Assembly: GCA_902775485.1 (NCBI GenBank)
Contig: CACYMJ010000002.1
Coordinates: 48,031-112,030, forward strand
Direction of reading: 5' to 3'
Source: an uncultured Lachnospiraceae bacterium
Lineage (GTDB): Bacteria; Bacillota; Clostridia; Lachnospirales; Lachnospiraceae
DNA: 64,000 nt
Shown: positions 1-64,000 of the stretch, in pieces
Numbering within the stretch: the first letter of the stretch is position 1
Layout: each line of letters begins with the position of its first letter
Made by a program: the position numbers and the translations under genes
Notes under the pieces: generated by a model
Seen by the model: only the letters and a program-made list of their open reading frames with translations
The model's database searches: none
What the model was told of the DNA's origin: nothing

Positions 1-495
1 TAGTATCAGTGCCTTAACATTCTGTTTGAACGCATTCTCAAGCACATCCGCATCAAAACCAAAGTCCGGAGGATCAAGCGGAACGTATATGGGCTGCGCT
101 CCCGAGAGTATCGTATCCGCACCGTAATTTTCATAAAAAGGCGAAAAGACGATAACCTTATCTCCCGGATTGGATACCGTCATCATGGCCGCCATCATGG
201 CTTCGGTGCTGCCGCACGTAACGACTATTTCCTTATCCGGATCTATATCTATCCCCATAAAATGTTTTTGTTTGTTGGCAAGTGCCTCCCGAAAATTCTG
301 TGCTCCCCAGGTTATCGAGTACTGGTGAAAATCCTCTTTTGAAACCTCAGCCAACCTGTCCAGTATCTCCCGGGGCGGCGCAAAATCAGGGAATCCCTGC
401 GACAGGTTGATGGCCGAATACCTGTTGGATATCCTCGTCATCCTGCGTATCACGGAATCAGTAAAATCTGCAGTTCTGTTTGACAACTCCTTCAT
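1..495 (-). CDS. PLP-dependent aminotransferase (class I/II), N-terminal part; gene runs off the window
   Basis: Not in the ORF track because it is truncated. The minus-strand ATG at 493-495 gives MKELSNRTADFTDSVIRRMTRISNRYSAINLSQGFPDFAPPREILD...VVTCGSTEAMMAAMMTVSNPGDKVIVFSPFYENYG. The frame stays open to base 1. Confidence 0.8.
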   Translation of the reverse strand, partial: MKELSNRTADFTDSVIRRMTRISNRYSAINLSQGFPDFAPPREILDRLAEVSKEDFHQYSITWGAQNFREALANKQKHFMGIDIDPDKEIVVTCGSTEAMMAAMMTVSNPGDKVIVFSPFYENYGADTILSGAQPIYVPLDPPDFGFDADVLENAFKQNVKALIL

Positions 496-619
496 GGCAA
501 TTCTCCTCTTTCTGAAAATCATCTTACAAAAGTTTCCCTAAAATGTTCAACATAAATCGTATTTTTTTCGACGTAAATTGTATTTACAGACTATCGCCGC
601 AGACATAAAATAAACCTGC

Positions 620-1411
620 ATGAAAAAATACCTGTTCATCATAAAAACTCAGATCATCAAAACTCTGACATACGAGTTCAACGTATACGGAAACATTCTC
701 ATGCAGACGATAATCATGATCACGTCTGCTTATTTCTGGCGCGCCCTTTACAGGGAACACAGCACTGTAAGCGGTGTAAATGCCGACAGCATGCTGACAT
801 ACGTTATCATCTCATCGGCGCTGTCAGTGCTGCTTATCACCGGAGTTGAGCGAAGGATCGGCCAAAGTGTTGAAAAGGGAACCGTCGCGGCCGACATGAT
901 AAAGCCTGTAAGCCTCTTCGGAATGTTCTTTGCCGAAGATATCGGCAGCATCACAGCGCTCATCTTTCAGAATATGCTCCCGATACTCATTATAGGCTCG
1001 GTCATGATAAAAGTACCTGTTATGGCTGATATCAGTGACATCCCGTTGTTCATTATATCCGTCATCGAATCATTTCTGATCAACTGGCTGATCGCCGCAC
1101 TCTTCGGGATGACTGCATTTACCGCAGTAAACATCAACGCACTTATCCAGGTGAAAAAACACCTGATAAGGCTCCTGTCCGGAAGCATCATCCCGATATG
1201 GTTTTTCCCGGAAGGCGTGGCAAATGTGCTCTCTGCGCTGCCTTTTGTCTACATTTACCAGCTGCCGCTTAGCATCTATATCGGGAGGGGAACCAGGGCG
1301 GAGCATCTTCTACAGATGCGGATCCAGTTTATCTGGCTGGTGATCTTATCTGCCCTGTTTTTCCTTGTTCATAACAGGGTAACCCGGAAAGTGATGGTTC
1401 AGGGAGGATGA
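620..1411 (+). CDS. ABC-2 type transporter permease
   Basis: 263-aa multi-TM ORF, first gene of a permease-permease-ATPase operon. Its stop overlaps the next start region. Confidence 0.75.
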   Translation: MKKYLFIIKTQIIKTLTYEFNVYGNILMQTIIMITSAYFWRALYREHSTVSGVNADSMLTYVIISSALSVLLITGVERRIGQSVEKGTVAADMIKPVSLFGMFFAEDIGSITALIFQNMLPILIIGSVMIKVPVMADISDIPLFIISVIESFLINWLIAALFGMTAFTAVNINALIQVKKHLIRLLSGSIIPIWFFPEGVANVLSALPFVYIYQLPLSIYIGRGTRAEHLLQMRIQFIWLVILSALFFLVHNRVTRKVMVQGG

Positions 1412-2238
1412 CAATGAAAAAATCGTTTGATACACTGCGTCATTACCTTGACGTCACCGGAATGAATATAAAAATGGCATTTCTGACGATCGTCGAATAC
1501 CCGGCAAATATTGCCGGATGGCTGATCTCCAACCCGCTTCAGTTTATCATGGGATTCGCCATCATCAAGTTTGTCGTTGAGACGTTCGGCCGGATCAACG
1601 GATGGAATTACGGACAGCTCGCTTTTCTGTACGGTCTGTCGGTGATATCACATGCCCTTTCGATGATATTCTTCGTTCAGGGATGGTTCATGGGATGGTT
1701 CGTGATAGAGGGCGATTTTGACAGATACCTTACAAGGCCTCTCGGAGTTCTGTACCAGTTCTTTTTCACAAACATCAACATTTTCGGGATAACCGACCTG
1801 ATACCCGGGATCATCGTGTTTGTATACGGCTGCGTAAGATCAGGCGTTCATGTTTCACTCTTTTTTATCATTCAGGTCATCATCATGCTGACCGGTGCAA
1901 CGCTTATCCGCGGCGGGATTTATATCCTTATAGGCAGCACCTCGTTTCACACGCGAAGTGCCGTTGACTTCGGCCAATACACGCAGGAGATCATGGACAA
2001 GACGACCATGTACCCGATATCGATGTATCCGGAAAGCATGCAGTTCATACTGACATATCTGATCCCGATCGGGTGGGTATCATTCTATCCTGTATCTTCA
2101 CTCCTCGGAATCGATAACGGCGTCACTTCCGGTATGATCACAGCCTTTATCACGCTTGCTGTCGGAATCATGATGATGCTGCTGGCAGGGGCTTATTTTA
2201 ACTCGGGTCTTAAAAAATACGAAGGTGCAGGTAACTGA
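1408..2238 (+). CDS. ABC-2 type transporter permease (second subunit)
   Basis: 276-aa multi-TM ORF. The gggagg RBS favours the second ATG at 1414 as the true start. Confidence 0.75.
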   Translation: MTMKKSFDTLRHYLDVTGMNIKMAFLTIVEYPANIAGWLISNPLQFIMGFAIIKFVVETFGRINGWNYGQLAFLYGLSVISHALSMIFFVQGWFMGWFVIEGDFDRYLTRPLGVLYQFFFTNINIFGITDLIPGIIVFVYGCVRSGVHVSLFFIIQVIIMLTGATLIRGGIYILIGSTSFHTRSAVDFGQYTQEIMDKTTMYPISMYPESMQFILTYLIPIGWVSFYPVSSLLGIDNGVTSGMITAFITLAVGIMMMLLAGAYFNSGLKKYEGAGN

Positions 2239-2240
2239 CG

Positions 2241-3215
2241 ATGATAGATGTTAACGGATTATGCAAGGATTATACGGTAAAGCGTAAAGGTGCGGGGCTA
2301 TCCGGGGCCCTTAAAGGTCTTGTTTCCAAAAACACCAATGTCATACATGCGGTCAGGGATCTGTCATTTCATATCGATGAGGGAGAGATCGTGGGTTTCA
2401 TCGGCCCTAACGGTGCAGGAAAGAGCACTACGATAAAGATGATGTCGGGCATTCTTACCCCGACAAGCGGAAGCGTGCTGATAAACGGTGAGGATATCAC
2501 GAAGCACAGAAAAGATGTTGTTAAGAATATCGGTGTTGTTTTCGGGCAGCGGTCGCAGCTTAACTGGGACCTGCGCCTCGGTGAGACTTTTGAACTGTTA
2601 AAACACATATACCGAATAGACCCGAATGATTATGACAAAACAATGTCCGTTATGGATGACATACTCGGTATAAAAGAGCTCCTCGATAAACCGGTACGCC
2701 AGATGTCGCTCGGTCAGCGTGTTAAGGGGGATCTTGTCGCATCAATGCTCCACTCTCCAAAGGTGCTGTTTCTTGATGAGCCGACGATCGGTCTTGATGT
2801 TTCCGCCAAGTATTCGCTCCGCAAGTTCATAAAGGAGATAAACAATGTCAAGAAGACCACTGTTATCCTAACCACGCATGATCTCGGGGATATACAGGAA
2901 CTGTGCGAGAGACTGATCATAATCAATCACGGAGTTATGATGGAAGACGGCAATCTTAAAGAGATCACCGACCGGATCGCTCCGTACAAAACACTTGTTG
3001 TGGAGTACTATGACGAGGATGCCCCTGAACATGAAAAATGCGAGATGATCTCACACGAAGGGAATGTTGCAAGATACAGGTTTGCCAAATCCGACGTTAC
3101 TGCCGCTGATATCATTGCCTCTCTCTCATCTCGAAAGGCCATCAAAGACGTTTCGATCGAAGAAGCGGGGATCGATGATATCATAAAGATCGCCTACGGA
3201 GGCTATCAGAAGTAG
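2241..3215 (+). CDS. ABC transporter ATP-binding protein
   Basis: Walker A GPNGAGKST, signature MSLGQRVK, Walker B LFLDEPTIGLD. Confidence 0.9.
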   Translation: MIDVNGLCKDYTVKRKGAGLSGALKGLVSKNTNVIHAVRDLSFHIDEGEIVGFIGPNGAGKSTTIKMMSGILTPTSGSVLINGEDITKHRKDVVKNIGVVFGQRSQLNWDLRLGETFELLKHIYRIDPNDYDKTMSVMDDILGIKELLDKPVRQMSLGQRVKGDLVASMLHSPKVLFLDEPTIGLDVSAKYSLRKFIKEINNVKKTTVILTTHDLGDIQELCERLIIINHGVMMEDGNLKEITDRIAPYKTLVVEYYDEDAPEHEKCEMISHEGNVARYRFAKSDVTAADIIASLSSRKAIKDVSIEEAGIDDIIKIAYGGYQK

Positions 3216-3321
3216 CCTGCTTGACTTTGATCAGGAATGCAAAGCTGACAATTTTCCCGGGGAAGCATGCTATAATCATTGTAACTACTCTGAACTTCAT
3301 ATAATCAGCGAGGAATAAAAT

Positions 3322-5145
3322 ATGAAGAATATAAAGAATTTAAAAAGAACAACCACCTTTCTGGTTCCATTGATCCTTGCAGTTGCACTGCTTCTGGAAG
3401 CATGCTCCGCAACAGATATAAATATTACTGTCAATTTAAACCCGGACAGTACCAAAGACATTCCGGCAGTTACTGATGATCTTAAATGGTGGCAGGAGAC
3501 CATTGCTTATGAAATCTATGTAAGAAGCTTCAAAGATTCGGATGGAGACGGTCAGGGAGATCTTAACGGCATTATCTCTGAGCTTGATCATCTTAAGGAT
3601 CTGGGAGTCGGAGCCATCTGGCTCACACCTTGTTATGTCTCACCGCAGGCAGATAACGGATATGATATTGCAGACTATTATAATATCGATCCCGCTTACG
3701 GAACCATGGAAGACATGGACCGGCTGATCCTGGAGGCTGATAAGCGTAACATTCGTATTGTAATGGATCTTGTCTTCAATCACACCTCTGACCAGAATAC
3801 ATGGTTTAAGGAATCTGCCTCTGGCAAAGATAATGAAAAAAGCGACTGGTATATATGGGCAGATCCGAAGGAAGACGGCAGCGCCCCAAATAACTGGCGC
3901 GGTATTTTCGGCGGATCGGCATGGGAATACAATGAGCAGCGTGATCAGTATTATCTGCATACATTTCTGGCTCAGCAGCCGGATCTTAACTGGGAAAACC
4001 CCGATGTCAGGAAGGCTCTTACCGATGTGGCCAATTTCTGGATAGACAAGGGCGTTGGAGGATTCCGTCTCGATGCGATCACATACATCAAAAAACCCGC
4101 CGGATTCCCGGACGGTGAGCCTGATGCAGGAGATAACATGGTCAGCATTCATACCATGACGGCAAATACAGACGGTATACTGGATTATCTGAGAGAATTC
4201 AAAGATGCCACTCAGAAGGATACCGATATTTTCGTCGTTGGCGAAGCCAATGGTGTATCTTCGGATGACCTCCCGAAATGGGTGGGAAAGAATGGCGTCC
4301 TTGATATGGTATTTGAATTTGGCTTTATGGATATAGATCTTCCGAATGAAAGCAACTGGTGCGAAACCAGAAAATGGACTCTTCCTGAGTTCAAAGCCTT
4401 TTTTACTGCCAGCGAGGCGATGACCTCCACATCTGATATAGACGGCTGGTATCCTATTGCGCTGGAAAACCATGATAGTCCCCGCTCGATCAATCACTTC
4501 CTTCCGGAAGGAGCAGACCGCGTTAAGGGAGGCAAGGCGCTCGGAACTCTTTTACTTACCATGAGAGGAACACCGTTTATTATGGAAGGCGAGGAACTGG
4601 GCCTTGTCAATATCGCACTGCCAATAATTGATGACTATAACGATATTTCCACAAAGAACCATTATCTGTTTTGTATTGAGGAAGGTTATTCGGCAAAGGA
4701 TGCTCTCGCGGCAGTACATCGTTTTTCAAGGGATAACTCCCGTACTCCGATGCAATGGGACAGTACTGAAAATGCCGGATTCACTACCGGAAAACCGTGG
4801 CTTCCGGTCAGCGATGATCATGAAACCGTAAATGTAAGATCAGAAGCAGCCGATCCAGACTCGGTCCTTAACTGGTATACTTCTCTTGCAAAACTCCGTA
4901 ACAAGCACCGCGAACTCATCGACGGCAGCTACGAGGAACTCATGCATGAAAATGAGCAGATCTTCGCATATACAAGAGAGAACTCCGACGCCAGGGCTGT
5001 CGTCCTGATCAATTTTTCAACAGAGCCTGCGTCTTATGATGCTTCAATCGTAGAGAATGCGGAACTGATACTGTCTACCAACAGCGACAGCGCGAAAGGT
5101 ATGCTTGCTCCTTTGGAAGCGGTGATTTATGAGTTAGTAAAGTAA
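3322..5145 (+). CDS. GH13 alpha-glucosidase / oligo-1,6-glucosidase, probable lipoprotein
   Basis: GH13 regions DLVFNHTS, GFRLDAITY, VVGEANG, ENHDSPR. N-terminal signal peptide with lipobox-like LLEAC. Confidence 0.85.
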   Translation: MKNIKNLKRTTTFLVPLILAVALLLEACSATDINITVNLNPDSTKDIPAVTDDLKWWQETIAYEIYVRSFKDSDGDGQGDLNGIISELDHLKDLGVGAIWLTPCYVSPQADNGYDIADYYNIDPAYGTMEDMDRLILEADKRNIRIVMDLVFNHTSDQNTWFKESASGKDNEKSDWYIWADPKEDGSAPNNWRGIFGGSAWEYNEQRDQYYLHTFLAQQPDLNWENPDVRKALTDVANFWIDKGVGGFRLDAITYIKKPAGFPDGEPDAGDNMVSIHTMTANTDGILDYLREFKDATQKDTDIFVVGEANGVSSDDLPKWVGKNGVLDMVFEFGFMDIDLPNESNWCETRKWTLPEFKAFFTASEAMTSTSDIDGWYPIALENHDSPRSINHFLPEGADRVKGGKALGTLLLTMRGTPFIMEGEELGLVNIALPIIDDYNDISTKNHYLFCIEEGYSAKDALAAVHRFSRDNSRTPMQWDSTENAGFTTGKPWLPVSDDHETVNVRSEAADPDSVLNWYTSLAKLRNKHRELIDGSYEELMHENEQIFAYTRENSDARAVVLINFSTEPASYDASIVENAELILSTNSDSAKGMLAPLEAVIYELVK

Positions 5146-5294
5146 TCCAAACATCCAAAGGGTATCCTATTCCCTCTGCCGATCTCCACATCGTCAATTG
5201 CCAGAAAACTATCAAGAATCCATATAGTATATTGGATTTATCAAAAAACAAAAATCATTTTATAAAAGACATTGGTTGAAGTTTAAATCCAAGT

Positions 5295-5440
5295 TCATGA
5301 ATAACTGACAAAAGCGTTTGTGATGATTATCTTATTCCCTTCGAAAAAGAATGACAGAAAACGATTCGGCTGAGGCTTCATCGCATATATGTCATCGCCT
5401 TCATTTCGGAATTTTGTCTTATCCGAGACGAACCCAAAAT
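5295..5440 (-). pseudogene. remnant of a HigB/Gp49-like (RelE superfamily) toxin
   Basis: The translation ...KFRNEGDDIYAMKPQPNRFLSFFFEGNKIIITNAFV resembles the C-terminal core of Gp49/HigB toxins (yEir...Rilyff..g..ivll.gF). There is no credible N-terminus: the upstream part of the ORF overlaps a terminator. Confidence 0.3.
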
Positions 5441-5493
5441 CTCCAAGTCTCTTTATGATCCAATATAGACCCTGACAAAAAACAGCAATAAAA

Positions 5494-5521
5494 AAGAGAC
5501 TCCGTTTTCCCGGAATCTCCA
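5494..5521 (-). terminator. intrinsic terminator after the nitroreductase gene
   Basis: On the minus strand: ggagattccgggaaaacggagtctc hairpin followed by tttttt. Confidence 0.6.
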
Positions 5522-5549
5522 TAAAAATAGTGCTTGCTTGGTTACCTTT

Positions 5550-6176
5550 TCAGTATTTATCCCAATGAATCCTGGTTTTGATATCGATACTCTTCTGTCT
5601 GGGAACCGGTGCATTTTCCCGGGGTATCCCAATCCCTATAAAACAAGGCATAAAATAGTCTTCCGGAAATCCCAGCACCTTACGTGCATGCTCATCTTCA
5701 TTTCCGAGGGGGATGCGAAGATTACACCCGTATCCCTCGGCTACAGCAGCCAGAAATATGTTTTCGATACTGCACCATATCGATGCAAATCCGTTAAGGT
5801 GCGAGATGTTCTCCGGATGAAGCAGATCGGTCTTTTGTTTCAGGAGCGGAACAATGATAGCAGATGCATCAAAAAGCATTCTATACTGTTTAGGTACCGC
5901 ATTACGATAACATTCCTGCTGAACACTGTCAGAAAGGTTCCAATCCCTTATCAGCTGATCCATATCTTCATCAGATATTCCCTTTGGAACTATATCAAGC
6001 AATTTGGCTGCAACTTCCCGGTCCTTAACAACAATGTAGTGCCAGTCCCTCATATGATCGTTGGTAGGGGCCTTCATCGCAGCCGATATGATCCTTTCAA
6101 TCACATTTTCGGGAATATCTCCCGGCTCAAAATCCCGGATGGTTCTTCTCTTTTCTATAGTTTCGTAAAAGTACAT
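5550..6176 (-). CDS. nitroreductase family protein
   Basis: MYFYETIEKRRTIRDF... is a typical nitroreductase N-terminus. I chose the internal Met (6176) to avoid overlap with the upstream gene; the ORF track start is 6218. Confidence 0.8.
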   Translation of the reverse strand: MYFYETIEKRRTIRDFEPGDIPENVIERIISAAMKAPTNDHMRDWHYIVVKDREVAAKLLDIVPKGISDEDMDQLIRDWNLSDSVQQECYRNAVPKQYRMLFDASAIIVPLLKQKTDLLHPENISHLNGFASIWCSIENIFLAAVAEGYGCNLRIPLGNEDEHARKVLGFPEDYFMPCFIGIGIPRENAPVPRQKSIDIKTRIHWDKY

Positions 6177-6187
6177 CTGCTTCTCCC

Positions 6188-6628
6188 CTACTCTATCAGT
6201 CCGCCATGAAAGAGGCATTCGTAAACCTGCACATCTTTAAAACTTATGGTCTCTTTTCCCCAAAACCACTCAACATCGCCTTCTACATCGCAGTCATATC
6301 TGTAGTCTCCGGAAACATACTGTTTCGGGCCACGGAACGGTTTGTCCTCGGGCACATGCAAAAGCGCCTCTTTCAGAAAATCCCCGCTGAAATCGCCACC
6401 GGTAACCCTCCCGACGTAATTCATGCTCCAATAAGGTTCCTTTGATATCCATAAAGCTTCTTCTCCGGCAAACTTACTACCACCAAGGTAAGTATCATAA
6501 TACATAAGATCTCCGTCCTCAAAGATGAGATCATGTGATTTTTCCCGCGAAGATGTAGTCTCTGCGCCTTTTCCTGCATACGTAGCCTGTTTAGCTTTGA
6601 TCAGGAATGCAATGATGTTCTTATCCAA
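6188..6628 (-). CDS. conserved hypothetical protein (DUF5680-like)
   Basis: 146-aa ORF; AFLIKAKQATYAGKG...YYDTYLGG pattern recalled from the DUF5680 family. Confidence 0.55.
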   Translation of the reverse strand: MDKNIIAFLIKAKQATYAGKGAETTSSREKSHDLIFEDGDLMYYDTYLGGSKFAGEEALWISKEPYWSMNYVGRVTGGDFSGDFLKEALLHVPEDKPFRGPKQYVSGDYRYDCDVEGDVEWFWGKETISFKDVQVYECLFHGGLIE

Positions 6629-6663
6629 GTGTATTCTCCTTATGAAATGTGTCCATTCGGCAA

Positions 6664-6695
6664 AAAAAGAGACCCCTTTCTTTTGGAATCTCCAT
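6664..6695 (-). terminator. intrinsic terminator just beyond the outermost tRNA-Pro 3'-end remnant
   Basis: On the minus strand: ggagattccaaaagaaaggggtctc hairpin followed by ttttttt. Likely the original tRNA-Pro terminator displaced by the insertions. Confidence 0.5.
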
Positions 6696-6698
6696 CAA

Positions 6699-6721
6699 TC
6701 GGAGGGACAGGATTCGAACCT
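6699..6721 (-). repeat. degenerate copy of the tRNA-Pro 3' end (outer att-like remnant)
   Basis: tcggAggGgacaggattcgaacct versus tcggggtgacaggattcgaacct at 18277-18299: 21/23 identical, same orientation. Confidence 0.7.
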
Positions 6722-6780
6722 TAAACCTCACATCGTTCAAATCCAGTAAAGAAAGGGGATTCGAGCATCCTTTCCCTGGA

Positions 6781-6804
6781 ATCTTAACCAATATCTTAAC
6801 CAAG
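6781..6804. repeat. tandem direct repeat atcttaaccaAT/atcttaaccaAG
   Basis: Read directly. It begins exactly 59 nt inside the att-like remnant, the same spacing as the repeat at 9951-9972. Confidence 0.8.
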
Positions 6805-6919
6805 TTTCCTATCGTAATCCAAATGCATCTTCAACTATGTTATATAGATACTCTTTCTTGGAGAAATCGCTCCCATCAGAAAAATAAGCGTTGAACGCAA
6901 CAAGTGCCGTTCGGAGATA

Positions 6920-7432
6920 TCAGGCATTCTTTTCAAAACGATCCCTGTTAACCGGATATCCCATTTCATCAATATACTGACAACAGGAAGTAATAGCCGT
7001 CCTTGTATTCCCCTCCCTGAATGGATGTACCTTCCAAATACCAGCCAGACAATCCGAAAACTTATGTGCACGAGAGATAGGGGACATACTATCCCAATCA
7101 CTTGTTCTCATGATTTTAAGTGAACGACTCAGATCATTTACTATATCAAAAGGATCTGCATATTCGATGGACATTCCTCCAAGGACATCTTCCTCCTTAT
7201 ATATGGATATTGTCCTTATCGATCCAGCCCACTCATACAGATCCTGAAATATGACTTCATGCATTTTAAGAAAATGCGGTGTATGATAATCCCCTTTCAG
7301 TGGATTCAATGCGATATCTTTTAATCTAAGGGATACATAATCTGCTTCTGCGCCCTCAAGTAAGTCTTGATTTCGAATATCAAGTTTATTCTTAAGAACA
7401 TCTGAACCTTCATACAGATACGGATCACGCAT
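6920..7432 (-). CDS. fic: Fic/DOC family protein (toxin of a VbhA-Fic pair)
   Basis: Fic motif region HPFREGNTRTA (variant of HPFxxGNGRxxR). 170 aa. Start overlaps the stop of the upstream antitoxin gene. Confidence 0.8.
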   Translation of the reverse strand: MRDPYLYEGSDVLKNKLDIRNQDLLEGAEADYVSLRLKDIALNPLKGDYHTPHFLKMHEVIFQDLYEWAGSIRTISIYKEEDVLGGMSIEYADPFDIVNDLSRSLKIMRTSDWDSMSPISRAHKFSDCLAGIWKVHPFREGNTRTAITSCCQYIDEMGYPVNRDRFEKNA

Positions 7433-7601
7433 TCACGGTCTCCTTCATCTTGTATTTTTTGTCAAGATATCTCTTGGCATCCTCAAAGGTTATTTCGCCT
7501 CTTTTTTCTTTCTCAATATACTCTTTGAAATCTTCAGTAGGTTCCAGCCCATCTACTTTGATCAATCCGATAGCATAGTCCCAAGCCTGTGAATTCGTCA
7601 T
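7425..7601 (-). CDS. vbhA: VbhA-family antitoxin (Fic inhibitor)
   Basis: Own translation (below the ORF-track size cut-off): MTNSQAWDYAIGLIKVDGLEPTEDFKEYIEKEKRGEITFEDAKRYLDKKYKMKETVNA, 58 aa. The VDGLEP..E segment matches the inhibitory (S/T)xxxE(G/N)-type helix. Overlaps the fic start by 8 nt. Confidence 0.7.
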   Translation of the reverse strand: MTNSQAWDYAIGLIKVDGLEPTEDFKEYIEKEKRGEITFEDAKRYLDKKYKMKETVNA

Positions 7602-7696
7602 ACAAAAACCTCCATAATTACTTTATACTCATAATATTATTCTAACATGCACATACCAAATATCAATATAGTGATTATAGGTTATATCCTATTCAA

Positions 7697-7905
7697 TTTT
7701 CACCCCGGGCATCCGTAATATGTCCTGTAATGGTTTCTTAAAAACATTGCAGGACGCAGGCCACGCTTCCACGAAGTGGATTTTAAATGGCGTGGCTCTC
7801 CCGTGGACAAGAAACCGGATACCCTGAATGAACAAAACCTGCCGGAAGCACATTTTCGGCAGGTTCCTTGATTTTACCGGCCAGACCTATACTCGGGGGT
7901 GAAAA
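7697..7905. other. hairpin-rich non-coding element closed by a 10-bp inverted repeat (candidate structured RNA or MITE)
   Basis: ttttcacccc (7697-7706) pairs with ggggtgaaaa (7896-7905). A stacked second helix pairs gggcatccg (7707-7715) with cggataccc (7816-7824). Three internal hairpins. No ORF of 60 aa or more. Confidence 0.3.
7838..7863 (-). terminator. intrinsic terminator of the SEDS-like gene
   Basis: On the minus strand: cctgccgaaaatgtgcttccggcagg followed by ttttgtt. Confidence 0.55.
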
Positions 7906-7950
7906 TCATAAGCATAAATCAATTCAACCGTAGTTCCTACGTCTTCCCTG

Positions 7951-9351
7951 CTATGTAGCTATCTCTTGATTCTTGCCATTGTGGATATTCTTCGGGGCGT
8001 AATCTCTTCGTATATCCTTATATCTGTAGATCGACAAGACCATACCGATCATCGCATAATCAACGATACCGTAGGAAATACTGCTGGTAAAAATCGGAAG
8101 AGTCGAGCCTGTCATCGGAAGCAGACCAAATACGATCAGGATATTGCTGATGCTCTGAAGAGCCACAACGATACCGCAGGCACACCCTGTTATGTAGCCC
8201 AGGTTATTCTTTTGTCTTGCGGAAATGATTATCATATATGTGGCAAGAGCAAGCATGCATATTATTATGCCTGCAACCATGGCCAGGCCGCATATGGCAG
8301 CCATCGATCCCATCACAAGATCAGCCCAATAGCCCGGAATATCAGACATTATTCTGACCGCTTCATCACTTTTTCCTATGATAGCGCTATGTGTAAATAC
8401 CTTGCCCAGTTGTGCATTTATATAGTTAACCCCGGTATCATCTGTAATGTCGCTTCCTATTCCAAGATTGGATAGCCAGTTCGCAAATCTGGCACTCTGA
8501 TATGTGTTCAATCTGAGTATAAAGGCCGTACCAGCCATGATGAGCGTAGCAAAGACAGCCGAAAATCCGCCGTACACGATCTTTTTGTCAATATTATACC
8601 AGTTTTTATGAACGGCTATAAATATCAAAACTGTTTCTGCAAGCAGGATAAACAGCGCAGACGGTATCGAAAGATTCCCTGTGAAGAAGGGCGATATAAC
8701 CGGCAATATCATCCAAAATACAATCCGTGCCATAACCCATCTGCCTTTACCACGAAGTTCATATAAAATACCGGCAAATACAGGAATGTAGAGCATCATC
8801 AACGCACGAAGCGAAAATGACGCAAATCCTATACGGATCAATCCACTGCTGCCGTTGATCCTGATTCCAAAGGCAATCCCAACCAATGTGACAATCGCCA
8901 TGAAAATCCCTCCGATCAGCCTGCTGCGGCCCAGTAGGACAGTATAGTCAATACGATATACCAAAAACATCGCAATGATTCCGGCCATGATACCAATGAT
9001 ATGTCTTCTGGTAATATCAAGAAAAGCATTTCCCGTTATCGATCGCGAATCCATGTTTACTGCAATAAGATATTGGATCACTATACTCAATATACTGATA
9101 AACATTATGAAAATCAGATAACGCCATTCCATATGAGGTCTGTGTATACGATCCAGGTCCGCTCCTACGCTCACCGGATCCCCCATTTCCTCAACAGCTT
9201 TTAATAAAGCCTCTTCACGGTCCATTCCGGTTTGCCGATACGCATCGGCCTGCTCCTCGATATGCGCGGATATCTCATCAGAAACAAGTATCCTCGCGCT
9301 CTTATCACGGATCTGTCCCTTAAGCGCACCCATGTATTCTTCCAAACTCAT
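7951..9351 (-). CDS. divergent FtsW/RodA/SpoVE (SEDS)-like membrane protein with a PadR-associated N-terminal prefix domain
   Basis: The N-terminus MSLEEYMGALKGQIRDK...EEMGDPVSVGADL is typical of genes following padR. About 10 TM helices. C-terminal LPMTGSTLPIFTSSISYG resembles the SEDS P.TG..LPF.SYGGS motif. Confidence 0.65.
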   Translation of the reverse strand: MSLEEYMGALKGQIRDKSARILVSDEISAHIEEQADAYRQTGMDREEALLKAVEEMGDPVSVGADLDRIHRPHMEWRYLIFIMFISILSIVIQYLIAVNMDSRSITGNAFLDITRRHIIGIMAGIIAMFLVYRIDYTVLLGRSRLIGGIFMAIVTLVGIAFGIRINGSSGLIRIGFASFSLRALMMLYIPVFAGILYELRGKGRWVMARIVFWMILPVISPFFTGNLSIPSALFILLAETVLIFIAVHKNWYNIDKKIVYGGFSAVFATLIMAGTAFILRLNTYQSARFANWLSNLGIGSDITDDTGVNYINAQLGKVFTHSAIIGKSDEAVRIMSDIPGYWADLVMGSMAAICGLAMVAGIIICMLALATYMIIISARQKNNLGYITGCACGIVVALQSISNILIVFGLLPMTGSTLPIFTSSISYGIVDYAMIGMVLSIYRYKDIRRDYAPKNIHNGKNQEIAT

Positions 9352-9363
9352 GATATATCCCCC

Positions 9364-9705
9364 TTAATAAGAAATGGCCAGCACACCGGCAACTGCCCCT
9401 GTAAACGTTTCCCACTCACTAAGCTTTGCCTTCAGATATTTCCTTCCGGCATTTGTTATGGAGTAGTACTTGCGTGTTTTTCCAACCCCATCCTGCTCAT
9501 ATGATGTCAGGTAGTTTTTTGACTCCAGTGTATGAAGAAGCGGATATAATGTACCGGCTTTGAGTTCAAAAACATTCTGTGAGCGCGACCTGAGAGTCTC
9601 GATCATCTCATACCCGTACATATCCTTTTCATCCTTTTCCGAAAGAAGCTTTAACAGCATCGTTCCCATGCTTCCGGACAACAGCGTTTTATCTATATTA
9701 CTCAT
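9364..9705 (-). CDS. PadR family transcriptional regulator
   Basis: 113 aa. MYGYEMIETLRSRSQNVFELKAGTLYPLLHTLESKNYL is the canonical PadR winged helix. Confidence 0.85.
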   Translation of the reverse strand: MSNIDKTLLSGSMGTMLLKLLSEKDEKDMYGYEMIETLRSRSQNVFELKAGTLYPLLHTLESKNYLTSYEQDGVGKTRKYYSITNAGRKYLKAKLSEWETFTGAVAGVLAISY

Positions 9706-9726
9706 ACAGCCTCCTTTATATCGAAT

Positions 9727-9740
9727 ATCTATATATAGAT
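9727..9740. promoter_or_regulatory. perfect 14-bp palindrome atctatatatagat upstream of padR (possible operator)
   Basis: Read directly. It lies 22 nt upstream of the padR start codon. Confidence 0.3.
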
Positions 9741-9871
9741 AATCTATATACTATATCGATATTCTATACTAGTCAAGACTATTTCTCTCCCAATAATGAA
9801 TACTCATTTTACGCAAAACAAAAAGAACCATTATCACTGAAAAAATCAACGAAAAACAGTTCTTTTCTTCA

Positions 9872-9891
9872 TCGGGGTGACAGGATTCGAA
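9872..9891 (-). repeat. exact 20-nt copy of the tRNA-Pro 3' end (distal att site of the inner island)
   Basis: tcggggtgacaggattcgaa is identical to 18277-18296, in direct orientation. Confidence 0.85.
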
Positions 9892-9950
9892 TACTAATCC
9901 TAGCTTGAAAACGTAGGAAAGGAGCGGCTTTCAGCATATCGGTAACCCCA

Positions 9951-9972
9951 GGTATCAGTTTGGTATCAGTTT
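9951..9972. repeat. tandem direct repeat ggtatcagttt x2
   Basis: Read directly. It begins 59 nt inside the att copy. The 9-mer ggtatcagt recurs at 18238-18246 next to the intact tRNA. Confidence 0.8.
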
Positions 9973-10025
9973 TTTACCCGACGACTATTGTCTGTATCGT
10001 CGACTTAACCTCGCCATCAAACAAA

Positions 10026-11819
10026 TCACCTTTCTGCATTAGTTATGCTAATGCCTGAAATATGTGAAAAACAAGATAAACACCCCTGCTTTCCATTTTC
10101 TCTTTTTGCACTGGCCGAAACATAAACCTGTTTACGTGCTCTGGTGACAGCAACATAGAAAACAGAGAGTTCATCAAGCATTGCGTCTACATTCATAGCT
10201 TCGTTAGGTGGTAATGGGCATGCACATCTTACTGTATCTGAGAACTTATTAACACAATCCTTACAAGTGAAGGATCCTGGCAACCCCCATCTCTCAAAAT
10301 CCGCCAAAAAAACATACGGCCACTCCAATCCTTTGGCGCCATGAACAGTTGAAATAATAACATCAGCATCTACATATTCCATAGCTTGTTTTAACTGTCG
10401 ATTTTCAAAAGTATCTAAAAGCAGACTATACTTATCCTCTGCAGATAGTTCCGAATAATCATATGATACTTTTTTAACAAATGCGTCTAGCAGTTCACAC
10501 AATGAATCTACCATTCGATCATTAAACCCTTTATATTGCATTCTTATACTACGGGAGAATGAAACTAAGGATCTCTTTCCAATTGAATTTAGCTTGTCAA
10601 ATATCTTTATAAACTCCTTTTGACAGTATTTATGAAAATCTATATATTCTTTATCATCGTCTTTAAACATTCCATAGAAATATGGTATATTCTTGTCCTG
10701 AAGTAACTGTTCAAAAACATCCGAATTAGCACTTCGTGCCCTGAAAAGAATAACCACTTTTCCAGTTTCGCCATCATTCCTAAGCGAATTAATCTTCCCA
10801 AGTACTTTTTCTGCCTCGTTGTTCTGATCACTTGCCCAAAAGGTTTCCAACATTGCAGTTTCACTAGTATCAGGGTTAAAGCATTTATATGCATTAGCTC
10901 TTATATTCTTATCCAATTTCAGCATTTCTGGATTATCTTTGAACCTGTAGTTCTTATCTAATTCGATTTTTTTTGCAGATAGCATAGTTCTGGCCGAATC
11001 CATAATATTAGGAACAGCGCCAATAAAACCATATATTCGTTGAAGCGGGTCTCCCAATAGCAGAACATGCGTATTATCTCCAATCAAGTTTTGCAATAAC
11101 TCCCATGCGATACAGTTCGTGTCCTGAAATTCATCAACAACTATTAATGGATATAAGCTATGATAAAATGATTTTACAGCCTCATATTCATGTATTATTT
11201 CTAATGAAAACAGAATAATGGCGGTATAAGTAATTCTATCCTTAGGCAATATTTCCTCTATCACTATTTGGTTATATTTTTTGATTTCGGAGATTTCTGG
11301 CATAATAGCCTGCTTGATTTTTCTATCTATATATAATAAATACTCCTCTTTTTCATGAGAAATCCCTTTTAAATCTATGTATTTTCCTATTTCATCATCC
11401 CCAATTGCATAAAAAAGGTTTACATCCCTTCTTAGCAGCGGAGAAATAAGATGACCATATTTTTTTAGAAAACCTTTACAAAAACCATGATAGTTTGTTA
11501 TTGTAACTTTTTCACTCACATTCACGGGATTATTATCTTCACCTATTAACTCCGGAAGTTTTGCCGAAATGTCTCTTTTAATCTTTAATGCGGCATTCAC
11601 ACTAAAGGTTAGAGCTAATACCCTCTTGGGATTAGGTATTTTCCCTGTAGAGTATAGATATGCTATGCGGCTTACCATAGTCGCAGTTTTTCCGTAACCG
11701 GCTGGAGCTTCCACAATCATGCGCTTTTCATCCGAAATAACAACGCTTATCTGCTTTGAATCCCCGCCATGATTATTCTTGATTTTTTCTTCAATTGTTA
11801 ATGCCGTATTATTGTTCAA
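10026..11819 (-). CDS. gajB: Gabija GajB, UvrD-like helicase
   Basis: VEAPAGYGKTAT (Walker A), VVDEFQDTN (motif II), TVHGAKGLEWPYVFL, YVAVTRARKQVY. Start overlaps the gajA stop. Confidence 0.85.
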   Translation of the reverse strand: MNNNTALTIEEKIKNNHGGDSKQISVVISDEKRMIVEAPAGYGKTATMVSRIAYLYSTGKIPNPKRVLALTFSVNAALKIKRDISAKLPELIGEDNNPVNVSEKVTITNYHGFCKGFLKKYGHLISPLLRRDVNLFYAIGDDEIGKYIDLKGISHEKEEYLLYIDRKIKQAIMPEISEIKKYNQIVIEEILPKDRITYTAIILFSLEIIHEYEAVKSFYHSLYPLIVVDEFQDTNCIAWELLQNLIGDNTHVLLLGDPLQRIYGFIGAVPNIMDSARTMLSAKKIELDKNYRFKDNPEMLKLDKNIRANAYKCFNPDTSETAMLETFWASDQNNEAEKVLGKINSLRNDGETGKVVILFRARSANSDVFEQLLQDKNIPYFYGMFKDDDKEYIDFHKYCQKEFIKIFDKLNSIGKRSLVSFSRSIRMQYKGFNDRMVDSLCELLDAFVKKVSYDYSELSAEDKYSLLLDTFENRQLKQAMEYVDADVIISTVHGAKGLEWPYVFLADFERWGLPGSFTCKDCVNKFSDTVRCACPLPPNEAMNVDAMLDELSVFYVAVTRARKQVYVSASAKRENGKQGCLSCFSHISGISITNAER

Positions 11820-13537
11820 CTTGCAGCCTCTCTGGCTTTCAATATTGCTTTTTTATAACAGTCAGGTATTAGTTCCTTCTTTATTGATCTACCTATTATC
11901 CTGCCTACAAAAATACCTTTTTTCTTATATAGCCATGATGAAACTATATTGTAGAATTCCTGATCAGTCTCCGGAATTGAACCTATTGCCTTTGGAGTAT
12001 AACTGCCTAAATCGAGCCCTAATTTCTTTATATAAGGATCCCGAATAAAATCAGAATCTATAATTTCTGTTAGTGCACGAGGATGGATTTCTGTAAGAAT
12101 ATTTTTAATTAGATTGTATTCTCCGGCATCACACAGTTTTCGAATTATCTCGAATTCAAAGCATGGTTCACTGGTATAAAACTCATTTTCTGATGGTTCC
12201 TTTCCGCCCTTAACATCCCTATCATATATAGAAATGGTTTTAATTCCAAAATGATTGAACAGTGATTCTAATGGCTTTATAGAGCTTTCCCCCTGCGCAT
12301 TAACAACACATATTCCAAATTCGTCTAAATCCACTTCAAGAGTATTGGCAAATTCCTTGATGCAGCCATATTCAGTTTCACCCTCAATCAGAATAACAAC
12401 ATGTGCATAAAATGCTTCCTTTACATCTGGAAATCGCATTATTAGTTGCTTTTCATCGGCTGAAGATATAGAGAATGATGGATCTGCACCTGATATACAT
12501 GCAATATATCCTTGATTGTCAAAAAAACGTACTATATTTCGATAATCATCCATTATAGCGTCTGTCGAATGTGTCACTATAAGTAGCTGTCCTGATACTT
12601 CATCAATATCAAAACATGTTTTTAGCAACTCCAAAAATCCAACATCCTTGTTTTCCAATATTTTTTTGTAATACTTTATTAAAGTACGTTGCAAAAACGG
12701 ATGAAGATGCACCTCAGGTTCATCTAGTGCAATCACAATTGGCAATACCTTCTTTTTGTCATCATTTACAAACAGTCTATCTTCAAATGAAACTGTTTTT
12801 GTTGTATATAACTTCATTATATGTGCTAATACAGAAATAGATGCCATAGCAGTATACTGGATCCCCGCACCTGCATTCTCTATCCTTCGTTCTCCATCGG
12901 AAAGATAAAGAATACTTGTCAATAACTCCACATCATCATGAGAAACTGAAGCCTCTATTCCATACGATTCAAATCCCTTAATCTTTCTAAATCCATCATT
13001 TATATGTTTTTTTAAATCTTCTATACCTGTATTGTTAAATATGGATGGATTATTATCATTAATATAGCTAGTAATAACCCCCTTTATAAATGTTCCCAGT
13101 CCCTTATTTGAGTCAAACTGAAGTTCTTTACTAGGTTGTAAAGTAGACTCATACCTATATAAGTCTATTTTTCGAAGTTGTTTAAGAGCAATGTTATCAT
13201 CAGTATCAGTACAAATGAGGGTTGGATATGCTTCTGTAATAGTTTGAACATATTTAAGATGGATAATCGATTCATCACTAGCATCAAAGTTATCTCCAAA
13301 GAAACCGATCTCTCCTTTTTCCATTTTAATCTGAAGTTCGACTTCAATCGGTGAACACTTATCATTATAATCTTCCTCAGAAAAACCCCTTCCTGTACAT
13401 ACAGTTTCAAGGAGGTATAAAAAATTACTCTTTCCCAAATTATTTTCGCCAATAATATAGTTAATACTTGGATTAAGCCAGACTTCTATTCCATCTATAT
13501 TCCTATAATTACTTACTTTAATATGTTGAAGTACCAT
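11816..13537 (-). CDS. gajA: Gabija GajA, OLD-family ATP-dependent endonuclease (ABC ATPase + TOPRIM)
   Basis: IIGENNLGKSNFL (Walker A), IALDEPEVHLHP (Walker B), C-terminal TOPRIM VILIEGETEYGCI ... IYDRD. Sits directly upstream of a UvrD-like helicase. Confidence 0.85.
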   Translation of the reverse strand: MVLQHIKVSNYRNIDGIEVWLNPSINYIIGENNLGKSNFLYLLETVCTGRGFSEEDYNDKCSPIEVELQIKMEKGEIGFFGDNFDASDESIIHLKYVQTITEAYPTLICTDTDDNIALKQLRKIDLYRYESTLQPSKELQFDSNKGLGTFIKGVITSYINDNNPSIFNNTGIEDLKKHINDGFRKIKGFESYGIEASVSHDDVELLTSILYLSDGERRIENAGAGIQYTAMASISVLAHIMKLYTTKTVSFEDRLFVNDDKKKVLPIVIALDEPEVHLHPFLQRTLIKYYKKILENKDVGFLELLKTCFDIDEVSGQLLIVTHSTDAIMDDYRNIVRFFDNQGYIACISGADPSFSISSADEKQLIMRFPDVKEAFYAHVVILIEGETEYGCIKEFANTLEVDLDEFGICVVNAQGESSIKPLESLFNHFGIKTISIYDRDVKGGKEPSENEFYTSEPCFEFEIIRKLCDAGEYNLIKNILTEIHPRALTEIIDSDFIRDPYIKKLGLDLGSYTPKAIGSIPETDQEFYNIVSSWLYKKKGIFVGRIIGRSIKKELIPDCYKKAILKAREAAS

Positions 13538-13724
13538 TTTTGTCCCCTTTTTTACAGGTGTTTTTCTTTTATAGACCTCTATATTCTATTCTCTGATAAA
13601 GCCTATCCGAATCAAGCTCACTGATAGCACACGGTTTCCAAACTAGCCACCTGAACTATTTCTGTAGTTTCTACTATTCTTCTCAAATCGTGAAATAAAT
13701 CGAAAAAATCTTCTTCAAATACAG

Positions 13725-15065
13725 TTATTGGATAACAACCCAACTTCCGCTTTTGTTTGAGCCAATTCTCTCAATCTTACCTTTCTTCTTTAAACTAACC
13801 AACGTCCGCTCTATAGTCCGCTTTGTCACACCTATTTCTGTAGCCATCTCGTCGGCAGTTTTTTCCGGATTACCTATCAATATCCCTAATACAGCCTTCT
13901 CTGTTTTATTTATACCGACATTTATACCGACATTTATACCGACATTTATACCGACATTATTCACGCTTGATTTCAAAACCTCTTTGTTAAAGGGGATCCG
14001 ACACTTAACATAATTATCTGTAATCTCGAAGACCGTCTTATTATATTTTTTAATTATCGTTGGAACACCATGACCGGTATGTTCCGTTAGTCCCATGCTC
14101 AAAAAAATCCTCATCAATGTAACATTTCTCGGATGACTGATCCCTTCATAGAAGTCTTCCATTGTCATGCCATTTGGAAGTCCTCCATGAGATAGTATTT
14201 CCATGCGATCACTAAAGATAGATATTTGCGGCTCCGTCACAGTCCAATCGTTATGAACTAGCGCATTTAAAACAGCCTCATTAACAGCGTCATAATCAAA
14301 CAGGTACTTATCTTTTCTTGGTCTAACAGAGGTGTCAGAAATACAAATGTTTTCAGCTGATAACCTTGCCTTGATCTTTTCATAAACTGATAGAATACAT
14401 CCATATCCGTAGTCGTTTCTTTCAGAAATAGCTGCTTTATCAACACCACTAAATTTAACAAACGAGAACGGAATGCTGTTTTTATCTGCCAACAGTTCCG
14501 CTAAAAGATTATAATCTCCCTCCTTGTTCCGAAGATTGAAGTTGGCTTCAAAGGAAGCATCATCCACATGAAATCCTTTCTCAGCATAATATATCTTTAG
14601 TTCTCTAAAGGTAAGATCTGAACGGGAAGCGCGCTTTCTCAACATGTATTCTTCGTCTGAAAAGTTTTTTTCATAACGAATGCGAATCTGCTCCGGCGTC
14701 ATCTCCTTACATGTTGTTCCTATACGTATCACACATCCACTTGATGAAAACCCATATTTCTTCTGGCAGTATATATTCCTTGTACCCTTTGGAATACTAA
14801 GAGCAATAAGTGTCTTCCCCGAATCAAATAACACCTCTGTCCGGATTTCCTCCTGAGGATTAGGCTCAATCTGCGTGGTTATTACATCAGATATCTTTCT
14901 TAAAGTATCATCTATTTCTTTTACACCCACTACATCCCCATCATCATTAACACCTATAAGAATCTGACCACCATCTGCATTTAAAAAAGCAACTATCTCT
15001 TTGCAAATAGTGTCCGTGTATTTTACCTTTAATTCAGTCTTTTCTGATTCGATATATTGAGCCAT
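13725..15065 (-). CDS. AlbA_2 (Schlafen-like) / HATPase_c_4 / C-terminal wHTH protein
   Basis: ESEKTELKVKY...IVAFLNADGGQILIGVNDDGDVVGV (AlbA_2). HGGLPNGMT...SHPRNVTLMRIF..GLTEHTGHGV (HATPase_c_4). C-terminal wHTH. The Met at 15065 has an aggaagg RBS; the ORF track start is 15089. Confidence 0.8.
   Translation of the reverse strand: MAQYIESEKTELKVKYTDTICKEIVAFLNADGGQILIGVNDDGDVVGVKEIDDTLRKISDVITTQIEPNPQEEIRTEVLFDSGKTLIALSIPKGTRNIYCQKKYGFSSSGCVIRIGTTCKEMTPEQIRIRYEKNFSDEEYMLRKRASRSDLTFRELKIYYAEKGFHVDDASFEANFNLRNKEGDYNLLAELLADKNSIPFSFVKFSGVDKAAISERNDYGYGCILSVYEKIKARLSAENICISDTSVRPRKDKYLFDYDAVNEAVLNALVHNDWTVTEPQISIFSDRMEILSHGGLPNGMTMEDFYEGISHPRNVTLMRIFLSMGLTEHTGHGVPTIIKKYNKTVFEITDNYVKCRIPFNKEVLKSSVNNVGINVGINVGINVGINKTEKAVLGILIGNPEKTADEMATEIGVTKRTIERTLVSLKKKGKIERIGSNKSGSWVVIQ
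13909..13956. repeat. 4 perfect tandem copies of the 12-mer tttataccgaca inside the coding region (encodes VGIN x4)
   Basis: Read directly. In-frame 12-bp unit located between the ATPase-like domain and the wHTH. Confidence 0.95.
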
Positions 15066-15131
15066 TTTCCGTCCTTCCTCAATTTTCATACTATATATTT
15101 ATAGTATAACTGTTATGCGACATTTTTCAAG

Positions 15132-15154
15132 TTATACCGACATTTATACCGACA
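15132..15154. repeat. two further copies of the same 12-mer (ttataccgaca tttataccgaca) upstream of the same gene
   Basis: Read directly. Direct orientation relative to 13909-13956, about 45-90 nt upstream of the candidate start codons. Confidence 0.9.
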
Positions 15155-15267
15155 CAACTATGCTGGTATACAATAGCATTCAACAGAAATAGAGAGCCTA
15201 ATATCCTATAGTTCTTTTATTAGTCATCATTCTTTTTAGGATATTTGCGCTTTAAATAACTCAAACT

Positions 15268-15293
15268 AAAAAAAGGTGTGGGACACCCACACC
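15268..15293 (-). terminator. intrinsic terminator ending the K+ channel-HEPN operon
   Basis: On the minus strand: ggtgtgggtgtcccacacc hairpin followed by ttttttt. Confidence 0.6.
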
Positions 15294-15323
15294 TAATCGT
15301 TGTACCCGGTCATTTGACCAGCC

Positions 15324-15518
15324 CTATTTCTTTTTTGTATCAGTTTTTGTTTTAGTTGAAGGCTTTCTTGTGACTTTCTTCTTAGGAGCAGTTTTGGGAG
15401 CAACCGTGTTACATACCGCTTTTGCAAAACTTATTGCCTTGTCAAAATCACCCTCAACACGGAACTTCCCCTGAAGATATGCAACCGTTGCATCCAGTTT
15501 TCCGGCGATCAAATCCAT
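15324..15518 (-). pseudogene. truncated SCP2 sterol-carrier-like domain with a Lys-rich tail
   Basis: DLIAGKLDATVAYLQGKFRVEGDFDKAISFAK is the C-terminal half of an SCP2 fold. The in-frame upstream sequence (…YYDCDCRIRGGADVI) runs into a stop, and there is no N-terminal half. Confidence 0.4.
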
Positions 15519-15649
15519 TATAACATCTGCGCCGCCTCGGATCCGGCAATCACAGTCATAATATGCAGGGTTTGCAAATGCAGACAGTTATCTTACTCTT
15601 TTTACCGATTCACTTCCCAAAAAGTAATCAAACGTTAAAAAATGACGGT

Positions 15650-15973
15650 TTACCGATCTTGTAAGCCGCCATATGTATCTGATGATTGTTTTCGTTCATA
15701 TTGCATCTGATAATACATCTCGTTGGCTTCTTCTGTAGCCTTCTTATCCCGCCAGGCATCTATCTCGCTCTTGATCGCCAGCATTTCGTCTACAACGAGT
15801 TCGACTCTTTTGGGTTTTACATGATGCAGGTATGAGCTCATCCTGTTCATAGCCTTTGGGCTTCCAAGGTTCTTAGCAACCTCATTCCCCAGTTCTTCTG
15901 GGAACCCCAGTTGTTTTATTGAATTTACGAGTTCATCTCTAGCTCGTGTCCATTCACGTTGATTTGCTGTCAA
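15650..15973 (-). CDS. hypothetical helical protein
   Basis: 107-aa ORF, co-directional with and 60 nt downstream of the HEPN-motif gene. No motif recognised. Confidence 0.5.
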   Translation of the reverse strand: MTANQREWTRARDELVNSIKQLGFPEELGNEVAKNLGSPKAMNRMSSYLHHVKPKRVELVVDEMLAIKSEIDAWRDKKATEEANEMYYQMQYERKQSSDTYGGLQDR

Positions 15974-16032
15974 TATTGCTCCTTATAAGTGTCTTGACTT
16001 GCCCGGTCAAGCATCTCTGTTATTTCATTCCA

Positions 16033-16704
16033 TCAACAATCTGATATCTTTTGAATATATCTATCTATGTAACTCATAGCAGCTTCAACAAAATAAAACA
16101 TAAACCTATCATATTCCATGTTTGTTTCATATATGATCTGCCTTTTTTTACTCCCGCTCTCGCTGGAATAGGCAGAAACCCAATCCACGTTACTAGACGC
16201 GTGAGCGAAAACCTGAGATGACCAATAATCACCATCGTGTGCTACTCGGTTACGTATACCAAATATCATTTCATCAAAATCATTTAGGGGAGAATTATTG
16301 TCAAATATTTCTTTGTGAGCTACCTTATCCTCCTTGACAATAGTTCTAAAAGAATTTCGAATATACTCAGATCCCTCTTCCGAAAGGTTTTCCGCAAAAA
16401 AATTCTTTTTATCATCCTTGGTTTGCTCGGTCTGCCCACAAATTGATTCGATGCAGGTTCTAACACAGGCCACAACAAGGGGATCTCTCCCCGGCTTGGC
16501 ATTATGTATCATTCCTGCCAAGTCGACCCATCTGGTCAAGAGGTTCATCATCCTACGTGGTGTTTTATCAATGCTATCGTTTTGGAATACCCTTTCCAAA
16601 AAAGCCAAGATAATCTTCGAATCATAGTAATATCTGGAGAAAAAATCATAAACCTCTTTATAATACTCACCGTCAAAACCCGCATTTTGAAACACTTTAT
16701 TCAT
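16033..16704 (-). CDS. HEPN-motif protein (putative RNase)
   Basis: FGIRNRVAHDG contains the canonical R-N-x-x-x-H (Rx4H) HEPN motif near the C-terminal third. Start uncertain (several Mets between 16704 and 16752); it overlaps the channel gene's stop. Confidence 0.45.
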   Translation of the reverse strand: MNKVFQNAGFDGEYYKEVYDFFSRYYYDSKIILAFLERVFQNDSIDKTPRRMMNLLTRWVDLAGMIHNAKPGRDPLVVACVRTCIESICGQTEQTKDDKKNFFAENLSEEGSEYIRNSFRTIVKEDKVAHKEIFDNNSPLNDFDEMIFGIRNRVAHDGDYWSSQVFAHASSNVDWVSAYSSESGSKKRQIIYETNMEYDRFMFYFVEAAMSYIDRYIQKISDC

Positions 16705-17515
16705 GGTTATCTGCCTCGAGATCATCATCCGTCTCATCTTTTTTATGTTCATCTATAATGGCTTCCATATAACCAGCCGTAATAATACCAGCGGGTAACG
16801 CTACAATTGCAATACCAAACAACGACGAGATCATTGTTATGACTCTTCCTGTTGTAGTAACCGGATAAATATCTCCATATCCTACAGTAGTTAACGATAC
16901 TGTCGCCCAGTATATCGCATCAAAGAACGTTTCAAAGGAATCCGCTTCAACATTAAATATAACAAGAGCAGATACCAGAATATATCCAATTGCAAGCGTA
17001 CAAACCGCAAGTAACGCATCTTTGGAATTCCTTATCACTTTCACAATGATCATTATGCTCTTTGAGTATCTAAACGCCTTGAATACTCTAAACACCCGGA
17101 ACGTTCGGAATATCCTGAACAGTCTCAGTAGCTTAAATCCATCACTCAGAATACTTATTCCCGGCAAAATTGATAACAGATCTATAATTGCCATCGGCGT
17201 GAACGGATATTCAACAAATGATTTTGCGCCCTTTTTCAGTTTATAGTCCGCTGTAATCAGTCGGAATACATAATCTGCAATGAATAAGATTACAGTAATG
17301 ATATCGATATAGGTAAACACCGGATGCGGATTCTTGAATGCCAATGGAATAATGCTGACAATGATAGCAATCATCATTGTAATATCATACACTGTGCTAG
17401 CTTTATCTCCGTCCTTCGATACTTCAATTATTTCATAGAGTCTGTTTCGCATAATAATGCTTTGCCTCCTAATGCCAAGATTCTCCATACGGATATTTCT
17501 GTCATTTTTTTGCAA
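16697..17515 (-). CDS. voltage-gated-type (6-TM) potassium channel
   Basis: S4-like LLRLFRIFRTFRVFRVFKAFR; selectivity filter TTVGYGD. Confidence 0.85.
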   Translation of the reverse strand: MQKNDRNIRMENLGIRRQSIIMRNRLYEIIEVSKDGDKASTVYDITMMIAIIVSIIPLAFKNPHPVFTYIDIITVILFIADYVFRLITADYKLKKGAKSFVEYPFTPMAIIDLLSILPGISILSDGFKLLRLFRIFRTFRVFRVFKAFRYSKSIMIIVKVIRNSKDALLAVCTLAIGYILVSALVIFNVEADSFETFFDAIYWATVSLTTVGYGDIYPVTTTGRVITMISSLFGIAIVALPAGIITAGYMEAIIDEHKKDETDDDLEADNHE

Positions 17516-17538
17516 TAATTGTAACTTGATGTTATAAT
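17510..17538 (+). promoter_or_regulatory. sigma-A type promoter for the 17591 gene
   Basis: TTGCAA, 17-nt spacer, TATAAT. Confidence 0.5.
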
Positions 17539-17590
17539 TCTTACCGCGAGGGTTAAAAGGGGTTATTGTCCTATTCTCAGGAGGTTATTT

Positions 17591-17860
17591 ATGAGTAAAA
17601 CAAAAAATCGCCCCATAAAAGGTATCATATTCTCTGTAGTATTTACCATGACCGCGCTTTCTGCTGCTCCGGTTATGGCCGGCACACCTTCAACTCCCAA
17701 AACTGTTGCTGCGGCAAACACTATGGTTTGGGAAACAGCTACCGGAAAATGCTACCATAGTAAGAACAACTGTGGTAAAACAAATCCGAAAAAAGCACGG
17801 CAGATTACATTAGAGCAAGCCAAAACAAAAGGACTGAAAAAGTGTTCTAAGTGTTGGTAG
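17591..17860 (+). CDS. small secreted protein with a C-terminal Cys/His metal-binding-like motif
   Basis: Signal peptide (…SAAPVMAG). C-terminus GKCYHSKNNCGKTN…CSKCW. Confidence 0.55.
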   Translation: MSKTKNRPIKGIIFSVVFTMTALSAAPVMAGTPSTPKTVAAANTMVWETATGKCYHSKNNCGKTNPKKARQITLEQAKTKGLKKCSKCW

Positions 17861-17880
17861 TACACTATATATTATAATGG

Positions 17881-17919
17881 ATATAAGAGCTCTTACTTTC
17901 CCGGTAAGAGCTCTTATAT
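17881..17919. terminator. 16-bp perfect hairpin between convergent genes
   Basis: atataagagctcttac / gtaagagctcttatat with a 7-nt loop. No clear U-run on either side. Confidence 0.45.
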
Positions 17920-17921
17920 CG

Positions 17922-18122
17922 CTATTTAAATAGTTTGAATAAGGAAAAGCTGGTTTTCTTATACACCTTGTTATAGGCAGCTTTCTTAGGATTCTTAAAC
18001 CATCCCATCCCTTTCTTCCCGTATCCCGGAATAAATGACTTTTTTACAGTTCGCTTCGCCCTCCCGGTAGTCCTGGCTTTAAAATTCTTCTTAAGGCTAG
18101 GCTTCCTCATTCCAAATTTCAT
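17922..18122 (-). CDS. small, highly basic hypothetical protein
   Basis: 66 aa, about one third Lys/Arg. No motif recognised. Confidence 0.4.
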   Translation of the reverse strand: MKFGMRKPSLKKNFKARTTGRAKRTVKKSFIPGYGKKGMGWFKNPKKAAYNKVYKKTSFSLFKLFK

Positions 18123-18276
18123 TTATACTATCCTCCGGTATTTCATTATTCTAACATAAACCCTAACACTACAGACATATCCATACAAATGCCGTAACAA
18201 TAAGGAATGACCTTGCAAAGATCATTCCTTTCGATGAGGTATCAGTCTGCTGAACCTCGCAAAGTATTAGTAAGCC

Positions 18277-18351
18277 TCGGGGTGACAGGATTCGAACCTG
18301 CGGCCTCGTGGTCCCAAACCACGCGCTCTAGCCAAACTGAGCCACACCCCG
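18277..18351 (-). tRNA. tRNA-Pro (anticodon UGG)
   Basis: Hand-folded: CGGGGTG-TG-GCTC-AGTTTGGCTA-GAGC-G-CGTGG-TTTGGGA-CCACG-AGGCC-GCAGG-TTCGAAT-CCTGT-CACCCCG-A. 75 nt, no encoded CCA. Confidence 0.95.
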
Positions 18352-18431
18352 TAACGCAAATGCTATTTTATATGAACAGTATCTGCCATGTCAACCTGCT
18401 CGTGATCGTGCCGGCGGCACCTGCAGTTTCA

Positions 18432-18917
18432 TCACTGCCCGACATATCGTATCTCAAATACCGGCTTTTTCCCCGTCTCGGCATTTCCCACTATATAGGT
18501 CGGTACTCTTCCATGCTGTCTTGGGTAAGTAAGTGATCCCGGGTTTATAAGCGTAACCGGACCTTCCTCGTGGATCACGGGAACATGCGTATGTCCGAAG
18601 AAAACATAATCGGCCCGGTTTTCAGCCGCAAGATAAAACAGCGGATCATATCCGTGATAGAGCTGATAACGGTGACCGTGAGTAAGGACCGCTCTGTGAC
18701 CACTGAATTCTATGACCTTGATCCTCTCCATATCGGAGTCGTAATCATTGTTGCCTGCAACCACGTGCAGACTGCAGTCGATCCTGTCACGCAGGCGATC
18801 GTATTCCCCCTCGATATCACCGCAGTGTATCAGCATATCAAACGGTGACTCTTTTGCGATAACTTCGTACATTATATCATTGTAACCGTGTGTATCACTA
18901 ACTATCAGTATCTTCAT
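18432..18917 (-). CDS. yfcE: YfcE/MJ0936-family metallophosphoesterase
   Basis: MKILIVSDTHG…CGDIEG…GNNDY…GHTH motifs. Confidence 0.85.
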   Translation of the reverse strand: MKILIVSDTHGYNDIMYEVIAKESPFDMLIHCGDIEGEYDRLRDRIDCSLHVVAGNNDYDSDMERIKVIEFSGHRAVLTHGHRYQLYHGYDPLFYLAAENRADYVFFGHTHVPVIHEEGPVTLINPGSLTYPRQHGRVPTYIVGNAETGKKPVFEIRYVGQ

Positions 18918-18938
18918 CCGTTGTAATGTTTGATCCCC

Positions 18939-19544
18939 TTATTTCTTCCGGGTATAATCTTCACGCATGAGAATGTCTCTCATCATTCTCAGTGCCTTGC
19001 CCCTGTGGGATATCGCATTTTTTTCCTCTCGTGAGAGCTCCGCGGAAGTGCATCCTCTTTCCGGAAGGTAGAAGATAGGATCGTATCCGAATCCGTTCTC
19101 GCCCGCTATCTTATGCGCCACTATCCCCTCCATCGTTGCCCTTACCGTCTCGCTCGATCCATCCGGACGAACATAGCAGATCGCACAGACAAAACGCGCA
19201 GTACGTTTCTCATCCGGTACCGACTCCATGCGTCGCAGCAATTCAGCGTTTTTTACCGGATACGGGGTGTCCTCACCCATGTATCTTGAAGAATAGATTC
19301 CCGGCTCTTTCCCGAGATAATCTATCTCAAGGCCCGAATCATCCGCAAGAGTCGGCAGGCCGCTTTTTCTTGCTATAGCGCTTGCTTTCAGATACGCGTT
19401 TTCCTCGAACGTTTTTCCGGTCTCTTCCACATCAGTGTATACTCCGGCATCTTTCATGGATACGATCTCTATATCCATATCGGCCGTGATCTCACGTATC
19501 TCCCGGAGCTTATTCTCATTCCCGGTGGCAAATATTATCTTCAT
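18939..19544 (-). CDS. rdgB: XTP/dITP diphosphatase (RdgB/HAM1)
   Basis: MKIIFATGNENKLREI…DDSGLEIDYL…FGYDPIF. The ATG at 19544 has an aggag RBS. Confidence 0.9.
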   Translation of the reverse strand: MKIIFATGNENKLREIREITADMDIEIVSMKDAGVYTDVEETGKTFEENAYLKASAIARKSGLPTLADDSGLEIDYLGKEPGIYSSRYMGEDTPYPVKNAELLRRMESVPDEKRTARFVCAICYVRPDGSSETVRATMEGIVAHKIAGENGFGYDPIFYLPERGCTSAELSREEKNAISHRGKALRMMRDILMREDYTRKK

Positions 19545-19546
19545 TA

Positions 19547-20725
19547 TCAATGTCTCCTGTCTGCATCCGTCCCGTTATTTCTTGGTCTTGGTGCCGGTTT
19601 GGGGCCGTTAAACTGGTAAAAATATGTCTTCATCATTCCGTTGTATATCTTACGGTTCTTATCCGCTTTGCGTCCCATATATTTTTCGGCCTCATCGGTA
19701 CCCGTTATCACGAAAGCAGACCATGAATCAAGCGCTGCATACCGATTTGCCAGCTCCCTGTATATGCCGGCGATCTCGTCCTTTTCTCCGATCCTCTCGC
19801 CGTATGGCGGGTTGGTTATAATAAAACCGTATTTTTTCGGATGCGACAGCTGCGATACCGGTCGTGTCTGAAAATGGATCATCTGTGCAACGCCCGCTGC
19901 CTCGGCATTTTCCCTTGCCGCCTTTACCATTTCATCATCTATATCATATCCCTGGATATCAGGCGAGACAGACATATCGATCATATCGTTCGCCTCATCC
20001 ACGGCTGCATACCACGTTTTTCTTGTGGCAAGATGCGGCCACATCTCCGCGGTAAACTCCCTGTTCATGCCCGGTGCTATCCTTGCGGCTATCATCGCGG
20101 CTTCGATTGGAATGGTTCCGCATCCGCAGAACGGATCGACCAGTATCCTGTCATATTTCCAGGGTGTGAGCATTATAAGGCCCGCTGCCAGATTTTCCGC
20201 CAGCGGCGCATGGCTGACAAGCTTCCTGTAGCCGCGCTTATGAAGCGATTCACCTGTGGTATCCATCCCGACAAGGACCCTGTCTTTATTGATGAATATA
20301 CGAAGGGGAAAAATCTCACCATCTTCCGCAAATCGCTCGCACGGGTACTTTTCCTTCATCCGCTCGACCATGGCTTTTTTGACGATCGATTGTATATCAG
20401 ACGGTGAAAAGAGCTTTGATTTCACGCTCGCGGCCTTGGCTACCCAGAACCTTCCGTCCTCGGGAATATATTCCGGCCAGTCTATCTTCCTGATACCTTC
20501 AAACAGTTCATCAAACGTCGTTGCAGTAAAGTCCCCGACGATCAGAAGAATGCGCTCCGCAGTTCTCAAAAACACGTTGGCCCTTGCTATCGCGTCTCCT
20601 CCTCCCGCGAAGATCACCCGTCCGTCCATGACTTCGACGATCTCATACCCGAGCTGCGTTATTTCTTTTTTCAGAACAGCTTCCATACCAAAATGGCACG
20701 GAGCCATAAGTTTATAATTTTCCAT
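19547..20725 (-). CDS. THUMP-domain class I SAM-dependent RNA methyltransferase (RlmL/COG0116-like)
   Basis: MENYKLMAPCHFGMEAVLK (THUMP N-terminus), DPFCGCGTIPIEAA, ITNPPYGERIG. The start is taken at the internal Met. Confidence 0.85.
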   Translation of the reverse strand: MENYKLMAPCHFGMEAVLKKEITQLGYEIVEVMDGRVIFAGGGDAIARANVFLRTAERILLIVGDFTATTFDELFEGIRKIDWPEYIPEDGRFWVAKAASVKSKLFSPSDIQSIVKKAMVERMKEKYPCERFAEDGEIFPLRIFINKDRVLVGMDTTGESLHKRGYRKLVSHAPLAENLAAGLIMLTPWKYDRILVDPFCGCGTIPIEAAMIAARIAPGMNREFTAEMWPHLATRKTWYAAVDEANDMIDMSVSPDIQGYDIDDEMVKAARENAEAAGVAQMIHFQTRPVSQLSHPKKYGFIITNPPYGERIGEKDEIAGIYRELANRYAALDSWSAFVITGTDEAEKYMGRKADKNRKIYNGMMKTYFYQFNGPKPAPRPRNNGTDADRRH

Positions 20726-21129
20726 CACCCGACATTGTATCACAAACTCACATATCGCAAAAGATTTGCCGGCCGGTTTTTTACCGTAAATCAACCACAT
20801 ATTGTGTCTTATGTTTTATGCTCTGTCCACTGGTTGTGGAATAGTCACATAGTCATCCTCCCGATTCCCGCAAGCCCCGTAATTACGCGTTCCGCAAGAT
20901 GTTGTGCCGAAAAAAAAGTTTGGCACTATTTTCCGAAAACGGTTGTTTTTTTTTACCGTTCATACTATAATAACTTTCGTAAGCGAGAATCTCCCCTTCA
21001 ATAGATTCTCATTTACGACCCCTTATTAATTATTTATACTCCCCTCATCGTAGCCCGTTGGTTCCCCCTTCGGGCTACTTTACTGTTTATCATACGATGT
21101 TGGGTTTTAAACCAGAAAGGATACAAAAG

Positions 21130-22302
21130 ATGGACGCAAAACAGTTCGCACTTTCCAAACATGAAGAATGGCAGGGCAAGATCGAGGTCACTCCGCGATG
21201 CCGCGTAGAATCGATGGAGGATCTTTCGGTAGCCTATACACCCGGCGTTGCACAGCCGTGTCTGGCAATAAAGGATGATATCGATCTTTCCTATAAATAT
21301 ACGAGACGCTCGAACCTCGTTGCCGTTGTCACGGACGGGTCAGCCGTTCTCGGACTCGGAAACATAGGTCCCGAAGCGGGAATGCCGGTTATGGAAGGTA
21401 AATGCGTACTGTTTAAGAGGTTCGGCAATGTAGATGCCTTTCCCCTGTGCATAAAGTCCAATGATGTGGATACAATAGTCGAGACCGTTGCTCTTCTCGA
21501 AGGATCGTTCGGCGGCGTAAACCTTGAAGATATCTCGGCTCCGAGATGCTTTGAGATCGAGAAGAAACTTAAAGAGCGCTGCAGCATACCCATCTTCCAC
21601 GATGACCAGCACGGAACGGCTGTGGTCGTCCTTGCCGGAATGATCAATGCACTCAAGATCGTTGACAAGAAGATAGAGGACATCGAGGCTGTAGTGTGCG
21701 GAGCAGGTGCCGCAGGTATCGCCATTACAAAACTCCTGATGCAGACAGGGCTTAAAAATGTCATCCTCTGCGACAGGACAGGCGCCATATACGAAGGCCG
21801 GGAAAACTTAAATCCTATAAAGGAAGAGATGGCTAAGGTCTCCAACCGCATGATGAAAAAGGGAAGCCTTGGAGATGTTATAGAAGGTGCGGATGTGTTC
21901 ATAGGCGTTTCGGGACCCGGCGTTCTGACAAAGGACATGGTCAGAAAAATGGCTGATAAACCCATCGTTTTTGCAATGTCCAATCCCGTACCCGAGATAA
22001 CACCGGAAGATGCCCGGGAAGCAGGTGTTGCCATAATGGCCACCGGAAGAAGCGACTATCCGAACCAGATCAACAACGTGCTGGCTTTCCCCGGAATATT
22101 CCGTGGAGCGCTTGACGTTCGTGCTTCAGATATAAATGAAGAGATGAAACTTGCGGCCGCAAAGGCGATCGCAGACATCGTGACATCTGAGGACAGAAGT
22201 CCGCAGTACATAATCCCCGACAGTTTTAACCAAAAAGTAACCCCTGCCGTTGCCGAGGCCGTAGCCGAAGCGGCAAGAAAGACAGGGGTTGCCCGTATGT
22301 AG
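21130..22302 (+). CDS. NAD(P)-dependent malic enzyme
   Basis: SVAYTPGVA, TDGSAVLGLGNIG, FHDDQHGTA, GAGAAGIA. The ATG at 21130 has an agaaagga RBS. Confidence 0.9.
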   Translation: MDAKQFALSKHEEWQGKIEVTPRCRVESMEDLSVAYTPGVAQPCLAIKDDIDLSYKYTRRSNLVAVVTDGSAVLGLGNIGPEAGMPVMEGKCVLFKRFGNVDAFPLCIKSNDVDTIVETVALLEGSFGGVNLEDISAPRCFEIEKKLKERCSIPIFHDDQHGTAVVVLAGMINALKIVDKKIEDIEAVVCGAGAAGIAITKLLMQTGLKNVILCDRTGAIYEGRENLNPIKEEMAKVSNRMMKKGSLGDVIEGADVFIGVSGPGVLTKDMVRKMADKPIVFAMSNPVPEITPEDAREAGVAIMATGRSDYPNQINNVLAFPGIFRGALDVRASDINEEMKLAAAKAIADIVTSEDRSPQYIIPDSFNQKVTPAVAEAVAEAARKTGVARM

Positions 22303-22321
22303 TGTAGTCCAAAGGAAGACC

Positions 22322-23326
22322 TTAATTCAGTTTTACAACAGATGCTCCCTCTACTATCTTACCGGAGACCTGTATCTTTTCTATGAGAGTACTTTTCGGA
22401 TCACGGATCAGCCGTATAAGTGATTTTGCGGCTATCCGTCCGATCTCTTCCGTGTTCTGTTCGTAAGTTGTCAGCTTCGGATGGATTATCTGCGAAACAT
22501 ACGATCCGTCATATCCCACTACCGAGATATCATCCGGAACGGTAAGTCCCGCCTCTTCTATGGCATTAAGTCCGCCGATAGCCGAATAATCATCAGGATA
22601 CATGATGCATGTCGGGCGCTTTTTAAGCGCTAAGAGCTGCTTCGTGTATTTTGCCGCAAGCTTCGGATTACGATATGCGCTTGCGATAGTATAATTGTCA
22701 TCTGCCTCTATTCCGAAACTTCCGAGTGCATTGTAAAAACTCGCAACACGGTTTCTTGTAACGGCCGTATCGTCTCCGTAGATGTATGCTATCCTGTCGT
22801 GTCCGAGAGAATGCACATACTCAACGAGCGAACGCATACCGCCGATGTTATCCGAAACGACCGAAATCCTGTTATCAAATACGTGGTCGATGGTAACAAC
22901 CGGAAGTTCACTGTTTACCAGATCAAGAACATCCCTGTCGTCAAAATCAACACAGGCGATGACCACTCCGTCCACTCCGCGGTATCTGGAATGTTCAAGA
23001 TATGTCATTTTCTGACTGGTAGCATTTATAAACGTGATATCATATCCGGATACTTCCGATACACGCTTGAAGCTGTCGAGAACCTTTGCAAAATAATCAT
23101 GGGTAAGACCGCTTCGTCCCTCATCGACAAACAGCACGCCTATATTGGCAGTGACCTTGGTCTTTAAAGCACGCGCGGAACTGTTGGGGTGATATCCCAG
23201 CCGCTTGGCTGTCTCCCTGATTATCCTCTTGGTGTCCTCACCTATATCGCTGTGATCGTTTAAGGCTTTGCTGACCGTTGCAACAGAAACGTTGCATTTG
23301 TCCGCAATATCCTTCAGTGAAATCAT
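22322..23326 (-). CDS. LacI family transcriptional regulator
   Basis: MISLKDIADKCNVSVATVSKALN HTH plus a periplasmic-binding-protein-like core. Confidence 0.9.
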   Translation of the reverse strand: MISLKDIADKCNVSVATVSKALNDHSDIGEDTKRIIRETAKRLGYHPNSSARALKTKVTANIGVLFVDEGRSGLTHDYFAKVLDSFKRVSEVSGYDITFINATSQKMTYLEHSRYRGVDGVVIACVDFDDRDVLDLVNSELPVVTIDHVFDNRISVVSDNIGGMRSLVEYVHSLGHDRIAYIYGDDTAVTRNRVASFYNALGSFGIEADDNYTIASAYRNPKLAAKYTKQLLALKKRPTCIMYPDDYSAIGGLNAIEEAGLTVPDDISVVGYDGSYVSQIIHPKLTTYEQNTEEIGRIAAKSLIRLIRDPKSTLIEKIQVSGKIVEGASVVKLN

Positions 23327-23535
23327 GGCGGTTGCTCCTTAATCGTTTTCGTTAACTAGTATATATCAATTTTTTCCACTTTTCTATCATTATTTTAGTT
23401 TTTTTTGTACAAATTCCCAAAAGGATTTTGTTACATTTAACAAATTTGTCTATTTTTTGCTTTTTTTATTGTCTGCCACGGCGAATTATCATATACTGTA
23501 AGGCGTCAGCTCTTTATTTTTTTGGAGTTTTACTT

Positions 23536-23543
23536 AAACGTTT
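23536..23543. promoter_or_regulatory. short CG-centred palindrome AAACGTTT upstream of the phosphorylase gene (possible LacI-type operator core)
   Basis: Read directly, 32 nt upstream of the start codon. Only 8 bp are symmetric. Confidence 0.25.
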
Positions 23544-23574
23544 TCTTTAAATCATAAAAGAATGGAGATTAATT

Positions 23575-26013
23575 ATGAAGTATGGTTTTTTTGACGACGC
23601 AAATGCCGAGTACGTCATCACTACCCCCAAGACTCCGCTTCCCTGGATCAACTATCTGGGAACAAACGATTTTTTCAGCCTGATATCCAACACCTGCGGA
23701 GGGTATTCCTTCTATAAGGATGCAAAACTTCTCAGACTTACACGTTATCGTTATAACGGAGTACCTGCTGACGTTAACGGCAAATACTTCTATATAAAGG
23801 ACGGCGATTGCGTATGGAATCCCGGCTGGCAGCCTACCAAGACTGAACTCGATATGTACGAATGCCGCCACGGTATAGGCTACAGCAAGTTCAAGGGAGT
23901 CAAGAACGATGTCGAGGCTAATGTCCTTTCGTTCGTTCCCATTGACGATACATGCGAAATAAGCCAAATAAAGATCACCAACAACTCTTCCGCTCCGAAG
24001 AACCTCAAGCTCTTCTCATATGTTGAGTGGTGCCTGTGGAACGCTGATGATGATATGAAGAACTTCCAGCGTAACTTCTCCACCGGCGAGGTTGAGGTCA
24101 TGGGTTCTGCCATATACCACAAGACAGAATACAGAGAGCGCCGTAACCACTATGCGGTATACTCGGTAAATGCCGAGATCGACGGTTTTGACACCTCAAG
24201 AGATGCGTTCCTCGGTGCATATCACGACAATCACGATCCCGAGGTCGTATTCGAGAAAGGCCAGTGTACGGATTCGATCGCTCACGGATGGTCACCGGTA
24301 GCCGTTCATCAGATCAATATCGATCTTGCTCCCGGCGAGTCAAAATCGTTTGTTTTCGTTCTCGGTTACTGTGAGAACCCCGTTGAGGACAAGTGGGAAT
24401 CAAAGGGTGTCATAAACAAGAGACCAGCAAAGGAAATGCTTGCAAAATACACAACAGATGCTGATGTCGATAAGGCATTCGGCAAGCTGTGCGATTACTG
24501 GAAGGGCCTGCTTTCCATATATACTGTCAGATCAAAGAACGACAAGGTCAACAGGATGGTCAATATCTGGAACCAGTACCAGTGCATGGTAACGTTCAAC
24601 ATGAGCCGTTCCGCTTCATATTATGAATCGGGTATCGGCCGAGGAATGGGCTTCAGGGATTCCAACCAGGATCTTCTCGGTTTTGTTCATCTTATACCCG
24701 AGCGTGCAAGGGAGAGGATCATCGATATCGCTTCAACGCAGTTCGAGGACGGAAGCGCATATCACCAGTATCAGCCCCTTACAAAGAAGGGTAATTCGGA
24801 TATAGGTTCGGGCTTCAATGACGATCCGTTGTGGCTCATCGCCGGAACAAGCGCATATGTGCGTGAAACAGGTGATGTATCGATCCTCAAGGAGCTGGTT
24901 CCCTATGATAATGACATGAGCGTTGCAACGACTCTTATGGAGCACCTTAAGAGGTCGTTCGATTATATCGTAAATCACAAGGGTCCCCACGATCTGCCGC
25001 TTATCGGACGTGCAGACTGGAACGACTGTCTGAACCTTAACTGCTTCTCAGAGCATCCCGGTGAATCATTCCAGACTTTCGGTCCTTCCGAAGGTCCAGT
25101 TGCGGAATCGGTATTCATCGCGGGAATGTTCGTCAAGTACGGCGAGGAATATGCTCAGCTTTGCGAACTGCTCGGTGATGACGCAGAAGCCGCACGGGCA
25201 AGGGATGAGGTCAAAAAGATGTACGATGCCATCCTTAAGGACGGCTGGGACGGCGACTGGTTTGTAAGAGCATACGATGCATACGGCAAGAAGATCGGCT
25301 CCAAGGAATGTGAAGAAGGTAAGATCTACATCGAGTCAAACGGTTTCTGCTCACTTGCAGGTGTCGGTGTCAAGGAAGGCCTTGCACAGAAAGCACTTGA
25401 CTCCGTCAAGGAACATCTTGACTGCAAATACGGTGTTATGATCCTCCAGCCCGCTTATACGGTATATCATCTCGAACTTGGTGAGATCAGCTCATATCCG
25501 CCCGGATACAAGGAAAATGCCGGTATATTCTGCCACAACAATCCCTGGGTATCCATTGCCGAAACCGTTATCGGACGCGGCGACAGAGCTTTCGAGATCT
25601 ACAAAAAGACATGTCCCGCATACACGGAAGAGATATCCGAGATTCACAAGACAGAGCCTTACGTATACTGCCAGATGGTTGCCGGAGCAGATGCATATCT
25701 TCCCGGCGAAGGCAAGAACTCATGGCTTACGGGTACCGCTGCATGGACATTCACGAACATCAGCCAGTACATCCTCGGAGTATATCCGACTCACAAGGGT
25801 CTGCAGATAGATCCGTGCGTACCTCATGACTTCGGCGATTTTGAGATCACACGTAAGTTCAGGGGCGCAACATATAACATAAGCGTTAAGAATCCTTCTA
25901 ACGTAGAGAAGGGAGTTAAGAGCATGACCGTAAACGGAAAACCGGTTGACGGCTGCATCGTTCCCATCGAAGACGGCGTAAAGGAATACAACGTGGAAGT
26001 TACGATGGGATAA
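23575..26013 (+). CDS. cellobiose phosphorylase (GH94)
   Basis: 812 aa. [29 protein letters not shown] is the characteristic CBP N-terminus. Divergent LacI regulator gene upstream. Confidence 0.9.
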
Positions 26014-26029
26014 TGTATAGCATATTAAA

Positions 26030-26059
26030 AGACGGTTCCGCATTCGGAGCCGTCTTTTT
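26030..26059 (+). terminator. intrinsic terminator
   Basis: gacggttccg-catt-cggagccgtc followed by tttttt. Confidence 0.75.
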
Positions 26060-26088
26060 TATTCTTATGAAAAATCTCAGGCAGGGCA

Positions 26089-27402
26089 TCACTCATAAGT
26101 GAGTGCATCTATCGGGTTCATCTTCGCTGCCTTATTTGCGGGATAATATCCGAAAAACAGTCCGATGGCCATCGAGAATGCAACCGATTCGATTATCGAC
26201 GATATGGACGGGTGCGCTTCTGCTTCCATCAGTTTTGCGGCAAGAGAGCCTCCGCTCACTCCGATGATGACTCCGATGATTCCTCCGATCAGACACAGGA
26301 CCATTGCTTCGATAATGAACTGAAGACGGATAGAACTGTTGGTGGCGCCGAGCGCTTTACGCGTTCCTATCTCACGTGTGCGTTCGGAGATCGACACAAG
26401 CATTATGTTCATAACTCCTATACCGCCGACAAGAAGCGCTATACCGGCTATGACCGATATACCCGTGGAGATCGTCCCGAGCAGTTTTGTAAACTGATCA
26501 AGCATGCTCTCCAGGCTCGATGTCGTGACCTCGAATATGCGGTTCGTATGGTAATATCTGTCAAAAAATATCTGTATCTCACTTCTAAGCTTCTTGGAAT
26601 CAATGCTTACTTCAGGTTTCTTGGCTACCGTGATATTCGGATATCCATCAATATGAGAGCGGCCCTTTACGCAGCCAAGCGTCGTATAAAGCGTCGTTTC
26701 CCTGTCTTCGTTACCGCCGAACAACGCTCCGGTCTCTCCCTGCTTATATACACCCACTATCGTAAAATCATAAAATGCACCGGTCGCTACGACCTGGACT
26801 CTCTTTCCTATGGCATGGTCGTATTCCTCGGTATTGAACATTTTCTTTACGGCATAATCGGATACAAGCGCTACCGCCTTTCCTCCCTTTTGTGCCTTGT
26901 CACCTATCTCGCGTCCGGCAAGAAGTTCAAGGTTCTCTCCCTTTAAGTAATCATCATTTCCGCCGGTTATCCTGACTTTGGCGCTGTTACGTCCTATCGT
27001 GATCTTTCCGCTTGCAAGATTTTCACTGAGCAGTACGCCGTCTATCCTGTCCGCAAACTCTTTCCTGAGATCATCCAGCATGTAATCCTTGATAAAATCC
27101 TTCTCCTCGGGCATTTTCTGATCTCTTCTGCCACGAAACTCAAGACCGCTGTCGTTCTTGACGGCTTCCGTCTCCCTTTGCGTAACACCGACCATTATAT
27201 TTGTGGCACCCATGCTCGACATGGAGCTGTTAAAAGACTCCGTTACCGAATTACCGACGGTACGTATGGCTATGACAGAGCCGATACCTATTATGATACC
27301 GAGCATTGTCAGCATCGCTCTCATCTTGTTTGCCAATATCGAGGCCAAGGCCATCGAAATGTTCTCACCCAGCAGCAACTTTCCCGGTCCCCTTTCTCTC
27401 AC
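26089..27402 (-). CDS. MacB-like ABC transporter permease (FtsX domain)
   Basis: ENISMALASILANKMRAMLTMLGIIIG N-terminus, large extracytoplasmic loop, C-terminal FtsX TMs. Exact start uncertain (TTG at 27378 or ATG at 27354 are possible). Confidence 0.85.
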   Translation of the reverse strand: MRERGPGKLLLGENISMALASILANKMRAMLTMLGIIIGIGSVIAIRTVGNSVTESFNSSMSSMGATNIMVGVTQRETEAVKNDSGLEFRGRRDQKMPEEKDFIKDYMLDDLRKEFADRIDGVLLSENLASGKITIGRNSAKVRITGGNDDYLKGENLELLAGREIGDKAQKGGKAVALVSDYAVKKMFNTEEYDHAIGKRVQVVATGAFYDFTIVGVYKQGETGALFGGNEDRETTLYTTLGCVKGRSHIDGYPNITVAKKPEVSIDSKKLRSEIQIFFDRYYHTNRIFEVTTSSLESMLDQFTKLLGTISTGISVIAGIALLVGGIGVMNIMLVSISERTREIGTRKALGATNSSIRLQFIIEAMVLCLIGGIIGVIIGVSGGSLAAKLMEAEAHPSISSIIESVAFSMAIGLFFGYYPANKAAKMNPIDALTYE

Positions 27403-28081
27403 TCACGATCAGTCCGTCATGAAGAGTCAGTACCCTCTGTGTCTCCTCGGCAAGCTCCGGGGAGTGCGTGATCAGCACGATCGTTTTACCCTGTTCGTGA
27501 TTGAGCTTATGAAAAATATCCATGATCAGCCTTCCCGTTGATGAATCAAGTGCACCGGTCGGCTCATCCGCAAGTATTATGGCAGGATCATTTGCCATTG
27601 CCCTTGCTATGGCAACACGCTGTTTTTGACCTCCTGAAAGCTCGTCGGGGGTATGCTGCATTCTGTCCCCCATACCCATCATCGTAAGCAGTTCTTTGGC
27701 TCTGGTGTTTCTCTCGCGTTTTCCCATTCCGGCATAAAGCATCGGAAGTTCAACATTTTTGAGCGCCGTCATCCTGGCTATCAGATTATATGTCTGGAAA
27801 ACAAAACCGATCTTTTTGTTTCTGATCGCGGAAAGATCGTCTTCACGTGCGTGAAACATATCAAATCCGTCAAGCTTATACTGTCCCATTGTCGGAAGAT
27901 CGAGCGCACCGATCATATTCATGAGAGTGGACTTTCCGGAACCCGAAGGGCCTACAACGGCAACAAACTCACCTTCATACACTTTCAGATTCACTCCGTG
28001 GAGCACTTCGAGTTCATTGGGCTTGCCTATGAAATACCGCTTGACGATATTGTTCATGTCAATGATAAGTCTCTTGTCCAT
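27365..28081 (-). CDS. MacB-like ABC transporter ATP-binding protein
   Basis: GPSGSGKST, LSGGQKQRVAIARA, ILADEPTGALD. Confidence 0.9.
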   Translation of the reverse strand: MDKRLIIDMNNIVKRYFIGKPNELEVLHGVNLKVYEGEFVAVVGPSGSGKSTLMNMIGALDLPTMGQYKLDGFDMFHAREDDLSAIRNKKIGFVFQTYNLIARMTALKNVELPMLYAGMGKRERNTRAKELLTMMGMGDRMQHTPDELSGGQKQRVAIARAMANDPAIILADEPTGALDSSTGRLIMDIFHKLNHEQGKTIVLITHSPELAEETQRVLTLHDGLIVSERKGTGKVAAG

Positions 28082-29923
28082 TTATAATCCCAGCATGTCC
28101 ATATCCGGCTGCAGCTCGCCCGCTTTGCTGTTTACGAGCACTGTCATCCCCTCGTGTATCTGATTGCTTATAACCTCGGTATAATAGTCACTTTCAAGGC
28201 CGATCTGTACGGGTATCTCCTTCGCCTTCGATTTGTCGACGGGCATTCCGGATTTTACGGCATCACCCGACTGATCGCTGTTCTTTATAAGGCCGTCCAT
28301 TCCGATAACCTGGATTCCGAGAATGCTCTTGCCTTCATCATCCTTCTTGTCCGCCTGCGCGGCCGCTGTATCATCAAGAGCATATATAACAAACTGACCG
28401 CCTTCCTTTTCCTCGATCGCATCGTAAGGAACAGCAAGCACATTATCGTGGGTATCCACAAGAATGTTAAGCTTCGCGCTCATTCCGAGCCTGAGTCTGT
28501 CATCCTTTTTCACGATATCCATCTTAACTTCATAAGTGTTGGTAGACGTATTGTTCTGACTCACTGTGGCGGTCGGTGCAATGAATGTTATCCTTCCCTC
28601 GAGTTCATCCTCACCGGTCGCATCCGTCATTATCGCTACTTTCTGGCCGATCTTTACATTGTTTATATCGTACTCGTCAACCTGCGTTGTCACTTCGAAA
28701 ACATCGACTGCCTGTACCGTAAACAGTGCTCCCGCAGACGGCTGGTATCCGTTACCCTCCTGCGCATTCACAGCTGTAACTATGCCGCTTATGGGAGCCG
28801 TGACTATATAGTTGTCAAGGGAATCCTGATTCTGTTCGAGCTGCCTTTCAAGGCTCTTGACTCCGTCATTCGCCATAACGTTGCCTTTGTTAAGCGTATA
28901 GTCGTTCTTCTGGCTGCTGTAGTAACTGTCATAACTTGCCTTATTCTGGGCAACAACCGAGTCATCGTATAGTTTCTGGAATTTCTCAACATTATCCTGT
29001 GCCGAGATCTCCTTTTGTTCCCAGGTTTTGATACCGCCGTTGTCCCAATCTTTTATGCGTGAATCATATGTTGTTACAATATTCTTAAGATCCTCTATTA
29101 AAAATGACAATTGCTTCGTTTCTTCCTCTGTACGCTGCGCTTGCGGATCATTAAACTCCTGCTGCCTATCATATAATTCGCTCTTTTTCGCATCTATATT
29201 ATCCCTGGCTTCCTCGTACTTCCTTTTGTAGTCGCCCTTCTGATCACAGACATCCTGCAGATCGCGTCTTGCCTTCTGCAGGTCCTCCCAGGCTCTCGTC
29301 ACATCCTGGTATGACTTTGCGACATTATAGAAATACAGGCCGTTGTTATCCTGATAAGTGCTGACCCTGTCTCCGCCGTCAAGTGCTTTCTTCTGCTTCT
29401 CTTCGGTTATATCCTCTTCAATCTGGTCTATCTTCTTGTTGATATCTTCAAATGAGAACGCAACAACGATATCGCCCTTTTGGACCATATCTCCGACCTT
29501 GAAATTAACCTTGTCGATCTTAACTCCGGAAAGCGGACTCGTAATTGTGCGGACATCCTTACTCTGAATGGTACCTGTTGTGCTTATAGCCTTTGACAGA
29601 TCCATTCTCGTGATCTCGGCTGTTGTGGTATTGCTGTTGGCAAGCGCATCCGCGATCTTGTCCTTTGCCTGATATACAGCGTAGACGATACGGCCGATGA
29701 TAACCGCTGCGACGAGTACGATCACTAGCGGAACTATCCATTTTTTCTTCTTTCCGGAACGAAACTGCTGAACTGATGTGTCAGGAGTTTTCTGTTCTTT
29801 TTCTTTTTTCTTTTTTTGGGGTTTTTCCTTTATTTCTTCAGATATGTCTTCGATATCGGAATTGGATTCTTCCTGCAAAGAGATATTATCAGACTCTGCA
29901 GTACTCATGACTCCCCTATCCAT
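28082..29923 (-). CDS. HlyD/MacA-family periplasmic adaptor with a long K/E-rich N-terminal tail
   Basis: Single TM, coiled-coil hairpin, beta-barrel (TAPISGIVT…). The start is placed at MDRGVMS; the ORF track extends to 30037. Confidence 0.8.
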   Translation of the reverse strand: MDRGVMSTAESDNISLQEESNSDIEDISEEIKEKPQKKKKEKEQKTPDTSVQQFRSGKKKKWIVPLVIVLVAAVIIGRIVYAVYQAKDKIADALANSNTTTAEITRMDLSKAISTTGTIQSKDVRTITSPLSGVKIDKVNFKVGDMVQKGDIVVAFSFEDINKKIDQIEEDITEEKQKKALDGGDRVSTYQDNNGLYFYNVAKSYQDVTRAWEDLQKARRDLQDVCDQKGDYKRKYEEARDNIDAKKSELYDRQQEFNDPQAQRTEEETKQLSFLIEDLKNIVTTYDSRIKDWDNGGIKTWEQKEISAQDNVEKFQKLYDDSVVAQNKASYDSYYSSQKNDYTLNKGNVMANDGVKSLERQLEQNQDSLDNYIVTAPISGIVTAVNAQEGNGYQPSAGALFTVQAVDVFEVTTQVDEYDINNVKIGQKVAIMTDATGEDELEGRITFIAPTATVSQNNTSTNTYEVKMDIVKKDDRLRLGMSAKLNILVDTHDNVLAVPYDAIEEKEGGQFVIYALDDTAAAQADKKDDEGKSILGIQVIGMDGLIKNSDQSGDAVKSGMPVDKSKAKEIPVQIGLESDYYTEVISNQIHEGMTVLVNSKAGELQPDMDMLGL

Positions 29924-30111
29924 TTCTTCACTCAATCTCTCACCCTCCGGTTGTAGCAACCTCAAATCCCCGTATGCCCCCTTCAAAGCATACCAACACC
30001 CATATATTGTACTATATTTTATTTCCATATACAACAAATAGTTGCCGTATAACGCGTAAAAATCAACTGATATTAGTCCTTCAAAGCAGTACGCTGTGGT
30101 ATAATCGGAGT

Positions 30112-30495
30112 ATGAAAAAAAGATCGGGTATAAACATCAGAAAATGGTGTATCGAACACGAAAAATACGTGGAGCACACGCTTTTGTCCGCTTCATCATC
30201 CGAAGAGGTTGACCGTCTTCGGATGATACATGCCCAAAAGCTCGAATGGCTGATGCATGAGCGTCTCATACATCTTATCGTCCTGCTCATTACCGTAATC
30301 CTTGTATTGTTTTCGATGACACTTATCCTGTTTCTTCCGGAAACAATTCCGGGAGCGCTTGTGATGTTTGTGATCACATTTGTATTGGCATGCTTTTACG
30401 TACGGCACTATTTTTTCCTTGAAAACACGGTCCAGCACTGGTACGAACTGGATATGGAGATCAAAAATCGGTCGGATAAGCAAGACGGGGGATGA
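30112..30495 (+). CDS. small membrane protein
   Basis: MKKRSGINIRK… with two TM helices. Its stop abuts the moxR start. Confidence 0.5.
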   Translation: MKKRSGINIRKWCIEHEKYVEHTLLSASSSEEVDRLRMIHAQKLEWLMHERLIHLIVLLITVILVLFSMTLILFLPETIPGALVMFVITFVLACFYVRHYFFLENTVQHWYELDMEIKNRSDKQDGG

Positions 30496-30496
30496 C

Positions 30497-31426
30497 ATGA
30501 ACGGAAAACTAAACGTTTTAAGAGATCAGATCAATAAATACTTTACCGGCAAGGAGGAGATCACCGACAACGTTCTGTGCTGCTTCCTTGCGGGAGGCCA
30601 CCTTCTTCTTGAAGATGTTCCGGGTGTAGGAAAGACAACTCTAGCAAGGACATTTGCAAGATCACTTGGCTTGTCGTTCGGACGCATTCAGTTCACGCCG
30701 GATACAATGCCTTCGGATATCACGGGACTGTCAATATACGATATGAAAACAGGGGAATTTACGTATCGCCCCGGCGCAGTCATGAAAAACATCGTCCTTG
30801 CCGACGAACTTAACCGTACCGCACCAAAGACACAGTCTGCTCTGCTTGAAGCTATGGCAGAAGGACAGGTGACTGTGGATAATGTCATCCGTCAGCTGCC
30901 AAAACCTTTCATGGTCATCGCCACGCAAAACCCGGCAAGTTTTGCCGGAACATACCCGCTTCCCGAAGCCCAGCTTGACCGTTTCATGATGAAACTTTCC
31001 ATAGGTTATCCTGATGAGGCGGCCGAACTTCAGATGGCCAGGAACCACATTGCCAAAATAAGCGACACCGATGCGGCTGCCGTTGTCAGCTCAGATGACA
31101 TTGCAAGCATGACGGGCGATACAGAGTCGGTACACCTAAGCGATGCGCTTCTTGCATATATGCAGCAGATAACAGACAGGACCCGAATCGATCCGGCGTT
31201 TACGCTCGGAGCAAGCCCCCGTGCCCTGCTCCATCTTGTCGCGATCGTTCGTGCGAGAGCGTACATTCAGGGCCGCGATTATGCAACACCTGATGACGTC
31301 AAGTATATGGCCGTTCCGGTTTTGTCCCACAGACTCGTTCTTACGACCGAAATGCGTCTTCAGAAAAAGAGTGTTTCGGATCTGCTCAATGCGCTCATAC
31401 TGAAGATACCCGTCCCCATGGAATGA
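30497..31426 (+). CDS. moxR: MoxR-family AAA+ ATPase
   Basis: LLLEDVPGVGKTTLA, VLADELNRTAPKTQSALLEAM, ATQNP. Confidence 0.9.
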   Translation: MNGKLNVLRDQINKYFTGKEEITDNVLCCFLAGGHLLLEDVPGVGKTTLARTFARSLGLSFGRIQFTPDTMPSDITGLSIYDMKTGEFTYRPGAVMKNIVLADELNRTAPKTQSALLEAMAEGQVTVDNVIRQLPKPFMVIATQNPASFAGTYPLPEAQLDRFMMKLSIGYPDEAAELQMARNHIAKISDTDAAAVVSSDDIASMTGDTESVHLSDALLAYMQQITDRTRIDPAFTLGASPRALLHLVAIVRARAYIQGRDYATPDDVKYMAVPVLSHRLVLTTEMRLQKKSVSDLLNALILKIPVPME

Positions 31427-31429
31427 CAG

Positions 31430-32587
31430 ATGAATCGACGTAATATACTTATACTGTCTATACTGTTTATCATCGCACTTGTCGGGATATCCTTTCGGGG
31501 TGGCAGCGTGACATACGTTTTTCTCATGCTGACCATGCTTGTTCCCGCTTTGGCCTTAATTTACATATTTCTCGTCATTTCATCCTTGAAGATATACCAG
31601 CGTTCCGACGGGCGGACCATGACGGCTTCCACACCTTCAGACTTCTATATCACACTCAACAATGAATCATTTTTTTCATTTTCATCTGTAAGGATCAGGT
31701 TCTACTCATCGTTTTCCGCTGTTTCCGGACTTGAGGACAATGTCGAGTATGAACTGCCTCCTCACAGCAGCATAACCCGCGCCACAAAGCTTGTCTGCAG
31801 GTACCGCGGTGAGTACAACGTAGGGATCAAGGAGATCGTTGTACGGGATTTTCTCGGATTGTTCAGTATAACCTTTCCGTTAAAAGAGCCGCTCGAGGTC
31901 ATTGTCTCTCCGGCTATGATAAAGCTTGACGCCCTGAGGCATGAGACAGAGTATACCGGTGCCGGAAAAGATACGTTCATCAATCCGACTGATGCAGATA
32001 TCACTGTCAGGGAATACATTCCGGGCGATGACGTCAGGCTCATCCATCACAAGGCAAGTGCCGTGATGCAAAAACCCATGGTAAGAGTCCGGACCGGAAT
32101 TGAAAAGACCGGTGTTGCGCTTATCATGGAAGCCGGACGCTACAGCAGCCTTCCGGAGGATTATCTTCCCGCCGAGAACAGGATAATAGAGAGCACCCTG
32201 GCACTTGCTCTTTATTACATAGAAAGATCGATACCGGTTGATGTCATATATAAAACCGACCGGATCGTATGCGAAGCACTGAGGACACATACCGACTACG
32301 AAAGATTGTATGCATCCTTACGCACCTATTCATTCGGCGGCGCCGATACTTTAACCATGCTTGACGAACTTACCATGACATGCCACACATCCGGCTATCT
32401 TATGCTGTATTACATCTTATGGAAAGTTGATGCGGATATTCTTGATCTTGTAAGGCAAAGTGCCGGTGTTCCTTCGGTTGTTTATATTGCGGATAAAGAA
32501 CCCGGAGACGATACCTGTGCATCCGACGACGGCCGGGTAAGAGTAGTATACACCGGTACCAAACAGGCAACGGAGGATGTGTTATGA
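31430..32587 (+). CDS. DUF58 domain protein
   Basis: Two N-terminal TMs. VREYIPGDDVRLIHHKASA is the DUF58 signature. Position after moxR. Confidence 0.8.
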   Translation: MNRRNILILSILFIIALVGISFRGGSVTYVFLMLTMLVPALALIYIFLVISSLKIYQRSDGRTMTASTPSDFYITLNNESFFSFSSVRIRFYSSFSAVSGLEDNVEYELPPHSSITRATKLVCRYRGEYNVGIKEIVVRDFLGLFSITFPLKEPLEVIVSPAMIKLDALRHETEYTGAGKDTFINPTDADITVREYIPGDDVRLIHHKASAVMQKPMVRVRTGIEKTGVALIMEAGRYSSLPEDYLPAENRIIESTLALALYYIERSIPVDVIYKTDRIVCEALRTHTDYERLYASLRTYSFGGADTLTMLDELTMTCHTSGYLMLYYILWKVDADILDLVRQSAGVPSVVYIADKEPGDDTCASDDGRVRVVYTGTKQATEDVL

Positions 32588-34710
32588 TCATAGCTCTTCT
32601 ATATGACATCATATTCATGCTCCCGCTTGCAGTTTCGTTATCGATGCTTGCAAAGCCTTATTTTGCACCGGATGTTGAAATGTCATGCATCACCGTTGCT
32701 GCCGTTATCTCTTCACTGTATCTTCTGATCATAAAACACGTCAGATTGCGGCAGCGTCTGCTAGCTGTCGGGATCGCTGCCGCATTTTTTGCAGCCTTCG
32801 TATTCGTCCGCAAGCCGGGCATGCGTCTCAATTATGTCATCGAGCACAAATGGATTATGATCATTTTAGTGATCGCAGTACTATGCCTTCTCACTCGTGT
32901 ATTTATCAATACCAGCCCTGCTCTAAGGATTGCGGTCGCTTCTGCCATGTTTTTACCTCTCCCGCTGTCACTCGCCAACAGGTTCGTACTCCCGCACGCC
33001 TGCGTCCTGATGATATTCATGTACTGCATCACAACATTTGCCGACGAATTGCAGCGCCGCGGGCATAAATCAGGTGATACCTCCGTCGAAAAGCATACAG
33101 TATTTACATTTCCGTTTCTTCTGGCAGTGTTTTTGACCGCCGCGATCCCAAAGATTCCCAAAGAGCCGTATGACTGGGGATTCGTCAGAAAAATGGCCGA
33201 CAGCCTGCAGAATACCGCTGCATACATAAACAGGTTTTTTACCGGAACGGGTTGGGACGGCAGCAGTCCCTTTATAGGTTTTTCCGACAACGGAAGATTC
33301 GGCGGGAATCTTACCGGGGGAAGTTATATGGTTATGGACATAACCTCATCTGCCGGTAGCGATCCGTATCTGTATCTTGCCGGCAGGCGGTACGACACTT
33401 TTGACGGGCAGGTCTGGTCGGGAGATGATCCCGGGATAACAGATGCATATTTTGATTCCATCGAAACGATGAGCGCGGCTCTTGACTGCTCGTATGAGTC
33501 ATCATGTGATCTGAATGATTATGCACGATCCGTTACTGTGACTGTCAATAAAAATCGGACCGGAACCGAGCGTTTTTTCGCACCTTCAAAACCCGTACCG
33601 CCAACCGGACCGGCTTCGAAAAACAGTCTTACGTATCTTCGCTTTAATACCGGGTCTCCGGAATTTACGGCTCTTCTCGAAAATGGTCACAGCATCGATA
33701 AAGATCTGTGGGATCTGGCAAGGGGTGAGATCGGCCTTTCCGATGCGGCATTTGATCATGCAGCATACGAAAGATATGTCAGCAGCACTGCGGCAAGATA
33801 CCTTCCCGAAACCACGATCTCCAAACGTGCCCGGATGTATGTTGACAAACTTGTAAATGACTGTTCGGGCGACTATGAAAAACTATGCCGTATCGAGGCT
33901 GCACTTGGATCCGGCCGCTATTCAGACAGTCCGGGCAGCCTCCCTCAGACATTATCAGACGAGGCTGACTATCTGGATTACTTCCTGTTTGAAAAGCAGG
34001 AAGGATACTGCAGTTACTACGCAACGGCTTTTGTCCTGATGGCCAGGTACTGCGGTATTCCCGCAAGAATGGTTCAGGGATACAGGGTGCCGGCAGGCAG
34101 CGCTCTTCACCTGAAAGTGATGTCAGACTATGCACATGCCTGGGCGGAAGGCTATATCGAAGGGATCGGATGGGTTGTATTTGAGCCCACTCCCGGAATG
34201 AAATCCGTCAAAGACCCATCAGGCTGGGCAAAGGCGGCCGCATCATCCGACTATTACAGCGATCATTACAAGCAGAGCGATACAGATCCATCCTCTTTAT
34301 CGTCCCCCAAAAAGGATACGGATGATCTCTCACTTCCGCTCCTTCGTATTATAATACCTACGGTTTTCAGCATATTATTTGCCATGATTCTTATTGTATC
34401 CGACATTCTCCGCAAAAAGCGCAGATACAGACTGTCGGATAACCGGACCAAAGCTCTGTGGATGTGTAAAAGATGCATGCGGTTTTTAGGAAAGCGGGGA
34501 TTTGCAGCAATGGATAATGAAACTCTGAGCGAATACAGGTTCAGACAATCCGGTATCATCATTCCCGAATATATTGACTTTCTGACCGTATACGAGCGTA
34601 TCCTGTACTCGGATGCAGCTGTGAGTGCAGAGGATGTAGCATATCTTGAAACATCATACGAAAAGCTCAGAAAGGCCGGGCGTAAAAACATTGTTGTCCA
34701 CAACATCTGA
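32584..34710 (+). CDS. membrane transglutaminase-like protein
   Basis: QEGYCSYYATAFVLMARYCGIPARMVQGY … YAHAWAEGY…GWVVFEPT (Cys-His-Asp/Glu core). Multi-TM N-terminus. Confidence 0.85.
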   Translation: MIIALLYDIIFMLPLAVSLSMLAKPYFAPDVEMSCITVAAVISSLYLLIIKHVRLRQRLLAVGIAAAFFAAFVFVRKPGMRLNYVIEHKWIMIILVIAVLCLLTRVFINTSPALRIAVASAMFLPLPLSLANRFVLPHACVLMIFMYCITTFADELQRRGHKSGDTSVEKHTVFTFPFLLAVFLTAAIPKIPKEPYDWGFVRKMADSLQNTAAYINRFFTGTGWDGSSPFIGFSDNGRFGGNLTGGSYMVMDITSSAGSDPYLYLAGRRYDTFDGQVWSGDDPGITDAYFDSIETMSAALDCSYESSCDLNDYARSVTVTVNKNRTGTERFFAPSKPVPPTGPASKNSLTYLRFNTGSPEFTALLENGHSIDKDLWDLARGEIGLSDAAFDHAAYERYVSSTAARYLPETTISKRARMYVDKLVNDCSGDYEKLCRIEAALGSGRYSDSPGSLPQTLSDEADYLDYFLFEKQEGYCSYYATAFVLMARYCGIPARMVQGYRVPAGSALHLKVMSDYAHAWAEGYIEGIGWVVFEPTPGMKSVKDPSGWAKAAASSDYYSDHYKQSDTDPSSLSSPKKDTDDLSLPLLRIIIPTVFSILFAMILIVSDILRKKRRYRLSDNRTKALWMCKRCMRFLGKRGFAAMDNETLSEYRFRQSGIIIPEYIDFLTVYERILYSDAAVSAEDVAYLETSYEKLRKAGRKNIVVHNI

Positions 34711-34760
34711 TATGTGATAAACTATCCCTGTATTGAGCAAACAAAGCAAAGGATACGGCA

Positions 34761-35342
34761 ATGGAAGACGATATCTTTCTCCAACTTTCCAATCTGCTTA
34801 ACGGAAACGATTCCAAACCGACGCTTTCCTCTTCATCGGGGCCGGCGACACCGTTTGGTGCCCCCGATTCCACCATGTTTACGGAAGATGACATGATAAT
34901 TCCCGACATAAAGCCCAAGAAGGCTGCCGGGGAGAGGCGCAAAATCGTTGTCATCGATGATGATTTTTCAACACTGGATCTTCTGAAGATATATCTTCAG
35001 CGGGATTATGACGTGGAAGTGTTTGACAATCCCAAGAATGCCATATTTTATCTGAACGGAGTTATCCCGGATCTGATCTTCCTGGACTGCTATTTGAATG
35101 TTATGTCAACCAAAAAGGTCCTTGAGATAATAAGGACCTACAAGGAACTGGCCAATGTTCCGATCATATATCTGGCAGAGCCCTCGGAGCAGGCCGCCAT
35201 TGAATCAAAGCTCCCGGAAGGAGTCGTCGATATAATCTCGAGACCCGTCAGCAGAATGGATATGCAGCGAATGCTTGACAGTTATATCCTGCCTGAAGAA
35301 GAGGAAGAGGCCGAAACGTCTGATTCTGACGGAATCCTTTGA
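34761..35342 (+). CDS. orphan receiver-domain protein (CheY-like) with an S/P-rich N-terminal extension
   Basis: KIVVIDDDFSTL…DLIFLDCYL…. Confidence 0.7.
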   Translation: MEDDIFLQLSNLLNGNDSKPTLSSSSGPATPFGAPDSTMFTEDDMIIPDIKPKKAAGERRKIVVIDDDFSTLDLLKIYLQRDYDVEVFDNPKNAIFYLNGVIPDLIFLDCYLNVMSTKKVLEIIRTYKELANVPIIYLAEPSEQAAIESKLPEGVVDIISRPVSRMDMQRMLDSYILPEEEEEAETSDSDGIL

Positions 35343-36761
35343 TCACTGTCCCTGTTCCGTAAATATCATTTCATCTTCCGACACGTTTTCCGATGTACAT
35401 CTGTTCCATTGCGGCAAGTTTTTTCCGTCATATCCGGTACCGTTCGGATCACCGGTCGTTATAAAGTTTACCCAGTAATCACTCATACGCTTTGAAAGCG
35501 CGTAATGAAGACCGCTATACGGTCTCCAGCACTTCGGGACATTCTCAAAGAAAAACCACAGGTCACACGAATGGAAGCATCCCGGATCGTCATACCCCGG
35601 GATCGACGGAGCAAACCTGTACGTATACATCGGAGCTGATACACTCCTTCTCACATGTGCTTTCGCGATATTTCTGACGGTATTTTGTACGAGATTTATT
35701 GTTTTTCTGCCGTTCTTCTCAAATACGTCAGCGAGGATCTCATCACGATCGCTCTTGATCGTATCTGCACGTGCGGGAAGTGCTTCGAAAAATTCATCTT
35801 TTGTGTATCCGGTCATTATCGGGATATCCGGCATTTTTCCGGTCATATACAGTTCATGAGGATCTTCTTTTACATACTCATTATCGATACATGGTACGAA
35901 CCGCGGATGATCCTTGGCATATTCGGCGTAAAGATCTCTGAGCTTTTTGGCATCGATCTTCCTTGCATCGCTGATAGTGGCACAACCGATAAACTCCAGG
36001 AACGCTCTTCCGTTCTCTTCCATCATCGGTATGTTTCTGGGCTGGATGATCTCGTCCGGATAGAAGGGATTCCTGATCATTCCGCTAATCACAGTCGCCT
36101 TTTTGATCAACTTTGCGCTCTCGCTGTTTGCCAGGGCAAAACTGACACTTGCTCCGCCGGCGGACTGTCCGGCCAGCGTGATGTTTTCGGGATCGCCGCC
36201 AAACGCCGAAATATTCCTGTAAACCCATGCGAGTCCGGCCTGCTGGTCAAGCAGTCCGAAGTTTGTCGGATGGGACGGATCTTCTTTTGTCAGCTGTCTG
36301 TGAGCCATAAATCCGAACGCACCAAGGCGGTACGCTATTGTAACGACTATGATCCCCTTTCTTGCAAGGCGCTCTCCGTTAAACTCCATCTCGGAAGTAT
36401 AGCCCCACTGAAATGCCCCGCCGTATATCCATACGAGCACCGGCAGTTTTTCATCCGTGCTCTTTGCGCCGGTCCATACATTCAGGTACAGGCAGTCTTC
36501 ACTTATGGGGATATCGGGATCCACATGAAATTCCCTGCAGTATATGTCATCACCCACACCGGGCTGATCCTGCATCGATATCGGTCCGAACTCATAACAC
36601 GTTCTTACGCCATCCCAGTTTGATGCGCTCTGTGGTGCCCTCCACCGGTTTTCGCCGACAGGCGGTGCGGCAAATGGTATTCCCTTAAAAACCGTGACCC
36701 TCGGATCATCGGCAGGCAGACCTTTGACCGTTCCGTTTTCCGTAACTGCCGTTCTTAACAT
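35343..36761 (-). CDS. type-B carboxylesterase/lipase family protein
   Basis: FKGIPFAAPP, EDCLYLNVW, VWIYGGAF, LAGQSAGG (GxSxG). Confidence 0.85.
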   Translation of the reverse strand: MLRTAVTENGTVKGLPADDPRVTVFKGIPFAAPPVGENRWRAPQSASNWDGVRTCYEFGPISMQDQPGVGDDIYCREFHVDPDIPISEDCLYLNVWTGAKSTDEKLPVLVWIYGGAFQWGYTSEMEFNGERLARKGIIVVTIAYRLGAFGFMAHRQLTKEDPSHPTNFGLLDQQAGLAWVYRNISAFGGDPENITLAGQSAGGASVSFALANSESAKLIKKATVISGMIRNPFYPDEIIQPRNIPMMEENGRAFLEFIGCATISDARKIDAKKLRDLYAEYAKDHPRFVPCIDNEYVKEDPHELYMTGKMPDIPIMTGYTKDEFFEALPARADTIKSDRDEILADVFEKNGRKTINLVQNTVRNIAKAHVRRSVSAPMYTYRFAPSIPGYDDPGCFHSCDLWFFFENVPKCWRPYSGLHYALSKRMSDYWVNFITTGDPNGTGYDGKNLPQWNRCTSENVSEDEMIFTEQGQ

Positions 36762-36779
36762 ATGCTCCTCCGAATAAAT

Positions 36780-38003
36780 CTATTTTCCTTCTTCCGGCGA
36801 CATCTTCATCGATATGATTATGAGCGCCGTTCCTATGATCGATACCATGCTTCCGCACACGAGCATTGCCTTTTCACCCAGGTGGTCAAGTATCACGCCG
36901 CATATAAGGGAACTGAACACTCCCGCAAGGGTAAAACAACTCGTTACAAAAGCCTGTCCCTTGACCTGATCATGAGCGGAAATATTGGTACTTACATAAT
37001 ATGCGGATGCCGGGATGAACACGGCATAGGCCAGCATCTGCATGGCCTGACTGGCATAAACCATCGGAATGTTTACGGCCAGCATCATAATGACCGCTTT
37101 TACCGTAAATGATATGCCCGCTAAAACGAGCATGAATCTCATGCTTATCTTTTTGCTCGCCGCCGATATAAATGCCATCGTCGGCAATTCCAGAAGCGCT
37201 GCGATAAATGTTGCAATGCCCAGATTTGATTCGCTTCCTCCGAGCGGCCTGATTATCTGTATCAGATAGTCATTGAGCATGTTATGCGTAAAGAACAAAA
37301 ATACGGTTGCGGCAAGCATGACCATAAATGCTGGATATGCCCTGACAAACTGGACGATCGTCCTTCCCCGGCCGTTATCTTTTGTATCGGCAGGTGCATC
37401 ACCCGGATCTTCGCGATCCTCATCCTCTGCCGATGATCGTTCGGGAATTCGGAAAAACCAGACGACCACGATCTGTACGAGCATGATAGCGATGTTACAG
37501 TAAAGCAGAACTCGTACACCCTCTGCCTCAACAACTTTTCCGATTATCGCCGAGGTAACGGCGAATCCTGCCGATCCCAGTCCTCTGGCAAGCCCGTAAA
37601 ATATATCGACGCCTTTTAGCCGGTATTCGAAATTCAATGCGGTCATAACCGGCATATATGTGAACTGTATCATATATATAAGAGCATATATGACAAAAAT
37701 GGCCACGCGATTGTCATGCATCAAAAGCAGCAGTCCGGAGCCCGCTGCGATCGCGGCCGCACAGATCATTATCACGTTTCTGTTCGTAAAAAAACCGCCC
37801 CTGTCGATAACAGAGGCAACAACAGGCTGCAAAAGCGCAGACGCGATATTTGCGACAGCAAGAAGTATACCTATCCGGGTATTTGTAAATCCGCGATCAA
37901 GGAGGTATACTGCCGCATACGCATGAACGGTACAAAATGCCGCAAAATAGGACACGTTTATAAGGGTATATCTTAACGTCCAAAACTGTTTTCTCTCATT
38001 CAT
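36780..38003 (-). CDS. MFS transporter
   Basis: 407 aa, 12 predicted TM helices, central charged loop. Confidence 0.8.
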   Translation of the reverse strand: MNERKQFWTLRYTLINVSYFAAFCTVHAYAAVYLLDRGFTNTRIGILLAVANIASALLQPVVASVIDRGGFFTNRNVIMICAAAIAAGSGLLLLMHDNRVAIFVIYALIYMIQFTYMPVMTALNFEYRLKGVDIFYGLARGLGSAGFAVTSAIIGKVVEAEGVRVLLYCNIAIMLVQIVVVWFFRIPERSSAEDEDREDPGDAPADTKDNGRGRTIVQFVRAYPAFMVMLAATVFLFFTHNMLNDYLIQIIRPLGGSESNLGIATFIAALLELPTMAFISAASKKISMRFMLVLAGISFTVKAVIMMLAVNIPMVYASQAMQMLAYAVFIPASAYYVSTNISAHDQVKGQAFVTSCFTLAGVFSSLICGVILDHLGEKAMLVCGSMVSIIGTALIIISMKMSPEEGK

Positions 38004-38125
38004 ACAATCCCCATTTTACAACACTTTGTGACATTTTGAAATCCCACATTTTGTGCTAAAAGGGGTTGACCAATGCAACATATTGCCTTATGATTTCTTT
38101 TAGGGGAAATAAGGGGACTATATAT

Positions 38126-38977
38126 ATGAAGAATCTCAGACGGATATTTATCTGCATATCTTTGATCGCCGTATGCCTTATGATGTCTTCGTGTAACAGC
38201 GGGGAAGAGGCTGCGACGGACAACACCTCAGGCGATGCTGCCGCACCTTCCGAGAGCAAAGACGCATATGAGGAATACATCAGAAATGCCCTTGCAAACA
38301 TAGAGCAAAACGGCTCTCCCGCTGCCAATACCGCTTCGGATACCGCAGGAAGGCCCGAAACAGCCGTAACAGTCGACAGGGATGCCCCATCGATTTCCAA
38401 TGATCCTATGGTATCTTCCATGGAAAGCCCGGATTATACCGATGACCCGTTTGCCGCCAATACGACTCCGGCATCTGTCACCGATACTCCCACTCCCACG
38501 GAGGATGTATCTCCCTCTCCTACCGTTGATCCGAATGCTCCTACACCCACTCCGTATATTACTCCGGAAGAGTTCGATGTCGGAACATGCTGCATATACA
38601 TAAACGGCGAAAGCGATGCCGCATACGGTACCGAGATAGTCACCGCCATCAACAAGATCCGGAAGGATCTGGGTTATACGGAATTCAAAAAAAACAAAAG
38701 TCTTGATGCGTGCGCCGACAGACGTACAAGAGAGATCGCAGCAAATTACAGTCATACACGGCCCAACGGACTGCCGTTCTACTCCGTTGCTCCGGAACAT
38801 TTCAAGGCCGAGATGCTTATAATCAACAACCAGAAAGGTGAAGATACCGCCGATGTTCTGATCAAAAGGGATCCGATATCGCGTAATCTCATCTTTACCA
38901 ATAAATACCAGTCCATCGGGGCTTCGAGTTTCAAATGCAACGGTGTACATTACACCGTGATCTCGTTCGGCTTGTAA
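38126..38977 (+). CDS. CAP (SCP/PR1-like, YkwD-type) domain lipoprotein
   Basis: MKNLRRIFICISLIAVCLMMSSC lipobox, P/T-rich linker, CADRRTREIAANYSHTRPNG CAP core. Confidence 0.75.
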   Translation: MKNLRRIFICISLIAVCLMMSSCNSGEEAATDNTSGDAAAPSESKDAYEEYIRNALANIEQNGSPAANTASDTAGRPETAVTVDRDAPSISNDPMVSSMESPDYTDDPFAANTTPASVTDTPTPTEDVSPSPTVDPNAPTPTPYITPEEFDVGTCCIYINGESDAAYGTEIVTAINKIRKDLGYTEFKKNKSLDACADRRTREIAANYSHTRPNGLPFYSVAPEHFKAEMLIINNQKGEDTADVLIKRDPISRNLIFTNKYQSIGASSFKCNGVHYTVISFGL

Positions 38978-39075
38978 TTTCTACTGTGACATTTTTGTGA
39001 CAGTTTGGAATATATAATACTTCTGTAGAGTTATAAACAGACGGCATCTGCCGTCCACTTAGAGAGGAGAAAATC

Positions 39076-42063
39076 ATGAAGAAAACCGTATCATTGATAC
39101 TGGCCATCGTCATGACAATGGCAATATGCGTGACAAACATCGCAGCCGTTGTACAGGTTGTCCAGGCCGATGAGGCATACCGGGCACCAAGGATGGTCGC
39201 TGACGAAACAGATCCCGATGAGGATCAACCAACGGAAGATCCCGCGCAGGATCCCGATCCGGATCCTACGGAAGCTCCGGCTCCGGACCCTACCCAGAGT
39301 CCTGATCCTACTCAGCCCCCTGTAGATCCTGCCTGGGAAGAACAGCAGAGACAGCAGCAGGAAGCTTACGAGAAGGCTGCCAAGGAAGCTGAAGAAGCCG
39401 CCCAAAAAGCTGCTGAAGAGGCTGCCGCTCAGGAAGCTCAGAAAAAGGCTGCTGAAGAGGCTGCCGCTGCGCAGAAAGCTGCCGAAGAGGCTGCCAAGGC
39501 CGCTGAGGAGGCCAAAAAAGCCGCTGATCAGAATTATTCACTTATGGCAACCGTTAACGGCGGAACTGCAATAACAAAAATACCTTTCGGTTCCGCTTCT
39601 GTCGGAGAGCAGAGAGACTATGTCCCCCTTACTATAACCAATATGGGACAGAATGCGGTTGACCTTATCTACTGTATCTCCGGTGATGCCGATGGTGCAT
39701 TTTCGATGTCACTTCACGGTGACCAGACCCACCTCGATCCCGGCCAGTCAACGCGCTTTAACATATCGATGAGCAGTTCACTCGGGGTCGGCAAATATAA
39801 TGCCACACTTCTGTTCGCGGACAAAAACAGGGATCCCAGATATGCAAAGGGACTCGCTGTCGGCGTAAGCGGCCAGGTAACAGATCCCACACCGGTTGTT
39901 GTCGATGTTGACGTTGTTCCTGCCAAGGTCAGCCTTGCAGTAGGCGGTTCGGCACAGTTCAAAGCCAACGTATCAAGCAATGTCGACATGATCTATACCA
40001 TAAAATGGGCAGTAGCAGGAAACAGATCCACCGGTACGACGATCAGTAATGACGGTCTGCTCAGTGTCGCAAGCGACGAGTCATCTCCGGGTCTTTCGGT
40101 TATAGCTACAACAGTTGAGGACCCTTCGGCAAGAGGAACGGCTAACGTCAGTCTTCAGCGCGGAAGTTATAATGTCAACGCATATGCCGATCCTTCAAAC
40201 GGCGGTGTCGTTACCGGCGGCGGTGCGGTATCCGAAGGCGGAAGCGTTACTCTTTCGGCTGTTCCCAACCGGAACTTCTATTTTGCCGGATGGGTGATCG
40301 ACGGTAAGACCGTTTCAACCGCAACAAACTATACTATCTCCAATGTAAGGAGCAACATCAATGTCTATGCCAAATTCGGACAGAATACCGTAAGGATCAA
40401 GGCAGAGGCCAATAACGACAACGGAGGTAACGTTGTCGGCGGAGGAACATTCCCTTACGGATCGAGCACTACCCTTTCAGCCAAAGCATACAGCGGATAT
40501 GCGTTCATGGGTTGGAAGGAGAACGGAAGTATTATCAGTAAGGATGCTTCTATAAAGCTTGAGAACATGACTGTTGACCGAAAGATCACTGCCATATTCG
40601 AACAGACATCACATACACTCACGCTTGCCGCGTATCCTCCCGAGGGCGGTACCGTAAGCGGCGGCGGAAGATTCGATCTTAATACGGGAACGACAATCAA
40701 GGCTACTCCCAATGTAGGATGGCGCTTTGACGGCTGGCAGGTCAACAACCAGTATGTAAGCCGCAGTGCCGAGTACAAGATCGACAAAGTTAATCAGGAC
40801 TATACGTGTACGGCAATATTTGTCAGGAACACCGGCGTGACATTTGAGATATCCTCCGGTGTAGCCACAACAGGCGGTTCCATCGCACCTGCCGGAAGGA
40901 TGAACATACTGGCAGGCCAGAACATAACATACACGATCACTCCGAAGTCCGGATATGCGATCCTTGCAGTTGCAGTCGACGGTGTACAGGTAGGCCCCGT
41001 CAGCCAGTATACGTTTACAAACGTTCAGGGACCTCATGCAATAGCAGCCGCATTCGTACAGACAGATGCAGGCAAGGCAGCTGCGGAAGCTTCCGGAAAA
41101 ACACCTCAGTCCAAGAAGGTTGAGCCCATACCGAAGACTAACGAGAATACAGCCAAGGAAGACTCCACAGTGGATATTGATGAAGCTGCAAAGGGAGAAG
41201 GCGGTGACAACTTTGTTGAAGAAATGGATCTGTCCGATGTTAAGATCCCTACTGACGAGGAACTCGGTATAACGATCGAACATGACGATGATACAGATAC
41301 TGATGTTACAAGAATGCTCGGCAAGTCCATGTCCGAGGTCAACACGATGATCTCAAGCGGCGATACGATGCCTATACTTGATGCGGCATTCTATACGGGA
41401 CATCTCGGAGCATACGTTGTCAATTCAATGGAACCTTCAACAATGGTAAGCTTTGACTACAACAAGCTCTCAAGAGAAGAACTGATGATGGCTTCCGATG
41501 ATAACATCAACCCGTCTCTTCCCGACCTTGATATCGTGGTCCAGAAGATGCTCACAACTGACGATGTTGCCAAGCTGGCAAAGGGTGAATACGTTGACAT
41601 AGCCGTAAGCCTTACCGGCGAAGCAACGGATGATGTCGATCCGGCTTCGATAAAGATCATGAAAAATGCGGTAGGCAAGAAGCCCGTCAAGTACTTTGAT
41701 CTTACAATGCTCAAGACCGTTGACGGAAGCACCCAGAAGGTTACGGAACTTCCGACATCAATGGAAGTTGTTATCGAGATACCGGACGATGTATACGAGG
41801 CAGGCAAGACATACTCGGTACTTCGTGTTCATAACGGAGAGCTCTCGATCCTTCCCGACCTTGATGACAATCCGAAGACGATCACATTCAGGACTGACAG
41901 ATTCAGCTCATATGCGATCGCCAAGGAAGTGGCAACGACAAACAGCGTTATTGCCTGGCTTGCGGGCGGTGCCATCGTAGCATTCGGTGTTGCTCTTACA
42001 TGCCTGATCATACTGATATCTCATCAGCGCAGGATGCGCAGAGCCAGAAGGACGACCAAGTAA
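39076..42063 (+). CDS. large cell-surface protein: signal peptide, P-rich and A/E-rich regions, Big_2-like domain, 4 InlB-B-type repeats, C-terminal TM anchor
   Basis: Repeats of the form …GG.V.GGG.…G..V.L.A.P..G..F.GW… at about 40160-41060. C-terminus WLAGGAIVAFGVALTCLIILI + RRMRRARR. Confidence 0.8.
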   Translation: MKKTVSLILAIVMTMAICVTNIAAVVQVVQADEAYRAPRMVADETDPDEDQPTEDPAQDPDPDPTEAPAPDPTQSPDPTQPPVDPAWEEQQRQQQEAYEKAAKEAEEAAQKAAEEAAAQEAQKKAAEEAAAAQKAAEEAAKAAEEAKKAADQNYSLMATVNGGTAITKIPFGSASVGEQRDYVPLTITNMGQNAVDLIYCISGDADGAFSMSLHGDQTHLDPGQSTRFNISMSSSLGVGKYNATLLFADKNRDPRYAKGLAVGVSGQVTDPTPVVVDVDVVPAKVSLAVGGSAQFKANVSSNVDMIYTIKWAVAGNRSTGTTISNDGLLSVASDESSPGLSVIATTVEDPSARGTANVSLQRGSYNVNAYADPSNGGVVTGGGAVSEGGSVTLSAVPNRNFYFAGWVIDGKTVSTATNYTISNVRSNINVYAKFGQNTVRIKAEANNDNGGNVVGGGTFPYGSSTTLSAKAYSGYAFMGWKENGSIISKDASIKLENMTVDRKITAIFEQTSHTLTLAAYPPEGGTVSGGGRFDLNTGTTIKATPNVGWRFDGWQVNNQYVSRSAEYKIDKVNQDYTCTAIFVRNTGVTFEISSGVATTGGSIAPAGRMNILAGQNITYTITPKSGYAILAVAVDGVQVGPVSQYTFTNVQGPHAIAAAFVQTDAGKAAAEASGKTPQSKKVEPIPKTNENTAKEDSTVDIDEAAKGEGGDNFVEEMDLSDVKIPTDEELGITIEHDDDTDTDVTRMLGKSMSEVNTMISSGDTMPILDAAFYTGHLGAYVVNSMEPSTMVSFDYNKLSREELMMASDDNINPSLPDLDIVVQKMLTTDDVAKLAKGEYVDIAVSLTGEATDDVDPASIKIMKNAVGKKPVKYFDLTMLKTVDGSTQKVTELPTSMEVVIEIPDDVYEAGKTYSVLRVHNGELSILPDLDDNPKTITFRTDRFSSYAIAKEVATTNSVIAWLAGGAIVAFGVALTCLIILISHQRRMRRARRTTK

Positions 42064-43295
42064 TGAGTAAAACTTTTTGGGAAACCATATTTGACAAAGA
42101 CCGGGTAAATACCGGCAGGCAGACGGAGTTGGACCTGCTCAAGGCCTTCTCGATAATAATGATGATCATCACTCATTGTATCGATGATCTCTATGCAGGC
42201 TATGCAGACCATCTTCCGTTTTTGATAATAGACGATGTACTCGCTCAGTCGATCGGAGCCGCAGGCTTCATGATCTGCATGGGCACAGGCATAGCCTACA
42301 ATAAAAATACCTCTCCGGACTCTTATGTCCGGAGGGGTATTAGTCTTTTAATGACCGGGCAGCTGCTTAACATCTTTCGTTATGCTATCCCCGGCGCTAT
42401 AGCTTTTCTTCTGTCCGGCGAAGAGCCTGCCAGAGATTTTTGCATGCTCACACTCTCAAGCGATATCCTGCAGTTTGCAGGACTGTTCTTTTTGTGTATG
42501 GGACTGTTTGCAAAGCTTAGGCTTAAAGGGTGGCATATTTTTGTTATTTCCGTTATCGCAAACATTGTCGCAACACCTCTTGTACTGAAGATCCATACCG
42601 GATACTACGCCATCGACCAGCTGATCGGATTTGTTGTATTTACCGAGTCGGAAAGCTATTTTCCTCTGCTTCACTGGATGATATATCCGGCGTTCGGTAT
42701 AATTCTCGGCGAAATACTTCAGCATGTAAAGGATAAACGGAAGTTTTACGGTATATTCCTGGTACCCACGGCAGTTATATGGGGACTGTATTATTATTTC
42801 GGCATTTTCACGGAACAGAACACACTCAAATTCTATAACGAGTATCAGTCCATGGCCTACGTAAATCAGGCCGACGGACTGCTGCAGCTTATCTGCAACT
42901 TCTCCATGATATGCATGTTCTATTTTCTGACGCCGCTGCTTAATGATAAGGCATTGTCCGTCGTAAGTTTTATTTCCAAAAACATAAACAGATACTACTG
43001 CGTACATTCGGTCCTGATATATTATATGATGTTCATTCTCGGACTGGTGTTTTACGATCATCCGGTCAATACCGCCGGCTGTTACATCCTTTGTGTCGTC
43101 ACGATAACAATAACTTCAATCATAGTATGGCTGTACGACAAAAAACTGTGTAAGCCCATGCACGCGTTCTTTTCCAAAAACACCGGTTTCTGGTATGCTC
43201 TTATCATTGTCATAACCGTTTTGGCATGCCTGTTCGCCTCAATGGGGCCGAACAATTACCCACACCTGTTAAACGAATACAACGATTGGATCTGA
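42063..43295 (+). CDS. integral-membrane acyltransferase-family (DUF1624 / acyltransferase_3-like) protein
   Basis: The ATG shares one base with the upstream TAA. RQTELDLLKAFSIIMMIITH N-terminal motif; about 10 TM helices. Confidence 0.5.
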   Translation: MSKTFWETIFDKDRVNTGRQTELDLLKAFSIIMMIITHCIDDLYAGYADHLPFLIIDDVLAQSIGAAGFMICMGTGIAYNKNTSPDSYVRRGISLLMTGQLLNIFRYAIPGAIAFLLSGEEPARDFCMLTLSSDILQFAGLFFLCMGLFAKLRLKGWHIFVISVIANIVATPLVLKIHTGYYAIDQLIGFVVFTESESYFPLLHWMIYPAFGIILGEILQHVKDKRKFYGIFLVPTAVIWGLYYYFGIFTEQNTLKFYNEYQSMAYVNQADGLLQLICNFSMICMFYFLTPLLNDKALSVVSFISKNINRYYCVHSVLIYYMMFILGLVFYDHPVNTAGCYILCVVTITITSIIVWLYDKKLCKPMHAFFSKNTGFWYALIIVITVLACLFASMGPNNYPHLLNEYNDWI

Positions 43296-43299
43296 CATT

Positions 43300-44865
43300 A
43301 TGGATTACACAAATCTTTCATTCAGGGAGTTTCTCGCCAGCAAAACAGACAGCAACCCCGACAGGGTCATTCTTGTCGATGACGCTCAGCCGTATACATG
43401 GTCTGACATAGACAGGGGCTCATCTGCCATTGCCTCGGACCTTGCCCGCATGGGAGTATCAAAACGCTCCCGTGTTGGTTTTGCCATGACAAACGGCATA
43501 GGATTCGTGATGGGATTTTTTGCCGTCCAGAAGCTCGGGGCGATCGTTCTTCTGATCAATCCTTCCCAGCTCGCCGAAGATATCGGAGCCACTGCGCTTG
43601 TCGGCGATGCGACTCACATGATATACGGTGATCTTCCCGGAATGAAAAGCGATCCGGATTTTGCCGGAAAGCTCATCACATCAGCTCATCTGACACCGGA
43701 TAAAACGCTTCATTGTCATTTTGATGATCCCCGCAACTTCATAGCAGGATGCAGCGTCTCCGAACCGTTTGCAGACGTCAGCGTCGAAGCGGATGATGTT
43801 GCGGTTATGATCTTCACATCCGGCTCCACCGGAAAACCGAAGGGTGTTATGCATTCGGCATATAATGTCCTAAATGCAGCCACGCTCAACAGCGCCGATC
43901 AGACACTTAATGATTCCGACAGAACATGCCTTATCCTTCCGCTGTTTCACATATTCGGACTTGTCGCGGGATTGTTCGCAAACGCCGTGGCAGACTCAAC
44001 ACTGTATATTCCGAAAAACATACACGCCCTGACTGTAATGGAAACGATCGACCGGTATAAATGCACGATATTTCACTCGGTACCGACAATGCTGCTGGCC
44101 ATCGTAAACAACCCGGATTTCAAGCCCGGGCGGGTAAGCTCCGTTCGATGTACGATCATTTCCGGAGCTGCAGCCACACAGTCCCAGATAGAACTGTTCA
44201 AAAAGATGATGCCGAATAACAGGTTTTTATCATCTTACGGTCTCAGCGAAATGGCTCCCGTTTCCATATCCTCATACAATGCAGACGATGATGTTGTCCT
44301 TCACACCGTAGGACATCTCGTAAAAGGAGTCGATGTCAGGTTCATCGATCCCGCCACAGGGGATGACCGTCCCGAAGGGATCGAGGGCGAGATCATAGTA
44401 AAGAGCACCATCCTTATGACGGGATACTACAAGCTGTCCGCTGATGATCAGGCTATTGACGAGAACGGCTGGATACATACCGGTGATCTCGGATACATTC
44501 GCGATGACGGTAATCTTGTGCTCTCAGGAAGGCTTAAGGAGCTCATCATCAGGGGCGGTGAGAACATCATGCCCGTACAGGTCGAAAGCGCCATATCGGA
44601 ATTTGATATAATAGAAAATGTAAGAGTCTACGGCGTTCCAAGCGAATACTACGGTGAAGAGGTTGCCGCCTGTATAGTACTGAAGACGGATATAAAATAC
44701 AATGAGGATGAGTTCCGGTCGGCACTTTCACAAAAACTTGCAAAGTTCAGGATGCCGACATATATTGAAGTATATGAAAGTTTTCCGGTACTTGGTACCG
44801 GCAAGATCGACAACGTCAGATTAAAGGAAGATCTTCTGGGAAGACTTGGTCTGAACAAGCAGTGA
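43300..44865 (+). CDS. AMP-binding enzyme (acyl-CoA synthetase family)
   Basis: IFTSGSTGKPKGV, YGLSE, TGDLGY, GKIDN. Confidence 0.9.
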   Translation: MDYTNLSFREFLASKTDSNPDRVILVDDAQPYTWSDIDRGSSAIASDLARMGVSKRSRVGFAMTNGIGFVMGFFAVQKLGAIVLLINPSQLAEDIGATALVGDATHMIYGDLPGMKSDPDFAGKLITSAHLTPDKTLHCHFDDPRNFIAGCSVSEPFADVSVEADDVAVMIFTSGSTGKPKGVMHSAYNVLNAATLNSADQTLNDSDRTCLILPLFHIFGLVAGLFANAVADSTLYIPKNIHALTVMETIDRYKCTIFHSVPTMLLAIVNNPDFKPGRVSSVRCTIISGAAATQSQIELFKKMMPNNRFLSSYGLSEMAPVSISSYNADDDVVLHTVGHLVKGVDVRFIDPATGDDRPEGIEGEIIVKSTILMTGYYKLSADDQAIDENGWIHTGDLGYIRDDGNLVLSGRLKELIIRGGENIMPVQVESAISEFDIIENVRVYGVPSEYYGEEVAACIVLKTDIKYNEDEFRSALSQKLAKFRMPTYIEVYESFPVLGTGKIDNVRLKEDLLGRLGLNKQ

Positions 44866-44878
44866 AAGGAGTTTGAAT

Positions 44879-45403
44879 ATGGCTCTGAGTTACAAAGATA
44901 TCGATGTCAGGAAGTTCTATGAATCCATAGTTGATTTTGAAGGCAATGAGGATGCCCAGGATTTCTACTTTTCGATCATGGATACCCCCACGGGAAGAAA
45001 GAACAAAAACGGATCCGAAGAAACTGTCAGGGACAGGATACTTAAGGCATATGCAATGCTCTTTTGCGAGGATTCGCATCTTGAATCCGGTGAGCCGGCC
45101 GGTGTTGATGATGTCGCAGATACCGCTGACAGGCTGTATATCGGCGGTGCCGCTTACGATCCCGAACACTGGTATCGCATGAAATATCATTTCCCGGTAA
45201 TAGATGACGATAATTACGACAGATTTGCCGCTCTCGTGCTGTCCGATATGAACTCCGGACCTCTTCACGAAGCAGCCGTAAATGACGGCGAAACACTTGT
45301 TGTCGGCGAAGCAGATCCGCTTGGCATGACAATGCAGCAGAGGCAGTCGCAAAAGCTTCACTCTGTTTCTCTGCCCGACTCCGCGACGGGAGGTGACCTA
45401 TGA
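44879..45403 (+). CDS. hypothetical acidic protein
   Basis: The ATG at 44879 has an aaggag RBS. The stop overlaps the start of the response regulator (ATGA). Confidence 0.5.
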   Translation: MALSYKDIDVRKFYESIVDFEGNEDAQDFYFSIMDTPTGRKNKNGSEETVRDRILKAYAMLFCEDSHLESGEPAGVDDVADTADRLYIGGAAYDPEHWYRMKYHFPVIDDDNYDRFAALVLSDMNSGPLHEAAVNDGETLVVGEADPLGMTMQQRQSQKLHSVSLPDSATGGDL

Positions 45404-46221
45404 ACATACTGGCTGTTGACGATGACAAGGTTTTTCTCGAGAAGATCAAGGCTAATCTTTCAAACACCAAAGGAAGTGAATGCTTCTTTTTTGACAGTTC
45501 ACTCGCTGCTCTTGCAAAAGCCCGTGAGATCACGGTCGACGTTGCGATCCTTGATATAAAGATGCCCGAACTGTCGGGTATCGATCTGGGCAGATACCTT
45601 ACGGAACTCAATCCGTATGTCAACCTGATATATCTTACACAGCACACCGAATATGCTTTTGATGCGCTTAAACTCCATGCCAGCGGCTACATCAAAAAGC
45701 CCGGCAAAAAGGACGAGCTTAAAAATGAGCTGGAAAATCTCAGATATCCCGAGAGCCGTAAGAAATACAAGCGTGTATTCGCACAGACATTCGGCGATTT
45801 TGAACTGTTTGTGGACGGAACACCGGTAGAGTTTAAATATAAGAGATCAAAGGAAGTCATCGCCCTTCTTATCAATAACAAGGGGGCACAGACCACAAAC
45901 GGCGAGATCGTTGCAAACCTTTGGGAGGACGAGGGCGACCCGGACAAAAAGTTCTCCTATCTTCGCAACCTGCGTCAGGATATACATAACACTTTCACAA
46001 ACCTTAAGATCGATGACATCATAGTCAAACAGCGCGGCAGTATTTCCATAGTCAAAGACCGCATCGAATGCGATCTGTATGACTGGCTTGAGAACAAAAA
46101 CGACAGCAAATACAAATATCTAGGGGACTACATGAATCAGTACAGCTGGTCGGAATTCATGCATGCAGAGCTCGATGAGATAAGCTATGACATGTGGGAC
46201 GAAGAGGATGAGGATCAGTAA
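45400..46221 (+). CDS. response regulator with an OmpR/SARP-type winged-helix output domain
   Basis: NILAVDDD…VAILDIKMP receiver; FGDFELFVDGTPVEFKYKRSKEVIALL winged helix. Confidence 0.8.
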   Translation: MNILAVDDDKVFLEKIKANLSNTKGSECFFFDSSLAALAKAREITVDVAILDIKMPELSGIDLGRYLTELNPYVNLIYLTQHTEYAFDALKLHASGYIKKPGKKDELKNELENLRYPESRKKYKRVFAQTFGDFELFVDGTPVEFKYKRSKEVIALLINNKGAQTTNGEIVANLWEDEGDPDKKFSYLRNLRQDIHNTFTNLKIDDIIVKQRGSISIVKDRIECDLYDWLENKNDSKYKYLGDYMNQYSWSEFMHAELDEISYDMWDEEDEDQ

Positions 46222-46290
46222 AATCTGCAGGTATTGATGAACACTCTTTTTAAAGTGTATAATTGTTAAAAAGATTTCGGAGGATAGGAA

Positions 46291-46926
46291 ATGGAAAAAA
46301 CAAGTGAGATATATATAAGCAACAGGGAAGAAAACTATGCGGAAGCACTTAAAAAAGCGGATGAATTCATCTCGGCACAAAACGTTGACCGTAAAACTTC
46401 CATCCGTCTGCGTCTTATAGTTGAAGAGACGATAGGAATGGTTCGCGCCATGGCAGGAGTTTTTAATGCAAAATTTTGGCTTGAAAGGGATGATAACGAA
46501 TTCAGGCTCTGCCTCACCGGCAAGACGGATATGGACAAGATGAAAAAGGACGATCTTCTCTCGATATCTTCAACCGGCAAAAACGCTGCTGCCAAAGGTT
46601 TTATGGGCAAGATCAGTGAGATAATAGAAAACGGACTGCTGAATTTTGACGATGTCATGAAACTTCAGCAGGAATATGTAGGCGGACAGGTCAACTATGC
46701 AATGATCGGATTCGGAATGCCCGAGGAGCTCCCGATGATGGGCGATGCACTTACCTGGTCTCTCGGAAACTACAAACAGGGACTGTCAGGAGCTACCGCA
46801 CAGGAAGGCGGCATCGGTGAAGCCTGGGATGAACTCGAAAAATCAATTGTCGCCAGCATCGCAAAAGATGTTAAGGTCGGCATCAAGAAAGACCGCGTGG
46901 ATATGACGATCCTGATGGATATATAG
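46291..46926 (+). CDS. hypothetical protein
   Basis: 211-aa ORF with a ggaggatagg RBS. No motif recognised with confidence. Confidence 0.5.
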   Translation: MEKTSEIYISNREENYAEALKKADEFISAQNVDRKTSIRLRLIVEETIGMVRAMAGVFNAKFWLERDDNEFRLCLTGKTDMDKMKKDDLLSISSTGKNAAAKGFMGKISEIIENGLLNFDDVMKLQQEYVGGQVNYAMIGFGMPEELPMMGDALTWSLGNYKQGLSGATAQEGGIGEAWDELEKSIVASIAKDVKVGIKKDRVDMTILMDI

Positions 46927-46956
46927 CAGCACACGATCCGCTTTGATCCATAGAAA

Positions 46957-46983
46957 AATGCCGGAGAGTTCTCCGGCATTTTA
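46957..46983 (+). terminator. intrinsic terminator
   Basis: aatgccggag-agtt-ctccggcatt followed by tt. Confidence 0.7.
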
Positions 46984-47033
46984 TATTGCATAAAAAAGCC
47001 CGAAACGTCCTAAAACAGGGCATTTCAGGCTTA

Positions 47034-47107
47034 CGTGTGTGAAAGGATTCGAACCCTCGACCTTCTGGTCCGTAGCCAGACGCTCTATCCAGCTGAGCTA
47101 CACACAC
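47034..47107 (-). tRNA. tRNA-Arg (anticodon ACG)
   Basis: Hand-folded: GTGTGTG-TA-GCTC-AGCTGGATA-GAGC-G-TCTGG-CTACGGA-CCAGA-AGGTC-GAGGG-TTCGAAT-CCTTT-CACACAC-G. 74 nt. Confidence 0.9.
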
Positions 47108-47154
47108 TTATTGTCGATGCGACCCACCTATATTATCACAGCACCCCGGGTTCG

Positions 47155-48063
47155 TCAACCTTCAAACAGACCCTCATTTCTCTCTTCTATAGCCTTGATG
47201 GCGTGATAAGTATACTCAATATACGGTACGCTGATCCCCTTCTCCTGCGCCATCTTAAGAAGGTATCCGCACAGGCTGTCAACCTCCGTCCTGCGGCCGG
47301 CATCGATATCCTGAAGCGTGGAATATCTTGAGGAATCCGCACATGCATATATTCCGACTTCTTCCGGAAGGTTGACGCTTCGCAGTTTTGCAAGCGTTCT
47401 TACCTCAGCCCACAGCTTTTTTGCCAAAAACAGGCCATGCTCGCTTCTGGTATAAAGCGCCGCCGGTACGCCTATTATCGCCTGCGGAAGATTGTTGCAG
47501 ATATTCTTGGCATACTTTGTCCATATATCAAACATGATATCATCACTCTTTACGGCATTTATCCCCGTACCGTCAAATGCTTCGGCAACAACAGGCAGCA
47601 GACGGTCATTTTCGGGAAAAGCCGATCCGTAAAATATCGTGGTGTTATAACTTGTGTCGATCACGATCTCCTTGTCCGTACGCCTTGATGCGATCATGAT
47701 TATCGAATGGAGAACATGTTCTATTCCGACAGCTTCTGCTATGAGTTCTTCCGAATCCGCTCCGTTGAGCATGGAAATGACAGCTGTATCCCTGCCGATA
47801 AGCGGTCTGAGCATATCCAGTGATCCGGCAAGCGTATTGCCCTTTACGGCAACAACAACCAGATCCTGAACACCCGCATCCTCCGGTTTTTTTATTTCCG
47901 GATGATAAACCTTTCCGTTTATCCTGATACCGTCACGATTCAGTCTGTCAAGCCTTTCTCCGTCAGCTATGACGGCAAACTCTTTATCCGCAGGTTTTGT
48001 ATCTTCATATCCTTTGATAAAATATGCGCCGACTGCTCCGGCGCCAAGCAATGCGATCTTCAT
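47155..48063 (-). CDS. panE: 2-dehydropantoate 2-reductase (ketopantoate reductase)
   Basis: MKIALLGAGAVGAYF Rossmann N-terminus. C-terminal ApbA/PanE pattern (STLQDIDAGRRTEVD). Confidence 0.85.
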   Translation of the reverse strand: MKIALLGAGAVGAYFIKGYEDTKPADKEFAVIADGERLDRLNRDGIRINGKVYHPEIKKPEDAGVQDLVVVAVKGNTLAGSLDMLRPLIGRDTAVISMLNGADSEELIAEAVGIEHVLHSIIMIASRRTDKEIVIDTSYNTTIFYGSAFPENDRLLPVVAEAFDGTGINAVKSDDIMFDIWTKYAKNICNNLPQAIIGVPAALYTRSEHGLFLAKKLWAEVRTLAKLRSVNLPEEVGIYACADSSRYSTLQDIDAGRRTEVDSLCGYLLKMAQEKGISVPYIEYTYHAIKAIEERNEGLFEG

Positions 48064-48099
48064 AAAAACCTGCCCTTTCGCGGGCCCCTCCTGTCTGCA

Positions 48100-49053
48100 T
48101 TACATAAAATAAGCTACTTCATCTTCAGGCGCCGTCGTTTCCTTAACCTCTTTTGCGATCATGATCGGAGAAGGCTCATTGGTCTGACGGTTCATGATGC
48201 TTCGCACATTTGCAGTGATCTCCACCCATGAACCTTCCTTCACGGCTGCCTGATCCGCGTATTCACACGGAAATCCAACAAATGCTATATCCTCGGCGCA
48301 GCATGTCATGGCGGGACGTGCCACCACAAACACGCGGTCATTTTTTATGTCCTTCGGATGTGCCGCCTTTGCCTTGAAACGCACCGTTTTGTCGATGTAT
48401 TCCGCAAGATTTTCAAATATATCGATATAGAAAATACCGTAATCCTCATCTCCTATTTCGATTATATCGGCATCCATATCATACGGGAGCTCTTCGGGAA
48501 CGTTATCCTCAACCTTTCCTTCACTGGTCTCGTACAGTACCTGGGCACGGCGGTTAATGGCTCTTACCATGCGCTTGAACATAGCGCGGTCATATCCCTC
48601 GTCGCATCTGTTGAAAACAACAAGATCCGAGTACTTGTACTGGTTGGTCATCATCATCTTCATGTTGGACAGATACATCTCAAATGTGCCCGAATCTATG
48701 GGGGTTATGACCTCAGCGACCTCCCAGTGTGCCGGAAGTGCATCAAAAAGCTCGTCCACATCCCACATTCCGTTTGCTTCGATGATGACCCTGTCAGGGC
48801 GGACCTCCTTATCCATTGCCCTCAGCAGTTCTTCCGAAACATCGTCCTCATCTTCTATTTTACGTACGACAAATTTGTTGGAATCAAGGCGGATGATATC
48901 AATGGACTCCTCACCTTCCTCGCACACTATCATTAGCGTGGTCCGGCCGTCCTTGAACTGTCCCTCGTCCATTGTCTGTCTTATGAAGCTTGTTTTTCCG
49001 CCGTCCAGAAATCCCGTAAACAGGTAAACCGGTATAGGTCTTCTTCCAAGCAT
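48100..49053 (-). CDS. COG0523/CobW-like GTPase paralog lacking the CxCC motif
   Basis: VYLFTGFLDGGKTSFI degenerate P-loop. No CxCC motif. CobW_C-like C-terminus. Confidence 0.7.
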   Translation of the reverse strand: MLGRRPIPVYLFTGFLDGGKTSFIRQTMDEGQFKDGRTTLMIVCEEGEESIDIIRLDSNKFVVRKIEDEDDVSEELLRAMDKEVRPDRVIIEANGMWDVDELFDALPAHWEVAEVITPIDSGTFEMYLSNMKMMMTNQYKYSDLVVFNRCDEGYDRAMFKRMVRAINRRAQVLYETSEGKVEDNVPEELPYDMDADIIEIGDEDYGIFYIDIFENLAEYIDKTVRFKAKAAHPKDIKNDRVFVVARPAMTCCAEDIAFVGFPCEYADQAAVKEGSWVEITANVRSIMNRQTNEPSPIMIAKEVKETTAPEDEVAYFM

Positions 49054-49056
49054 GTT

Positions 49057-50193
49057 TTATACCCCGAACAATTCCGCGAGCGCATCCTCGTCTATCTTTG
49101 AGCCGATAACGCAGAGCCTTCCGGTGTAATCCGCCGAACCCTCACGTATTTCGGACTCTCCCGGTGTCATATCAAAGTGCAGCCATCTGCCGTCCGTTGA
49201 AGGAACTATACCCTTGGCACGCAGCACCTGTCCGAACTGTCCGAAATCAGCCAGTTTGTCAAGCATGGCTTTAAGCTCGTCTTTATCAAATTTCTTCGGC
49301 GTTTCAACACCCCAGCTTGTAAACACCTCATCAGCATCATGATCGTGATGGTGGTGATGATCGTGGCCGCAGCAACCATGCTCGTGGTCATGGTCGTGGT
49401 CGTGATGATGTTCATGCTCATCGTGATCATGGTCGTGATGATGTTCATGCTCGTGGTCGTGGTCATGGTCATGATCGTGGTGCTCATGGTCGTGTTCATC
49501 TTCATCATGGTGATGGTGCCCGCACGAACATACGCCGTTCTCATCATAATGGTGCTCGTGATGGTGGTGCTCATGTTCAAGTTCATGCTCAAGCGCCTTT
49601 GCATCGCTCATGGCCCCGAAGATCACCTTGCCGTCAATATCATCCCACGGCGTTGTGATAAGCGCCGCTTCATGATTTTTATCTCTTACAAGCTTAACAA
49701 CTTCTTCAAGTTTTTCATCCGTAACATCCTGCGTACGCGAGAGCACGATACACCTGGCTGTTTCTATCTGGTTATTGAAAAACTCACCGAAGTTTTTCAT
49801 ATATACCTTTGCCTTCTTGGCATCCACAACAGCAGTTGTCGTTGCGATCTCAAGTCCGGCATCTGCTGCAACATCGAGAACCGCCCTTTCAACATCCGAC
49901 AGTTTTCCGACACCTGAAGGCTCTATTACGATCCTTGCCGGATGATACTCATCAACGACCTTTTTAAGTGCGGTTGCAAAATCGCCCACCAGCGAGCAGC
50001 ATATGCATCCGCTGTTCATCTCGGTGATGTTTATTCCGGCATCTTTTAAAAATCCTCCGTCAATTCCGATCTCGCCGAATTCATTTTCTATCAGGACTAT
50101 CTGCTGGCCTGCAAACACATCGGCGATCAGCTTTTTTATGAGTGTTGTCTTTCCGGCTCCCAAAAAGCCCGATATTATATCAACTTTTGTCAT
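49057..50193 (-). CDS. COG0523-family metallochaperone GTPase with a very long His/Asp/Glu tract
   Basis: ISGFLGAGKTTLI P-loop, GCICCS (CxCC), about 87 aa of H/D/E-rich sequence, then a CobW_C domain. Confidence 0.85.
   Translation of the reverse strand: MTKVDIISGFLGAGKTTLIKKLIADVFAGQQIVLIENEFGEIGIDGGFLKDAGINITEMNSGCICCSLVGDFATALKKVVDEYHPARIVIEPSGVGKLSDVERAVLDVAADAGLEIATTTAVVDAKKAKVYMKNFGEFFNNQIETARCIVLSRTQDVTDEKLEEVVKLVRDKNHEAALITTPWDDIDGKVIFGAMSDAKALEHELEHEHHHHEHHYDENGVCSCGHHHHDEDEHDHEHHDHDHDHDHEHEHHHDHDHDEHEHHHDHDHDHEHGCCGHDHHHHHDHDADEVFTSWGVETPKKFDKDELKAMLDKLADFGQFGQVLRAKGIVPSTDGRWLHFDMTPGESEIREGSADYTGRLCVIGSKIDEDALAELFGV
49333..49593 (-). repeat. His/Asp/Glu-rich low-complexity coding tract with an internal in-frame duplication
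   Basis: The 22-nt ggtcgtgatgatgttcatgctc occurs at 49398-49419 and at 49431-49452, 33 nt apart. Confidence 0.9.
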
Positions 50194-50213
50194 TTTCTTC
50201 CTCCCTGGATCAT

Positions 50214-51182
50214 CTACAATGGTTTAAACAATAAGACAAAAACGGCGCACACAATAAACTGGATCATCGCAAACCTGAACACCACCTGCGTATTGGACCA
50301 TTCATCGACCTTTCGTGCCTGATCATGCAGCGGACAACGTGTGTTTACAAGTATCTTTATCTTAAGGAAACGCAGAAGCGCCACTTTCAGCAGTCCCAGT
50401 CCGCCGTCAAGTATCATGACGATTGCAAACGGAACATACAAAAGAGGGTAACCGCTCATAAGCGCCATTATCGCGATCAGCATGCCCATGGCACGGCTTC
50501 CCGCATCTCCCATCAGCATACTGCTCGGATTAGCGTTATACCACAGATATGCCGCAAGCACAACGATAAAATAGATCACGTTTAAGAGCATATCCGAGAA
50601 TCCGCATATATCGATTATCAACGCAAAGCTGCCAAGCGTGATGATCGTAAGCGTCGCGGACAGACCGTCCACACCGTCGGTGCAGTTCGTCACGTTTATC
50701 GACATCCACACGAGCGCAACTATCAGTACCCCCGCAAGCCACATGGGGATCGTTATCTCCAGCTGCCACGGCATTTCCATTATCCTGAACGTATTACCGT
50801 TAAAGTACAGATACGTGACTGCCGTCACTATGCCGAGTCCGAGATCGAGTGCACCTTTAAGATATTCATTCCACGGTTTTTCGGATGCGTCATCGAAATA
50901 ACCGGTAAGCATGGTCGCGGTGATCACAAGAAGATAAATGATCTTCTCCACATAAATTCGGTCGAAAAGGATCGCGGCAGCAACATATACGAGCACAAAA
51001 ATGATGCCGGCACCCCTTGCCTTGCCTTTCGAGAGCGTGCCTTCAACGGCAAACGCCCTTCCCTGATCGTGCGGAAGCCGCCCCGACAGGGCCTTCATCA
51101 GAAAAAAAGTAGCAAAAAACGCAAACAAAACACCGGTGATCGGAATAAATGCCGCAAAAGGACCGGCTATATGATAGATCAT
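50214..51182 (-). CDS. MraY-like glycosyltransferase family 4 (polyprenyl-phosphate sugar-phosphate transferase) paralog
   Basis: GYFDD, NVTNCTDGVDGLS, LMGDAGSRA, CPLHDQ mirror the MraY motifs but diverge from the canonical sequence. Confidence 0.7.
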   Translation of the reverse strand: MIYHIAGPFAAFIPITGVLFAFFATFFLMKALSGRLPHDQGRAFAVEGTLSKGKARGAGIIFVLVYVAAAILFDRIYVEKIIYLLVITATMLTGYFDDASEKPWNEYLKGALDLGLGIVTAVTYLYFNGNTFRIMEMPWQLEITIPMWLAGVLIVALVWMSINVTNCTDGVDGLSATLTIITLGSFALIIDICGFSDMLLNVIYFIVVLAAYLWYNANPSSMLMGDAGSRAMGMLIAIMALMSGYPLLYVPFAIVMILDGGLGLLKVALLRFLKIKILVNTRCPLHDQARKVDEWSNTQVVFRFAMIQFIVCAVFVLLFKPL

Positions 51183-51221
51183 AAAACACCTCTTAATCGA
51201 TAATCTTTATTCAGGTTTACA

Positions 51222-51248
51222 AACCAAAAGCGTCGGAAACCGACGCTT
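51222..51248 (-). terminator. intrinsic terminator of hsp20
   Basis: On the minus strand: aagcgtcgg-ttt-ccgacgctt followed by ttggttt. Confidence 0.65.
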
Positions 51249-51322
51249 CTGATTATACCCTAATTGTTTCGAGTTGCAAATATGACTTATCCGCTTATCG
51301 CCATTTTCATATCAGCTTTTTA

Positions 51323-51760
51323 TCATCCCTCGATCGAGATATATTTTCTCTCTTCTACAGGCGGCTCAACCTCTTTCTTCGGAACGAATACCTTAAGTAT
51401 TCCGTCTTCGAATTTGGCCTTGATATCATTCTCTTCAATAGCCTCGCCAACATAGAAGCTTCTTGAGCAGCTGCCGAAGGTTCTCTCGCGGCGGATATAT
51501 GTTCCGTCCTCTGCCTTCTCTTCATGCTCTTCATCCGCTTTTGCGCTTACCGTTAAGTATCCTTCCTTAAGCTCTGCGGAAATGTTCTCTTTCTTGTACC
51601 CCGGAAGATCGATATCAAGCGTAAAGCCTTTATCGTTTTCCTTAACATCCGTTCTCATTACCTGAGGGACCGGAGTCTGTCTGATGGCCTTAATAGGTCT
51701 CGAGACGGTGTCAAAAAAGTCATCAAAAAGGTTTTCACCGAAAATACTGGGCATCAACAT
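51323..51760 (-). CDS. Hsp20/alpha-crystallin family small heat-shock protein
   Basis: MRTDVKENDKGFTLDIDLPGYKKENI…GILKVFVPK. Confidence 0.9.
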   Translation of the reverse strand: MLMPSIFGENLFDDFFDTVSRPIKAIRQTPVPQVMRTDVKENDKGFTLDIDLPGYKKENISAELKEGYLTVSAKADEEHEEKAEDGTYIRRERTFGSCSRSFYVGEAIEENDIKAKFEDGILKVFVPKKEVEPPVEERKYISIEG

Positions 51761-51832
51761 AAGTCATTCCTCCTTTATATCAGATCCGAAGATCTTTGTT
51801 TTTCAATTTCTGACTATGTTATACCACCATTG

Positions 51833-51859
51833 TTAGCACTCGTCAATCATGAGTGCTAA
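51833..51859. promoter_or_regulatory. CIRCE operator (HrcA binding site)
   Basis: TTAGCACTC-gtcaatcat-GAGTGCTAA is a perfect match to the consensus TTAGCACTC-N9-GAGTGCTAA, upstream of hsp20. Confidence 0.9.
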
Positions 51860-51885
51860 CAAAAATTGTGAAAATTTTGTGAACC
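51850..51885. repeat. 36-nt direct repeat, copy A (includes the right half of CIRCE)
   Basis: tgagtgctaacaaaaattgtgaaaattttgtgaacc; 34/36 identical to 60095-60130. Confidence 0.9.
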
Positions 51886-51951
51886 TTGATTTTAGCGGGT
51901 TCACAGCTTCGTATTTCTTGTGATCAAATCATTAATCATATAGCCATTTTC

Positions 51952-52938
51952 TTAACATCTGTACTTTTCAGCCATTCCTCGGATGTCCTCACATATCTGT
52001 TTCCTCAGTGATTCCGGCTTTAGCACTTCTACAGAAGGACCATATTGCAACGCCCAGTATTCCATGGCATGAATGTTACAACTCAAGCGTACCGTTATCT
52101 CATTTCCCTTTCCCTTTGTTACAGAAAAGTCCGTTCCAAACCAGTCAACTAGATCCGTCATCTTATCATCAGTAGTCTTGATTGTGATCATCTCACTTGG
52201 GCCTCTGAACATATAAATATGCTCAGCCATGTGTTTGGGCAGATCAAATCCCCTTTCATACCCAGAAATAAGCTTAAGCGGCTTTACTCTCTCATTAAGC
52301 ATTTCCACTTCCGTCATCCTGTCAATTCTAAGGTGTGCGATATTGTCATATTTCTCATAGTTTCCAATAAGATAAAATCGACCATTATTGGCAACAATCT
52401 CGTACGGATTAAAAACTGAAGGTTCCTTTTTCTTAGGATGAAGTTTAAAATCCGTCCCAACCTCGTTATACAGGAAACTGATCTTCTTTCGCTCAGAAAT
52501 GGCATCATTGATTGTATCAAGCGCATACATGGCCTGTTTGTTGATTGTACGATTCAAACTCGGGAGGTTCTTAATATGCGAAACCTTTGCAATAAAGAAA
52601 TCGCTGGCAAACTCTTTTAACTTTTCTATTAGTCCCTGTGCCTGCTTGGTCGAGATAGACTTGGAGAACAACACGCTGTCGATCAGAATTCTAAGTTCGG
52701 CATCATCAAACTCGCGGGTAATAAGATAATATCCCTTATCCATTGATATCTCATATCCCAGTTCCACAAGATGTTCAACATTATTCTTAACGGATCTCCT
52801 ATCACATTCCATCCCATAGTTCTGCTTAAGGAGCTTAATGATCTGCTGCTGTGTAAGCGGATGCTTTTCATCAGAGTATTTCCTTAAAACCTCCAGGATA
52901 AGCATATTAAGCATCTTCTTATTTCCGGTAGCGTACAT
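51952..52938 (-). CDS. WYL-domain transcriptional regulator (wHTH + WYL + C-terminal extension)
   Basis: N-terminal wHTH (LNMLILEVLRKYSDEKHPLTQQQI…). WYL core FNPYEIVANNGRFYLIGNYEKYDNIAHLRIDRM. Confidence 0.8.
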   Translation of the reverse strand: MYATGNKKMLNMLILEVLRKYSDEKHPLTQQQIIKLLKQNYGMECDRRSVKNNVEHLVELGYEISMDKGYYLITREFDDAELRILIDSVLFSKSISTKQAQGLIEKLKEFASDFFIAKVSHIKNLPSLNRTINKQAMYALDTINDAISERKKISFLYNEVGTDFKLHPKKKEPSVFNPYEIVANNGRFYLIGNYEKYDNIAHLRIDRMTEVEMLNERVKPLKLISGYERGFDLPKHMAEHIYMFRGPSEMITIKTTDDKMTDLVDWFGTDFSVTKGKGNEITVRLSCNIHAMEYWALQYGPSVEVLKPESLRKQICEDIRGMAEKYRC

Positions 52939-53027
52939 AGTAAATCCTCCCGCAGGTGATGTTCCAATGAATGCACATTATTTTGTACGTCTAAAGTATA
53001 CTAATGATCACATATGATTACAATAGC

Positions 53028-53480
53028 CTAGTCTGTGAACGGTTCTTCCTCCATAGTATTTGGAACCATAGCAAGGATTTCCTCGGGCAACATAGACTTC
53101 AGTTTCTTTTCTGCAATTCCACGGCAGTCACCAAACTGGATGATTAGTGCTCCCTTAAGGTAGATAAGATAGGTCAATCCTTCGTAAGAAGAGAACCCCT
53201 GTGAAAAAAACGATGACCATCCAATATCTTCGACATTTTCATGGTCAGTTCCGTCAAGGACCAGAATGATAAGTTCATATAACCACTTCTCCATTGAATA
53301 CTTATTCAAGTTCACTATTTCGTCTTCAAGTTTCAGAAGACCGTACTCCCTTGCTGCAATGGCGTATTTCATTACCAGTTCACATGCTCCTATAACCTTC
53401 CTCGCTTTTGCCCTGTCGAACTCGTCTGTAGCTATCTCGCCTATCACCCTTTTTAATTCATCGTAAAACAGTCTGTCCAT
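53028..53480 (-). CDS. soluble protein resembling the cytoplasmic domain of MotA stator proteins
   Basis: AAREYGLLKLEDEI…LYELIILVLDGTDHENVEDI parallels MotA ARREGLLALE…GIQLVVDGTDPE..R.ILE. No TM helices. The Met at 53480 has a strong aaggagg RBS. Confidence 0.4.
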   Translation of the reverse strand: MDRLFYDELKRVIGEIATDEFDRAKARKVIGACELVMKYAIAAREYGLLKLEDEIVNLNKYSMEKWLYELIILVLDGTDHENVEDIGWSSFFSQGFSSYEGLTYLIYLKGALIIQFGDCRGIAEKKLKSMLPEEILAMVPNTMEEEPFTD

Positions 53481-53732
53481 ATCTCTTCCTCCTTTCCGGT
53501 ATACCCGTTTCATGGCTTTTATGTGATCTAAATCTATCATGATACGCATCGCAAGAACGTCATTTTGCCGTCGCGGTCACGTGGGAATTATGTGCACTAT
53601 ATTGTACATTTATGTCGCACCTCGCGACACCAAATTGTCGTTTTGCAAAGTCTGAAGATGATACACTCTGCTCACAAGCTCGATCAATTAAATATGGAAC
53701 ATAACAATCACACTTAGAATGGAGGGTTGCAC

Positions 53733-53918
53733 ATGAATATCAGATTAACAGCAAGAGGAATGGCAATGGTGAAAAAAATGAACATGGCATCAGATACACT
53801 TACAGTACAAAGACCGGAATACAGGCAGTTCACCCTGATCAGAATCGACGGTAAAGGTAAGGCAATTTCGAAGAAAAAGGTTATGGTCAACATGAACAGA
53901 TACTTCAAAGTAGCTTGA
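53733..53918 (+). CDS. small basic Met/Lys-rich protein (61 aa)
   Basis: ggaggg RBS 6 nt upstream of the ATG. Immediately followed by a strong terminator. Confidence 0.4.
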   Translation: MNIRLTARGMAMVKKMNMASDTLTVQRPEYRQFTLIRIDGKGKAISKKKVMVNMNRYFKVA

Positions 53919-53919
53919 C

Positions 53920-53946
53920 GAGGGGAGAAAATCCCCTCCTCTTTTT
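53920..53946 (+). terminator. intrinsic terminator or attenuator between the small ORF and the AAA+ operon
   Basis: gagggg-agaaaat-cccctc followed by ctcttttt. Confidence 0.7.
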
Positions 53947-53978
53947 CCCAAAAGCTCACACTTCAAGGAGAATATATC

Positions 53979-54404
53979 ATGAATATCAGACAAATCAACG
54001 GAAAGCATATAAAAGAGATCCTCGATAAGATCGGTCCCAATGATGCAGTTATACGTACAAAAAATGAGTGGGCATTTTCCGTATACTATTCAGAGCGCAG
54101 TGTGAACACCATCACGATAGAGATGTGCCTCAATACCGATTATCAGGGGGATCCTCTCTTTGATCCTTTGATGAGGATAGAACTTGATCTGGATTCTAAC
54201 GGAAATATTACTGAAGCTAAACCGCTTTATTATCTGAGCAGGACTCTTTTCTATACTGAGGAAATCTATTCCGAGGGCAACCCGGCTTGCTATAACCCAA
54301 AGCTTTACAAAAGGTCCAACGAACTGGATTCCCGCCTTTCAGAATGGCTTGAAATGCTTTGGATACAGGGATATATGACCGAAGGCGTAGTCAGCCCGAT
54401 ATGA
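53979..54404 (+). CDS. hypothetical protein, DUF6908-like (family seen on Firmicute conjugative elements)
   Basis: Pattern …EMCLNTDYQGDPLFDPLMRIELD … LSEWLEMLWIQGY, recalled from DUF6908. From memory only. Confidence 0.4.
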   Translation: MNIRQINGKHIKEILDKIGPNDAVIRTKNEWAFSVYYSERSVNTITIEMCLNTDYQGDPLFDPLMRIELDLDSNGNITEAKPLYYLSRTLFYTEEIYSEGNPACYNPKLYKRSNELDSRLSEWLEMLWIQGYMTEGVVSPI

Positions 54405-54426
54405 TTATCAAATGGAGGAAGAAGAT

Positions 54427-56493
54427 ATGGTACTTTGGGAAACGCAGATAGTCTATAAAGACAAAAAAACCAAGAACATAGGCGCAAAACATCTTATGAT
54501 GGATCCTAATGCAAAACAACCGCAACAAGACTGGGACACCATGATCAGGGGGCTTAATAAGCTTTTGGGCAGGAAATGTGACCCGGATGATAAGATGTCT
54601 GTTTACTTCTATGATGGTGTCCCGGAATGCCTCAATGCTGTTATAGCTTATTCCTCAAGGGATGCATCCTTGGAGTACTGTTTTGATTTTATAAAGGAAA
54701 CGCTTGAAAAGAACTACTCGGTACGAAATATCTCCTTCTCCGAATATAAGGAAATATCTGCCAAAAGGCTTGATTTTCTCGGGGATAAGGCTGATGAAAA
54801 CGGTTATATCAGGCGTTGGCATTTTGAAAGGTCCAATCTTGGGATCGATTATTTCTCCAATAGCCACTTCAAAGTCGAGGAATACATGGAAGAAAAAGAC
54901 TATCCCACTCTGGAAGATGCCAAAAAAGCAGGTGACGACATAATGGCCGATGCGACTCTTATCGAAGAACTGGAGCGCATCTACTCCGACCAGAACGAGA
55001 AGAAATACTATGGAAATCCGGTTCATTACAAAATCTGTGCATCCGGCACAAAAGCCGCGATGGACATCGTGGATCTTATGGTTCCAGCGCTCATAGCCAA
55101 TAAAAGGCTTTGTGGAAGACGAATATTGAAGATCCACAATATCGGCGAAGGCTGTTATGACGAAGCGGATTTTGAGCATATGTTCAAATCTGCCCAGGGA
55201 AACACTGTCGTCATCGAGATGTGCGGAACTAACGAAGACCACGGAAACTATGCTAATGCCTATCAACAAGTTGTTGATTATATCGACTATATCATTGATA
55301 AATATCATTTGAACACATTATGTTTCTTTGTTGAGATAAAAGACAAATCTGGCTTTACAGACAGTCTAATTTCCAAGGTAACCGAAAATATCCAGATAAT
55401 CAAAATCAACGAGGGGTATGGAGATAAGAAGCAGGCGAAAACCTATCTTACGAATCTCGCGCAGAAGGAATCCTTTGATATTACCGAAGAAGAACTCGAA
55501 AAGGCCCTCGGAAACAAAAAGATGTTCAGCGTCGAGGAAATCTACCACATTTATGAGAAATGGTTCAAAGACGGGCTTCGCACTCACATTTACAAAGCCT
55601 ATAAAGATTACGGATTCTACTGCGAAGCGCTTAAGGATCGAAGCAGCGCCCCTTATGATGAACTTCAAAAGATGGTTGGTCTCACAGAGATCAAGCAGGT
55701 TATCGACGAGATCATCGACGCCGGAAAAGTACGTAAGATCCGGACCAACATGGGCTTAAACGCAAAAAAATCATCTCTACATATGGTCTTTACCGGCAAT
55801 CCAGGAAGCGCCAAAACGACTGTTGCAAGGCTCATTGCACAGATTCTCCGTAAAGAAGACATAGTCGATGGTGGTAAATTCGTGGAATGTGGTCGAGCCG
55901 ATCTGATCGCCAAGTATGTTGGATGGACAGCCAAAACCGTTCGTTCAAAATTCAGGGAGGCAAAAGGAGGCATCCTGTTTATTGACGAGGCTTATTCACT
56001 CGTTGATGGCAGCAACTCATTTGGCGATGAGGCCATCAATACCATAGTACAGGAAATGGAAAACCACAGAGAAGACGTGATCGTAATATTTGCCGGCTAT
56101 CCTGACAAGATGAAGGATTTCTTGGACAAAAACGAAGGATTGCGAAGCCGCATAGCTTTCCATCTTGATTTTCCTGACTACACTCCGGACGAAATGGTAG
56201 ATATCCTAAAGCTAATGGCTGATCAGCACGGATATAAACTTGAGAAAGCCGCATTTTCAAAGTGCCATGAAATCTTTGAGAGTGCCTGTCGGGAAGATGA
56301 CTTTGGAAATGGTCGTTTTGTCCGTAATCTACTTGAACAAGCTGAGCTGGCCCAGGCGCATCGGATCGCATCCAAAACACGAGGGAACAAGATAAGCAAG
56401 AAATCTCTGGTTACGCTCTCGCCCGAAGATTTTGACGTCAACATCAGCAAGAAGGTAAAAGCTGCTCGTATTCCAATAGGATTTGCTGTGTGA
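54427..56493 (+). CDS. two-domain AAA+ ATPase, SpoVK/CbbX type (degenerate N-terminal module plus active C-terminal module)
   Basis: C-terminal module: VFTGNPGSAKTTVA (Walker A), ILFIDEAYSL (Walker B), IFAGYPDKM, SRIAFHLDFPDYT, GNGRFVRN. The ggagga RBS favours the ATG at 54427. Confidence 0.8.
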   Translation: MVLWETQIVYKDKKTKNIGAKHLMMDPNAKQPQQDWDTMIRGLNKLLGRKCDPDDKMSVYFYDGVPECLNAVIAYSSRDASLEYCFDFIKETLEKNYSVRNISFSEYKEISAKRLDFLGDKADENGYIRRWHFERSNLGIDYFSNSHFKVEEYMEEKDYPTLEDAKKAGDDIMADATLIEELERIYSDQNEKKYYGNPVHYKICASGTKAAMDIVDLMVPALIANKRLCGRRILKIHNIGEGCYDEADFEHMFKSAQGNTVVIEMCGTNEDHGNYANAYQQVVDYIDYIIDKYHLNTLCFFVEIKDKSGFTDSLISKVTENIQIIKINEGYGDKKQAKTYLTNLAQKESFDITEEELEKALGNKKMFSVEEIYHIYEKWFKDGLRTHIYKAYKDYGFYCEALKDRSSAPYDELQKMVGLTEIKQVIDEIIDAGKVRKIRTNMGLNAKKSSLHMVFTGNPGSAKTTVARLIAQILRKEDIVDGGKFVECGRADLIAKYVGWTAKTVRSKFREAKGGILFIDEAYSLVDGSNSFGDEAINTIVQEMENHREDVIVIFAGYPDKMKDFLDKNEGLRSRIAFHLDFPDYTPDEMVDILKLMADQHGYKLEKAAFSKCHEIFESACREDDFGNGRFVRNLLEQAELAQAHRIASKTRGNKISKKSLVTLSPEDFDVNISKKVKAARIPIGFAV

Positions 56494-56505
56494 TAGTATA
56501 TTGTT

Positions 56506-57126
56506 ATGACTAAAATGGCGCGGCAATTAAACATATATGCTCAGGTAAGCGAAGTACCTGCCCTCGAAGAGATCTCTTTCGGCGTCATCATCGGTCCAAA
56601 AGAGATTATGAGGGAGTTTGGCATTTCCCAGCGTATGCTCCAGCGTGACCTTAGGGATCTTCGCGATTGCGGTCTGATCAACGTAAAGTATAACAAGGCA
56701 CGAGATATGTATATCCGTCTCGAGACCTCTGCCTTAGATGAGACTGCTGAAGGGCGTCACTTCCAGCACCTGCGGCGCCTTTATCGACTCGGAACACTGA
56801 TATCCAAGTTATCTCGCGTATATCAGAGTGAAATCGACCGCTATGAGTCTCTGGTCCAGGAACTGAACGACTACATCGAATTCTCACAAGAAGATCCCGA
56901 GACATTCCCCCTGGAGGATATAAACGAAATGCGTGAAAGCGCAGAATCCGAATATCCCTATTTCCCCAATCTTAAATCAGAATACTACACGCTCTTTCCA
57001 GACAGTAATGAAAGAACCCGGCAACGCGACTTCAAAGAACTCCGCGATGCCGGATTCGATATTGATTATAATAAGAAATATAAAGCTTATGTCTATTTGA
57101 TTAATGAAAGTTCTATGAGCCGTTAA
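56506..57126 (+). CDS. hypothetical protein with two DeoR/YafY-like wHTH-type segments
   Basis: ISQRMLQRDLRDLRDCGLINV and ERTRQRDFKELRDAGFDIDY both resemble the recognition helix and wing of YafY-type HTH_11. Confidence 0.4.
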   Translation: MTKMARQLNIYAQVSEVPALEEISFGVIIGPKEIMREFGISQRMLQRDLRDLRDCGLINVKYNKARDMYIRLETSALDETAEGRHFQHLRRLYRLGTLISKLSRVYQSEIDRYESLVQELNDYIEFSQEDPETFPLEDINEMRESAESEYPYFPNLKSEYYTLFPDSNERTRQRDFKELRDAGFDIDYNKKYKAYVYLINESSMSR

Positions 57127-58502
57127 CTTTTCAGTCTGATTCTCTGTTTTATCTCATCCTTGATCGGCAGATTCATAAACTCCTCTTTTTTCTCAGTATG
57201 CATCGGGTAAAGGGCATCCTGCGGATTGATTGCGTTTATTACACTTGCCAGCATTTTCGGTGTTGCATGACCGCTTGTATGCAAGTCATATTCGATCTCC
57301 ACTCCTTTTGCTTTCTGTCGTTCGACGAAATCAAACCACTCCTTTTTGAATGCTTTATGTTTGGGATTTAAGTACCCATTCCACATAGAGAATATTAAAA
57401 CTGGCATCTGTTTAATCCTATTAGCTTTATAGGCTTCAACAAATGCGTCAATGTAGTGTTCATGATAATCCTCAGGCTTTATCACGGCAATAAAACCATA
57501 ATCTTCCATCATCTCCTGCTGTGTTTTAGGATTATCCCAATTTGGATGTGAGTAAGTTTTGGTCGAATCTGCGTCGAACTGATATACATTATCAAACTTG
57601 TAAACAGATGCAAATGATCCGGCCGTGTCTGTGTAGAGTTTCAACTGTTTGATAAAATAGTAGCTATAGACATACATATTTCTGCCGTATGGATGACCAG
57701 CATCCTGAGCCGCCTGATAAAAGCTTGCGAGTGAATCAACATTTGTTGACGAGCATATAAGAAATGCATATTTATGTTTCATAAGATACTTTGTAGCCTT
57801 TAGCTGCATCTGAGGTTCTGAAATAACTCTCTCTCGTGAGCGACTCATCATTGTTCCTTCGATCACAAGCGCATCGATGCTTCGTTTATTGAACCTCCTA
57901 ATATACTTCTTGATCAAGGTCAGCATCACATTTCCGCGTCTTCCATGTCCACGGAAATCTCCCGTATGAACGACTTTGTATTTCCCGGATTTCGTATTGG
58001 GATCACAAACCTCAAAAAGAAACAGGTAAGCATCATAAGCAGAATGATCCACGCTATATGGTTCAACAACAAAGCCCTCTATATCTTTTACATGATCATA
58101 AAATATTCCATTCCAGTTAAACGTCTTTACCCTTTTATCATCATTTAGCACGGCCGCCTCCTCCAGGTGCAATTGTGCCTCTTCCTTAGGTATATACGGA
58201 TTCTTTCCCAAGGCTTCTTGGATGTTGATCATTGCCTGGCGAGCCACATCGCCCATGTATAATGGAATATGAGACGGGATTTCCATCAACCTTCCCACAT
58301 GATCGCCATGATAATGTGTAAAAAAGACCGCATCCACTGGTTCATCATCCCATGGGTAATCGAAGTCTTTTTCATTATCACTTCCGGGCAGGGATGACCC
58401 ATAATCAACCATGATCCGGTGTATCTCACCGTTAATCATGCTTGAAATAACCGTAACACATCCGCCTATTTGATTACCCTGATATATCTTTACATGTTCC
58501 AT
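57123..58502 (-). CDS. MBL-fold beta-CASP-like (RNase J/Cft2-type) nuclease
   Basis: FFTHYHGDHVG (HxHxDH), VVHTGDFRGHG, C-terminal LHTSGHAT…LYPMHTE. Confidence 0.75.
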   Translation of the reverse strand: MEHVKIYQGNQIGGCVTVISSMINGEIHRIMVDYGSSLPGSDNEKDFDYPWDDEPVDAVFFTHYHGDHVGRLMEIPSHIPLYMGDVARQAMINIQEALGKNPYIPKEEAQLHLEEAAVLNDDKRVKTFNWNGIFYDHVKDIEGFVVEPYSVDHSAYDAYLFLFEVCDPNTKSGKYKVVHTGDFRGHGRRGNVMLTLIKKYIRRFNKRSIDALVIEGTMMSRSRERVISEPQMQLKATKYLMKHKYAFLICSSTNVDSLASFYQAAQDAGHPYGRNMYVYSYYFIKQLKLYTDTAGSFASVYKFDNVYQFDADSTKTYSHPNWDNPKTQQEMMEDYGFIAVIKPEDYHEHYIDAFVEAYKANRIKQMPVLIFSMWNGYLNPKHKAFKKEWFDFVERQKAKGVEIEYDLHTSGHATPKMLASVINAINPQDALYPMHTEKKEEFMNLPIKDEIKQRIRLKS

Positions 58503-58525
58503 CGAACTTCCCCTATAGTTTTTTC

Positions 58526-59683
58526 CTATCGTAATATCTGTACGATATTATACGCACCTTCTTTTGTAGGGAAACCCGCCAACGTTTTGTCCCGCCACTT
58601 CTTTCCGTTTTCAGTTTCAATATACTCTCTTGCCGAATCAGTATAAACCAAGACTATCTCCTGGTTGCCGAATAATTCTAGTTTTGATAAATCAGCTTCG
58701 CACATATCCTTTGACACGCCCCTCAATCCCAACTTGTTGTATAAGGTAAGAATATCTTGCGCCTCTTTCAATCGCAATTTCATATAATCAAGATGCTTTG
58801 TAATGTATTTGTCCATATTGATCATATGCGCCCTCAAGCCGCTTCCATCTTCTTCGCTGTCCGTCATGGAATCTTTTATTGATTTAATTTCAACAAAGGC
58901 TAACTTTATAGGTTTTCCCTTATCATCATATCTAATGGCCAAACAATCAGTTTGATTGGCTTTGTTTATCCCCATATATCGAAAATCAGTTTTCTTCTCG
59001 GTATCATTTCCGTATTCATGTTGAAACTCCATATCATATACAAAATATCCGCCACAAAAGCTTCTATTATTCAGATAGTATTCCTGTTGTCTTTTCTTCT
59101 CAACTAAATTCCTTTTCCCTTCAATATATATCTTATGTATTCTGTCATAGGCTTTAATTGCTTTTCGGTTTTCGAAAAAATCCCATTTCTTATCAACATT
59201 AAAAAAATCGTTAATCATTCCAATCAGTTTGTGAATAGTTTTCTTGGCATAATCCTCAGGCAATTTATCAGCCGAACGAGAGAATTTGTCTATTTTTATG
59301 ACCTTTTTCTCTTCTTTCAATTTCTTTTCTCTTTCTTCCAACTTGTTTCTGTCCATTCCAATAGAGCTAAGAATGCCGATCCAATTATCAGAGTATCTTG
59401 CATGATTTGCGCTTATAGATACTTTGGGTCCCCTCTTATTTATACTCAAATCCCAAACAATATGATTATTATAATAAATCGTAACAGAATCTTGATTCGA
59501 TCTAAAACAAAGCATTAATTCAGGAATCGAATCATCACTTTCCGATTTCTTTACCAAATCAACAAACTGCTTAAACGCGCCCTCTGTCAAGTGGTAATAC
59601 ATGGATTTCTTATATTCTTCTCCTGTTTTTTGGGCATCACTTTCCGGATACCATATTGCACGATTATTTAATTCTCTTCCCAT
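58526..59683 (-). CDS. PD-(D/E)xK nuclease-like protein, Shedu/DUF4263-like core in the C-terminal half
   Basis: …NQTDCLAIRYDDKGKPIKLAFVEIKS… has the D…ExK arrangement. The N-terminal 200 aa carry no recognisable motif. Confidence 0.4.
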   Translation of the reverse strand: MGRELNNRAIWYPESDAQKTGEEYKKSMYYHLTEGAFKQFVDLVKKSESDDSIPELMLCFRSNQDSVTIYYNNHIVWDLSINKRGPKVSISANHARYSDNWIGILSSIGMDRNKLEEREKKLKEEKKVIKIDKFSRSADKLPEDYAKKTIHKLIGMINDFFNVDKKWDFFENRKAIKAYDRIHKIYIEGKRNLVEKKRQQEYYLNNRSFCGGYFVYDMEFQHEYGNDTEKKTDFRYMGINKANQTDCLAIRYDDKGKPIKLAFVEIKSIKDSMTDSEEDGSGLRAHMINMDKYITKHLDYMKLRLKEAQDILTLYNKLGLRGVSKDMCEADLSKLELFGNQEIVLVYTDSAREYIETENGKKWRDKTLAGFPTKEGAYNIVQILR

Positions 59684-59947
59684 AGCAACTTCTAAAGCCT
59701 CCTTTTACATAATCAAGTGAATTATCCTACTTATTCATAAAAAGATTCCGAGCACTTAATAAATTAGATATACACAGGTAAAAATCTTCTTTAAAGGCAA
59801 CCTTTTCAGAGTCTTAATATTTTAACATATTCTATCATTCCGTATATTTAGCTACAAGCACTACAGTATGGGCTTAAATGACCTTTTTTTGCGAATATAT
59901 AGTGTATTTTTCTGAGCAGTCACATTCCCTACCATTTGTGCGTACAT

Positions 59948-59969
59948 TTTTACCCCAGATTTTACCCCA
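59948..59969. repeat. tandem direct repeat ttttacccca (x2, 2-nt spacer)
   Basis: Read directly, about 125 nt inside repeat copy B. Confidence 0.8.
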
Positions 59970-60017
59970 AATTTTTAAATTTAGACAGCTTTTGACAACA
60001 ACAGTCAAAAAGCAAAA

Positions 60018-60054
60018 AACCCTGCGATGCCTTATTTTACAGCATCACAGGGTT
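60018..60054 (-). terminator. 13-bp hairpin with a U-run on the minus strand
   Basis: aaccctgcgatgc / gcatcacagggtt (one mismatch). On the minus strand it is followed by ttttttgc. Confidence 0.5.
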
Positions 60055-60094
60055 TGACAGCATCTGACAGGTTACACACTTTTATCCTCAAGCG

Positions 60095-60130
60095 TGAGTG
60101 CTAACAAAAATTGTGAAAACTTTATGAACC
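60095..60130. repeat. 36-nt direct repeat, copy B
   Basis: tgagtgctaacaaaaattgtgaaaactttatgaacc. Carries only the right CIRCE half-site. Confidence 0.9.
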
Positions 60131-60181
60131 CCGCATTTTCCCGGTATCCCGTCCATGTTTCACTACAAATGAACTGCGAAG

Positions 60182-61693
60182 TTACTGTTCTTCACCGATC
60201 AATCCGATAAACAACCCGGCATATGTCATCACGATAAGAGGAACGACCTGCAAAAGGACACGGTTTCCCGAGTCTCCCACATATGCCGTCAGGCTGTCAC
60301 CCCGTCCGTAGGATACTGCAAGAACCATCAATATAAAACCGACGGTAAGCGTGATATCAAATGAACAGCCGGCACCGGCCGTCTCTTTTTTCCTAATGTA
60401 CATAAGCACATACTCGATTACGAGCAGCACCGTCATTGCAATGACAAAATGCGGGAACACTCCCCATCCGCTCTGTCTGAACAGGTTCTGACCGAACATT
60501 GTAAGGTTCGTAACATACAGGTCGGGCTTTCTTATGAACATCAGTATATTCCCCGCCGCAAGTGCGATCAGATAAACATACGGCATATACCGCACAAATC
60601 TCTTTCTGACATACGGATATATAAACAGAAGATACAGGCCCGTTGCACAAATGGACGCAATCAGCAGAACCGCCTTCTGCGGTGTTAAGAATACATATAT
60701 GTTATCAAGCAGATAGAACTGTACGAACAGCCTGAAACAATATCCTCCGAACAGCAGCGCCATCGGTACCGAAACAAATATGGCAAGTTTGCGTGCAATA
60801 TCCCTGTAGACAGAGACGCACAGCATAAGCCACAGAACAAACAGCGTTCCCTCGATCCTAAGAAATGCCAAACCCAGAAGCAGTACCGGTCCGACTCCGA
60901 TCTTATCGTCCTGCGTGTCGATCAATGTATAGGCGGCTATAAAGAAAAGCTCCATAAAATACATATTTGCAAGCGCCCAATGCCCGAGTATGACAAACGG
61001 AGTCGAGATAACCAAAACCGCCGTAACAACAACCGATGCAATGACCGCATGTTTTCCACACAGCCGCAGTTTTGCTCTTTCATATACACAGGACGCAAAA
61101 AACGCTATAAAACTGATATGGAAGCTTTCCCTTAAACCGAACGTCTCACCGAATCCGAAAAGAGCCGGCAGCGTATCAATGCATACCGATCCAAGCCCGG
61201 TGTCGGTCATGAACACGTCAAACTGATCGCGAAGATATCCGAAATGCACGATCGCGTCAGGATATCTGCTGAAATAATACATCGTATCATTGGATATCGA
61301 AACCGGTATAATACCCGATGTTGCAAGTGCCGCTGCGACAAGTACGACCACAAATGCGATCAGCATATTCCGTACAGCTTCAGGTGCGCCATGAGATCTT
61401 CTCATCACGGCAAGAGCCGCAAGCGCTTCGGCCGCGATAAAGAGCACAACCGTCCACGTATTGTACGGTATACCGGTAACAAGCATAGCATACGCCGTTA
61501 CGGAAAAAGCGCATACGCCTACAGGAAGCGCCAGAGCACATCTTTTCACGCACGAGAGGCTCTTCTTTGAAACAGTATCAGTCAATATCGCTCCGAAAAC
61601 AAAAAGTGCGATTATCACCAGATACTGCTTCAGGAAATACACTCCCCGCAGACGGGCCAGATATTCGGTTATAAGCATCTCAAGCCCGTTCAT
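60182..61693 (-). CDS. polytopic membrane protein (function unknown)
   Basis: 503 aa, 12 or more hydrophobic helices. Start overlaps the upstream stop. Confidence 0.6.
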   Translation of the reverse strand: MNGLEMLITEYLARLRGVYFLKQYLVIIALFVFGAILTDTVSKKSLSCVKRCALALPVGVCAFSVTAYAMLVTGIPYNTWTVVLFIAAEALAALAVMRRSHGAPEAVRNMLIAFVVVLVAAALATSGIIPVSISNDTMYYFSRYPDAIVHFGYLRDQFDVFMTDTGLGSVCIDTLPALFGFGETFGLRESFHISFIAFFASCVYERAKLRLCGKHAVIASVVVTAVLVISTPFVILGHWALANMYFMELFFIAAYTLIDTQDDKIGVGPVLLLGLAFLRIEGTLFVLWLMLCVSVYRDIARKLAIFVSVPMALLFGGYCFRLFVQFYLLDNIYVFLTPQKAVLLIASICATGLYLLFIYPYVRKRFVRYMPYVYLIALAAGNILMFIRKPDLYVTNLTMFGQNLFRQSGWGVFPHFVIAMTVLLVIEYVLMYIRKKETAGAGCSFDITLTVGFILMVLAVSYGRGDSLTAYVGDSGNRVLLQVVPLIVMTYAGLFIGLIGEEQ

Positions 61694-62412
61694 TTTGATA
61701 TCACCTCATCATAATACTTCCTGGATGCTATGTAATAACTGTCCGTATCATGGCTATTTGTGTGCTGCCAAATACATACGAGCTCGTCCGAATCGATGAT
61801 GTCTTCCGTGCAAATATACACGCGTGAGTCGCCTATGAACGAACTGTAGAACCAGTAGTGGTAAAAACCGTTGCTGTATTCTCCCTTGTACGGTGATAGC
61901 GGAAAGATATACCTTAGCATGTCGTTCGCAGGACCAAGATCCGCAAAATATGCTTTCTGTTCATCGGTCAGAACGACTCCGTTCAGGCTGTCATCCTTTA
62001 CGATATTTGCCCTGCTCAGTTCAAGATAACTCCACATATTAACGGCATGATAATAATAATACAGATAATAATCATCGAGATGCTTCTCGGGAAAATCACC
62101 ATTAACATCTATATCGTCACTTACCTGTCTGGCATCATTCGGAGTATATACGGTTTTGCCCTTCAGAAATTCATCAAGAAATGCATCCGGATATTCACCG
62201 GTTGAGATGAATTCCGGCTGATATATGCTCTGGTTCACCGGATGATAGCTCTTGATTATATTTCCGAGAGTCCTGAAATTGTATATACCGAAAAAAAAGA
62301 TCATTGCGACCGCATAGAGCGCAAGAACGATCCCTTTCTTTCTTTTCATTATGGGAATATGCAAAGCGACAAGGGCAACAGCCGTAACCGCGATCGATAT
62401 TATAAGCTTCAA
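61690..62412 (-). CDS. membrane-anchored hypothetical protein
   Basis: Two N-terminal TM helices followed by a Tyr/Asp-rich extracytoplasmic domain. Confidence 0.5.
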   Translation of the reverse strand: MKLIISIAVTAVALVALHIPIMKRKKGIVLALYAVAMIFFFGIYNFRTLGNIIKSYHPVNQSIYQPEFISTGEYPDAFLDEFLKGKTVYTPNDARQVSDDIDVNGDFPEKHLDDYYLYYYYHAVNMWSYLELSRANIVKDDSLNGVVLTDEQKAYFADLGPANDMLRYIFPLSPYKGEYSNGFYHYWFYSSFIGDSRVYICTEDIIDSDELVCIWQHTNSHDTDSYYIASRKYYDEVISK

Positions 62413-62463
62413 ATGACCTCTCCCATCTTCATATAGTATAATTCAAGCTTTGCCTATTTACAA

Positions 62464-62493
62464 TTGAAAACAGCCTGCAAAAAATGCTATAAT
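62464..62493 (+). promoter_or_regulatory. sigma-A type promoter
   Basis: TTGAAA, 18-nt spacer, TATAAT, 35 nt upstream of the start codon. Confidence 0.5.
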
Positions 62494-62527
62494 AATGTGT
62501 AATTTTTTTTACGAGGAGGACGTATAA

Positions 62528-63169
62528 ATGCAGGATTACAAGAAGATTGACCATTCCAAGAACAAGGACGTAGTATTACGTTACATTCCCGGGCATTTCA
62601 TCACGCCGAACACCCACGTCAATTATTACATGGATCTGACGGACATGAAGTCAAGACAGCGCGAAGCCAGGGCAACAGGCGAAGAACTCGCTGATCTCTA
62701 TCTTGCATCCGAGGTCATCGATACAATTCTCTGTCTTAACGGAACGGACATCGTCGGGGCATACATGGCGAACAAGCTGACCAAGGCCGGACTCGTATCC
62801 GCCAACCGCCATCAGACACTCTACATCACAAGTCCGGAGTACAACACAAGCGGACAGATGATGTTCCGTGAGAACAACCAGCACATGATCAAGAACAAAA
62901 AAGTGCTTGTTCTTATCGACTCGGCCACGACCGGAAGCACCCTTAAGAGCGCGATAGGTTCCATCAGATTCTACGGTGGGACATGCGTCGGCATATCGGC
63001 TATATTCTCAGTCGCAACACAGATAGACAATATACCGATAAGGTCCCTGTTCTCAACCAAGAACCTTCCCGACTACGCGAGCTATCACCCGGGTGAGTGC
63101 CCGCTTTGCTCCAAAAACGTACCTGTGGATGCAATATGTAACGGTTTCGGATATTCTACCGTACAGTGA
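62528..63169 (+). CDS. phosphoribosyltransferase family protein
   Basis: PRPP-binding loop KVLVLIDSATTGSTL. Confidence 0.75.
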   Translation: MQDYKKIDHSKNKDVVLRYIPGHFITPNTHVNYYMDLTDMKSRQREARATGEELADLYLASEVIDTILCLNGTDIVGAYMANKLTKAGLVSANRHQTLYITSPEYNTSGQMMFRENNQHMIKNKKVLVLIDSATTGSTLKSAIGSIRFYGGTCVGISAIFSVATQIDNIPIRSLFSTKNLPDYASYHPGECPLCSKNVPVDAICNGFGYSTVQ

Positions 63170-63210
63170 TTGATAATAACGATAAAAGAGGGGCGCTAAG
63201 CGCTCTTCTT

Positions 63211-64000
63211 TTATTTTTGTCCGAGAACCTCCCACCGTATACGGTTTAAAACATGCTTTTTATCCCCGCTCCAAAGCGGTGCGACAAGTATCTTCTTATC
63301 GCCGTCTCCGGTCAGTCTGTGAACTATAACATCATCAGGGATAATCTTTGCACATTGTTTGAGGATGTCGATATACTCATCCTCAGACATGACCTTTATG
63401 CGGCCTGCCAGATACTCTTTTTCAAGATCCGTTCCCTTCAGGATATGCAGAAGCTGCAGTTTTATCCCGTCGGACATATCGCATACGTAACGCACCGTAT
63501 CAAGCATATCCTCCGTCCTCTCACCCGGAAGCCCGAGTATGACATGCGTTATGACTTCAAGACCGTTTGAACGGAGTTTTTTTACAGCATCTTCATATAC
63601 GTGCAGATCATATCCCCTGCGGATATATTCGGCTGTACGCTCATGGATCGTCTGAAGTCCGAGCTCTACCCATACCGGTTTTATCCTGTTAAGCTCCGAT
63701 AACAGTTTTAATGTCTCATCCGGCAGACAGTCAGGTCTGGTTGCAACAGACAGTACCGCCGTATCCGGATGGTTTATTGCTTCCGTATACAGCTCCCTCA
63801 GCCTGTCAACCGGTGCATATGTCCCGGTATATGCCTGAAAATAAGCGATAAACTTACCGTCTTTTATCTTGGCCGATACTCTCTTTTTACCGTCTTCTAT
63901 CTGCATCGTAATGCTCTGTTGCGGATCGCCCGCAAACTCGCCGGCGCCTCCCGCCGAACAGAATATGCATCCCCTGTCATCTATCGTACCGTCACGATTG
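63211..64000 (-). CDS. TIGR01212-family radical SAM protein (5' end off the window)
   Basis: The frame stays open beyond the listed Met: …NRDGTIDDRGCIFCSAGGAGEFAG… (end of the CxxxCxxC cluster), followed by VELGLQTIHERT and ITHVILGLPGE. Confidence 0.85.
   Translation of the reverse strand, partial: NRDGTIDDRGCIFCSAGGAGEFAGDPQQSITMQIEDGKKRVSAKIKDGKFIAYFQAYTGTYAPVDRLRELYTEAINHPDTAVLSVATRPDCLPDETLKLLSELNRIKPVWVELGLQTIHERTAEYIRRGYDLHVYEDAVKKLRSNGLEVITHVILGLPGERTEDMLDTVRYVCDMSDGIKLQLLHILKGTDLEKEYLAGRIKVMSEDEYIDILKQCAKIIPDDVIVHRLTGDGDKKILVAPLWSGDKKHVLNRIRWEVLGQK

Follow-up and report, generated by a model that had tools for sequence, protein, structure and literature searches.

The four-gene string in which a voltage-gated-type K+ channel gene overlaps a gene for a HEPN-motif protein (ORF2), located in a 64,000-nucleotide stretch of DNA from an uncultured Lachnospiraceae bacterium (hereafter the window), is probably an assemblage of mobile cargo genes lodged in a phage-derived island at tRNA-Pro and not a dedicated channel-HEPN system. 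The channel would belong to a clade that temperate phages of gut Clostridia carry in their lysogeny module, the position behind it would be a variable cargo slot that ORF2 occupies in the window island, and the coupling of the two genes would have arisen by chance through a local insertion. On the model of PrrC and Abi2, ORF2 would most likely act as an RNase that is normally latent and either aborts infection or reinforces another defence; its family is most often found in type I restriction-modification (R-M) operons, with translational coupling to hsdM, and the assembled genome provides no type I R-M partner for the window copy.

Organization of the locus

The string comprises four co-directional ORFs on the minus strand, for which ORF calling gives longest frames of 16697..17515, 16033..16752, 15650..15973 and 15324..15518, and it ends at an intrinsic-terminator-like element (15274..15294, minus strand) whose hairpin, read from 15294 to 15274, has a stem of 9 bp, 6 of them G-C, ahead of a T run. 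Terminator-like sites number 7 in the region compared with 2.1 +/- 1.5 in shuffles, and the element at 15268-15309 is multi-copy in metagenome contigs. Promoter-like sites show no excess (10 observed, 11.2 in shuffles), and no promoter is therefore claimed. The gene string and terminator reported in the initial annotation were borne out, with the gene starts corrected.

The longest channel frame runs for 272 aa from TTG 17515, but a 1-nt deletion at 17505 in two metagenome contigs would disrupt this extension. An AGGAGG precedes the ATG at 17452, and channel orthologues share the start MR..LYEIIEVS that matches this codon, so that the channel (16697..17452) probably begins there and yields a product of 251 aa, shorter than first assumed. 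The longest ORF2 frame encodes 239 aa; since the first residue of ORF2 homologues is the equivalent of M17, the gene is placed at 16033..16704 on the minus strand, with a product of 223 aa. The overlap of the channel stop with the ORF2 start, as initially described, is real and spans 8 nt, with a GAGG ahead of the ORF2 ATG, whereas the length of 224-239 aa given for ORF2 gave way to the 223 aa indicated by homologue starts. As an observation apart, the 8-nt overlap resembles the 4-nt overlaps with hsdM found elsewhere in the ORF2 family, a likeness that would point toward real coupling.

The third gene, ORF3 (15650..15973, minus strand), encodes the helical protein of 107 aa originally described, one of a very large family that has no name (1390 clusters at E<=0.001). 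Among 41 relatives it is present in 9, in settings that vary, and it stands beside ORF2 at no loci other than the near-identical copies L001 and L017; a role as partner of ORF2 was ruled out on the grounds of its family size and unrelated contexts. The truncated SCP2 fragment reported as the fourth gene is reduced to a weak C-terminal match in a 64-aa ORF with a Lys-rich tail (15324..15518, minus strand; E 0.0041; 17.9 bits, below the Pfam cut-off of 21.3). PADLOC and NCBIfam returned no match for ORF2, ORF3 or the SCP2-like ORF.

The setting is supported as a tRNA-linked, low-GC island of phage and defence genes. The GC content is 0.34-0.39 over 10-18 kb, compared with 0.45-0.50 in the flanks, and the island edge is marked by a tRNA-Pro (TGG) gene on the minus strand (18277..18351; ARAGORN; Rfam tRNA, 67.4 bits), the sole match in an Rfam scan of 9000-19000. 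A Gabija system occupies 10026..13537 on the minus strand, with adjacent genes for GajA (11816-13537; ATPase and OLD-type TOPRIM; PADLOC 6.2e-185) and GajB (10026-11819; UvrD-like helicase; PADLOC 6.6e-205), and the Pfam domains agree. The initial report of Gabija in a tRNA-linked, AT-rich island is thus confirmed by PADLOC, the tRNA-Pro gene and the GC content. Between Gabija and the four-gene string lies a minus-strand gene for a protein with Schlafen AlbA_2, HATPase_c_4 and winged-HTH domains (13725..15089; Pfam SLFN_AlbA_2 7.7e-21, HATPase_c_4 1e-16; phrog_12156 2.6e-62). On the other side of the string, an 89-aa secreted protein is encoded divergently from the channel (17591..17860, plus strand; phrog_14556 1.3e-10) and bears a C-terminal H-x4-C...C-x2-C motif of the Ada_Zn_binding-like type, followed by a 66-aa basic protein of phage families (17922..18122, minus strand; phrog_10934 2.5e-31 and three other PHROGs). 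Together with the channel, the 89-aa ORF, the 66-aa ORF and the Schlafen-like gene are the island genes with PHROG matches. Because the window island holds neither repressor nor integrase, its description as phage-derived rests on the PHROG matches and on homologues elsewhere. A 178-aa ORF beside the tRNA in L001 was considered as an integrase fragment and dropped, having no Pfam or PHROG match.

The channel and its phage relatives

The channel translation carries an Arg-repeat S4 segment (LLRLFRIFRTFRVFRVFKAFR) and the filter motif TTVGYGD, and it matches Pfam Ion_trans (PF00520) at 5.7e-29 over residues 41-250 of the 272-aa frame and Ion_trans_2 at 3.7e-16; both the S4 and filter positions are kept in 5 aligned orthologues. 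Its features are those of a voltage-gated-type K+ channel, namely a 6-TM Ion_trans domain, a positive S4 and a TVGYG filter, as had been noted from the outset, and on these grounds the channel is of the Kv type with 6 TM segments, with conductance and selectivity as predicted properties. The Ion_trans fold, Arg-repeat S4 and TVGYGD filter are shared with KvAP/MVP-type Kv channels, and the match to the MVP-type model of NCBIfam is weak (2.9e-12, far below its cut-off). The protein also matches phrog_7872 (2.9e-42).

Close orthologues are found in 4 of 25 genus genomes and the channel clade in 17 of 399 class genomes, a patchy distribution. A single GenBank phage, Dulem virus 33, encodes a member of the clade (68.5% identity), and in this genome an XRE repressor gene is directly followed by the channel, with the integrase farther along. 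A further 21 IMG/VR contigs, which are viral by prediction and of which several come from one lineage, carry the channel at 48-64% identity. Wherever a same-strand upstream ORF was present and scanned, it encoded an HTH or S24 repressor (12/12 loci); the phage channel homologues lie directly behind the CI/XRE gene and sometimes overlap it, and an integrase, serine recombinase or IS30-type gene is located within one to three genes after the channel in the IMG/VR loci. A place between the CI/XRE repressor and the integrase or recombinase suggests that the channel would be made in lysogens. The window gene is thus an accessory copy of a phage-borne clade, and not the ubiquitous housekeeping orthologue for which the initial annotation had advised a check. 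A full voltage-sensor K+ channel is a regular lysogeny-module gene in temperate phages of gut Clostridia, which raises the question of its benefit to the lysogen; literature searches found no paper on a full 6-TM voltage-sensor K+ channel in a temperate-phage lysogeny module.

ORF2 as a putative distant Abi2-like protein

ORF2 itself has no match in Pfam (even at E<=10), PADLOC, NCBIfam or PHROG, and its family of 107 representative clusters (63-299 aa) is unnamed in the sense of these four resources, and may stand under another label in the family lists of the HEPN survey (PMC3710099). The sequence FGIRNRVAHDG, singled out in the initial annotation, is present and constitutes an R-x4-H motif (R151-N152-x3-H156). 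Among 83 aligned members R151 is invariant, and E86, H156, G158, W161 and F201 are each conserved in at least 90%. The motif is retained in 22 of 23 locus-encoded homologues, and the residue after the motif Arg in these 23 loci is N, D, S, G or C, in keeping with the HEPN motif (R-x4-6-H, the Arg being followed by a polar residue). The family can be described by R-[NDGCS]-x3-H-[DE]-G-[DN]-[YF]-W in proteins of about 220-290 aa.

Sub-threshold Pfam matches at the motif are restricted to the HEPN clan (Abi_2 in 6, HEPN_Apea in 3 and Ribonuc_2-5A in 1 of the 83 members), and the best Abi_2 score, 19.3 bits, falls short of the gathering threshold of 25.6 for membership of that family. An hhalign comparison of the family with 17 Abi_2 proteins gave a probability of 58% and P 9.8e-5 over 55 columns, with the RNxxxH in register, while all 22 reversed or block-shuffled controls were weaker (best P 0.013); the comparison with a single phage Abi_2 sequence gave P 0.023. 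A profile relation to an established HEPN family therefore has moderate support from sequence. The AF2 model of ORF2 (pLDDT 95.9) sets the motif in the C-terminal half of helix 139-157, followed by a β-hairpin and one further helix. Foldseek returned no match at E<=0.001 for both ORF2 models against the PDB or for the better model against BFVD, and the HEPN fold, a four-helix up-down bundle that bears the motif where its last core helix begins, was indistinguishable from generic helical bundles in fold searches. The family profile found a chance-level match alone among PDB sequences (7dde_A, E 0.12), tblastn of ORF2 found nothing in PLSDB plasmids, GenBank phages or IMG/VR viral contigs, and the ESM Atlas returned unnamed clusters, the nearest named ones (0.79-0.85) serving as leads only.

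ORF2 is therefore plausibly a HEPN-type protein, as was first proposed, on the strength of its R-x4-H motif and the Abi_2 profile relation, and this assignment is not secure. It is read here as a distant Abi2-like HEPN ribonuclease with a predicted RNase activity, which in a HEPN protein would be metal-independent, and a putative defence role. As in Abi2/AbiD/AbiF (Abi_2, PF07751), the proteins of the family stand alone, and the R-N-x3-H of ORF2 is in register together with the preceding helix. The ORF2 family differs in being shorter (about 220-290 aa compared with about 270-355 aa) and in bearing the H-[DE]-G-[DN]-[YF]-W continuation and inserted β-hairpins, with activity as a prediction.

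Genomic contexts of the ORF2 family

The neighbourhoods of 22 diverged ORF2 loci represent 15 lineages. Type I R-M operons house 7 of these (L004, L016, L019, L020, the L021-24/32 group, L027 and L030), mostly between hsdM and hsdS, and a 4-nt overlap with hsdM occurs in 6 of the 7 homologue loci with a visible upstream hsdM. The remaining 8 lineages adjoin DUF5677, PIN, GmrSD-HNH, primase or transposase genes. Within the genus, ORF2 is present in 3 of 50 genomes. The window copy is not inside an hsdM/hsdS/hsdR operon, and no HsdM_N or HSDR_N domain was found in its genome (84% complete assembly).

A known nuclease housed in this way is PrrC, an anticodon nuclease kept latent within a type Ic hsdMSR operon. 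The ORF2 family resembles PrrC/EcoprrI in that a HEPN-type gene is embedded in a type I R-M operon, an arrangement that suggests a second line of defence, and in the HEPN survey Abi2/AbiD/AbiF proteins are likewise recorded as "embedded in R-M operons" (PMC3710099). Prophages are a further home that the two families share. PrrC possesses an N-terminal ABC ATPase, whereas ORF2-family proteins consist of one small domain, and the window ORF2 differs also in having no R-M partner. The family can be put to the test as a candidate reserve for restriction of the PrrC type.

Conservation of the pair and the cargo slot

The channel is absent from all of the diverged ORF2 loci (0/22, with at least 1 kb upstream in 14 of them). 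The pair is confined to near-identical copies, namely L001/G011 and the X2 and X5 contigs; DNA contigs with channel and ORF2 from two other studies are ~99% identical, as is the pair in G011, and the X5 contig carries a 1-nt deletion within ORF2. Conversely, orthologues of the channel at 84-86% identity are present in G004 (99% complete) and G007, both of which lack ORF2, and fusions are lacking in the ORF2 family, since none of its 107 representatives exceeds 299 aa. An RNA-library contig covers 16522-16909, across the channel/ORF2 junction, and the two genes are probably co-transcribed and translationally coupled in the window lineage; stretches that no RNA contig covers (e.g. 15686-16171 in X15) do not indicate that the DNA is silent there.

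In other elements, the slot directly after the channel is filled by a gene for an Abi_2, PemK/MazF-like, TM2 or DUF4160/DUF2442 protein or by the integrase itself, or is empty. Even within one channel lineage of 90% identity, the next gene is Abi_2 in 5 contigs, a Zn-ribbon gene with PemK in 2 and PemK in 1, and in three viral lineages (L066, L068 and L071) an integrase or recombinase follows at once. The post-channel position acts like a hotspot at which toxin and defence genes are taken up as cargo, and is useful for finding more systems. The Abi_2 protein that follows the channel in the L072 group (5 contigs; 1.8e-28; gap of 233 nt in L072) ends in the zinc motif that recurs beside the channel.

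Two observations on this neighbourhood may be recorded separately. A second channel lineage has a different HEPN gene, Abi_2, in next position, which would point toward real coupling. Ada-like zinc-motif proteins, unexpectedly, adjoin the channel in 7 channel lineages; a zinc-motif protein as an obligate partner was ruled out, since 59 of 151 order genomes encode the domain and, among its best 30 loci, a channel lies within 1.5 kb in 2.

Alternative explanations

The initial annotation proposed that the channel and ORF2 work together as a module for abortive infection or toxicity. On infection, the channel would sense or execute a change in membrane potential, and the HEPN RNase would be activated by it or cooperate with it. 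Such a dedicated module is unlikely. The 8-nt overlap with its GAGG, the RNA-library contig that bridges the junction and the recurrence of the pair at ~99% identity in G011 and in contigs of two further studies are all in its favour, as is the independent L072 phage lineage, in which the channel precedes a bona fide Abi_2 HEPN gene (1.8e-28) with the recurrent zinc motif. The position behind the prophage repressor, moreover, is that of rexA-rexB in phage lambda, where RexB is an ion channel. Against the module, the L072 Abi_2 gene is uncoupled, with 233 nt separating it from the channel; one phage lineage exchanges the gene after the channel in the manner of a cargo hotspot, and in three viral lineages (L066, L068, L071) an integrase or recombinase stands in that place; ORF2 of the X5 contig is disrupted by its 1-nt deletion; and the 107 family representatives include no fusions. 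The annotation had also held that the module would fall if the two genes were not conserved neighbours elsewhere, and they are not: the channel is at 0 of 22 diverged ORF2 loci (15 lineages), and its 84-86% orthologues in G004 and G007 stand in genomes without ORF2. A looser version, in which the channel would be a Rex-like prophage membrane-potential device made with the repressor and working with adjacent nucleases, ORF2 included, is likewise improbable. The channel would then sense or answer depolarisation by a superinfecting phage, and its partners would be Abi_2 HEPN, PemK/MazF-like, Endonuclease_NS_2 and MBL proteins, of which some would be tethered via the Ada-like zinc motif; if this were true, a modular anti-phage system would have a voltage-gated ion channel as its invariant component.

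ORF2 might instead be no nuclease but serve type I R-M systems as an accessory or regulatory subunit, for example one modulating HsdM/HsdS assembly or restriction alleviation, with the Arg/His motif serving in binding and the window copy an orphan remnant. The usual position between hsdM and hsdS with 4-nt hsdM overlaps in 6 of 7 loci would suit such a subunit, as would the lack of HsdM_N and HSDR_N in the 84%-complete genome, the frameshift in one contig variant, the lack of a curated family match and fold searches that do not single out HEPN. It is nonetheless rather unlikely, for 8 of the 15 lineages reside outside R-M operons with other defence, toxin-antitoxin or mobile genes, and the invariant Arg with its partner His is the R-x4-H signature, in register with Abi_2. 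The same R-M operons have also taken in unrelated defence genes (TIR, reverse transcriptase, kinase and OLD-like ATPase), and the position is therefore that of a cargo site and not of a subunit. Very unlikely, finally, is an incidental arrangement around an ordinary cellular K+ channel for ion homeostasis, with neither gene related to phage or defence. Members of the same clade at <=50% identity do occur in housekeeping contexts (beside gyrA, flagellar genes and ECF transporters), and a paralogue of 33-38% identity is present in most genus genomes, but the close clade is patchy (4/25 genus and 17/399 class genomes), forms part of the lysogeny module in one GenBank phage and 21 viral contigs, and in the window shares a low-GC island with Gabija and genes that match PHROGs.

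Other phage and viral ion channels

The preferred reading, a mosaic of mobile cargo around a phage-derived channel, invites comparison with two known systems. As judged from gene order in the phage channel homologues, the resemblance to lambda RexA/RexB lies in a membrane ion-channel gene transcribed with the prophage repressor. The channel described here is predicted to be of the K+-selective, 6-TM voltage-sensor type and has no conserved RexA-like partner; the two are likened by arrangement, and the window copy has lost the repressor. Kcv of the chloroviruses is likewise a virus-encoded K+ channel; it comes from viruses of eukaryotes and consists of a minimal pore that lacks a voltage sensor, whereas the present channel is a full 6-TM protein of temperate bacteriophages.

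Two separately mobile genes in one island

The channel and ORF2 are separate mobile genes that have met in a low-GC island, the usual home of the first being a prophage lysogeny module and that of the second a type I restriction-modification (R-M) operon. The four co-directional minus-strand ORFs reported in the initial annotation are present as described, namely the six-transmembrane K+ channel (16697-17452, 251 aa), ORF2 (16033-16704), ORF3 (15650-15973, 107 aa) and an SCP2-like ORF (15324-15518), with a terminator-like hairpin at 15294-15274. The Arg-repeat S4 and the TTVGYGD filter noted there are both read in the channel translation, which matches Ion_trans (5.7e-29) and Ion_trans_2 (3.7e-16) of Pfam. 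The channel likely starts at ATG 17452, downstream of an AGGAGG; its orthologues start at the same position, and a 1-nt deletion at 17505 in two metagenome contigs would disrupt the longer TTG frame. Because its homologues begin at the residue corresponding to Met17, ORF2 is delimited to 16033-16704 (223 aa), so placed that its ATG and the channel stop share an 8-nt overlap.

The island setting is confirmed by Gabija, tRNA-Pro and a fall in GC to 0.34-0.39, and its other residents include a Schlafen-like gene and several PHROG-matching genes. The Schlafen-like protein (AlbA_2/HATPase_c_4/winged-HTH; 13725-15089, minus strand) separates the four-gene string from Gabija and is matched along its entire length by phrog_12156 (2.6e-62); bacterial Schlafens in anti-phage defence are the subject of a 2025 preprint (PMC12330615). 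Adjoining tRNA-Pro is a very basic 66-aa ORF (17922-18122, minus strand) that aligns to positions 1-66 of four PHROG families (approximately 1e-26 to 1e-31) of longer proteins (103-304 positions). The terminator hairpin and the short sequences flanking it (15268-15309) form an element present in multiple copies in gut metagenomes: numerous contigs from all four runs share just these 42 bases, with unrelated sequence on both sides.

The ORF2 family

No match to ORF2 was found in PADLOC, NCBIfam, PHROGs or Pfam, the last queried as permissively as E<=10. Six relatives were recovered by word-indexed search and 107 representative clusters by exhaustive HMMER search; all are 63-299 aa, and thus there are no fused forms among these representatives. 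In the family alignment (n=83), R151 is the sole invariant residue and E86, H156, G158, W161 and F201 are at least 90% kept, while the motif R-[NDGCS]-x3-H-[DE]-G-[DN]-[YF]-W occurs in 22 of the 23 locus-encoded homologues, that of L034 being broken. Single-sequence Pfam scans gave sub-threshold matches to Abi_2 (6/83), HEPN_Apea (3/83) and Ribonuc_2-5A (1/83), those to Abi_2 always aligning the motif region with the final 50 positions of the model. Profile-profile comparison with an Abi_2 alignment built from 17 genes in genomes of the same order returned a probability of 58% (P 9.8e-5, 55 columns) with the RNxxxH motifs in register, compared to a best P of 0.013 among 22 reversed and block-shuffled controls. 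A 1-nt deletion at 16143 on metagenome contig X5, near residue 188, would frameshift the last helix, but rests on that one contig and could be an assembly artefact.

The loci gathered for this family comprise 5 from species genomes, 18 from metagenomes and 1 further from the genus (L016). With the near-identical L001 and L017 left out, 22 diverged loci remain, which group into 15 lineages at 80% identity. Pfam annotation of 63 neighbouring ORFs places seven lineages within type I R-M operons: between hsdM and hsdS in six (L004, L019, L020, L022/L024/L032, L027 and L030), and just upstream of hsdM in L016. A 4-nt overlap joins the hsdM stop to the start of the ORF2 homologue in six of the seven loci with a visible upstream hsdM. 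This setting agrees with the passages of a HEPN survey that describe Abi2/AbiD/AbiF as "embedded in R-M operons" and PrrC as lying inside hsdMSR (PMC3710099). The assembled window genome (84% complete) has no match to HsdM_N or HSDR_N, and ORF2 is therefore orphaned here. Further defence genes (DUF4435/AAA, TIR plus reverse transcriptase, Ser/Thr kinase) are inserted in the ORF2-carrying operons. The inserts between hsdS and hsdR encode DUF4435/AAA_21, a TIR protein with a reverse transcriptase, Ser/Thr protein kinases and an AAA_15/AAA_21 ATPase (L020 6837-8459; L022 7356-9970; L024 6611-8197; L027 6208-7815; L032 1990-3255).

Neighbours in the non-R-M lineages are DUF5677 (L002, L005), PIN (L005, L018), GmrSD-HNH (L031), a D5-type primase (L003/L026) and transposases (L025/L034). 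The DUF5677 proteins, candidates for a second partner that recurs with the family, are encoded immediately 3' of the ORF2 homologue in two lineages unrelated to each other (L002 8856-10310, 5.3e-16; L005 8853-9809, 3.4e-17).

ORF3 accompanies ORF2 in near-identical copies only, and its family extends to at least 1390 clusters in unrelated contexts. These are well-conserved proteins of about 100 aa, many 65-90% identical, that have no Pfam model; within the genus they are sporadic (8/24 genomes) and multi-copy in one genome (G024).

The channel clade on phages and in genomes

Most genomes of the genus carry a channel paralogue at 33-38% identity, and the island channel is thus an extra copy. 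A full-length copy, 68.5% identical, was found in Dulem virus 33 by tblastn against GenBank phages; there, the channel start and the stop of an XRE-type repressor overlap, and small genes and then an integrase follow. PHROGs holds a full-length family for the channel (phrog_7872, 2.9e-42; annotated as of unknown function), and IMG/VR yielded 21 contigs at 48-64% identity, or about ten lineages at 90% identity. An HTH or HTH plus S24 repressor lies immediately 5' on the same strand in 12 of 12 channel loci in which such an ORF was scanned (Pfam, 53 neighbours). On the 3' side of the viral channel are a tyrosine integrase (L068, L071), a serine recombinase (L066) or an IS30-type gene (L069, L083), and in others one or two cargo genes and then a recombinase. 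Within the single lineage L072-L079, this cargo is Abi_2 (L072, 1.8e-28; four further contigs have copies at 98-99% identity), a Zn-ribbon plus a PemK-like gene (L074, L078) or a PemK-like gene (L075). The proteins replacing Abi_2 have PemK/MazF-like domains (270-281 aa) or double zinc ribbons (255-282 aa), encoded at L074 6717-8428, L075 6715-7524 and L078 1364-2128. The channel adjoins endolysins in three lineages (L081, L082, L085).

Among cellular genomes the clade is patchy (17/399 genomes of the class, 13/217 genera). Closer copies occupy prophage or variable regions, as in G464 (S24 repressor, zinc-motif protein, channel, DUF4160/DUF2442, serine recombinase) and near a GmrSD-type gene in G004; copies at <=50% identity lie among housekeeping genes. 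In two genomes the channel is immediately 3' of DUF3990/DUF3791-type genes (L107 3477-4179, 8.3e-49; L108 5260-5943, 3.8e-15), another small gene pair common in Clostridia. In our literature search, no paper described a channel of this kind, either in phage lysogeny modules or in connection with defence.

Relationship of the channel to ORF2

The initial annotation proposed the channel and a HEPN protein as a coupled abortive-infection or toxin module, yet the pair is not conserved: tblastn of the channel against the 24 ORF2 loci matches L001 alone, with at least 1 kb of upstream sequence available in 14 of the 22 diverged loci. Within the genus, 3/50 genomes contain the ORF2 profile (G000, G011, G013) and 4/25 a close channel orthologue (G000, G011, G007, G004); G004 (99% complete) and G007 carry the channel and lack ORF2, and G013 has ORF2 adjoining hsdM without a close channel. 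A functional channel-HEPN link is improbable, and is kept alive by a second channel lineage in which another HEPN gene, Abi_2, follows, most simply a hotspot effect. On the reading of two separate mobile genes, ORF2 fills the variable slot 3' of the channel, and the overlap is probably a product of the insertion; past ...ITAGYME, the tail of the channel differs in every orthologue.

Both genes are carried at about 99% identity by contigs of two other studies, X2 (15905-17584) and X5 (15881-17600), and the pair is thus in circulation among populations of the ruminant gut. In one RNA library, contigs map across ORF2 (16173-16464), the junction (16522-16909) and the channel (16900-17311), and a second RNA library of the same study covers 16117-16500. 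These fit co-transcription, with a single transcript unproven by contigs and DNA carry-over possible.

A zinc-motif neighbour of the channel

Divergent from the channel, an 89-aa secreted protein (17591-17860, plus strand) ends in H-x4-C...C-x2-C, a motif labelled Ada_Zn_binding by Pfam in the G496 neighbour (2.8e-5). Proteins with this terminal motif are immediate or near-immediate neighbours of the channel in seven lineages; the motif is absent elsewhere in the 39 loci scanned and occurs in 2/2222 ORFs of the window genome. The converse fails, as the zinc domain is found in 59/151 genomes of the order, with a channel within 1.5 kb in 2 of the 30 best loci. The N-terminal parts of the channel-adjacent proteins are mutually unrelated: a signal peptide only in the window and G011, an MBL hydrolase fusion in G004, Endonuclease_NS_2 in G496, DUF4214 in G348, Cu_amine_oxidN1 in G464, a TM protein one 32-aa ORF from the channel in Dulem virus 33, and an Abi_2 fusion in the L072 phage group. 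Outside the window, these genes lie at L121 6702-7934, L104 6859-7788, L105 5247-5975, L109 4132-4845, L072 6927-7985 and L065 7876-8493.

Follow-up and report, generated by a model that had tools for sequence, protein, structure and literature searches.

An 8.2-kb island upstream of hsp20 in an uncultured Lachnospiraceae bacterium, likely from the rumen, is very probably the remnant of an element that a tyrosine integrase inserted site-specifically at the conserved hsp20 promoter/CIRCE block and that has since decayed, coming to resemble a CIME. Site-specific insertion at this promoter, as proposed in an earlier sequence-only reading of the same DNA, is supported by empty sites in relatives and by two other species (loci L045 and L049) in which insertions sharing the ends of the island occupy this site. 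The block would thereby constitute a new, well-defined target for integrative elements, a conserved heat-shock promoter/operator rather than a tRNA or coding gene, and the element appears to rebuild the regulatory sequence that its insertion interrupts. The whole stretch of DNA analysed here, 64 kb long, is referred to as the window.

The target promoter and the island junctions

The following features of the window define the target, the ends of the island and its host neighbours:

51323-51760, minus strand: hsp20 (145 aa; Pfam HSP20, E = 9e-20), host gene carrying the target promoter
51818-51846, minus strand: hsp20 core promoter, read from the sequence; TTGACG (51841-51846), N17, TGgTATAAC (-10 at 51818-51823), overlapped by CIRCE
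51833-51859: perfect CIRCE operator, TTAGCACTC-N9-GAGTGCTAA, a predicted HrcA site
51840-51900: copy A, the hsp20-side junction found by repeat search; full promoter block and start of the element arm, with a 36-nt core at 51850-51885
51886-51923: residual integrase-side (P) arm, 38 nt, matching the arm before the full block in L045
51923-51924: deletion scar; window 51924 maps to L045 17749 and L045 20705 (blastn)
59697-60084, minus strand: far (P') arm, 33% GC, homologous to the left end of L045; contains a TGGGGTAAAA pair, a small hairpin (59983-60010) and candidate promoters of the u385 operon
60005-60055, minus strand: intrinsic terminator, a 15-bp stem followed by UUUUUUGCUUUUU (folding -24.4 kcal/mol, z = -5.7)
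60085-60145: copy B, the mem503-side junction; truncated promoter block ending inside the CIRCE spacer/-35, with a 36-nt core at 60095-60130
60182-61693, minus strand: mem503, a host membrane protein and the ancestral upstream neighbour of hsp20 (mem503 then hsp20 in L010 and L015)

The perfect CIRCE described upstream of hsp20 was recovered both by reading the sequence and by computation. This inverted repeat overlaps TTGACG-N17-TATAAC and is kept in relatives; a scan of all 64 kb with up to three mismatches allowed gave no other CIRCE-like site. The motif TTGACGAGTGCTAACAAnnGTGGTATAAC is kept before hsp20 in some 17 related loci, and the gene order hsp20-GT4-cobW-cobW is also kept in relatives. 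The promoter was overlooked by a consensus scanner because its -10 ends in C.

Recomputation of the 36-nt repeat (51850-51885 versus 60095-60130) gave the 34/36 identity previously reported; the 8-nt similarity to its left, put at 6/8, recounts to 5/8, or 7/10 with two further bases. The repeat search lengthens this pair to 61 nt with 80% identity (49/61), including a perfect stretch of 25 nt common to both copies. Copy B does lack the other CIRCE arm, as had been pointed out, and its breakpoint reads CTTGAG|GATAA in the hsp20 sense, where host blocks always have TTGAC at the position of CTTGAG. The truncated blocks of L045 and L049 have the identical breakpoint and the identical G-for-C, and a block truncated in this way is absent from every insertion-free relative. 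At copy A, identity between the window and L045 is that of the element as far as GGTTCACAAAA and that of the host past it; because identity changes there, the crossover zone of copy A is likely to lie at 51875-51885, and that of copy B may lie at 60120-60131.

The interpretation of the 34/36 identity as an att signature stands in part. Direct repeats occur at both junctions, and the same junction pair is found in L045 and L049, as expected of an att-type pair; much of the identity itself, however, reflects a conserved Lachnospiraceae promoter block. Copies A and B match at 41/47 positions, and the blocks of different species match at 41-44/47; as the block is itself under strong selection, the identity of the two copies is weak evidence alone.

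Occupied sites, empty sites and the probable decay of the element

Every related hsp20 locus without an insertion (12+ loci) contains a single block. In L010 and L015, mem503 directly adjoins hsp20, the 147-200 nt between them including one block, and the reconstructed empty intergenic region of the window is 176 nt. The single-copy unoccupied target that the sequence-only reading had asked for was thus found, all empty sites seen coming from other species; neither an empty allele of the same species nor an attP or circular junction turned up. The three occupied sites (window, L045 and L049) belong to three species and have common element-side junctions. The order in L045 and L049 is truncated block, terminator, TGGGGTAAAA pair, cargo, integrase stub, second TGGGGTAAAA pair, GCTGTGAACCC arm, full block and hsp20; the stub, located just upstream of hsp20, comprises the last 60-70 codons of a tyrosine integrase. 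The shared element-end features are absent from all other loci compared. The elements of the window and L045 are 95.6% identical at the nucleotide level over 8.2 kb, compared with 75.7% for the hsp20 flank, and the other flank is unrelated, a pattern that points to horizontal transfer into one and the same target. In L049, these ends enclose unrelated cargo, and the hsp20 site is a variable hotspot in mostly ruminant-gut Lachnospiraceae, with differing cargo between the same ends.

The P arm, GCTGTGAACCCGCTAAAATCAAGG, precedes the full block in L045, occurs as a variant in L049 and is absent from empty sites; an inverted repeat, GTGAACC (51879-51885)/GGTTCAC (51898-51904), joins the first half-site of the block to this arm. 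The layout of the P' arm recurs in L049. In the window, TGGGGTAAAA occurs twice in that arm on the minus strand (59948-59957 and 59960-59969) against an expectation of 0.10, and 0/100 shuffles reached two, so the tandem repeat noticed near copy B exceeds the shuffle expectation. In L045 and L049, TGGGGTAAAA pairs are present on both arms, one of them directly after the integrase remnant; the window keeps the far-arm pair only. This distribution suggests that the pair behaves like an integrase arm-type site, although the repeats might also be operators for an element-encoded regulator. Candidate promoter sites for the u385 operon in the P' arm are no more frequent than expected by chance.

Folding confirmed both hairpins that had been compared to arm-site architecture (60017-60055, -24.4 kcal/mol, z = -5.7; 59983-60010, -8.4 kcal/mol, z = -3.1), but the larger one is a minus-strand intrinsic terminator, present at the same position in L045 and L049, and not an arm site. 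This end terminator would insulate the element from read-through originating in mem503 and copy B.

The 8,199 bp between the copies have a GC content of 40.4%, compared with 47.2% in the left and 46.3% in the right flank, in agreement with the description of an AT-rich island between GC-richer flanks. The reported lack of a visible recombinase or transposase was borne out as well: the long island ORFs contain no Pfam recombinase or transposase domain (a 61-aa ORF was scanned against PHROGs only), and tblastn of the whole window with the integrase fragments and four intact integrases of the relevant lineage returned nothing. The coding density leaves just two gaps of ~0.4 kb, too little space to conceal a recombinase gene, and no integrase is encoded within ~15 kb on either side of the island. 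No integrase gene adjoins the att site in the window; L045 and L049 keep the C-terminal PF00589 stub there. A DDE transposon or IS was rejected, since the island encodes no transposase and its ends carry no terminal inverted repeats, as was a target-site duplication, the flanking repeat being too long (47-61 nt) and too diverged. Although metagenome-assembled contigs could in principle be chimeric, the structure of the window is given by three independent assemblies.

The window lacks the integrase stub because of a 2,955-bp deletion. The segment missing at the scar, L045 17750-20704, is a clean gap in the mapping with 1 nt of microhomology at the junction, and in L045 it contains three unknown ORFs, a Phd/ParE pair, the integrase stub, one TGGGGTAAAA pair and the WYL terminator. 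The stubs of L045 and L049 pass the Pfam PF00589 threshold, matching only model positions 126-169 of 172. In a word-indexed search, all close relatives of the stub (15/15) are short fragments of 47-104 aa, and the same search returned no intact integrase of this exact lineage beside an hsp20 block. Stubs vary in length, and one is fused to ParE. Intact integrases 55-61% identical to the stub are 400-425 aa long; one is 38% identical to the pCF10 integrase, which we take to be a member of the Tn916 family. The integrase-less state, which the sequence-only reading set against the att signature with the proviso that a recombinase pseudogene would make the island an ordinary decayed element, is no puzzle: L045 and L049 keep a remnant of the integrase, and the window lost the corresponding region, which by that proviso makes the island an ordinary decayed element. 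An "integrase-less island" can accordingly arise by stepwise deletion, with the steps visible in this case, and the loss of the WYL terminator offers an opportunity to test whether an element alters transcription into a stress gene.

Origin of the island and alternative explanations

Under the scenario that we favor, the integrase would belong to a lineage of ~400-425-aa Tn916-Int-like enzymes, and attP would carry a ~45-nt mimic of the upstream two-thirds of the block, namely, the TTCACA repeats, the distal CIRCE arm and most of the spacer. A crossover close to the first TTCACA repeat would put a complete promoter and operator before hsp20 (copy A) and leave a truncated, non-functional block at the opposite end (copy B); putative arm-type sites of the integrase would be provided by the paired TGGGGTAAAA repeats. 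After integration, the recombination module would have decayed, with the last 60-70 integrase codons surviving in the sister copies, and in the window the further 2,955-bp deletion would have removed the stub, the adjacent arm repeats, the Phd/ParE pair and the WYL terminator. The island is probably a CIME-like fossil that is now immobile.

Immobility is the point on which one alternative differs: the island could be a working, non-autonomous element (CIME or satellite) for which lack of an integrase is the normal state and which is moved in trans by an integrase encoded elsewhere. The exclusive recovery of short fragments among the close stub relatives (15/15), the combination of the same arms with different cargo in L049 and in the window and L045, and the existence of intact integrases in the broader lineage all fit this possibility, as does the 95.6% identity of the window and L045 elements in different species, which implies that a recent transfer happened. 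Yet the window copy has lost one TGGGGTAAAA pair and most of the integrase-side arm, so that its excision is unlikely; the varying stub lengths and the ParE fusion look like erosion rather than a stable design, and no helper integrase was detected in the window or within ~15 kb on either side of the island. We consider this explanation unlikely. A broader conjecture, also doubtful in our estimation, treats the hsp20/CIRCE-targeting elements as one family in which cargo cassettes can be exchanged. Its members would have retained identical arms and nothing but stubs of an integrase, would persist and spread with no integrase of their own, and would depend for movement on a Tn916-like enzyme encoded elsewhere and acting in trans. 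Their att core would overlap the HrcA operator, such that HrcA occupancy gates integration and excision; heat or proteotoxic stress would then gate them too.

Entry without any site-specific recombinase, by RecA-dependent (Campbell-type) or homology-facilitated illegitimate recombination of foreign DNA, circular or linear, that carries an hsp20 block, draws on the 25-nt stretch shared by the copies and on conservation of the block across genera, owing to which any DNA with the block has homology to the target. Nevertheless, 25 nt is marginal for RecA, and homologous recombination would give no fixed truncation point. The insertions in the three species share one breakpoint to the nucleotide (CTTGAG|GATAA), as well as arm sequences, repeat pairs on either arm and, beside att, an integrase remnant where the gene is canonically located; such entry is thus very improbable. 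The notion that copy B is a functional regulatory duplicate placing the u385/MBL operon under heat-shock control is harder still to sustain. The half-site copy does face the nuclease pair, as previously stated, having the orientation of u385 and lying 412 nt upstream of that gene. It has, however, no second CIRCE arm, no complete -35 and no -10 at all, the terminator of -24.4 kcal/mol separates it from the operon, and in L049 a block truncated in the same way stands before unrelated cargo. For want of a -10 and a second CIRCE arm, and with the terminator in between, there is hardly any likelihood that copy B drives or regulates these genes.

The preferred explanation, a decayed integrase-inserted element, has precedents. 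CIMEs, such as those related to ICESt1 and ICESt3 of Streptococcus thermophilus, have lost the genes for integration and transfer and kept attL and attR (PMC5704250). The island resembles them in being flanked by att-type direct repeats, in lacking integrase and transfer genes (no recombinase by Pfam in the long island ORFs or by tblastn in the whole window) and in its apparent derivation by deletion from an integrase-bearing element; L045 furthermore contains one arm a second time internally, a pattern that tandem accretion would be expected to produce. The window retains both core copies, the integrase-side arm being reduced to 38 nt with its repeat pair deleted. The differences are that the target is an intergenic promoter/operator and not a gene 3' end, that the window copy, lacking one set of putative arm sites, may be non-mobilizable even in cis, and that no partner ICE or IME was found for the island.

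Islands in the 3' ends of tRNA genes or the 5' end of dusA carry a replacement of the displaced segment (PMC4482086). Similarly, attP would here mimic a target conserved across many hosts, so that one junction restores the functional unit and the other retains a truncated copy; the restored unit, however, is cis-regulatory (TTCACA repeats and distal CIRCE arm upstream of the -35) rather than coding or tRNA sequence. No report of the hsp20 promoter/CIRCE as an integration target was found in the literature searched, and comparison of the core, arm repeat, junction and cargo ATPase with viral contigs gave no match.

Tn916-family tyrosine integrases bind arm-type and core-type sites. The paired direct repeats on both element arms and the 400-425 aa length of the closest intact relatives of the stub are consistent with this family; unlike Tn916, which has a loose target preference, the hsp20-block elements use one defined site, and only the last 60-70 integrase residues survive at hsp20 sites.

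The cargo genes

Eight genes occupy the interior of the island:

51952-52938, minus strand: WYL328, HTH-WYL-WCX transcription regulator (Pfam WYL 5e-12, WCX 7e-7; PADLOC WYL 2e-29)
53028-53549, minus strand: u173, no family match; 150 aa as called in some contigs
53733-53918, plus strand: u61, small conserved ORF called in L001, L032, L033 and L045; no PHROG match
53979-54404, plus strand: u141, no family match; 95-99% identical in L032, L033 and L045
54412-56493, plus strand: AAA693, AAA+ ATPase of the CbbX/SpoVK/EccA type (Pfam AAA, AAA_lid_6; PDB CbbX 3e-53)
56506-57126, plus strand: HTH206, HTH_11/ArsR-like DNA-binding protein (Pfam HTH_5 and HTH_11, each 3e-5)
57123-58502, minus strand: MBL459, metallo-beta-lactamase-fold hydrolase, weakly beta-CASP/RNase J-like (Pfam Lactamase_B 9e-8, RMMBL 3e-3)
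58526-59683, minus strand: u385, no family match; possible PD-(D/E)xK-type motif, with D246, E265 and K267 invariant in the alignment

WYL328 is 100% identical in L045, and u173 is kept in L032, L033 and L045. AAA693, whose N-terminal ~400 aa have no assigned function, matches the NCBIfam model spore_V_K at 1e-81, yet below the model cut-off. MBL459 has 1,687 homologues at E <= 1e-10, the few named ones being from Lachnospiraceae. An AF2 model of u385 (pLDDT 85) had no significant match in the PDB.

The PADLOC scan of the cargo yielded WYL accessory models and weak IetA-like matches to the ATPase domain only, with nothing for MBL459, u385, u141 or u173. A known anti-phage defence system was rejected, the full protein set of any PADLOC model being absent. 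As in WYL-regulated defence islands (BrxR/CapW-type), an HTH-WYL-WCX regulator lies beside ATPase and hydrolase/nuclease-like genes on a mobile element; here, however, no PADLOC system model covers MBL459 or u385, and the AAA+ protein is only weakly IetA-like. A defence function is a guess, although the cluster may reasonably be put forward as a candidate defence or DNA-processing system of a new kind. The cargo is a WYL-regulated AAA+/MBL-hydrolase/nuclease-like cluster that travels on other mobile elements too and is widespread on the mobile DNA of Lachnospiraceae.

A repeated promoter block at hsp20

A perfect CIRCE operator (TTAGCACTC-N9-GAGTGCTAA, 51833-51859), the sole CIRCE-like site in the 64-kb window, lies upstream of the minus-strand hsp20 gene (51323-51760). 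On the hsp20 strand, it is part of a block of the form GTTCACA-N4-TTTCACAATTTTTG-TTAGCACTC-AnnnTTGAC-GAGTGCTAA-CAAnnGTGGTATAAC, in which a TTGACG-N17-TGgTATAAC promoter overlaps CIRCE and two TTCACA repeats lie ahead of it. The full copy of the block (copy A) is repeated, in truncated form (copy B), at the far end of the island: 51850-51885 and 60095-60130 are identical at 34 of 36 positions, and the pair found by repeat search spans 61 nt at 80% identity (51840-51900 and 60085-60145). The operator and this repeat had both been reported in the sequence-only reading and are confirmed, whereas its 6/8 match in the 8 nt to the left of the repeat is actually 5/8. The AT-rich interior and GC-richer flanks described there are borne out as well (40.4% GC across the 8,199 bp between the copies, 46-47% outside). 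The two hairpins noted near copy B are both real, and the tandem repeat beside them consists of two minus-strand copies of TGGGGTAAAA spaced 2 nt apart (59948-59969), with 0.1 expected by chance.

The block is kept upstream of hsp20 in about 17 related loci, of which those with an organism name are Lachnospiraceae metagenome-assembled genomes (MAGs), mainly from the ruminant gut; at some of these loci the Hsp20 protein is only 42-65% identical to that of the window. Copies A and B differ at 6 of 47 positions, and blocks of different species differ from one or the other at 3-6 of 47, so that repeat identity alone is no proof of duplication at insertion; the informative point is the existence of a second, truncated block. 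A fresh target-site duplication is ruled out, given that the copies differ as much as the blocks of different species and that 47-61 nt is far too long. Conservation of the promoter as the whole explanation of the similarity is ruled out too, as the truncated extra copy is restricted to loci with an insertion. An exact 23-nt match to the block core in two further contigs (L018 and L019, around 3007-3029) was considered as a fourth truncated block and dismissed as a chance match: these contigs lack credible ORFs, carry CA-type simple repeats and look non-bacterial.

Directly upstream of CIRCE, the direct repeat GTTCACA-N4/5-TTCACAATTTTTG (51860-51885) is conserved in the hsp20 promoters of many Lachnospiraceae (L009, L010, L013, L015 and L021-L030), and may bind a second regulator or act as an UP-like element.

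Empty and occupied sites

A scan of species-representative genomes for mem503 (60182-61693), the host membrane-protein gene adjoining copy B, yielded 12 Lachnospiraceae MAGs, mainly from the ruminant gut. Two of these (L010 and L015) have hsp20-GT4-cobW-cobW immediately after mem503, separated from it by 147-200 nt that contain a single block, and so supply the empty site whose search in relatives had been proposed. Other relatives carry 0.8-2.2 kb of unrelated DNA at this position, likewise with one block. If the window's flanks are joined at the inferred crossover, the intergenic region measures 176 nt, within the range of the two empty sites, and copy B lies 51 nt past the mem503 stop codon, where the native block would be expected. 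The 8.2-kb island is accordingly an insertion, and the earlier structural interpretation, site-specific insertion at the hsp20 promoter, was right.

Eight ORFs are packed densely into the island:

WYL328: HTH-WYL-WCX regulator
u173, u61 and u141: no function assigned
AAA693: CbbX/SpoVK-type AAA+ ATPase
HTH206: HTH protein
MBL459: MBL-fold hydrolase
u385 (58526-59683): no function assigned

A second occupied site, L045, was reached through P0121, an 88%-identical homologue of u385. It holds the same cargo from u385 to WYL328, after which come three ORFs without known function, a Phd/ParE pair, a 61-aa ORF and hsp20. Window 60133-51924 aligns with L045 9552-17749 at 95.6% identity, whereas the hsp20-side flank (51924-51498 and 20705-21156) is only 75.7% identical and the other flank is unrelated, lacking mem503; a near-identical element thus occupies this target in a different species. 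The 61-aa ORF, ending in ...MAESGMDPKVLQYIMGHADFSVTMNVYNH..., scores above the Pfam threshold for PF00589 and matches only the last ~30 positions of that model; it is what remains of a tyrosine integrase, a C-terminal stub, and lies beside an att site as such genes usually do. The third occupied site, L049, was found by way of the related stub P0133. Here, a mem503 homologue and one more gene precede the truncated block, a terminator and a TGGGGTAAAA pair; next come three Zn-ribbon/YARHG genes, which have no relation to the cargo of the window, and a ~70-aa stub; and a second TGGGGTAAAA pair, a GCTGTGAACCC arm, the full block and hsp20 complete the locus.

The truncated copies at all three sites break at CTTGAG|GATAA and have a G at a position that is invariably C in host blocks. 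The paired repeats, both arms and the junction are confined to these three loci and, in variant form, a fourth contig (L050), and are absent from the empty sites and other variable loci. Because the window and L045 elements are near-identical and their hosts differ, the origin of each part of a copy, element or host, can be told from its level of identity. Copy B shows element-level identity from TTTTCACAA onward into the island; copy A shows it from the arm as far as GGTTCACAAAA, beyond which identity drops to the host level. Strand exchange is thus placed near the first TTCACA repeat (51875-51885 and 60120-60131), a zone that also contains the two mismatches of the 34/36 repeat. These switch points imply an attP, reconstructed and not itself observed, that would mimic ~45 nt of the block, with a junction consisting of arm, block mimic and GATAAAAG...

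The hairpin at 60017-60055, followed by UUUUUUGCUUUUU on the minus strand (-24.4 kcal/mol, z = -5.7), is a canonical intrinsic terminator and occupies the same place in L045 and L049. It would block transcription arriving from mem503 and copy B. With this terminator in between, and with neither a -10 nor the second CIRCE arm in copy B, it is not plausible that this copy, which faces u385 and MBL459, drives them, a possibility raised earlier, or regulates them. The full promoter and operator beside hsp20 are intact at all three occupied sites, and control of hsp20 is therefore probably preserved. In the window, the WYL328 terminator has been deleted and none is predicted in 51700-52000, so that read-through from this regulator operon into the hsp20 promoter, across the 51924-51951 region, is possible. 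No Rfam family matched within 51000-61000.

Several variants of the ends were encountered. On the integrase-side arm, the 12-nt spacer inside the GTGAACC/GGTTCAC inverted repeat is inverted in L049 (10228-10254) relative to the window (51879-51904) and L045 (CTTGATTTTAGTG versus CGCTAAAATCAAG). L045 also contains an internal second copy of the far arm (terminator and TGGGGTAAAA pair, 18851-18982; 80% identical, with no promoter block ahead), perhaps left behind when two elements accreted in tandem. The L050 contig (14-1600) begins at a complete, different tyrosine integrase of 330 aa, behind which lies a stub (57 aa) of the hsp20-type enzyme; further on, arm-like repeat pairs (TGGCGTAAAA/TGGTGTAAAC and TGGTGTAAA x3) flank an inverted half-CIRCE, in an attP-like layout.

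Loss of the integrase

The observation that no recombinase ORF is visible in the island held up. Domain and profile searches found no recombinase or transposase domain in its long ORFs, tblastn with the integrase fragments and four intact integrases of the lineage gave no match in the whole window, and no recombinase was found within ~15 kb on either side in the longer contig. This state had seemed paradoxical and is explained by a deletion: window position 51924 maps to both 17749 and 20705 of L045, so the window lacks 2,955 bp that L045 retains. The scar shows 1 nt of microhomology and leaves 38 nt of the integrase-side arm (51886-51923). The segment lost from the window comprises:

the WYL gene terminator, AGAATCCTTCGGGATTCTTCTTTTT, also present in L032 and L033
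three ORFs without known function
the Phd/ParE pair
a disrupted stretch in which every forward frame contains stop codons
the integrase stub
the integrase-side TGGGGTAAAA pair

A split integrase of the SSV type, with attP inside the gene, was rejected because the stub reads toward the core, with its stop codon ~110 nt (L045) or ~125 nt (L049) upstream of CIRCE, and the other end has no N-terminal half. A recombinase hidden among the unannotated ORFs is contradicted by the u385 model, which has no recombinase-like match in the PDB, and by the negative integrase tblastn; the serine recombinase of L034, considered as a mobiliser of the island, is part of another element, whose att site is the 3' end of a rumA-like methyltransferase gene.

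With the stub as query, a word-indexed search retrieved only 15 proteins, none of them more than a stub (47-104 aa). Among these, P0132 (97 aa) fuses the first ~44 residues of the ParE toxin to the integrase stub, and shows that this part of the element family has undergone repeated deletion. An exhaustive search recovered intact proteins of 400-425 aa, 55-61% identical across the stub region; one of these, P0166, shares 38% identity along its full length with an integrase carried by Enterococcus plasmids, pCF10 among them. That integrase is the Tn916-family Int, which is heterobivalent and binds arm repeats. Viral contigs yielded only distant relatives of P0166 (23-27% identity), and nothing in scans for the core, the arm repeat, the junction or the cargo ATPase.

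Judged by these sequence features, the window's island fits the description of a cis-mobilizable element (CIME), a kind of decayed integrative element (PMC5704250). It shares its restoring logic with islands in tRNA genes or dusA, which restore the sequence they interrupt (PMC4482086). What appears to be new is the target, a conserved hsp20 promoter/CIRCE block, and the way in which different cargo is carried between the same ends; no report of such a block as an integration target was found in the literature searched.

Cargo in other contexts

The WYL-to-HTH part of the cargo is 83-98% identical at the protein level in L032 and L033, and the MBL/u385 pair there is far more diverged and differently ordered. 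The module occurs beside a rumA-like methyltransferase gene, the att site of a separate serine-recombinase/MobA element; beside a DnaB-like gene; inside large PolC/DnaA/DnaB/tubulin elements; and in plain chromosomal settings. Relatives of the AAA+ ATPase, with WYL genes nearby, are found on Lachnospira eligens and Selenomonas megaplasmids. PADLOC matched no system to the cargo, and the phage collection held no match for MBL459. The u385 AlphaFold model (pLDDT 85, pTM 0.86) has no significant match among solved structures in the PDB; its homologues number 7 among 5.8 billion proteins, and the invariant motif D246...E265-x-K267 is the sole pointer to a nuclease. A cargo role in defence or DNA processing is plausible.

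Large replicons or elements (L037-L040; L043, Selenomonas pSRC1; L044, the 627-kb plasmid of Lachnospira eligens) repeatedly carry distant versions of the cargo genes, the MBL hydrolase and at some loci WYL and the AAA+ ATPase as well, with FtsZ/tubulin-like, XRE/ImmA, metallophosphoesterase, PolC, DnaA-like and DnaB genes as neighbours. L033 and L034 are identical downstream of position 9402 and unrelated upstream, where one contig carries the rumA-like tRNA U5-methyltransferase gene and the other (L034 3225-9707) encodes a 646-aa large serine recombinase, MobA/L and ORF6N proteins. The break falls in the HVETCVLL codons at the 3' end of the methyltransferase gene, and the arrangement looks like a separate mobilizable element whose att site adjoins the same cargo module.

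Follow-up and report, generated by a model that had tools for sequence, protein, structure and literature searches.

Shedu is an anti-phage nuclease whose SduA protein combines an N-terminal sensing/assembly domain with a C-terminal PD-(D/E)xK domain bearing a D...ExK motif. The preliminary description of the locus analysed here treated it as a single-gene system, a view that is now dated, since a two-component Shedu, KELShedu, has been reported in which the partner is a 12.6-kDa DNA-binding protein (10.1101/2025.09.13.674623). Pairs of an MBL pro-nuclease and a protease have been described in HamMAB, Avs, Lamassu and Canu; these pro-nucleases resemble DNA-uptake nucleases (ComEC is cited) and it is a fused protease, trypsin-like or caspase, that opens them, and in HamMAB the MBL is functionally coupled to HamA (PMC12799240). 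Cas14, the effector of type VII CRISPR-Cas, is a beta-CASP RNase (PMC12669027), and in a literature search we found no beta-CASP nuclease other than Cas14 described as an immune effector.

We analysed a stretch of 64,000 nucleotides (the window) from an uncultured Lachnospiraceae bacterium, in which two minus-strand genes lying 23 nt apart encode a 385-aa protein (A) and a 459-aa MBL-fold protein (MBL). Both coordinates agreed exactly with the open reading frame list, and the motifs quoted in the preliminary description, NQTDCLAIRYDDKGKPIKLAFVEIKS (A residues 243-268), THYHGDHVG, HTGDFRGH, HTSGHA and PMHTE, were all present. Homologues of A (88, 69, 67 and 39% identical) and of MBL (more than 1,600) indicated that these are real genes and not chance reading frames. 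The 8.2-kb island proposed around them was recovered as a single blastn block, 95.6% identical to metagenome contig L001 and 90.3% identical to L011, and is marked in the window by a drop in GC; the L001 copy is extended by a PhdYeFM/ParE toxin-antitoxin pair and an integrase fragment (Table 1). A terminator was looked for in the A/MBL spacer and not found, so that A and MBL are predicted to form an operon and to be co-transcribed. The DNA preceding A is AT-rich and non-coding as described, although it extends further than the roughly 410 nt claimed; it contains an AGGAGG ribosome-binding site and is nearly identical in L001. The terminator hairpin of the upstream gene takes up about 40 nt of it, which leaves A an effective leader of about 330 nt, and the tandem GGGGTAAAA repeats found there are a candidate operator. 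No Rfam family was found in this region, and promoter-like matches were no commoner than in shuffled sequence.

Table 1. Positions in the window (or residues of A) of the cassette, its genes and associated elements.
Feature	Position	Strand	Details
Low-GC cassette	51924..60133		8,210 bp; insertion site beside hsp20; carries A, MBL and the neighbours listed
wHTH-WYL-WCX transcription factor, 328 aa	51952..52938	-	Pfam WYL 5.4e-12, WCX 6.7e-7; PADLOC WYL 1.6e-29
173-aa ORF	53028..53549	-	Conservation limited to the nearest cassettes (L001, L002, L011)
141-aa ORF	53979..54404	+	Opens the AAA+ operon; beside MBL or AAA+ gene in L001, L011, L012, L013, L026, L027
AAA+ ATPase, 693 aa	54412..56493	+	AAA and AAA_lid_6; C-terminal module SpoVK/CbbX/EccA-like
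Winged-helix HTH protein, 206 aa	56506..57126	+	HTH_11/ArsR-like (Pfam); last gene of convergent operon
MBL, 459 aa	57123..58502	-	D33, H63xH65xD67H68, H153, D182, E215 (motif A), H408/H412 (motif B), H435 (motif C)
A/MBL spacer	58503..58525	-	23 nt; GGGGAAG ribosome-binding site
Gene A, 385 aa	58526..59683	-
A N-terminal domain	about residues 1-190		Alpha/beta, family-specific; R61, Y70 invariant
A C-terminal PD-(D/E)xK domain			E195, Q199, D217, E219, D246, E265, K267, H286, R304
Non-coding region upstream of A	59684..60181	-	498 nt to next gene; 32-33% GC
Tandem GGGGTAAAA repeats	about 59947..59972		Upstream of A
Terminator hairpin	about 60014..60053		Belongs to upstream 503-aa gene

A had no match in Pfam, NCBIfam, PADLOC or PHROGs, nor in the PDB by sequence, and its family amounts to 346 representative clusters, almost all metagenomic, among 1.84 billion representatives. 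When 162 diverse members were aligned (one per 50%-identity cluster), the key residues, including D217, E219, D246, E265 and K267, proved essentially invariant. In AF2 models (pLDDT 85 and 88.6) the core runs alpha-beta-beta-beta-alpha-beta, with D246 opening beta2 and E265-x-K267 on beta3. The best Foldseek matches of the C-terminal domain were all PD-(D/E)xK nucleases, namely Hachiman HamA (DUF1837, PDB 8vx9; E 9.7e-3, probability 0.93), BstEII (0.03), the SPARDA nuclease (0.13), Card1 (0.16) and SduA (0.26, probability 0.28), all of them weak (best E about 0.01, with a TM of 0.43 over 203 columns for HamA). The models place the C-terminal half of A in the PD-(D/E)xK fold, and its residues are those predicted for a catalytically complete enzyme of this class, joined to a conserved N-terminal domain peculiar to the family. 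Like HamA, A would be a defence-type PD-(D/E)xK nuclease dependent on an obligatory partner whose gene adjoins its own; unlike HamA, it has its own N-terminal domain of roughly 190 aa, none of 100 family members matched DUF1837 by sequence, and the partner is a beta-CASP nuclease (with an AAA+ ATPase in some loci) instead of the HamB helicase.

A had been presented as a Shedu/DUF4263-like PD-(D/E)xK protein with SduA as its closest relative. The fold and the invariant D...ExK motif stand, whereas the DUF4263 label is not supported, as PF14082 matched neither window A (E ≤ 0.1) nor any of 100 relatives (E ≤ 0.01), and neither is the closeness to SduA, as this protein came only fifth in the fold search, behind HamA and BstEII. 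In addition, a PDB search with the A-family profile failed to retrieve any SduA chain at E ≤ 10. A new Shedu subtype that recruited an accessory beta-CASP nuclease would agree with the layout of A (an N-terminal non-catalytic domain followed by the nuclease domain), with the presence of SduA structures among its weak fold matches and with the existence of a two-component Shedu, but given these profile and fold results we regard it as very improbable and the name as unwarranted. The partner of A also differs from that of KELShedu in being a second nuclease and not a DNA-binding protein.

MBL displays every beta-CASP motif, with histidine at motif C, and these motifs are invariant in its family. 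Pfam returned Lactamase_B (8.9e-8) and, weakly, RMMBL, and the family profile retrieved from the PDB EF2904 (2az4, uncharacterised; 4.7e-24), RNase J (2e-14), INTS11 (9e-11) and CPSF73 (1.6e-7), which, together with TTHA0252, share the MBL and beta-CASP motifs and the motif C histidine. The earlier assignment of the 459-aa product to the beta-CASP MBL nucleases is borne out, and by its motifs MBL is predicted to be catalytically complete and to belong to the EF2904/RNase J-like branch. The histidine at motif C is an RNA-type signature, and we considered both RNA and DNA as substrates of the predicted nuclease. To our knowledge, no obligatory PD-(D/E)xK partner or fusion exists for EF2904, RNase J, CPSF73/INTS11 or TTHA0252, and unlike RNase J-type enzymes the MBL family is accessory and island-borne. 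NCBIfam models matched weakly and far under their cut-offs, both for RNase J/aCPSF1 (21.6 vs 400 bits) and for Cas14, the top but very weak match (22 vs 800 bits). In contrast to type VII CRISPR-Cas, Pfam and PADLOC revealed no Cas5, Cas7, Cas10-like domain or crRNA guide in the island, so any targeting here would be protein-based. As in HamMAB, an MBL-fold nuclease lies directly beside a PD-(D/E)xK defence protein and acquisition is modular, but window MBL is of the beta-CASP type and Pfam found no protease domain. PADLOC 2.0 models matched neither window A nor window MBL, the generic 'LmuA' MBL model recognising 21 of 37 relatives but not the window protein; the pair of A and MBL is thus not covered by any curated model of defence systems, of Pfam or of NCBIfam, in keeping with the suggestion that it may be a new module.

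The A/MBL pair is genuinely conserved. Among 31 non-redundant homologous co-directional pairs, the gap was at most 30 nt in 28 and the genes overlapped in 21, with A first in 21 and MBL first in 10. MBL adjoined A in 9 of the 10 independent contexts reached from A (in either order, usually overlapping), and an A-family gene was adjacent at 18 of 38 well-flanked MBL loci. Since the 80 metagenome loci used were the best among 562 matches to two peptide patterns, percentages of co-occurrence are rough. MBL-A fusions, carrying MBL Pfam domains, form at least 8 clusters; in several lineages MBL is N-terminal and A C-terminal. Gene overlap, both gene orders and fusions suggest that the two products almost certainly work as one complex. 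That A and MBL are mere neighbours lacking a joint function might be argued from the A-family gene of L020, which has no MBL nearby, and from the MBL homologues, more than half of which lack a detectable A-family neighbour; this is hardly credible, however, because the genes remain adjacent, whichever comes first and with their reading frames overlapping, in relatives of 25-35% sequence identity, and because independent fusions, one of them (P0129) present on several independent contigs, contradict it, both active sites being kept in 9 candidates. An A-family partner accompanies about half of the well-flanked MBL homologues and different partners accompany the rest, and partners are swapped between cassettes 86-87% identical. 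MBL is the more widespread component and A one among several interchangeable partners, an order that a Shedu with an accessory nuclease would invert.

The WYL regulator reported in the island was found at the cassette edge, as in WYL-regulated defence loci of the BrxR/CapW type, and is a candidate regulator of the cassette; a literature search found no beta-CASP plus A-family cargo among the described cargoes of such loci. In seven relatives (L007, L015, L021, L025, L038, L039, L040) the gene immediately upstream of MBL encodes a WYL protein. In L084 such a gene immediately precedes the A-MBL pair, in L091 it is the second gene upstream of MBL, and in L017, L018 and L092 it is in the vicinity of MBL. 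The AAA+ protein matched TIGR02881 (1.2e-81, under its cut-off) and phrog_4339 (8e-38), has an N-terminal region of roughly 400 aa with no assigned domain and is a probable accessory component, its gene being found again, variously arranged, beside MBL homologues of L012, L017, L018, L026, L038, L054, L057 and L058. The HTH gene, whose stop overlaps that of MBL by 4 nt, accompanies MBL homologues at 10 of the 38 loci with good flanks, is also present in L005, L012, L024 and L026, and probably encodes an accessory regulator. Membership of the 173-aa ORF in the system is uncertain. As regards the proposed two-nuclease module, the conserved pair, fused in some organisms, holds good, but the unit here is probably larger than two genes, since the WYL regulator and the operon of the 141-aa, AAA+ and HTH genes travel with MBL.

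The module occurs in islands, on plasmids and in a moron-like phage position. The 121 neighbours included five integrases, TmtA, DrmA, UzuA, several PDC candidates and one type I methyltransferase; genes of GmrSD, DISARM, Uzume and type I RM are among those nearby, with individual loci carrying GmrSD/DUF262, McrC, or RM methylases with GIY-YIG. From association with such neighbours we infer a putative defence function. With moderate confidence, A and MBL may be viewed as the central components of a module of two nucleases that is both conserved and mobile, a transcriptionally controlled conflict system that degrades nucleic acids (anti-phage or anti-plasmid). The WYL and HTH proteins would repress the operon for as long as no ligand, such as ssDNA, arises from infection or DNA damage; A, one of several swappable MBL partners, would recognise a DNA feature through its N-terminal domain, cut and leave 5'-phosphate ends, from which MBL would degrade 5'->3', or MBL would degrade transcripts, a target suggested by the motif C histidine. 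The AAA+ protein, which is SpoVK-like, and the 141-aa protein that partners it might assist optionally in sensing or remodelling, as accessory factors.

Beta-CASP enzymes also include DNA-repair nucleases, and the WYL factors PafBC, DriD and SiwR govern damage regulons. In several loci, among them Butyrivibrio-type replicons, the module sits amid DnaX, PolC, DnaA/Hda, DnaB_C/KaiC-like ATPase and mini-PolIII-alpha genes, and one fusion gene stands alone, with no regulator, amid housekeeping genes for RuvX, Ham1 and peptide deformylase, adjoining ruvX and ham1. Replication-gene surroundings and WYL control of damage regulons would fit a repair or replication role, in which WYL senses ssDNA and induces a PD-(D/E)xK endonuclease and a beta-CASP 5'-3' exonuclease for SNM1/Artemis-type end processing, serving the host or carrier replicon and not attacking invaders. 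We consider this unlikely: the family is rare and patchy; its cassettes, low in GC and bearing remnants of integrases and toxin-antitoxin systems, lie beside RM, GmrSD, DISARM and Uzume; partner swapping between near-identical cassettes is typical of conflict systems; and the motif C histidine and the PDB relatives are of the RNA branch, not of SNM1/Artemis. Moreover, on the phage contig the pair, encoded on the opposite strand, separates the portal gene from the terminase gene and lies outside the replication genes.

This last position also speaks against a function for the mobile element itself, as a recombination or replication-initiation nuclease pair, in plasmid/prophage exclusion or addiction, or as an anti-defence nuclease breaking down RNAs or immune signals of the host. 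Presence on plasmids, on predicted viral contigs and inside integrative cassettes, the match of the AAA+ partner to a phage protein family and faint Apyc1-type Pfam matches in some relatives would favour such a role, which we nevertheless hold to be distinctly doubtful. None of 50,697 genomes of isolate phages contained the module and none of 72,556 plasmids contained A, the complete beta-CASP insertion together with the RMMBL signature points to a polynucleotide nuclease and not an Apyc1-like cyclic-nucleotide phosphodiesterase, and WYL regulation beside host defence genes better suits host-side immunity. Among the IMG/VR matches to MBL, A was adjacent in 4 of 9.

The ORF listing placed the genes for the 385-aa protein (hereafter A) and the 459-aa beta-CASP protein (MBL) at exactly the coordinates first assigned to them, co-directional on the minus strand and 23 nt apart, with a ribosome-binding site and no terminator in the spacer. 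Searches with the single A sequence retrieved no model from Pfam, NCBIfam, PADLOC or PHROGs and no PDB sequence match, its lone NCBIfam match, to a mycoplasma family, being spurious and due to low complexity. Word-indexed searches returned 7, then 16, relatives of A, and the reading of the A-MBL pair as very rare drawn from those numbers was overturned when 1.84 billion representatives were searched exhaustively with a profile, a search that delimited an A family of 346 cluster representatives at E ≤ 1e-3 (163 at E ≤ 1e-30), nearly all from uncultured anaerobes. No Pfam family was consistently found among 100 diverse members, which gave single weak matches to TnsA_N, VRR_NUC and the FokI cleavage domain, and the family profile retrieved nothing from the PDB by sequence. 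Comparison of 162 members, one per 50%-identity cluster, revealed the essentially invariant residues R61, Y70, E195, Q199, D217, E219, D246, E265, K267, H286 and R304.

When the full-length AlphaFold model of A (pLDDT 85, pTM 0.86) was compared by Foldseek with PDB and BFVD, nothing was found at E ≤ 0.001 and the list was headed mostly by irrelevant matches to ABC transporters and MutS; PD-(D/E)xK enzymes rose to the top only with the model of the C-terminal domain (AF2, residues 190-385, pLDDT 88.6). In this half, predicted helices (193-205, 283-296) and strands (213-218, 247-252, 258-267, 341-347) follow the alpha-beta-beta-beta-alpha-beta order, with D246 opening strand 2 and E265-x-K267 on strand 3. 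The top PDB matches of the domain were all PD-(D/E)xK nucleases, mostly immune effectors and each individually weak: HamA of Hachiman (8vx9_A; E 9.7e-3, probability 0.93, TM 0.43), BstEII (E 0.03), the SPARDA nuclease (E 0.13) and Card1 (E 0.16), with SduA of Shedu (E 0.26, probability 0.28, TM 0.34) ranked behind HamA and BstEII. Since core order, invariant residues (D217, E219, D246, E265 and K267) and domain matches all agree, the PD-(D/E)xK assignment of the C-terminal half, originally made by eye, is well supported. The N-terminal half, also conserved, is modelled with confidence as an alpha/beta domain for which no convincing relative was found, its Foldseek resemblance to YjbR/DUF419/DUF1801-like proteins being of low confidence.

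The family label given to A in the preliminary description, Shedu/DUF4263-like, is probably wrong. A produced no Pfam match at E ≤ 0.1 and PF14082 matched none of the 100 members at E ≤ 0.01, so that specific membership of Shedu/DUF4263 is not supported; a true Shedu subtype seems to us very improbable. The full-length model aligned with SduA (8ps5_A) at E 0.7. Membership of Hachiman HamA (DUF1837) was also rejected, as none of the 100 members matched DUF1837, the island encodes no helicase and the fold match to 8vx9_A is weak. A fits the sequence definition of no known family.

The 459-aa product had been read as a beta-CASP-type MBL, and all the peptide motifs quoted for it and for A were found. 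The beta-CASP family is defined by MBL motifs 1-4 (D, HxHxDH, H, D) together with motifs A (D/E), B (H) and C (H or V); every one is present in MBL, as D33, H63-x-H65-x-D67-H68, H153 and D182 (motifs 1-4), E215 (A), H408/H412 (B) and H435 (C), and all are invariant in an alignment of 37 diverse homologues (30-91% identity) and in 9 fusion proteins. Pfam returned Lactamase_B (8.9e-8) and a weak RMMBL match, and NCBIfam returned Cas14, RNase J and aCPSF1, every one far below threshold. The best PDB match of the alignment profile was the uncharacterised E. faecalis protein EF2904 (2az4; 4.7e-24), followed by RNase J (2e-14), INTS11 (9e-11), CPSF73 (1.6e-7) and TTHA0252, and no SNM1/Artemis-type DNA enzyme appeared in this search at E ≤ 0.01. 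A histidine in motif C, as Callebaut and colleagues reportedly proposed in 2002, marks the RNA-processing branch and a valine the DNA branch; given its histidine, MBL may act on RNA or ssDNA. Because its scores lie about 20-fold or more under the curated cut-offs, MBL is not an orthologue of RNase J (TIGR00649 / NF047419; 21.6 bits against 400 and 16 against 820) or of Cas14 (22 bits against an equivalog cut-off of 800), and a housekeeping RNase J paralogue was ruled out by these scores together with the accessory distribution of MBL. MBL had no PADLOC match at E ≤ 0.1. The PADLOC LmuA model PDLC03854 weakly matched 21 of the 37 relatives (best 4.5e-8); membership of Lamassu was discarded, since MBL itself lacks an LmuA match and the island an SMC-type (LmuB) gene. 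More than 1,600 MBL homologues were obtained by word-indexed search, and a scan of genome contigs with the single MBL protein gave 3 close loci.

Conservation of the A/MBL neighbourhood, proposed as a check on the pair, was borne out across genomes by adjacency in both orders, overlaps and fusions. A metagenome scan with the A-family alignment yielded no confirmed match; that with the MBL alignment succeeded. Among the best 80 of its 562 matches (29-74% identity), 38 loci had at least 1.2 kb on both sides of MBL and 18 of these carried an adjacent A-family gene, a count that includes A*, a divergent subgroup joined to the family by hhalign (94% probability) and the sole addition from 31 neighbour clusters tested. 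A adjoined MBL in every independent well-flanked context but one (contig L020). The window layout, with MBL directly downstream of A, recurred in contigs L001-4 and L011; the order was reversed in L007, where the two genes overlap by 4 nt, and an HTH gene lay between them in Oribacterium sp. P6A1 (L005). A came first in L017, L018 and L022, and MBL in L021 and L015. In 31 non-redundant co-directional pairs (A first in 21, MBL first in 10), the genes were no more than 30 nt apart in 28 and overlapped in 21. Moreover, at least 8 representative clusters consisted of single proteins of about 800 aa with MBL N-terminal and A C-terminal, and both active-site sets were kept in 9 candidate MBL-A fusions, one of which (P0129) was present on several independent contigs. 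With their genes adjacent in either order, translationally coupled and in places naturally fused, A and MBL are very likely physical and functional partners, as judged from sequence; set against this evidence, chance adjacency, for which L020 might be invoked, has a negligible probability. A classical toxin-antitoxin identity was rejected because the natural fusions retain both active sites.

Two loci contained additional A-family genes. In L029, MBL has an A-family paralogue on either side (3-719 and 2168-3310), and L018 carries a truncated second A-family ORF of about 200 aa (9161-9775; HMM E 1e-8 to 1e-15), which is separated from the main A-MBL pair by about 4.5 kb and comes right after the WYL gene.

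Features of the A-MBL cassette and their positions in the window
Feature	Position	Strand	Remarks
MBL	57123-58502	-	459 aa; ORF listing
A	58526-59683	-	385 aa; ORF listing
Terminator hairpin of the upstream 503-aa membrane-protein gene, in the A leader	about 60014-60053		Sequence inspection
Tandem GGGGTAAAA repeats in the A leader	about 59947-59972		Sequence inspection
wHTH-WYL-WCX candidate regulator	51952-52938	-	WYL 5.4e-12, WCX 6.7e-7, PADLOC WYL 1.6e-29
s141 (141-aa ORF) - AAA+ - HTH operon	53979-57126	+	Convergent on MBL; HTH stop overlaps MBL stop by 4 nt

The 8.2-kb island in which the pair had been placed corresponds to a single block (51924-60133; 8,210 bp) with 95.6% identity to metagenome contig L001, and it aligns to L011 at 90.3% identity. 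In L001 the block is followed by three small ORFs, the pair PhdYeFM/ParE and a fragment of an integrase, after which comes the same hsp20 flank. GC content is 32-38% across 58.5-60 kb, versus about 46-49% in the flanks. AT-rich non-coding DNA does precede A, as had been noticed, although it measures 498 nt (59684-60181) and not about 410; it includes an AGGAGG ribosome-binding site. Rfam found no family in the island, leader included, and promoter-like matches in the leader were no more frequent than in shuffled sequence. A 142-nt piece of this leader (59948-60089), comprising the hairpin and the GGGGTAAAA repeats, occurs twice in direct orientation in L001 with 80% identity (18851-18982 and about 9596-9737), enclosing the cassette plus about 1.1 kb; the copies could be cassette-end repeats or a reused operator/promoter.

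The WYL regulator listed among the island cargo was also recovered, by Pfam and PADLOC; it lies at the cassette edge and contains the domains that define wHTH-WYL-WCX (BrxR/CapW-like) proteins. In many relatives a WYL gene stands directly upstream of MBL, and in 7 of the 38 well-flanked loci one was found within 7 kb of it. The operon facing MBL encodes a SpoVK/CbbX-like AAA+ protein of 693 aa (phrog_4339, 8e-38), whose N-terminal region of about 400 aa has no assignment, and a 206-aa HTH protein, and it recurs with MBL homologues in several arrangements, including with MBLs that have partners other than A. The unit is probably larger than two genes and modular, and its delimitation as a two-gene module was incomplete.

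A further cassette (L012) is 86-87% identical to that of the window over the WYL, AAA+ and HTH genes and lacks the A gene. Here (2598-3695), and in L024 (125-1222), a cassette that is likewise 86-87% identical to that of the window, A is replaced by a 365-aa protein with a weak NERD (PD-(D/E)xK-like) signature, located on the opposite side of MBL from the position of A; inclusion of these two proteins in the A family was rejected, as hhalign against the A profile gave only 18-20% probability. Other MBL homologues were accompanied by metallophosphatases, an ADP-ribosylglycohydrolase, an FGE-sulfatase-like protein or uncharacterised proteins of 300-390 aa. From such swaps and the variety of partners it follows that MBL is the more widespread, constant element and A its commonest interchangeable partner.

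The surroundings of the pair were then considered. It was found in the low-GC cassette adjoining a toxin-antitoxin pair and an integrase remnant, next to GmrSD/DUF262 genes and to McrC in separate loci, and on a Rhizobium plasmid with RM methylases and a GIY-YIG enzyme alongside. The 121 neighbours of 24 non-redundant metagenomic pairs included five tyrosine integrases, several PDC candidate families and strong PADLOC matches to TmtA (7e-273), DrmA (3e-170), UzuA (3e-89) and a type I methyltransferase (2.5e-127); these counts, which carry no background control, are no more than suggestive. A was adjacent in 4 of the 9 IMG/VR contigs carrying MBL. In one phage contig (L022, identical to L114; 5111-8754) a HAD hydrolase-176aa-A-MBL block lies between the genes for portal and terminase, encoded on the opposite strand, a moron-like position, and the contig encodes a capsid, a lambda-type portal, a gpA-type terminase, a ParB-methylase and a DnaB-like helicase. 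Such a location might also be read as that of a module serving a mobile element or acting against host defences, which we regard as distinctly unlikely; by tblastn, neither A nor MBL had a match in 50,697 isolate phage genomes, nor A in the isolate plasmid collection. Absence from isolate phages also speaks against a defence role, as do two other settings. On a 137-kb contig (L106, 8001-10403), an 800-aa MBL-A fusion stands alone among the housekeeping genes ruvX, ireB, ham1, peptide deformylase and NUDIX, with no WYL, HTH or AAA+ gene nearby, and the module of Butyrivibrio-type replicons is surrounded by DnaX, PolC, DnaA/Hda and mini-PolIII-alpha genes. A role in damage repair, with which a setting among replication genes would be compatible, is in our estimation unlikely, if less so than service to a mobile element. 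On balance, the reading that we favour, with moderate confidence, is that of a module for conflict or defence whose core is an A-MBL complex.

A mechanism for such a defence module can be proposed from two nucleases of different superfamilies, catalytically intact by their motifs, which are co-expressed, sometimes fused and associated with a WYL regulator. On the pattern of CapW and BrxR, repression of the operon by the WYL and HTH proteins would last until ssDNA or another signal of infection or damage appears. The N-terminal domain of A would then select a nucleic-acid feature at which A cuts. PD-(D/E)xK enzymes typically leave 5'-phosphate ends, and ends with a 5'-monophosphate are preferred by beta-CASP exonucleases, RNase J and SNM1A among them; given this preference, MBL could degrade processively 5'->3' from the ends made by A, or alternatively attack transcripts. 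The AAA+ protein, where present, might couple sensing or remodelling to activation. That MBL-A is the founding case of an unrecognised and widespread immune class, with a constant non-CRISPR beta-CASP effector, swappable sensor-nuclease partners (A, NERD-like and others), a WYL switch and, in some lineages, AAA+ assistance, is a bolder proposal that we hold to be quite possible, if somewhat doubtful; beta-CASP enzymes would then provide a second, guide-independent entry into immunity next to type VII CRISPR.

The nearest known relatives of MBL are EF2904 and RNase J-like enzymes, and the nearest fold to the domain of A is HamA, followed by generic restriction enzymes and SduA. Cas14 of type VII CRISPR was the sole beta-CASP immune effector that we found described (PMC12669027); it is guide-dependent and of unrelated architecture. 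No island protein matched Cas5 or Cas7 in PADLOC or Pfam, and a Cas14/type VII identity was rejected. HamMAB and related systems encode an MBL nuclease, with likeness to ComEC-type DNA-uptake nucleases, beside HamA-type proteins, and these MBL nucleases are made as pro-enzymes that a fused protease activates (PMC12799240). Pairs of this kind (HamM, Avs, Canu) are defined by an MBL nuclease beside a protein with a trypsin-like or caspase protease (PMC12799240), and a HamM-type pro-nuclease identity was rejected because neither A nor any other product of the island showed a protease domain in Pfam. Shedu, taken in the preliminary description to be a single-gene system, is no longer strictly so, since KELShedu has two components (10.1101/2025.09.13.674623); its partner is a small DNA-binding protein, whereas A is accompanied by the nuclease MBL. 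Literature on beta-CASP, MBL or WYL proteins with defence, in which subscription titles were covered in part, contained no description that we could find of the A-MBL pair, which is real and, within that coverage, undescribed; what is new is a nuclease-based, WYL-associated combination of known superfamilies plus the new partner family A.

If the pair restricts phages or plasmids, a protein family absent from curated databases would join immunity, MBL would be, as far as we found, the first guide-independent beta-CASP nuclease there, and the locus would offer a clear example of partners swapped around a fixed effector. Should it instead turn out to serve repair in large Lachnospiraceae replicons under WYL control, this too would be new biology. 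Whatever the role, the natural fusions and overlapping genes provide a biochemical handle on possible cooperation between a PD-(D/E)xK cutter and a 5'-end-dependent exonuclease. Going by its sequence features, A-MBL appears a well-founded candidate worth cloning, one among many candidate defence modules.

Two minor observations were made outside the module. Short mini PolIII-alpha genes (409-480 aa, with DNA_pol3_alpha and finger domains only, without PHP or OB) are found repeatedly a short way downstream of WYL-MBL-A modules (L007, 12946-14175; L015, 10552-11985; L009; L039, an ORF of about 410 aa; L104, 10805-12247), often with a DnaB_C/KaiC-like ATPase of 175-240 aa and a 420-aa FtsH-like AAA+/M41 protein. 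The window has none of these genes, which may be markers of a more extensive conserved cluster. In the window, a CobW/G3E-type GTPase-like protein (49057-50193, minus strand) contains, as seen by eye in its translation, an unusually long His-, Asp- and Glu-rich tract (about 110 aa) that is presumably the metal-binding region of a metallochaperone.
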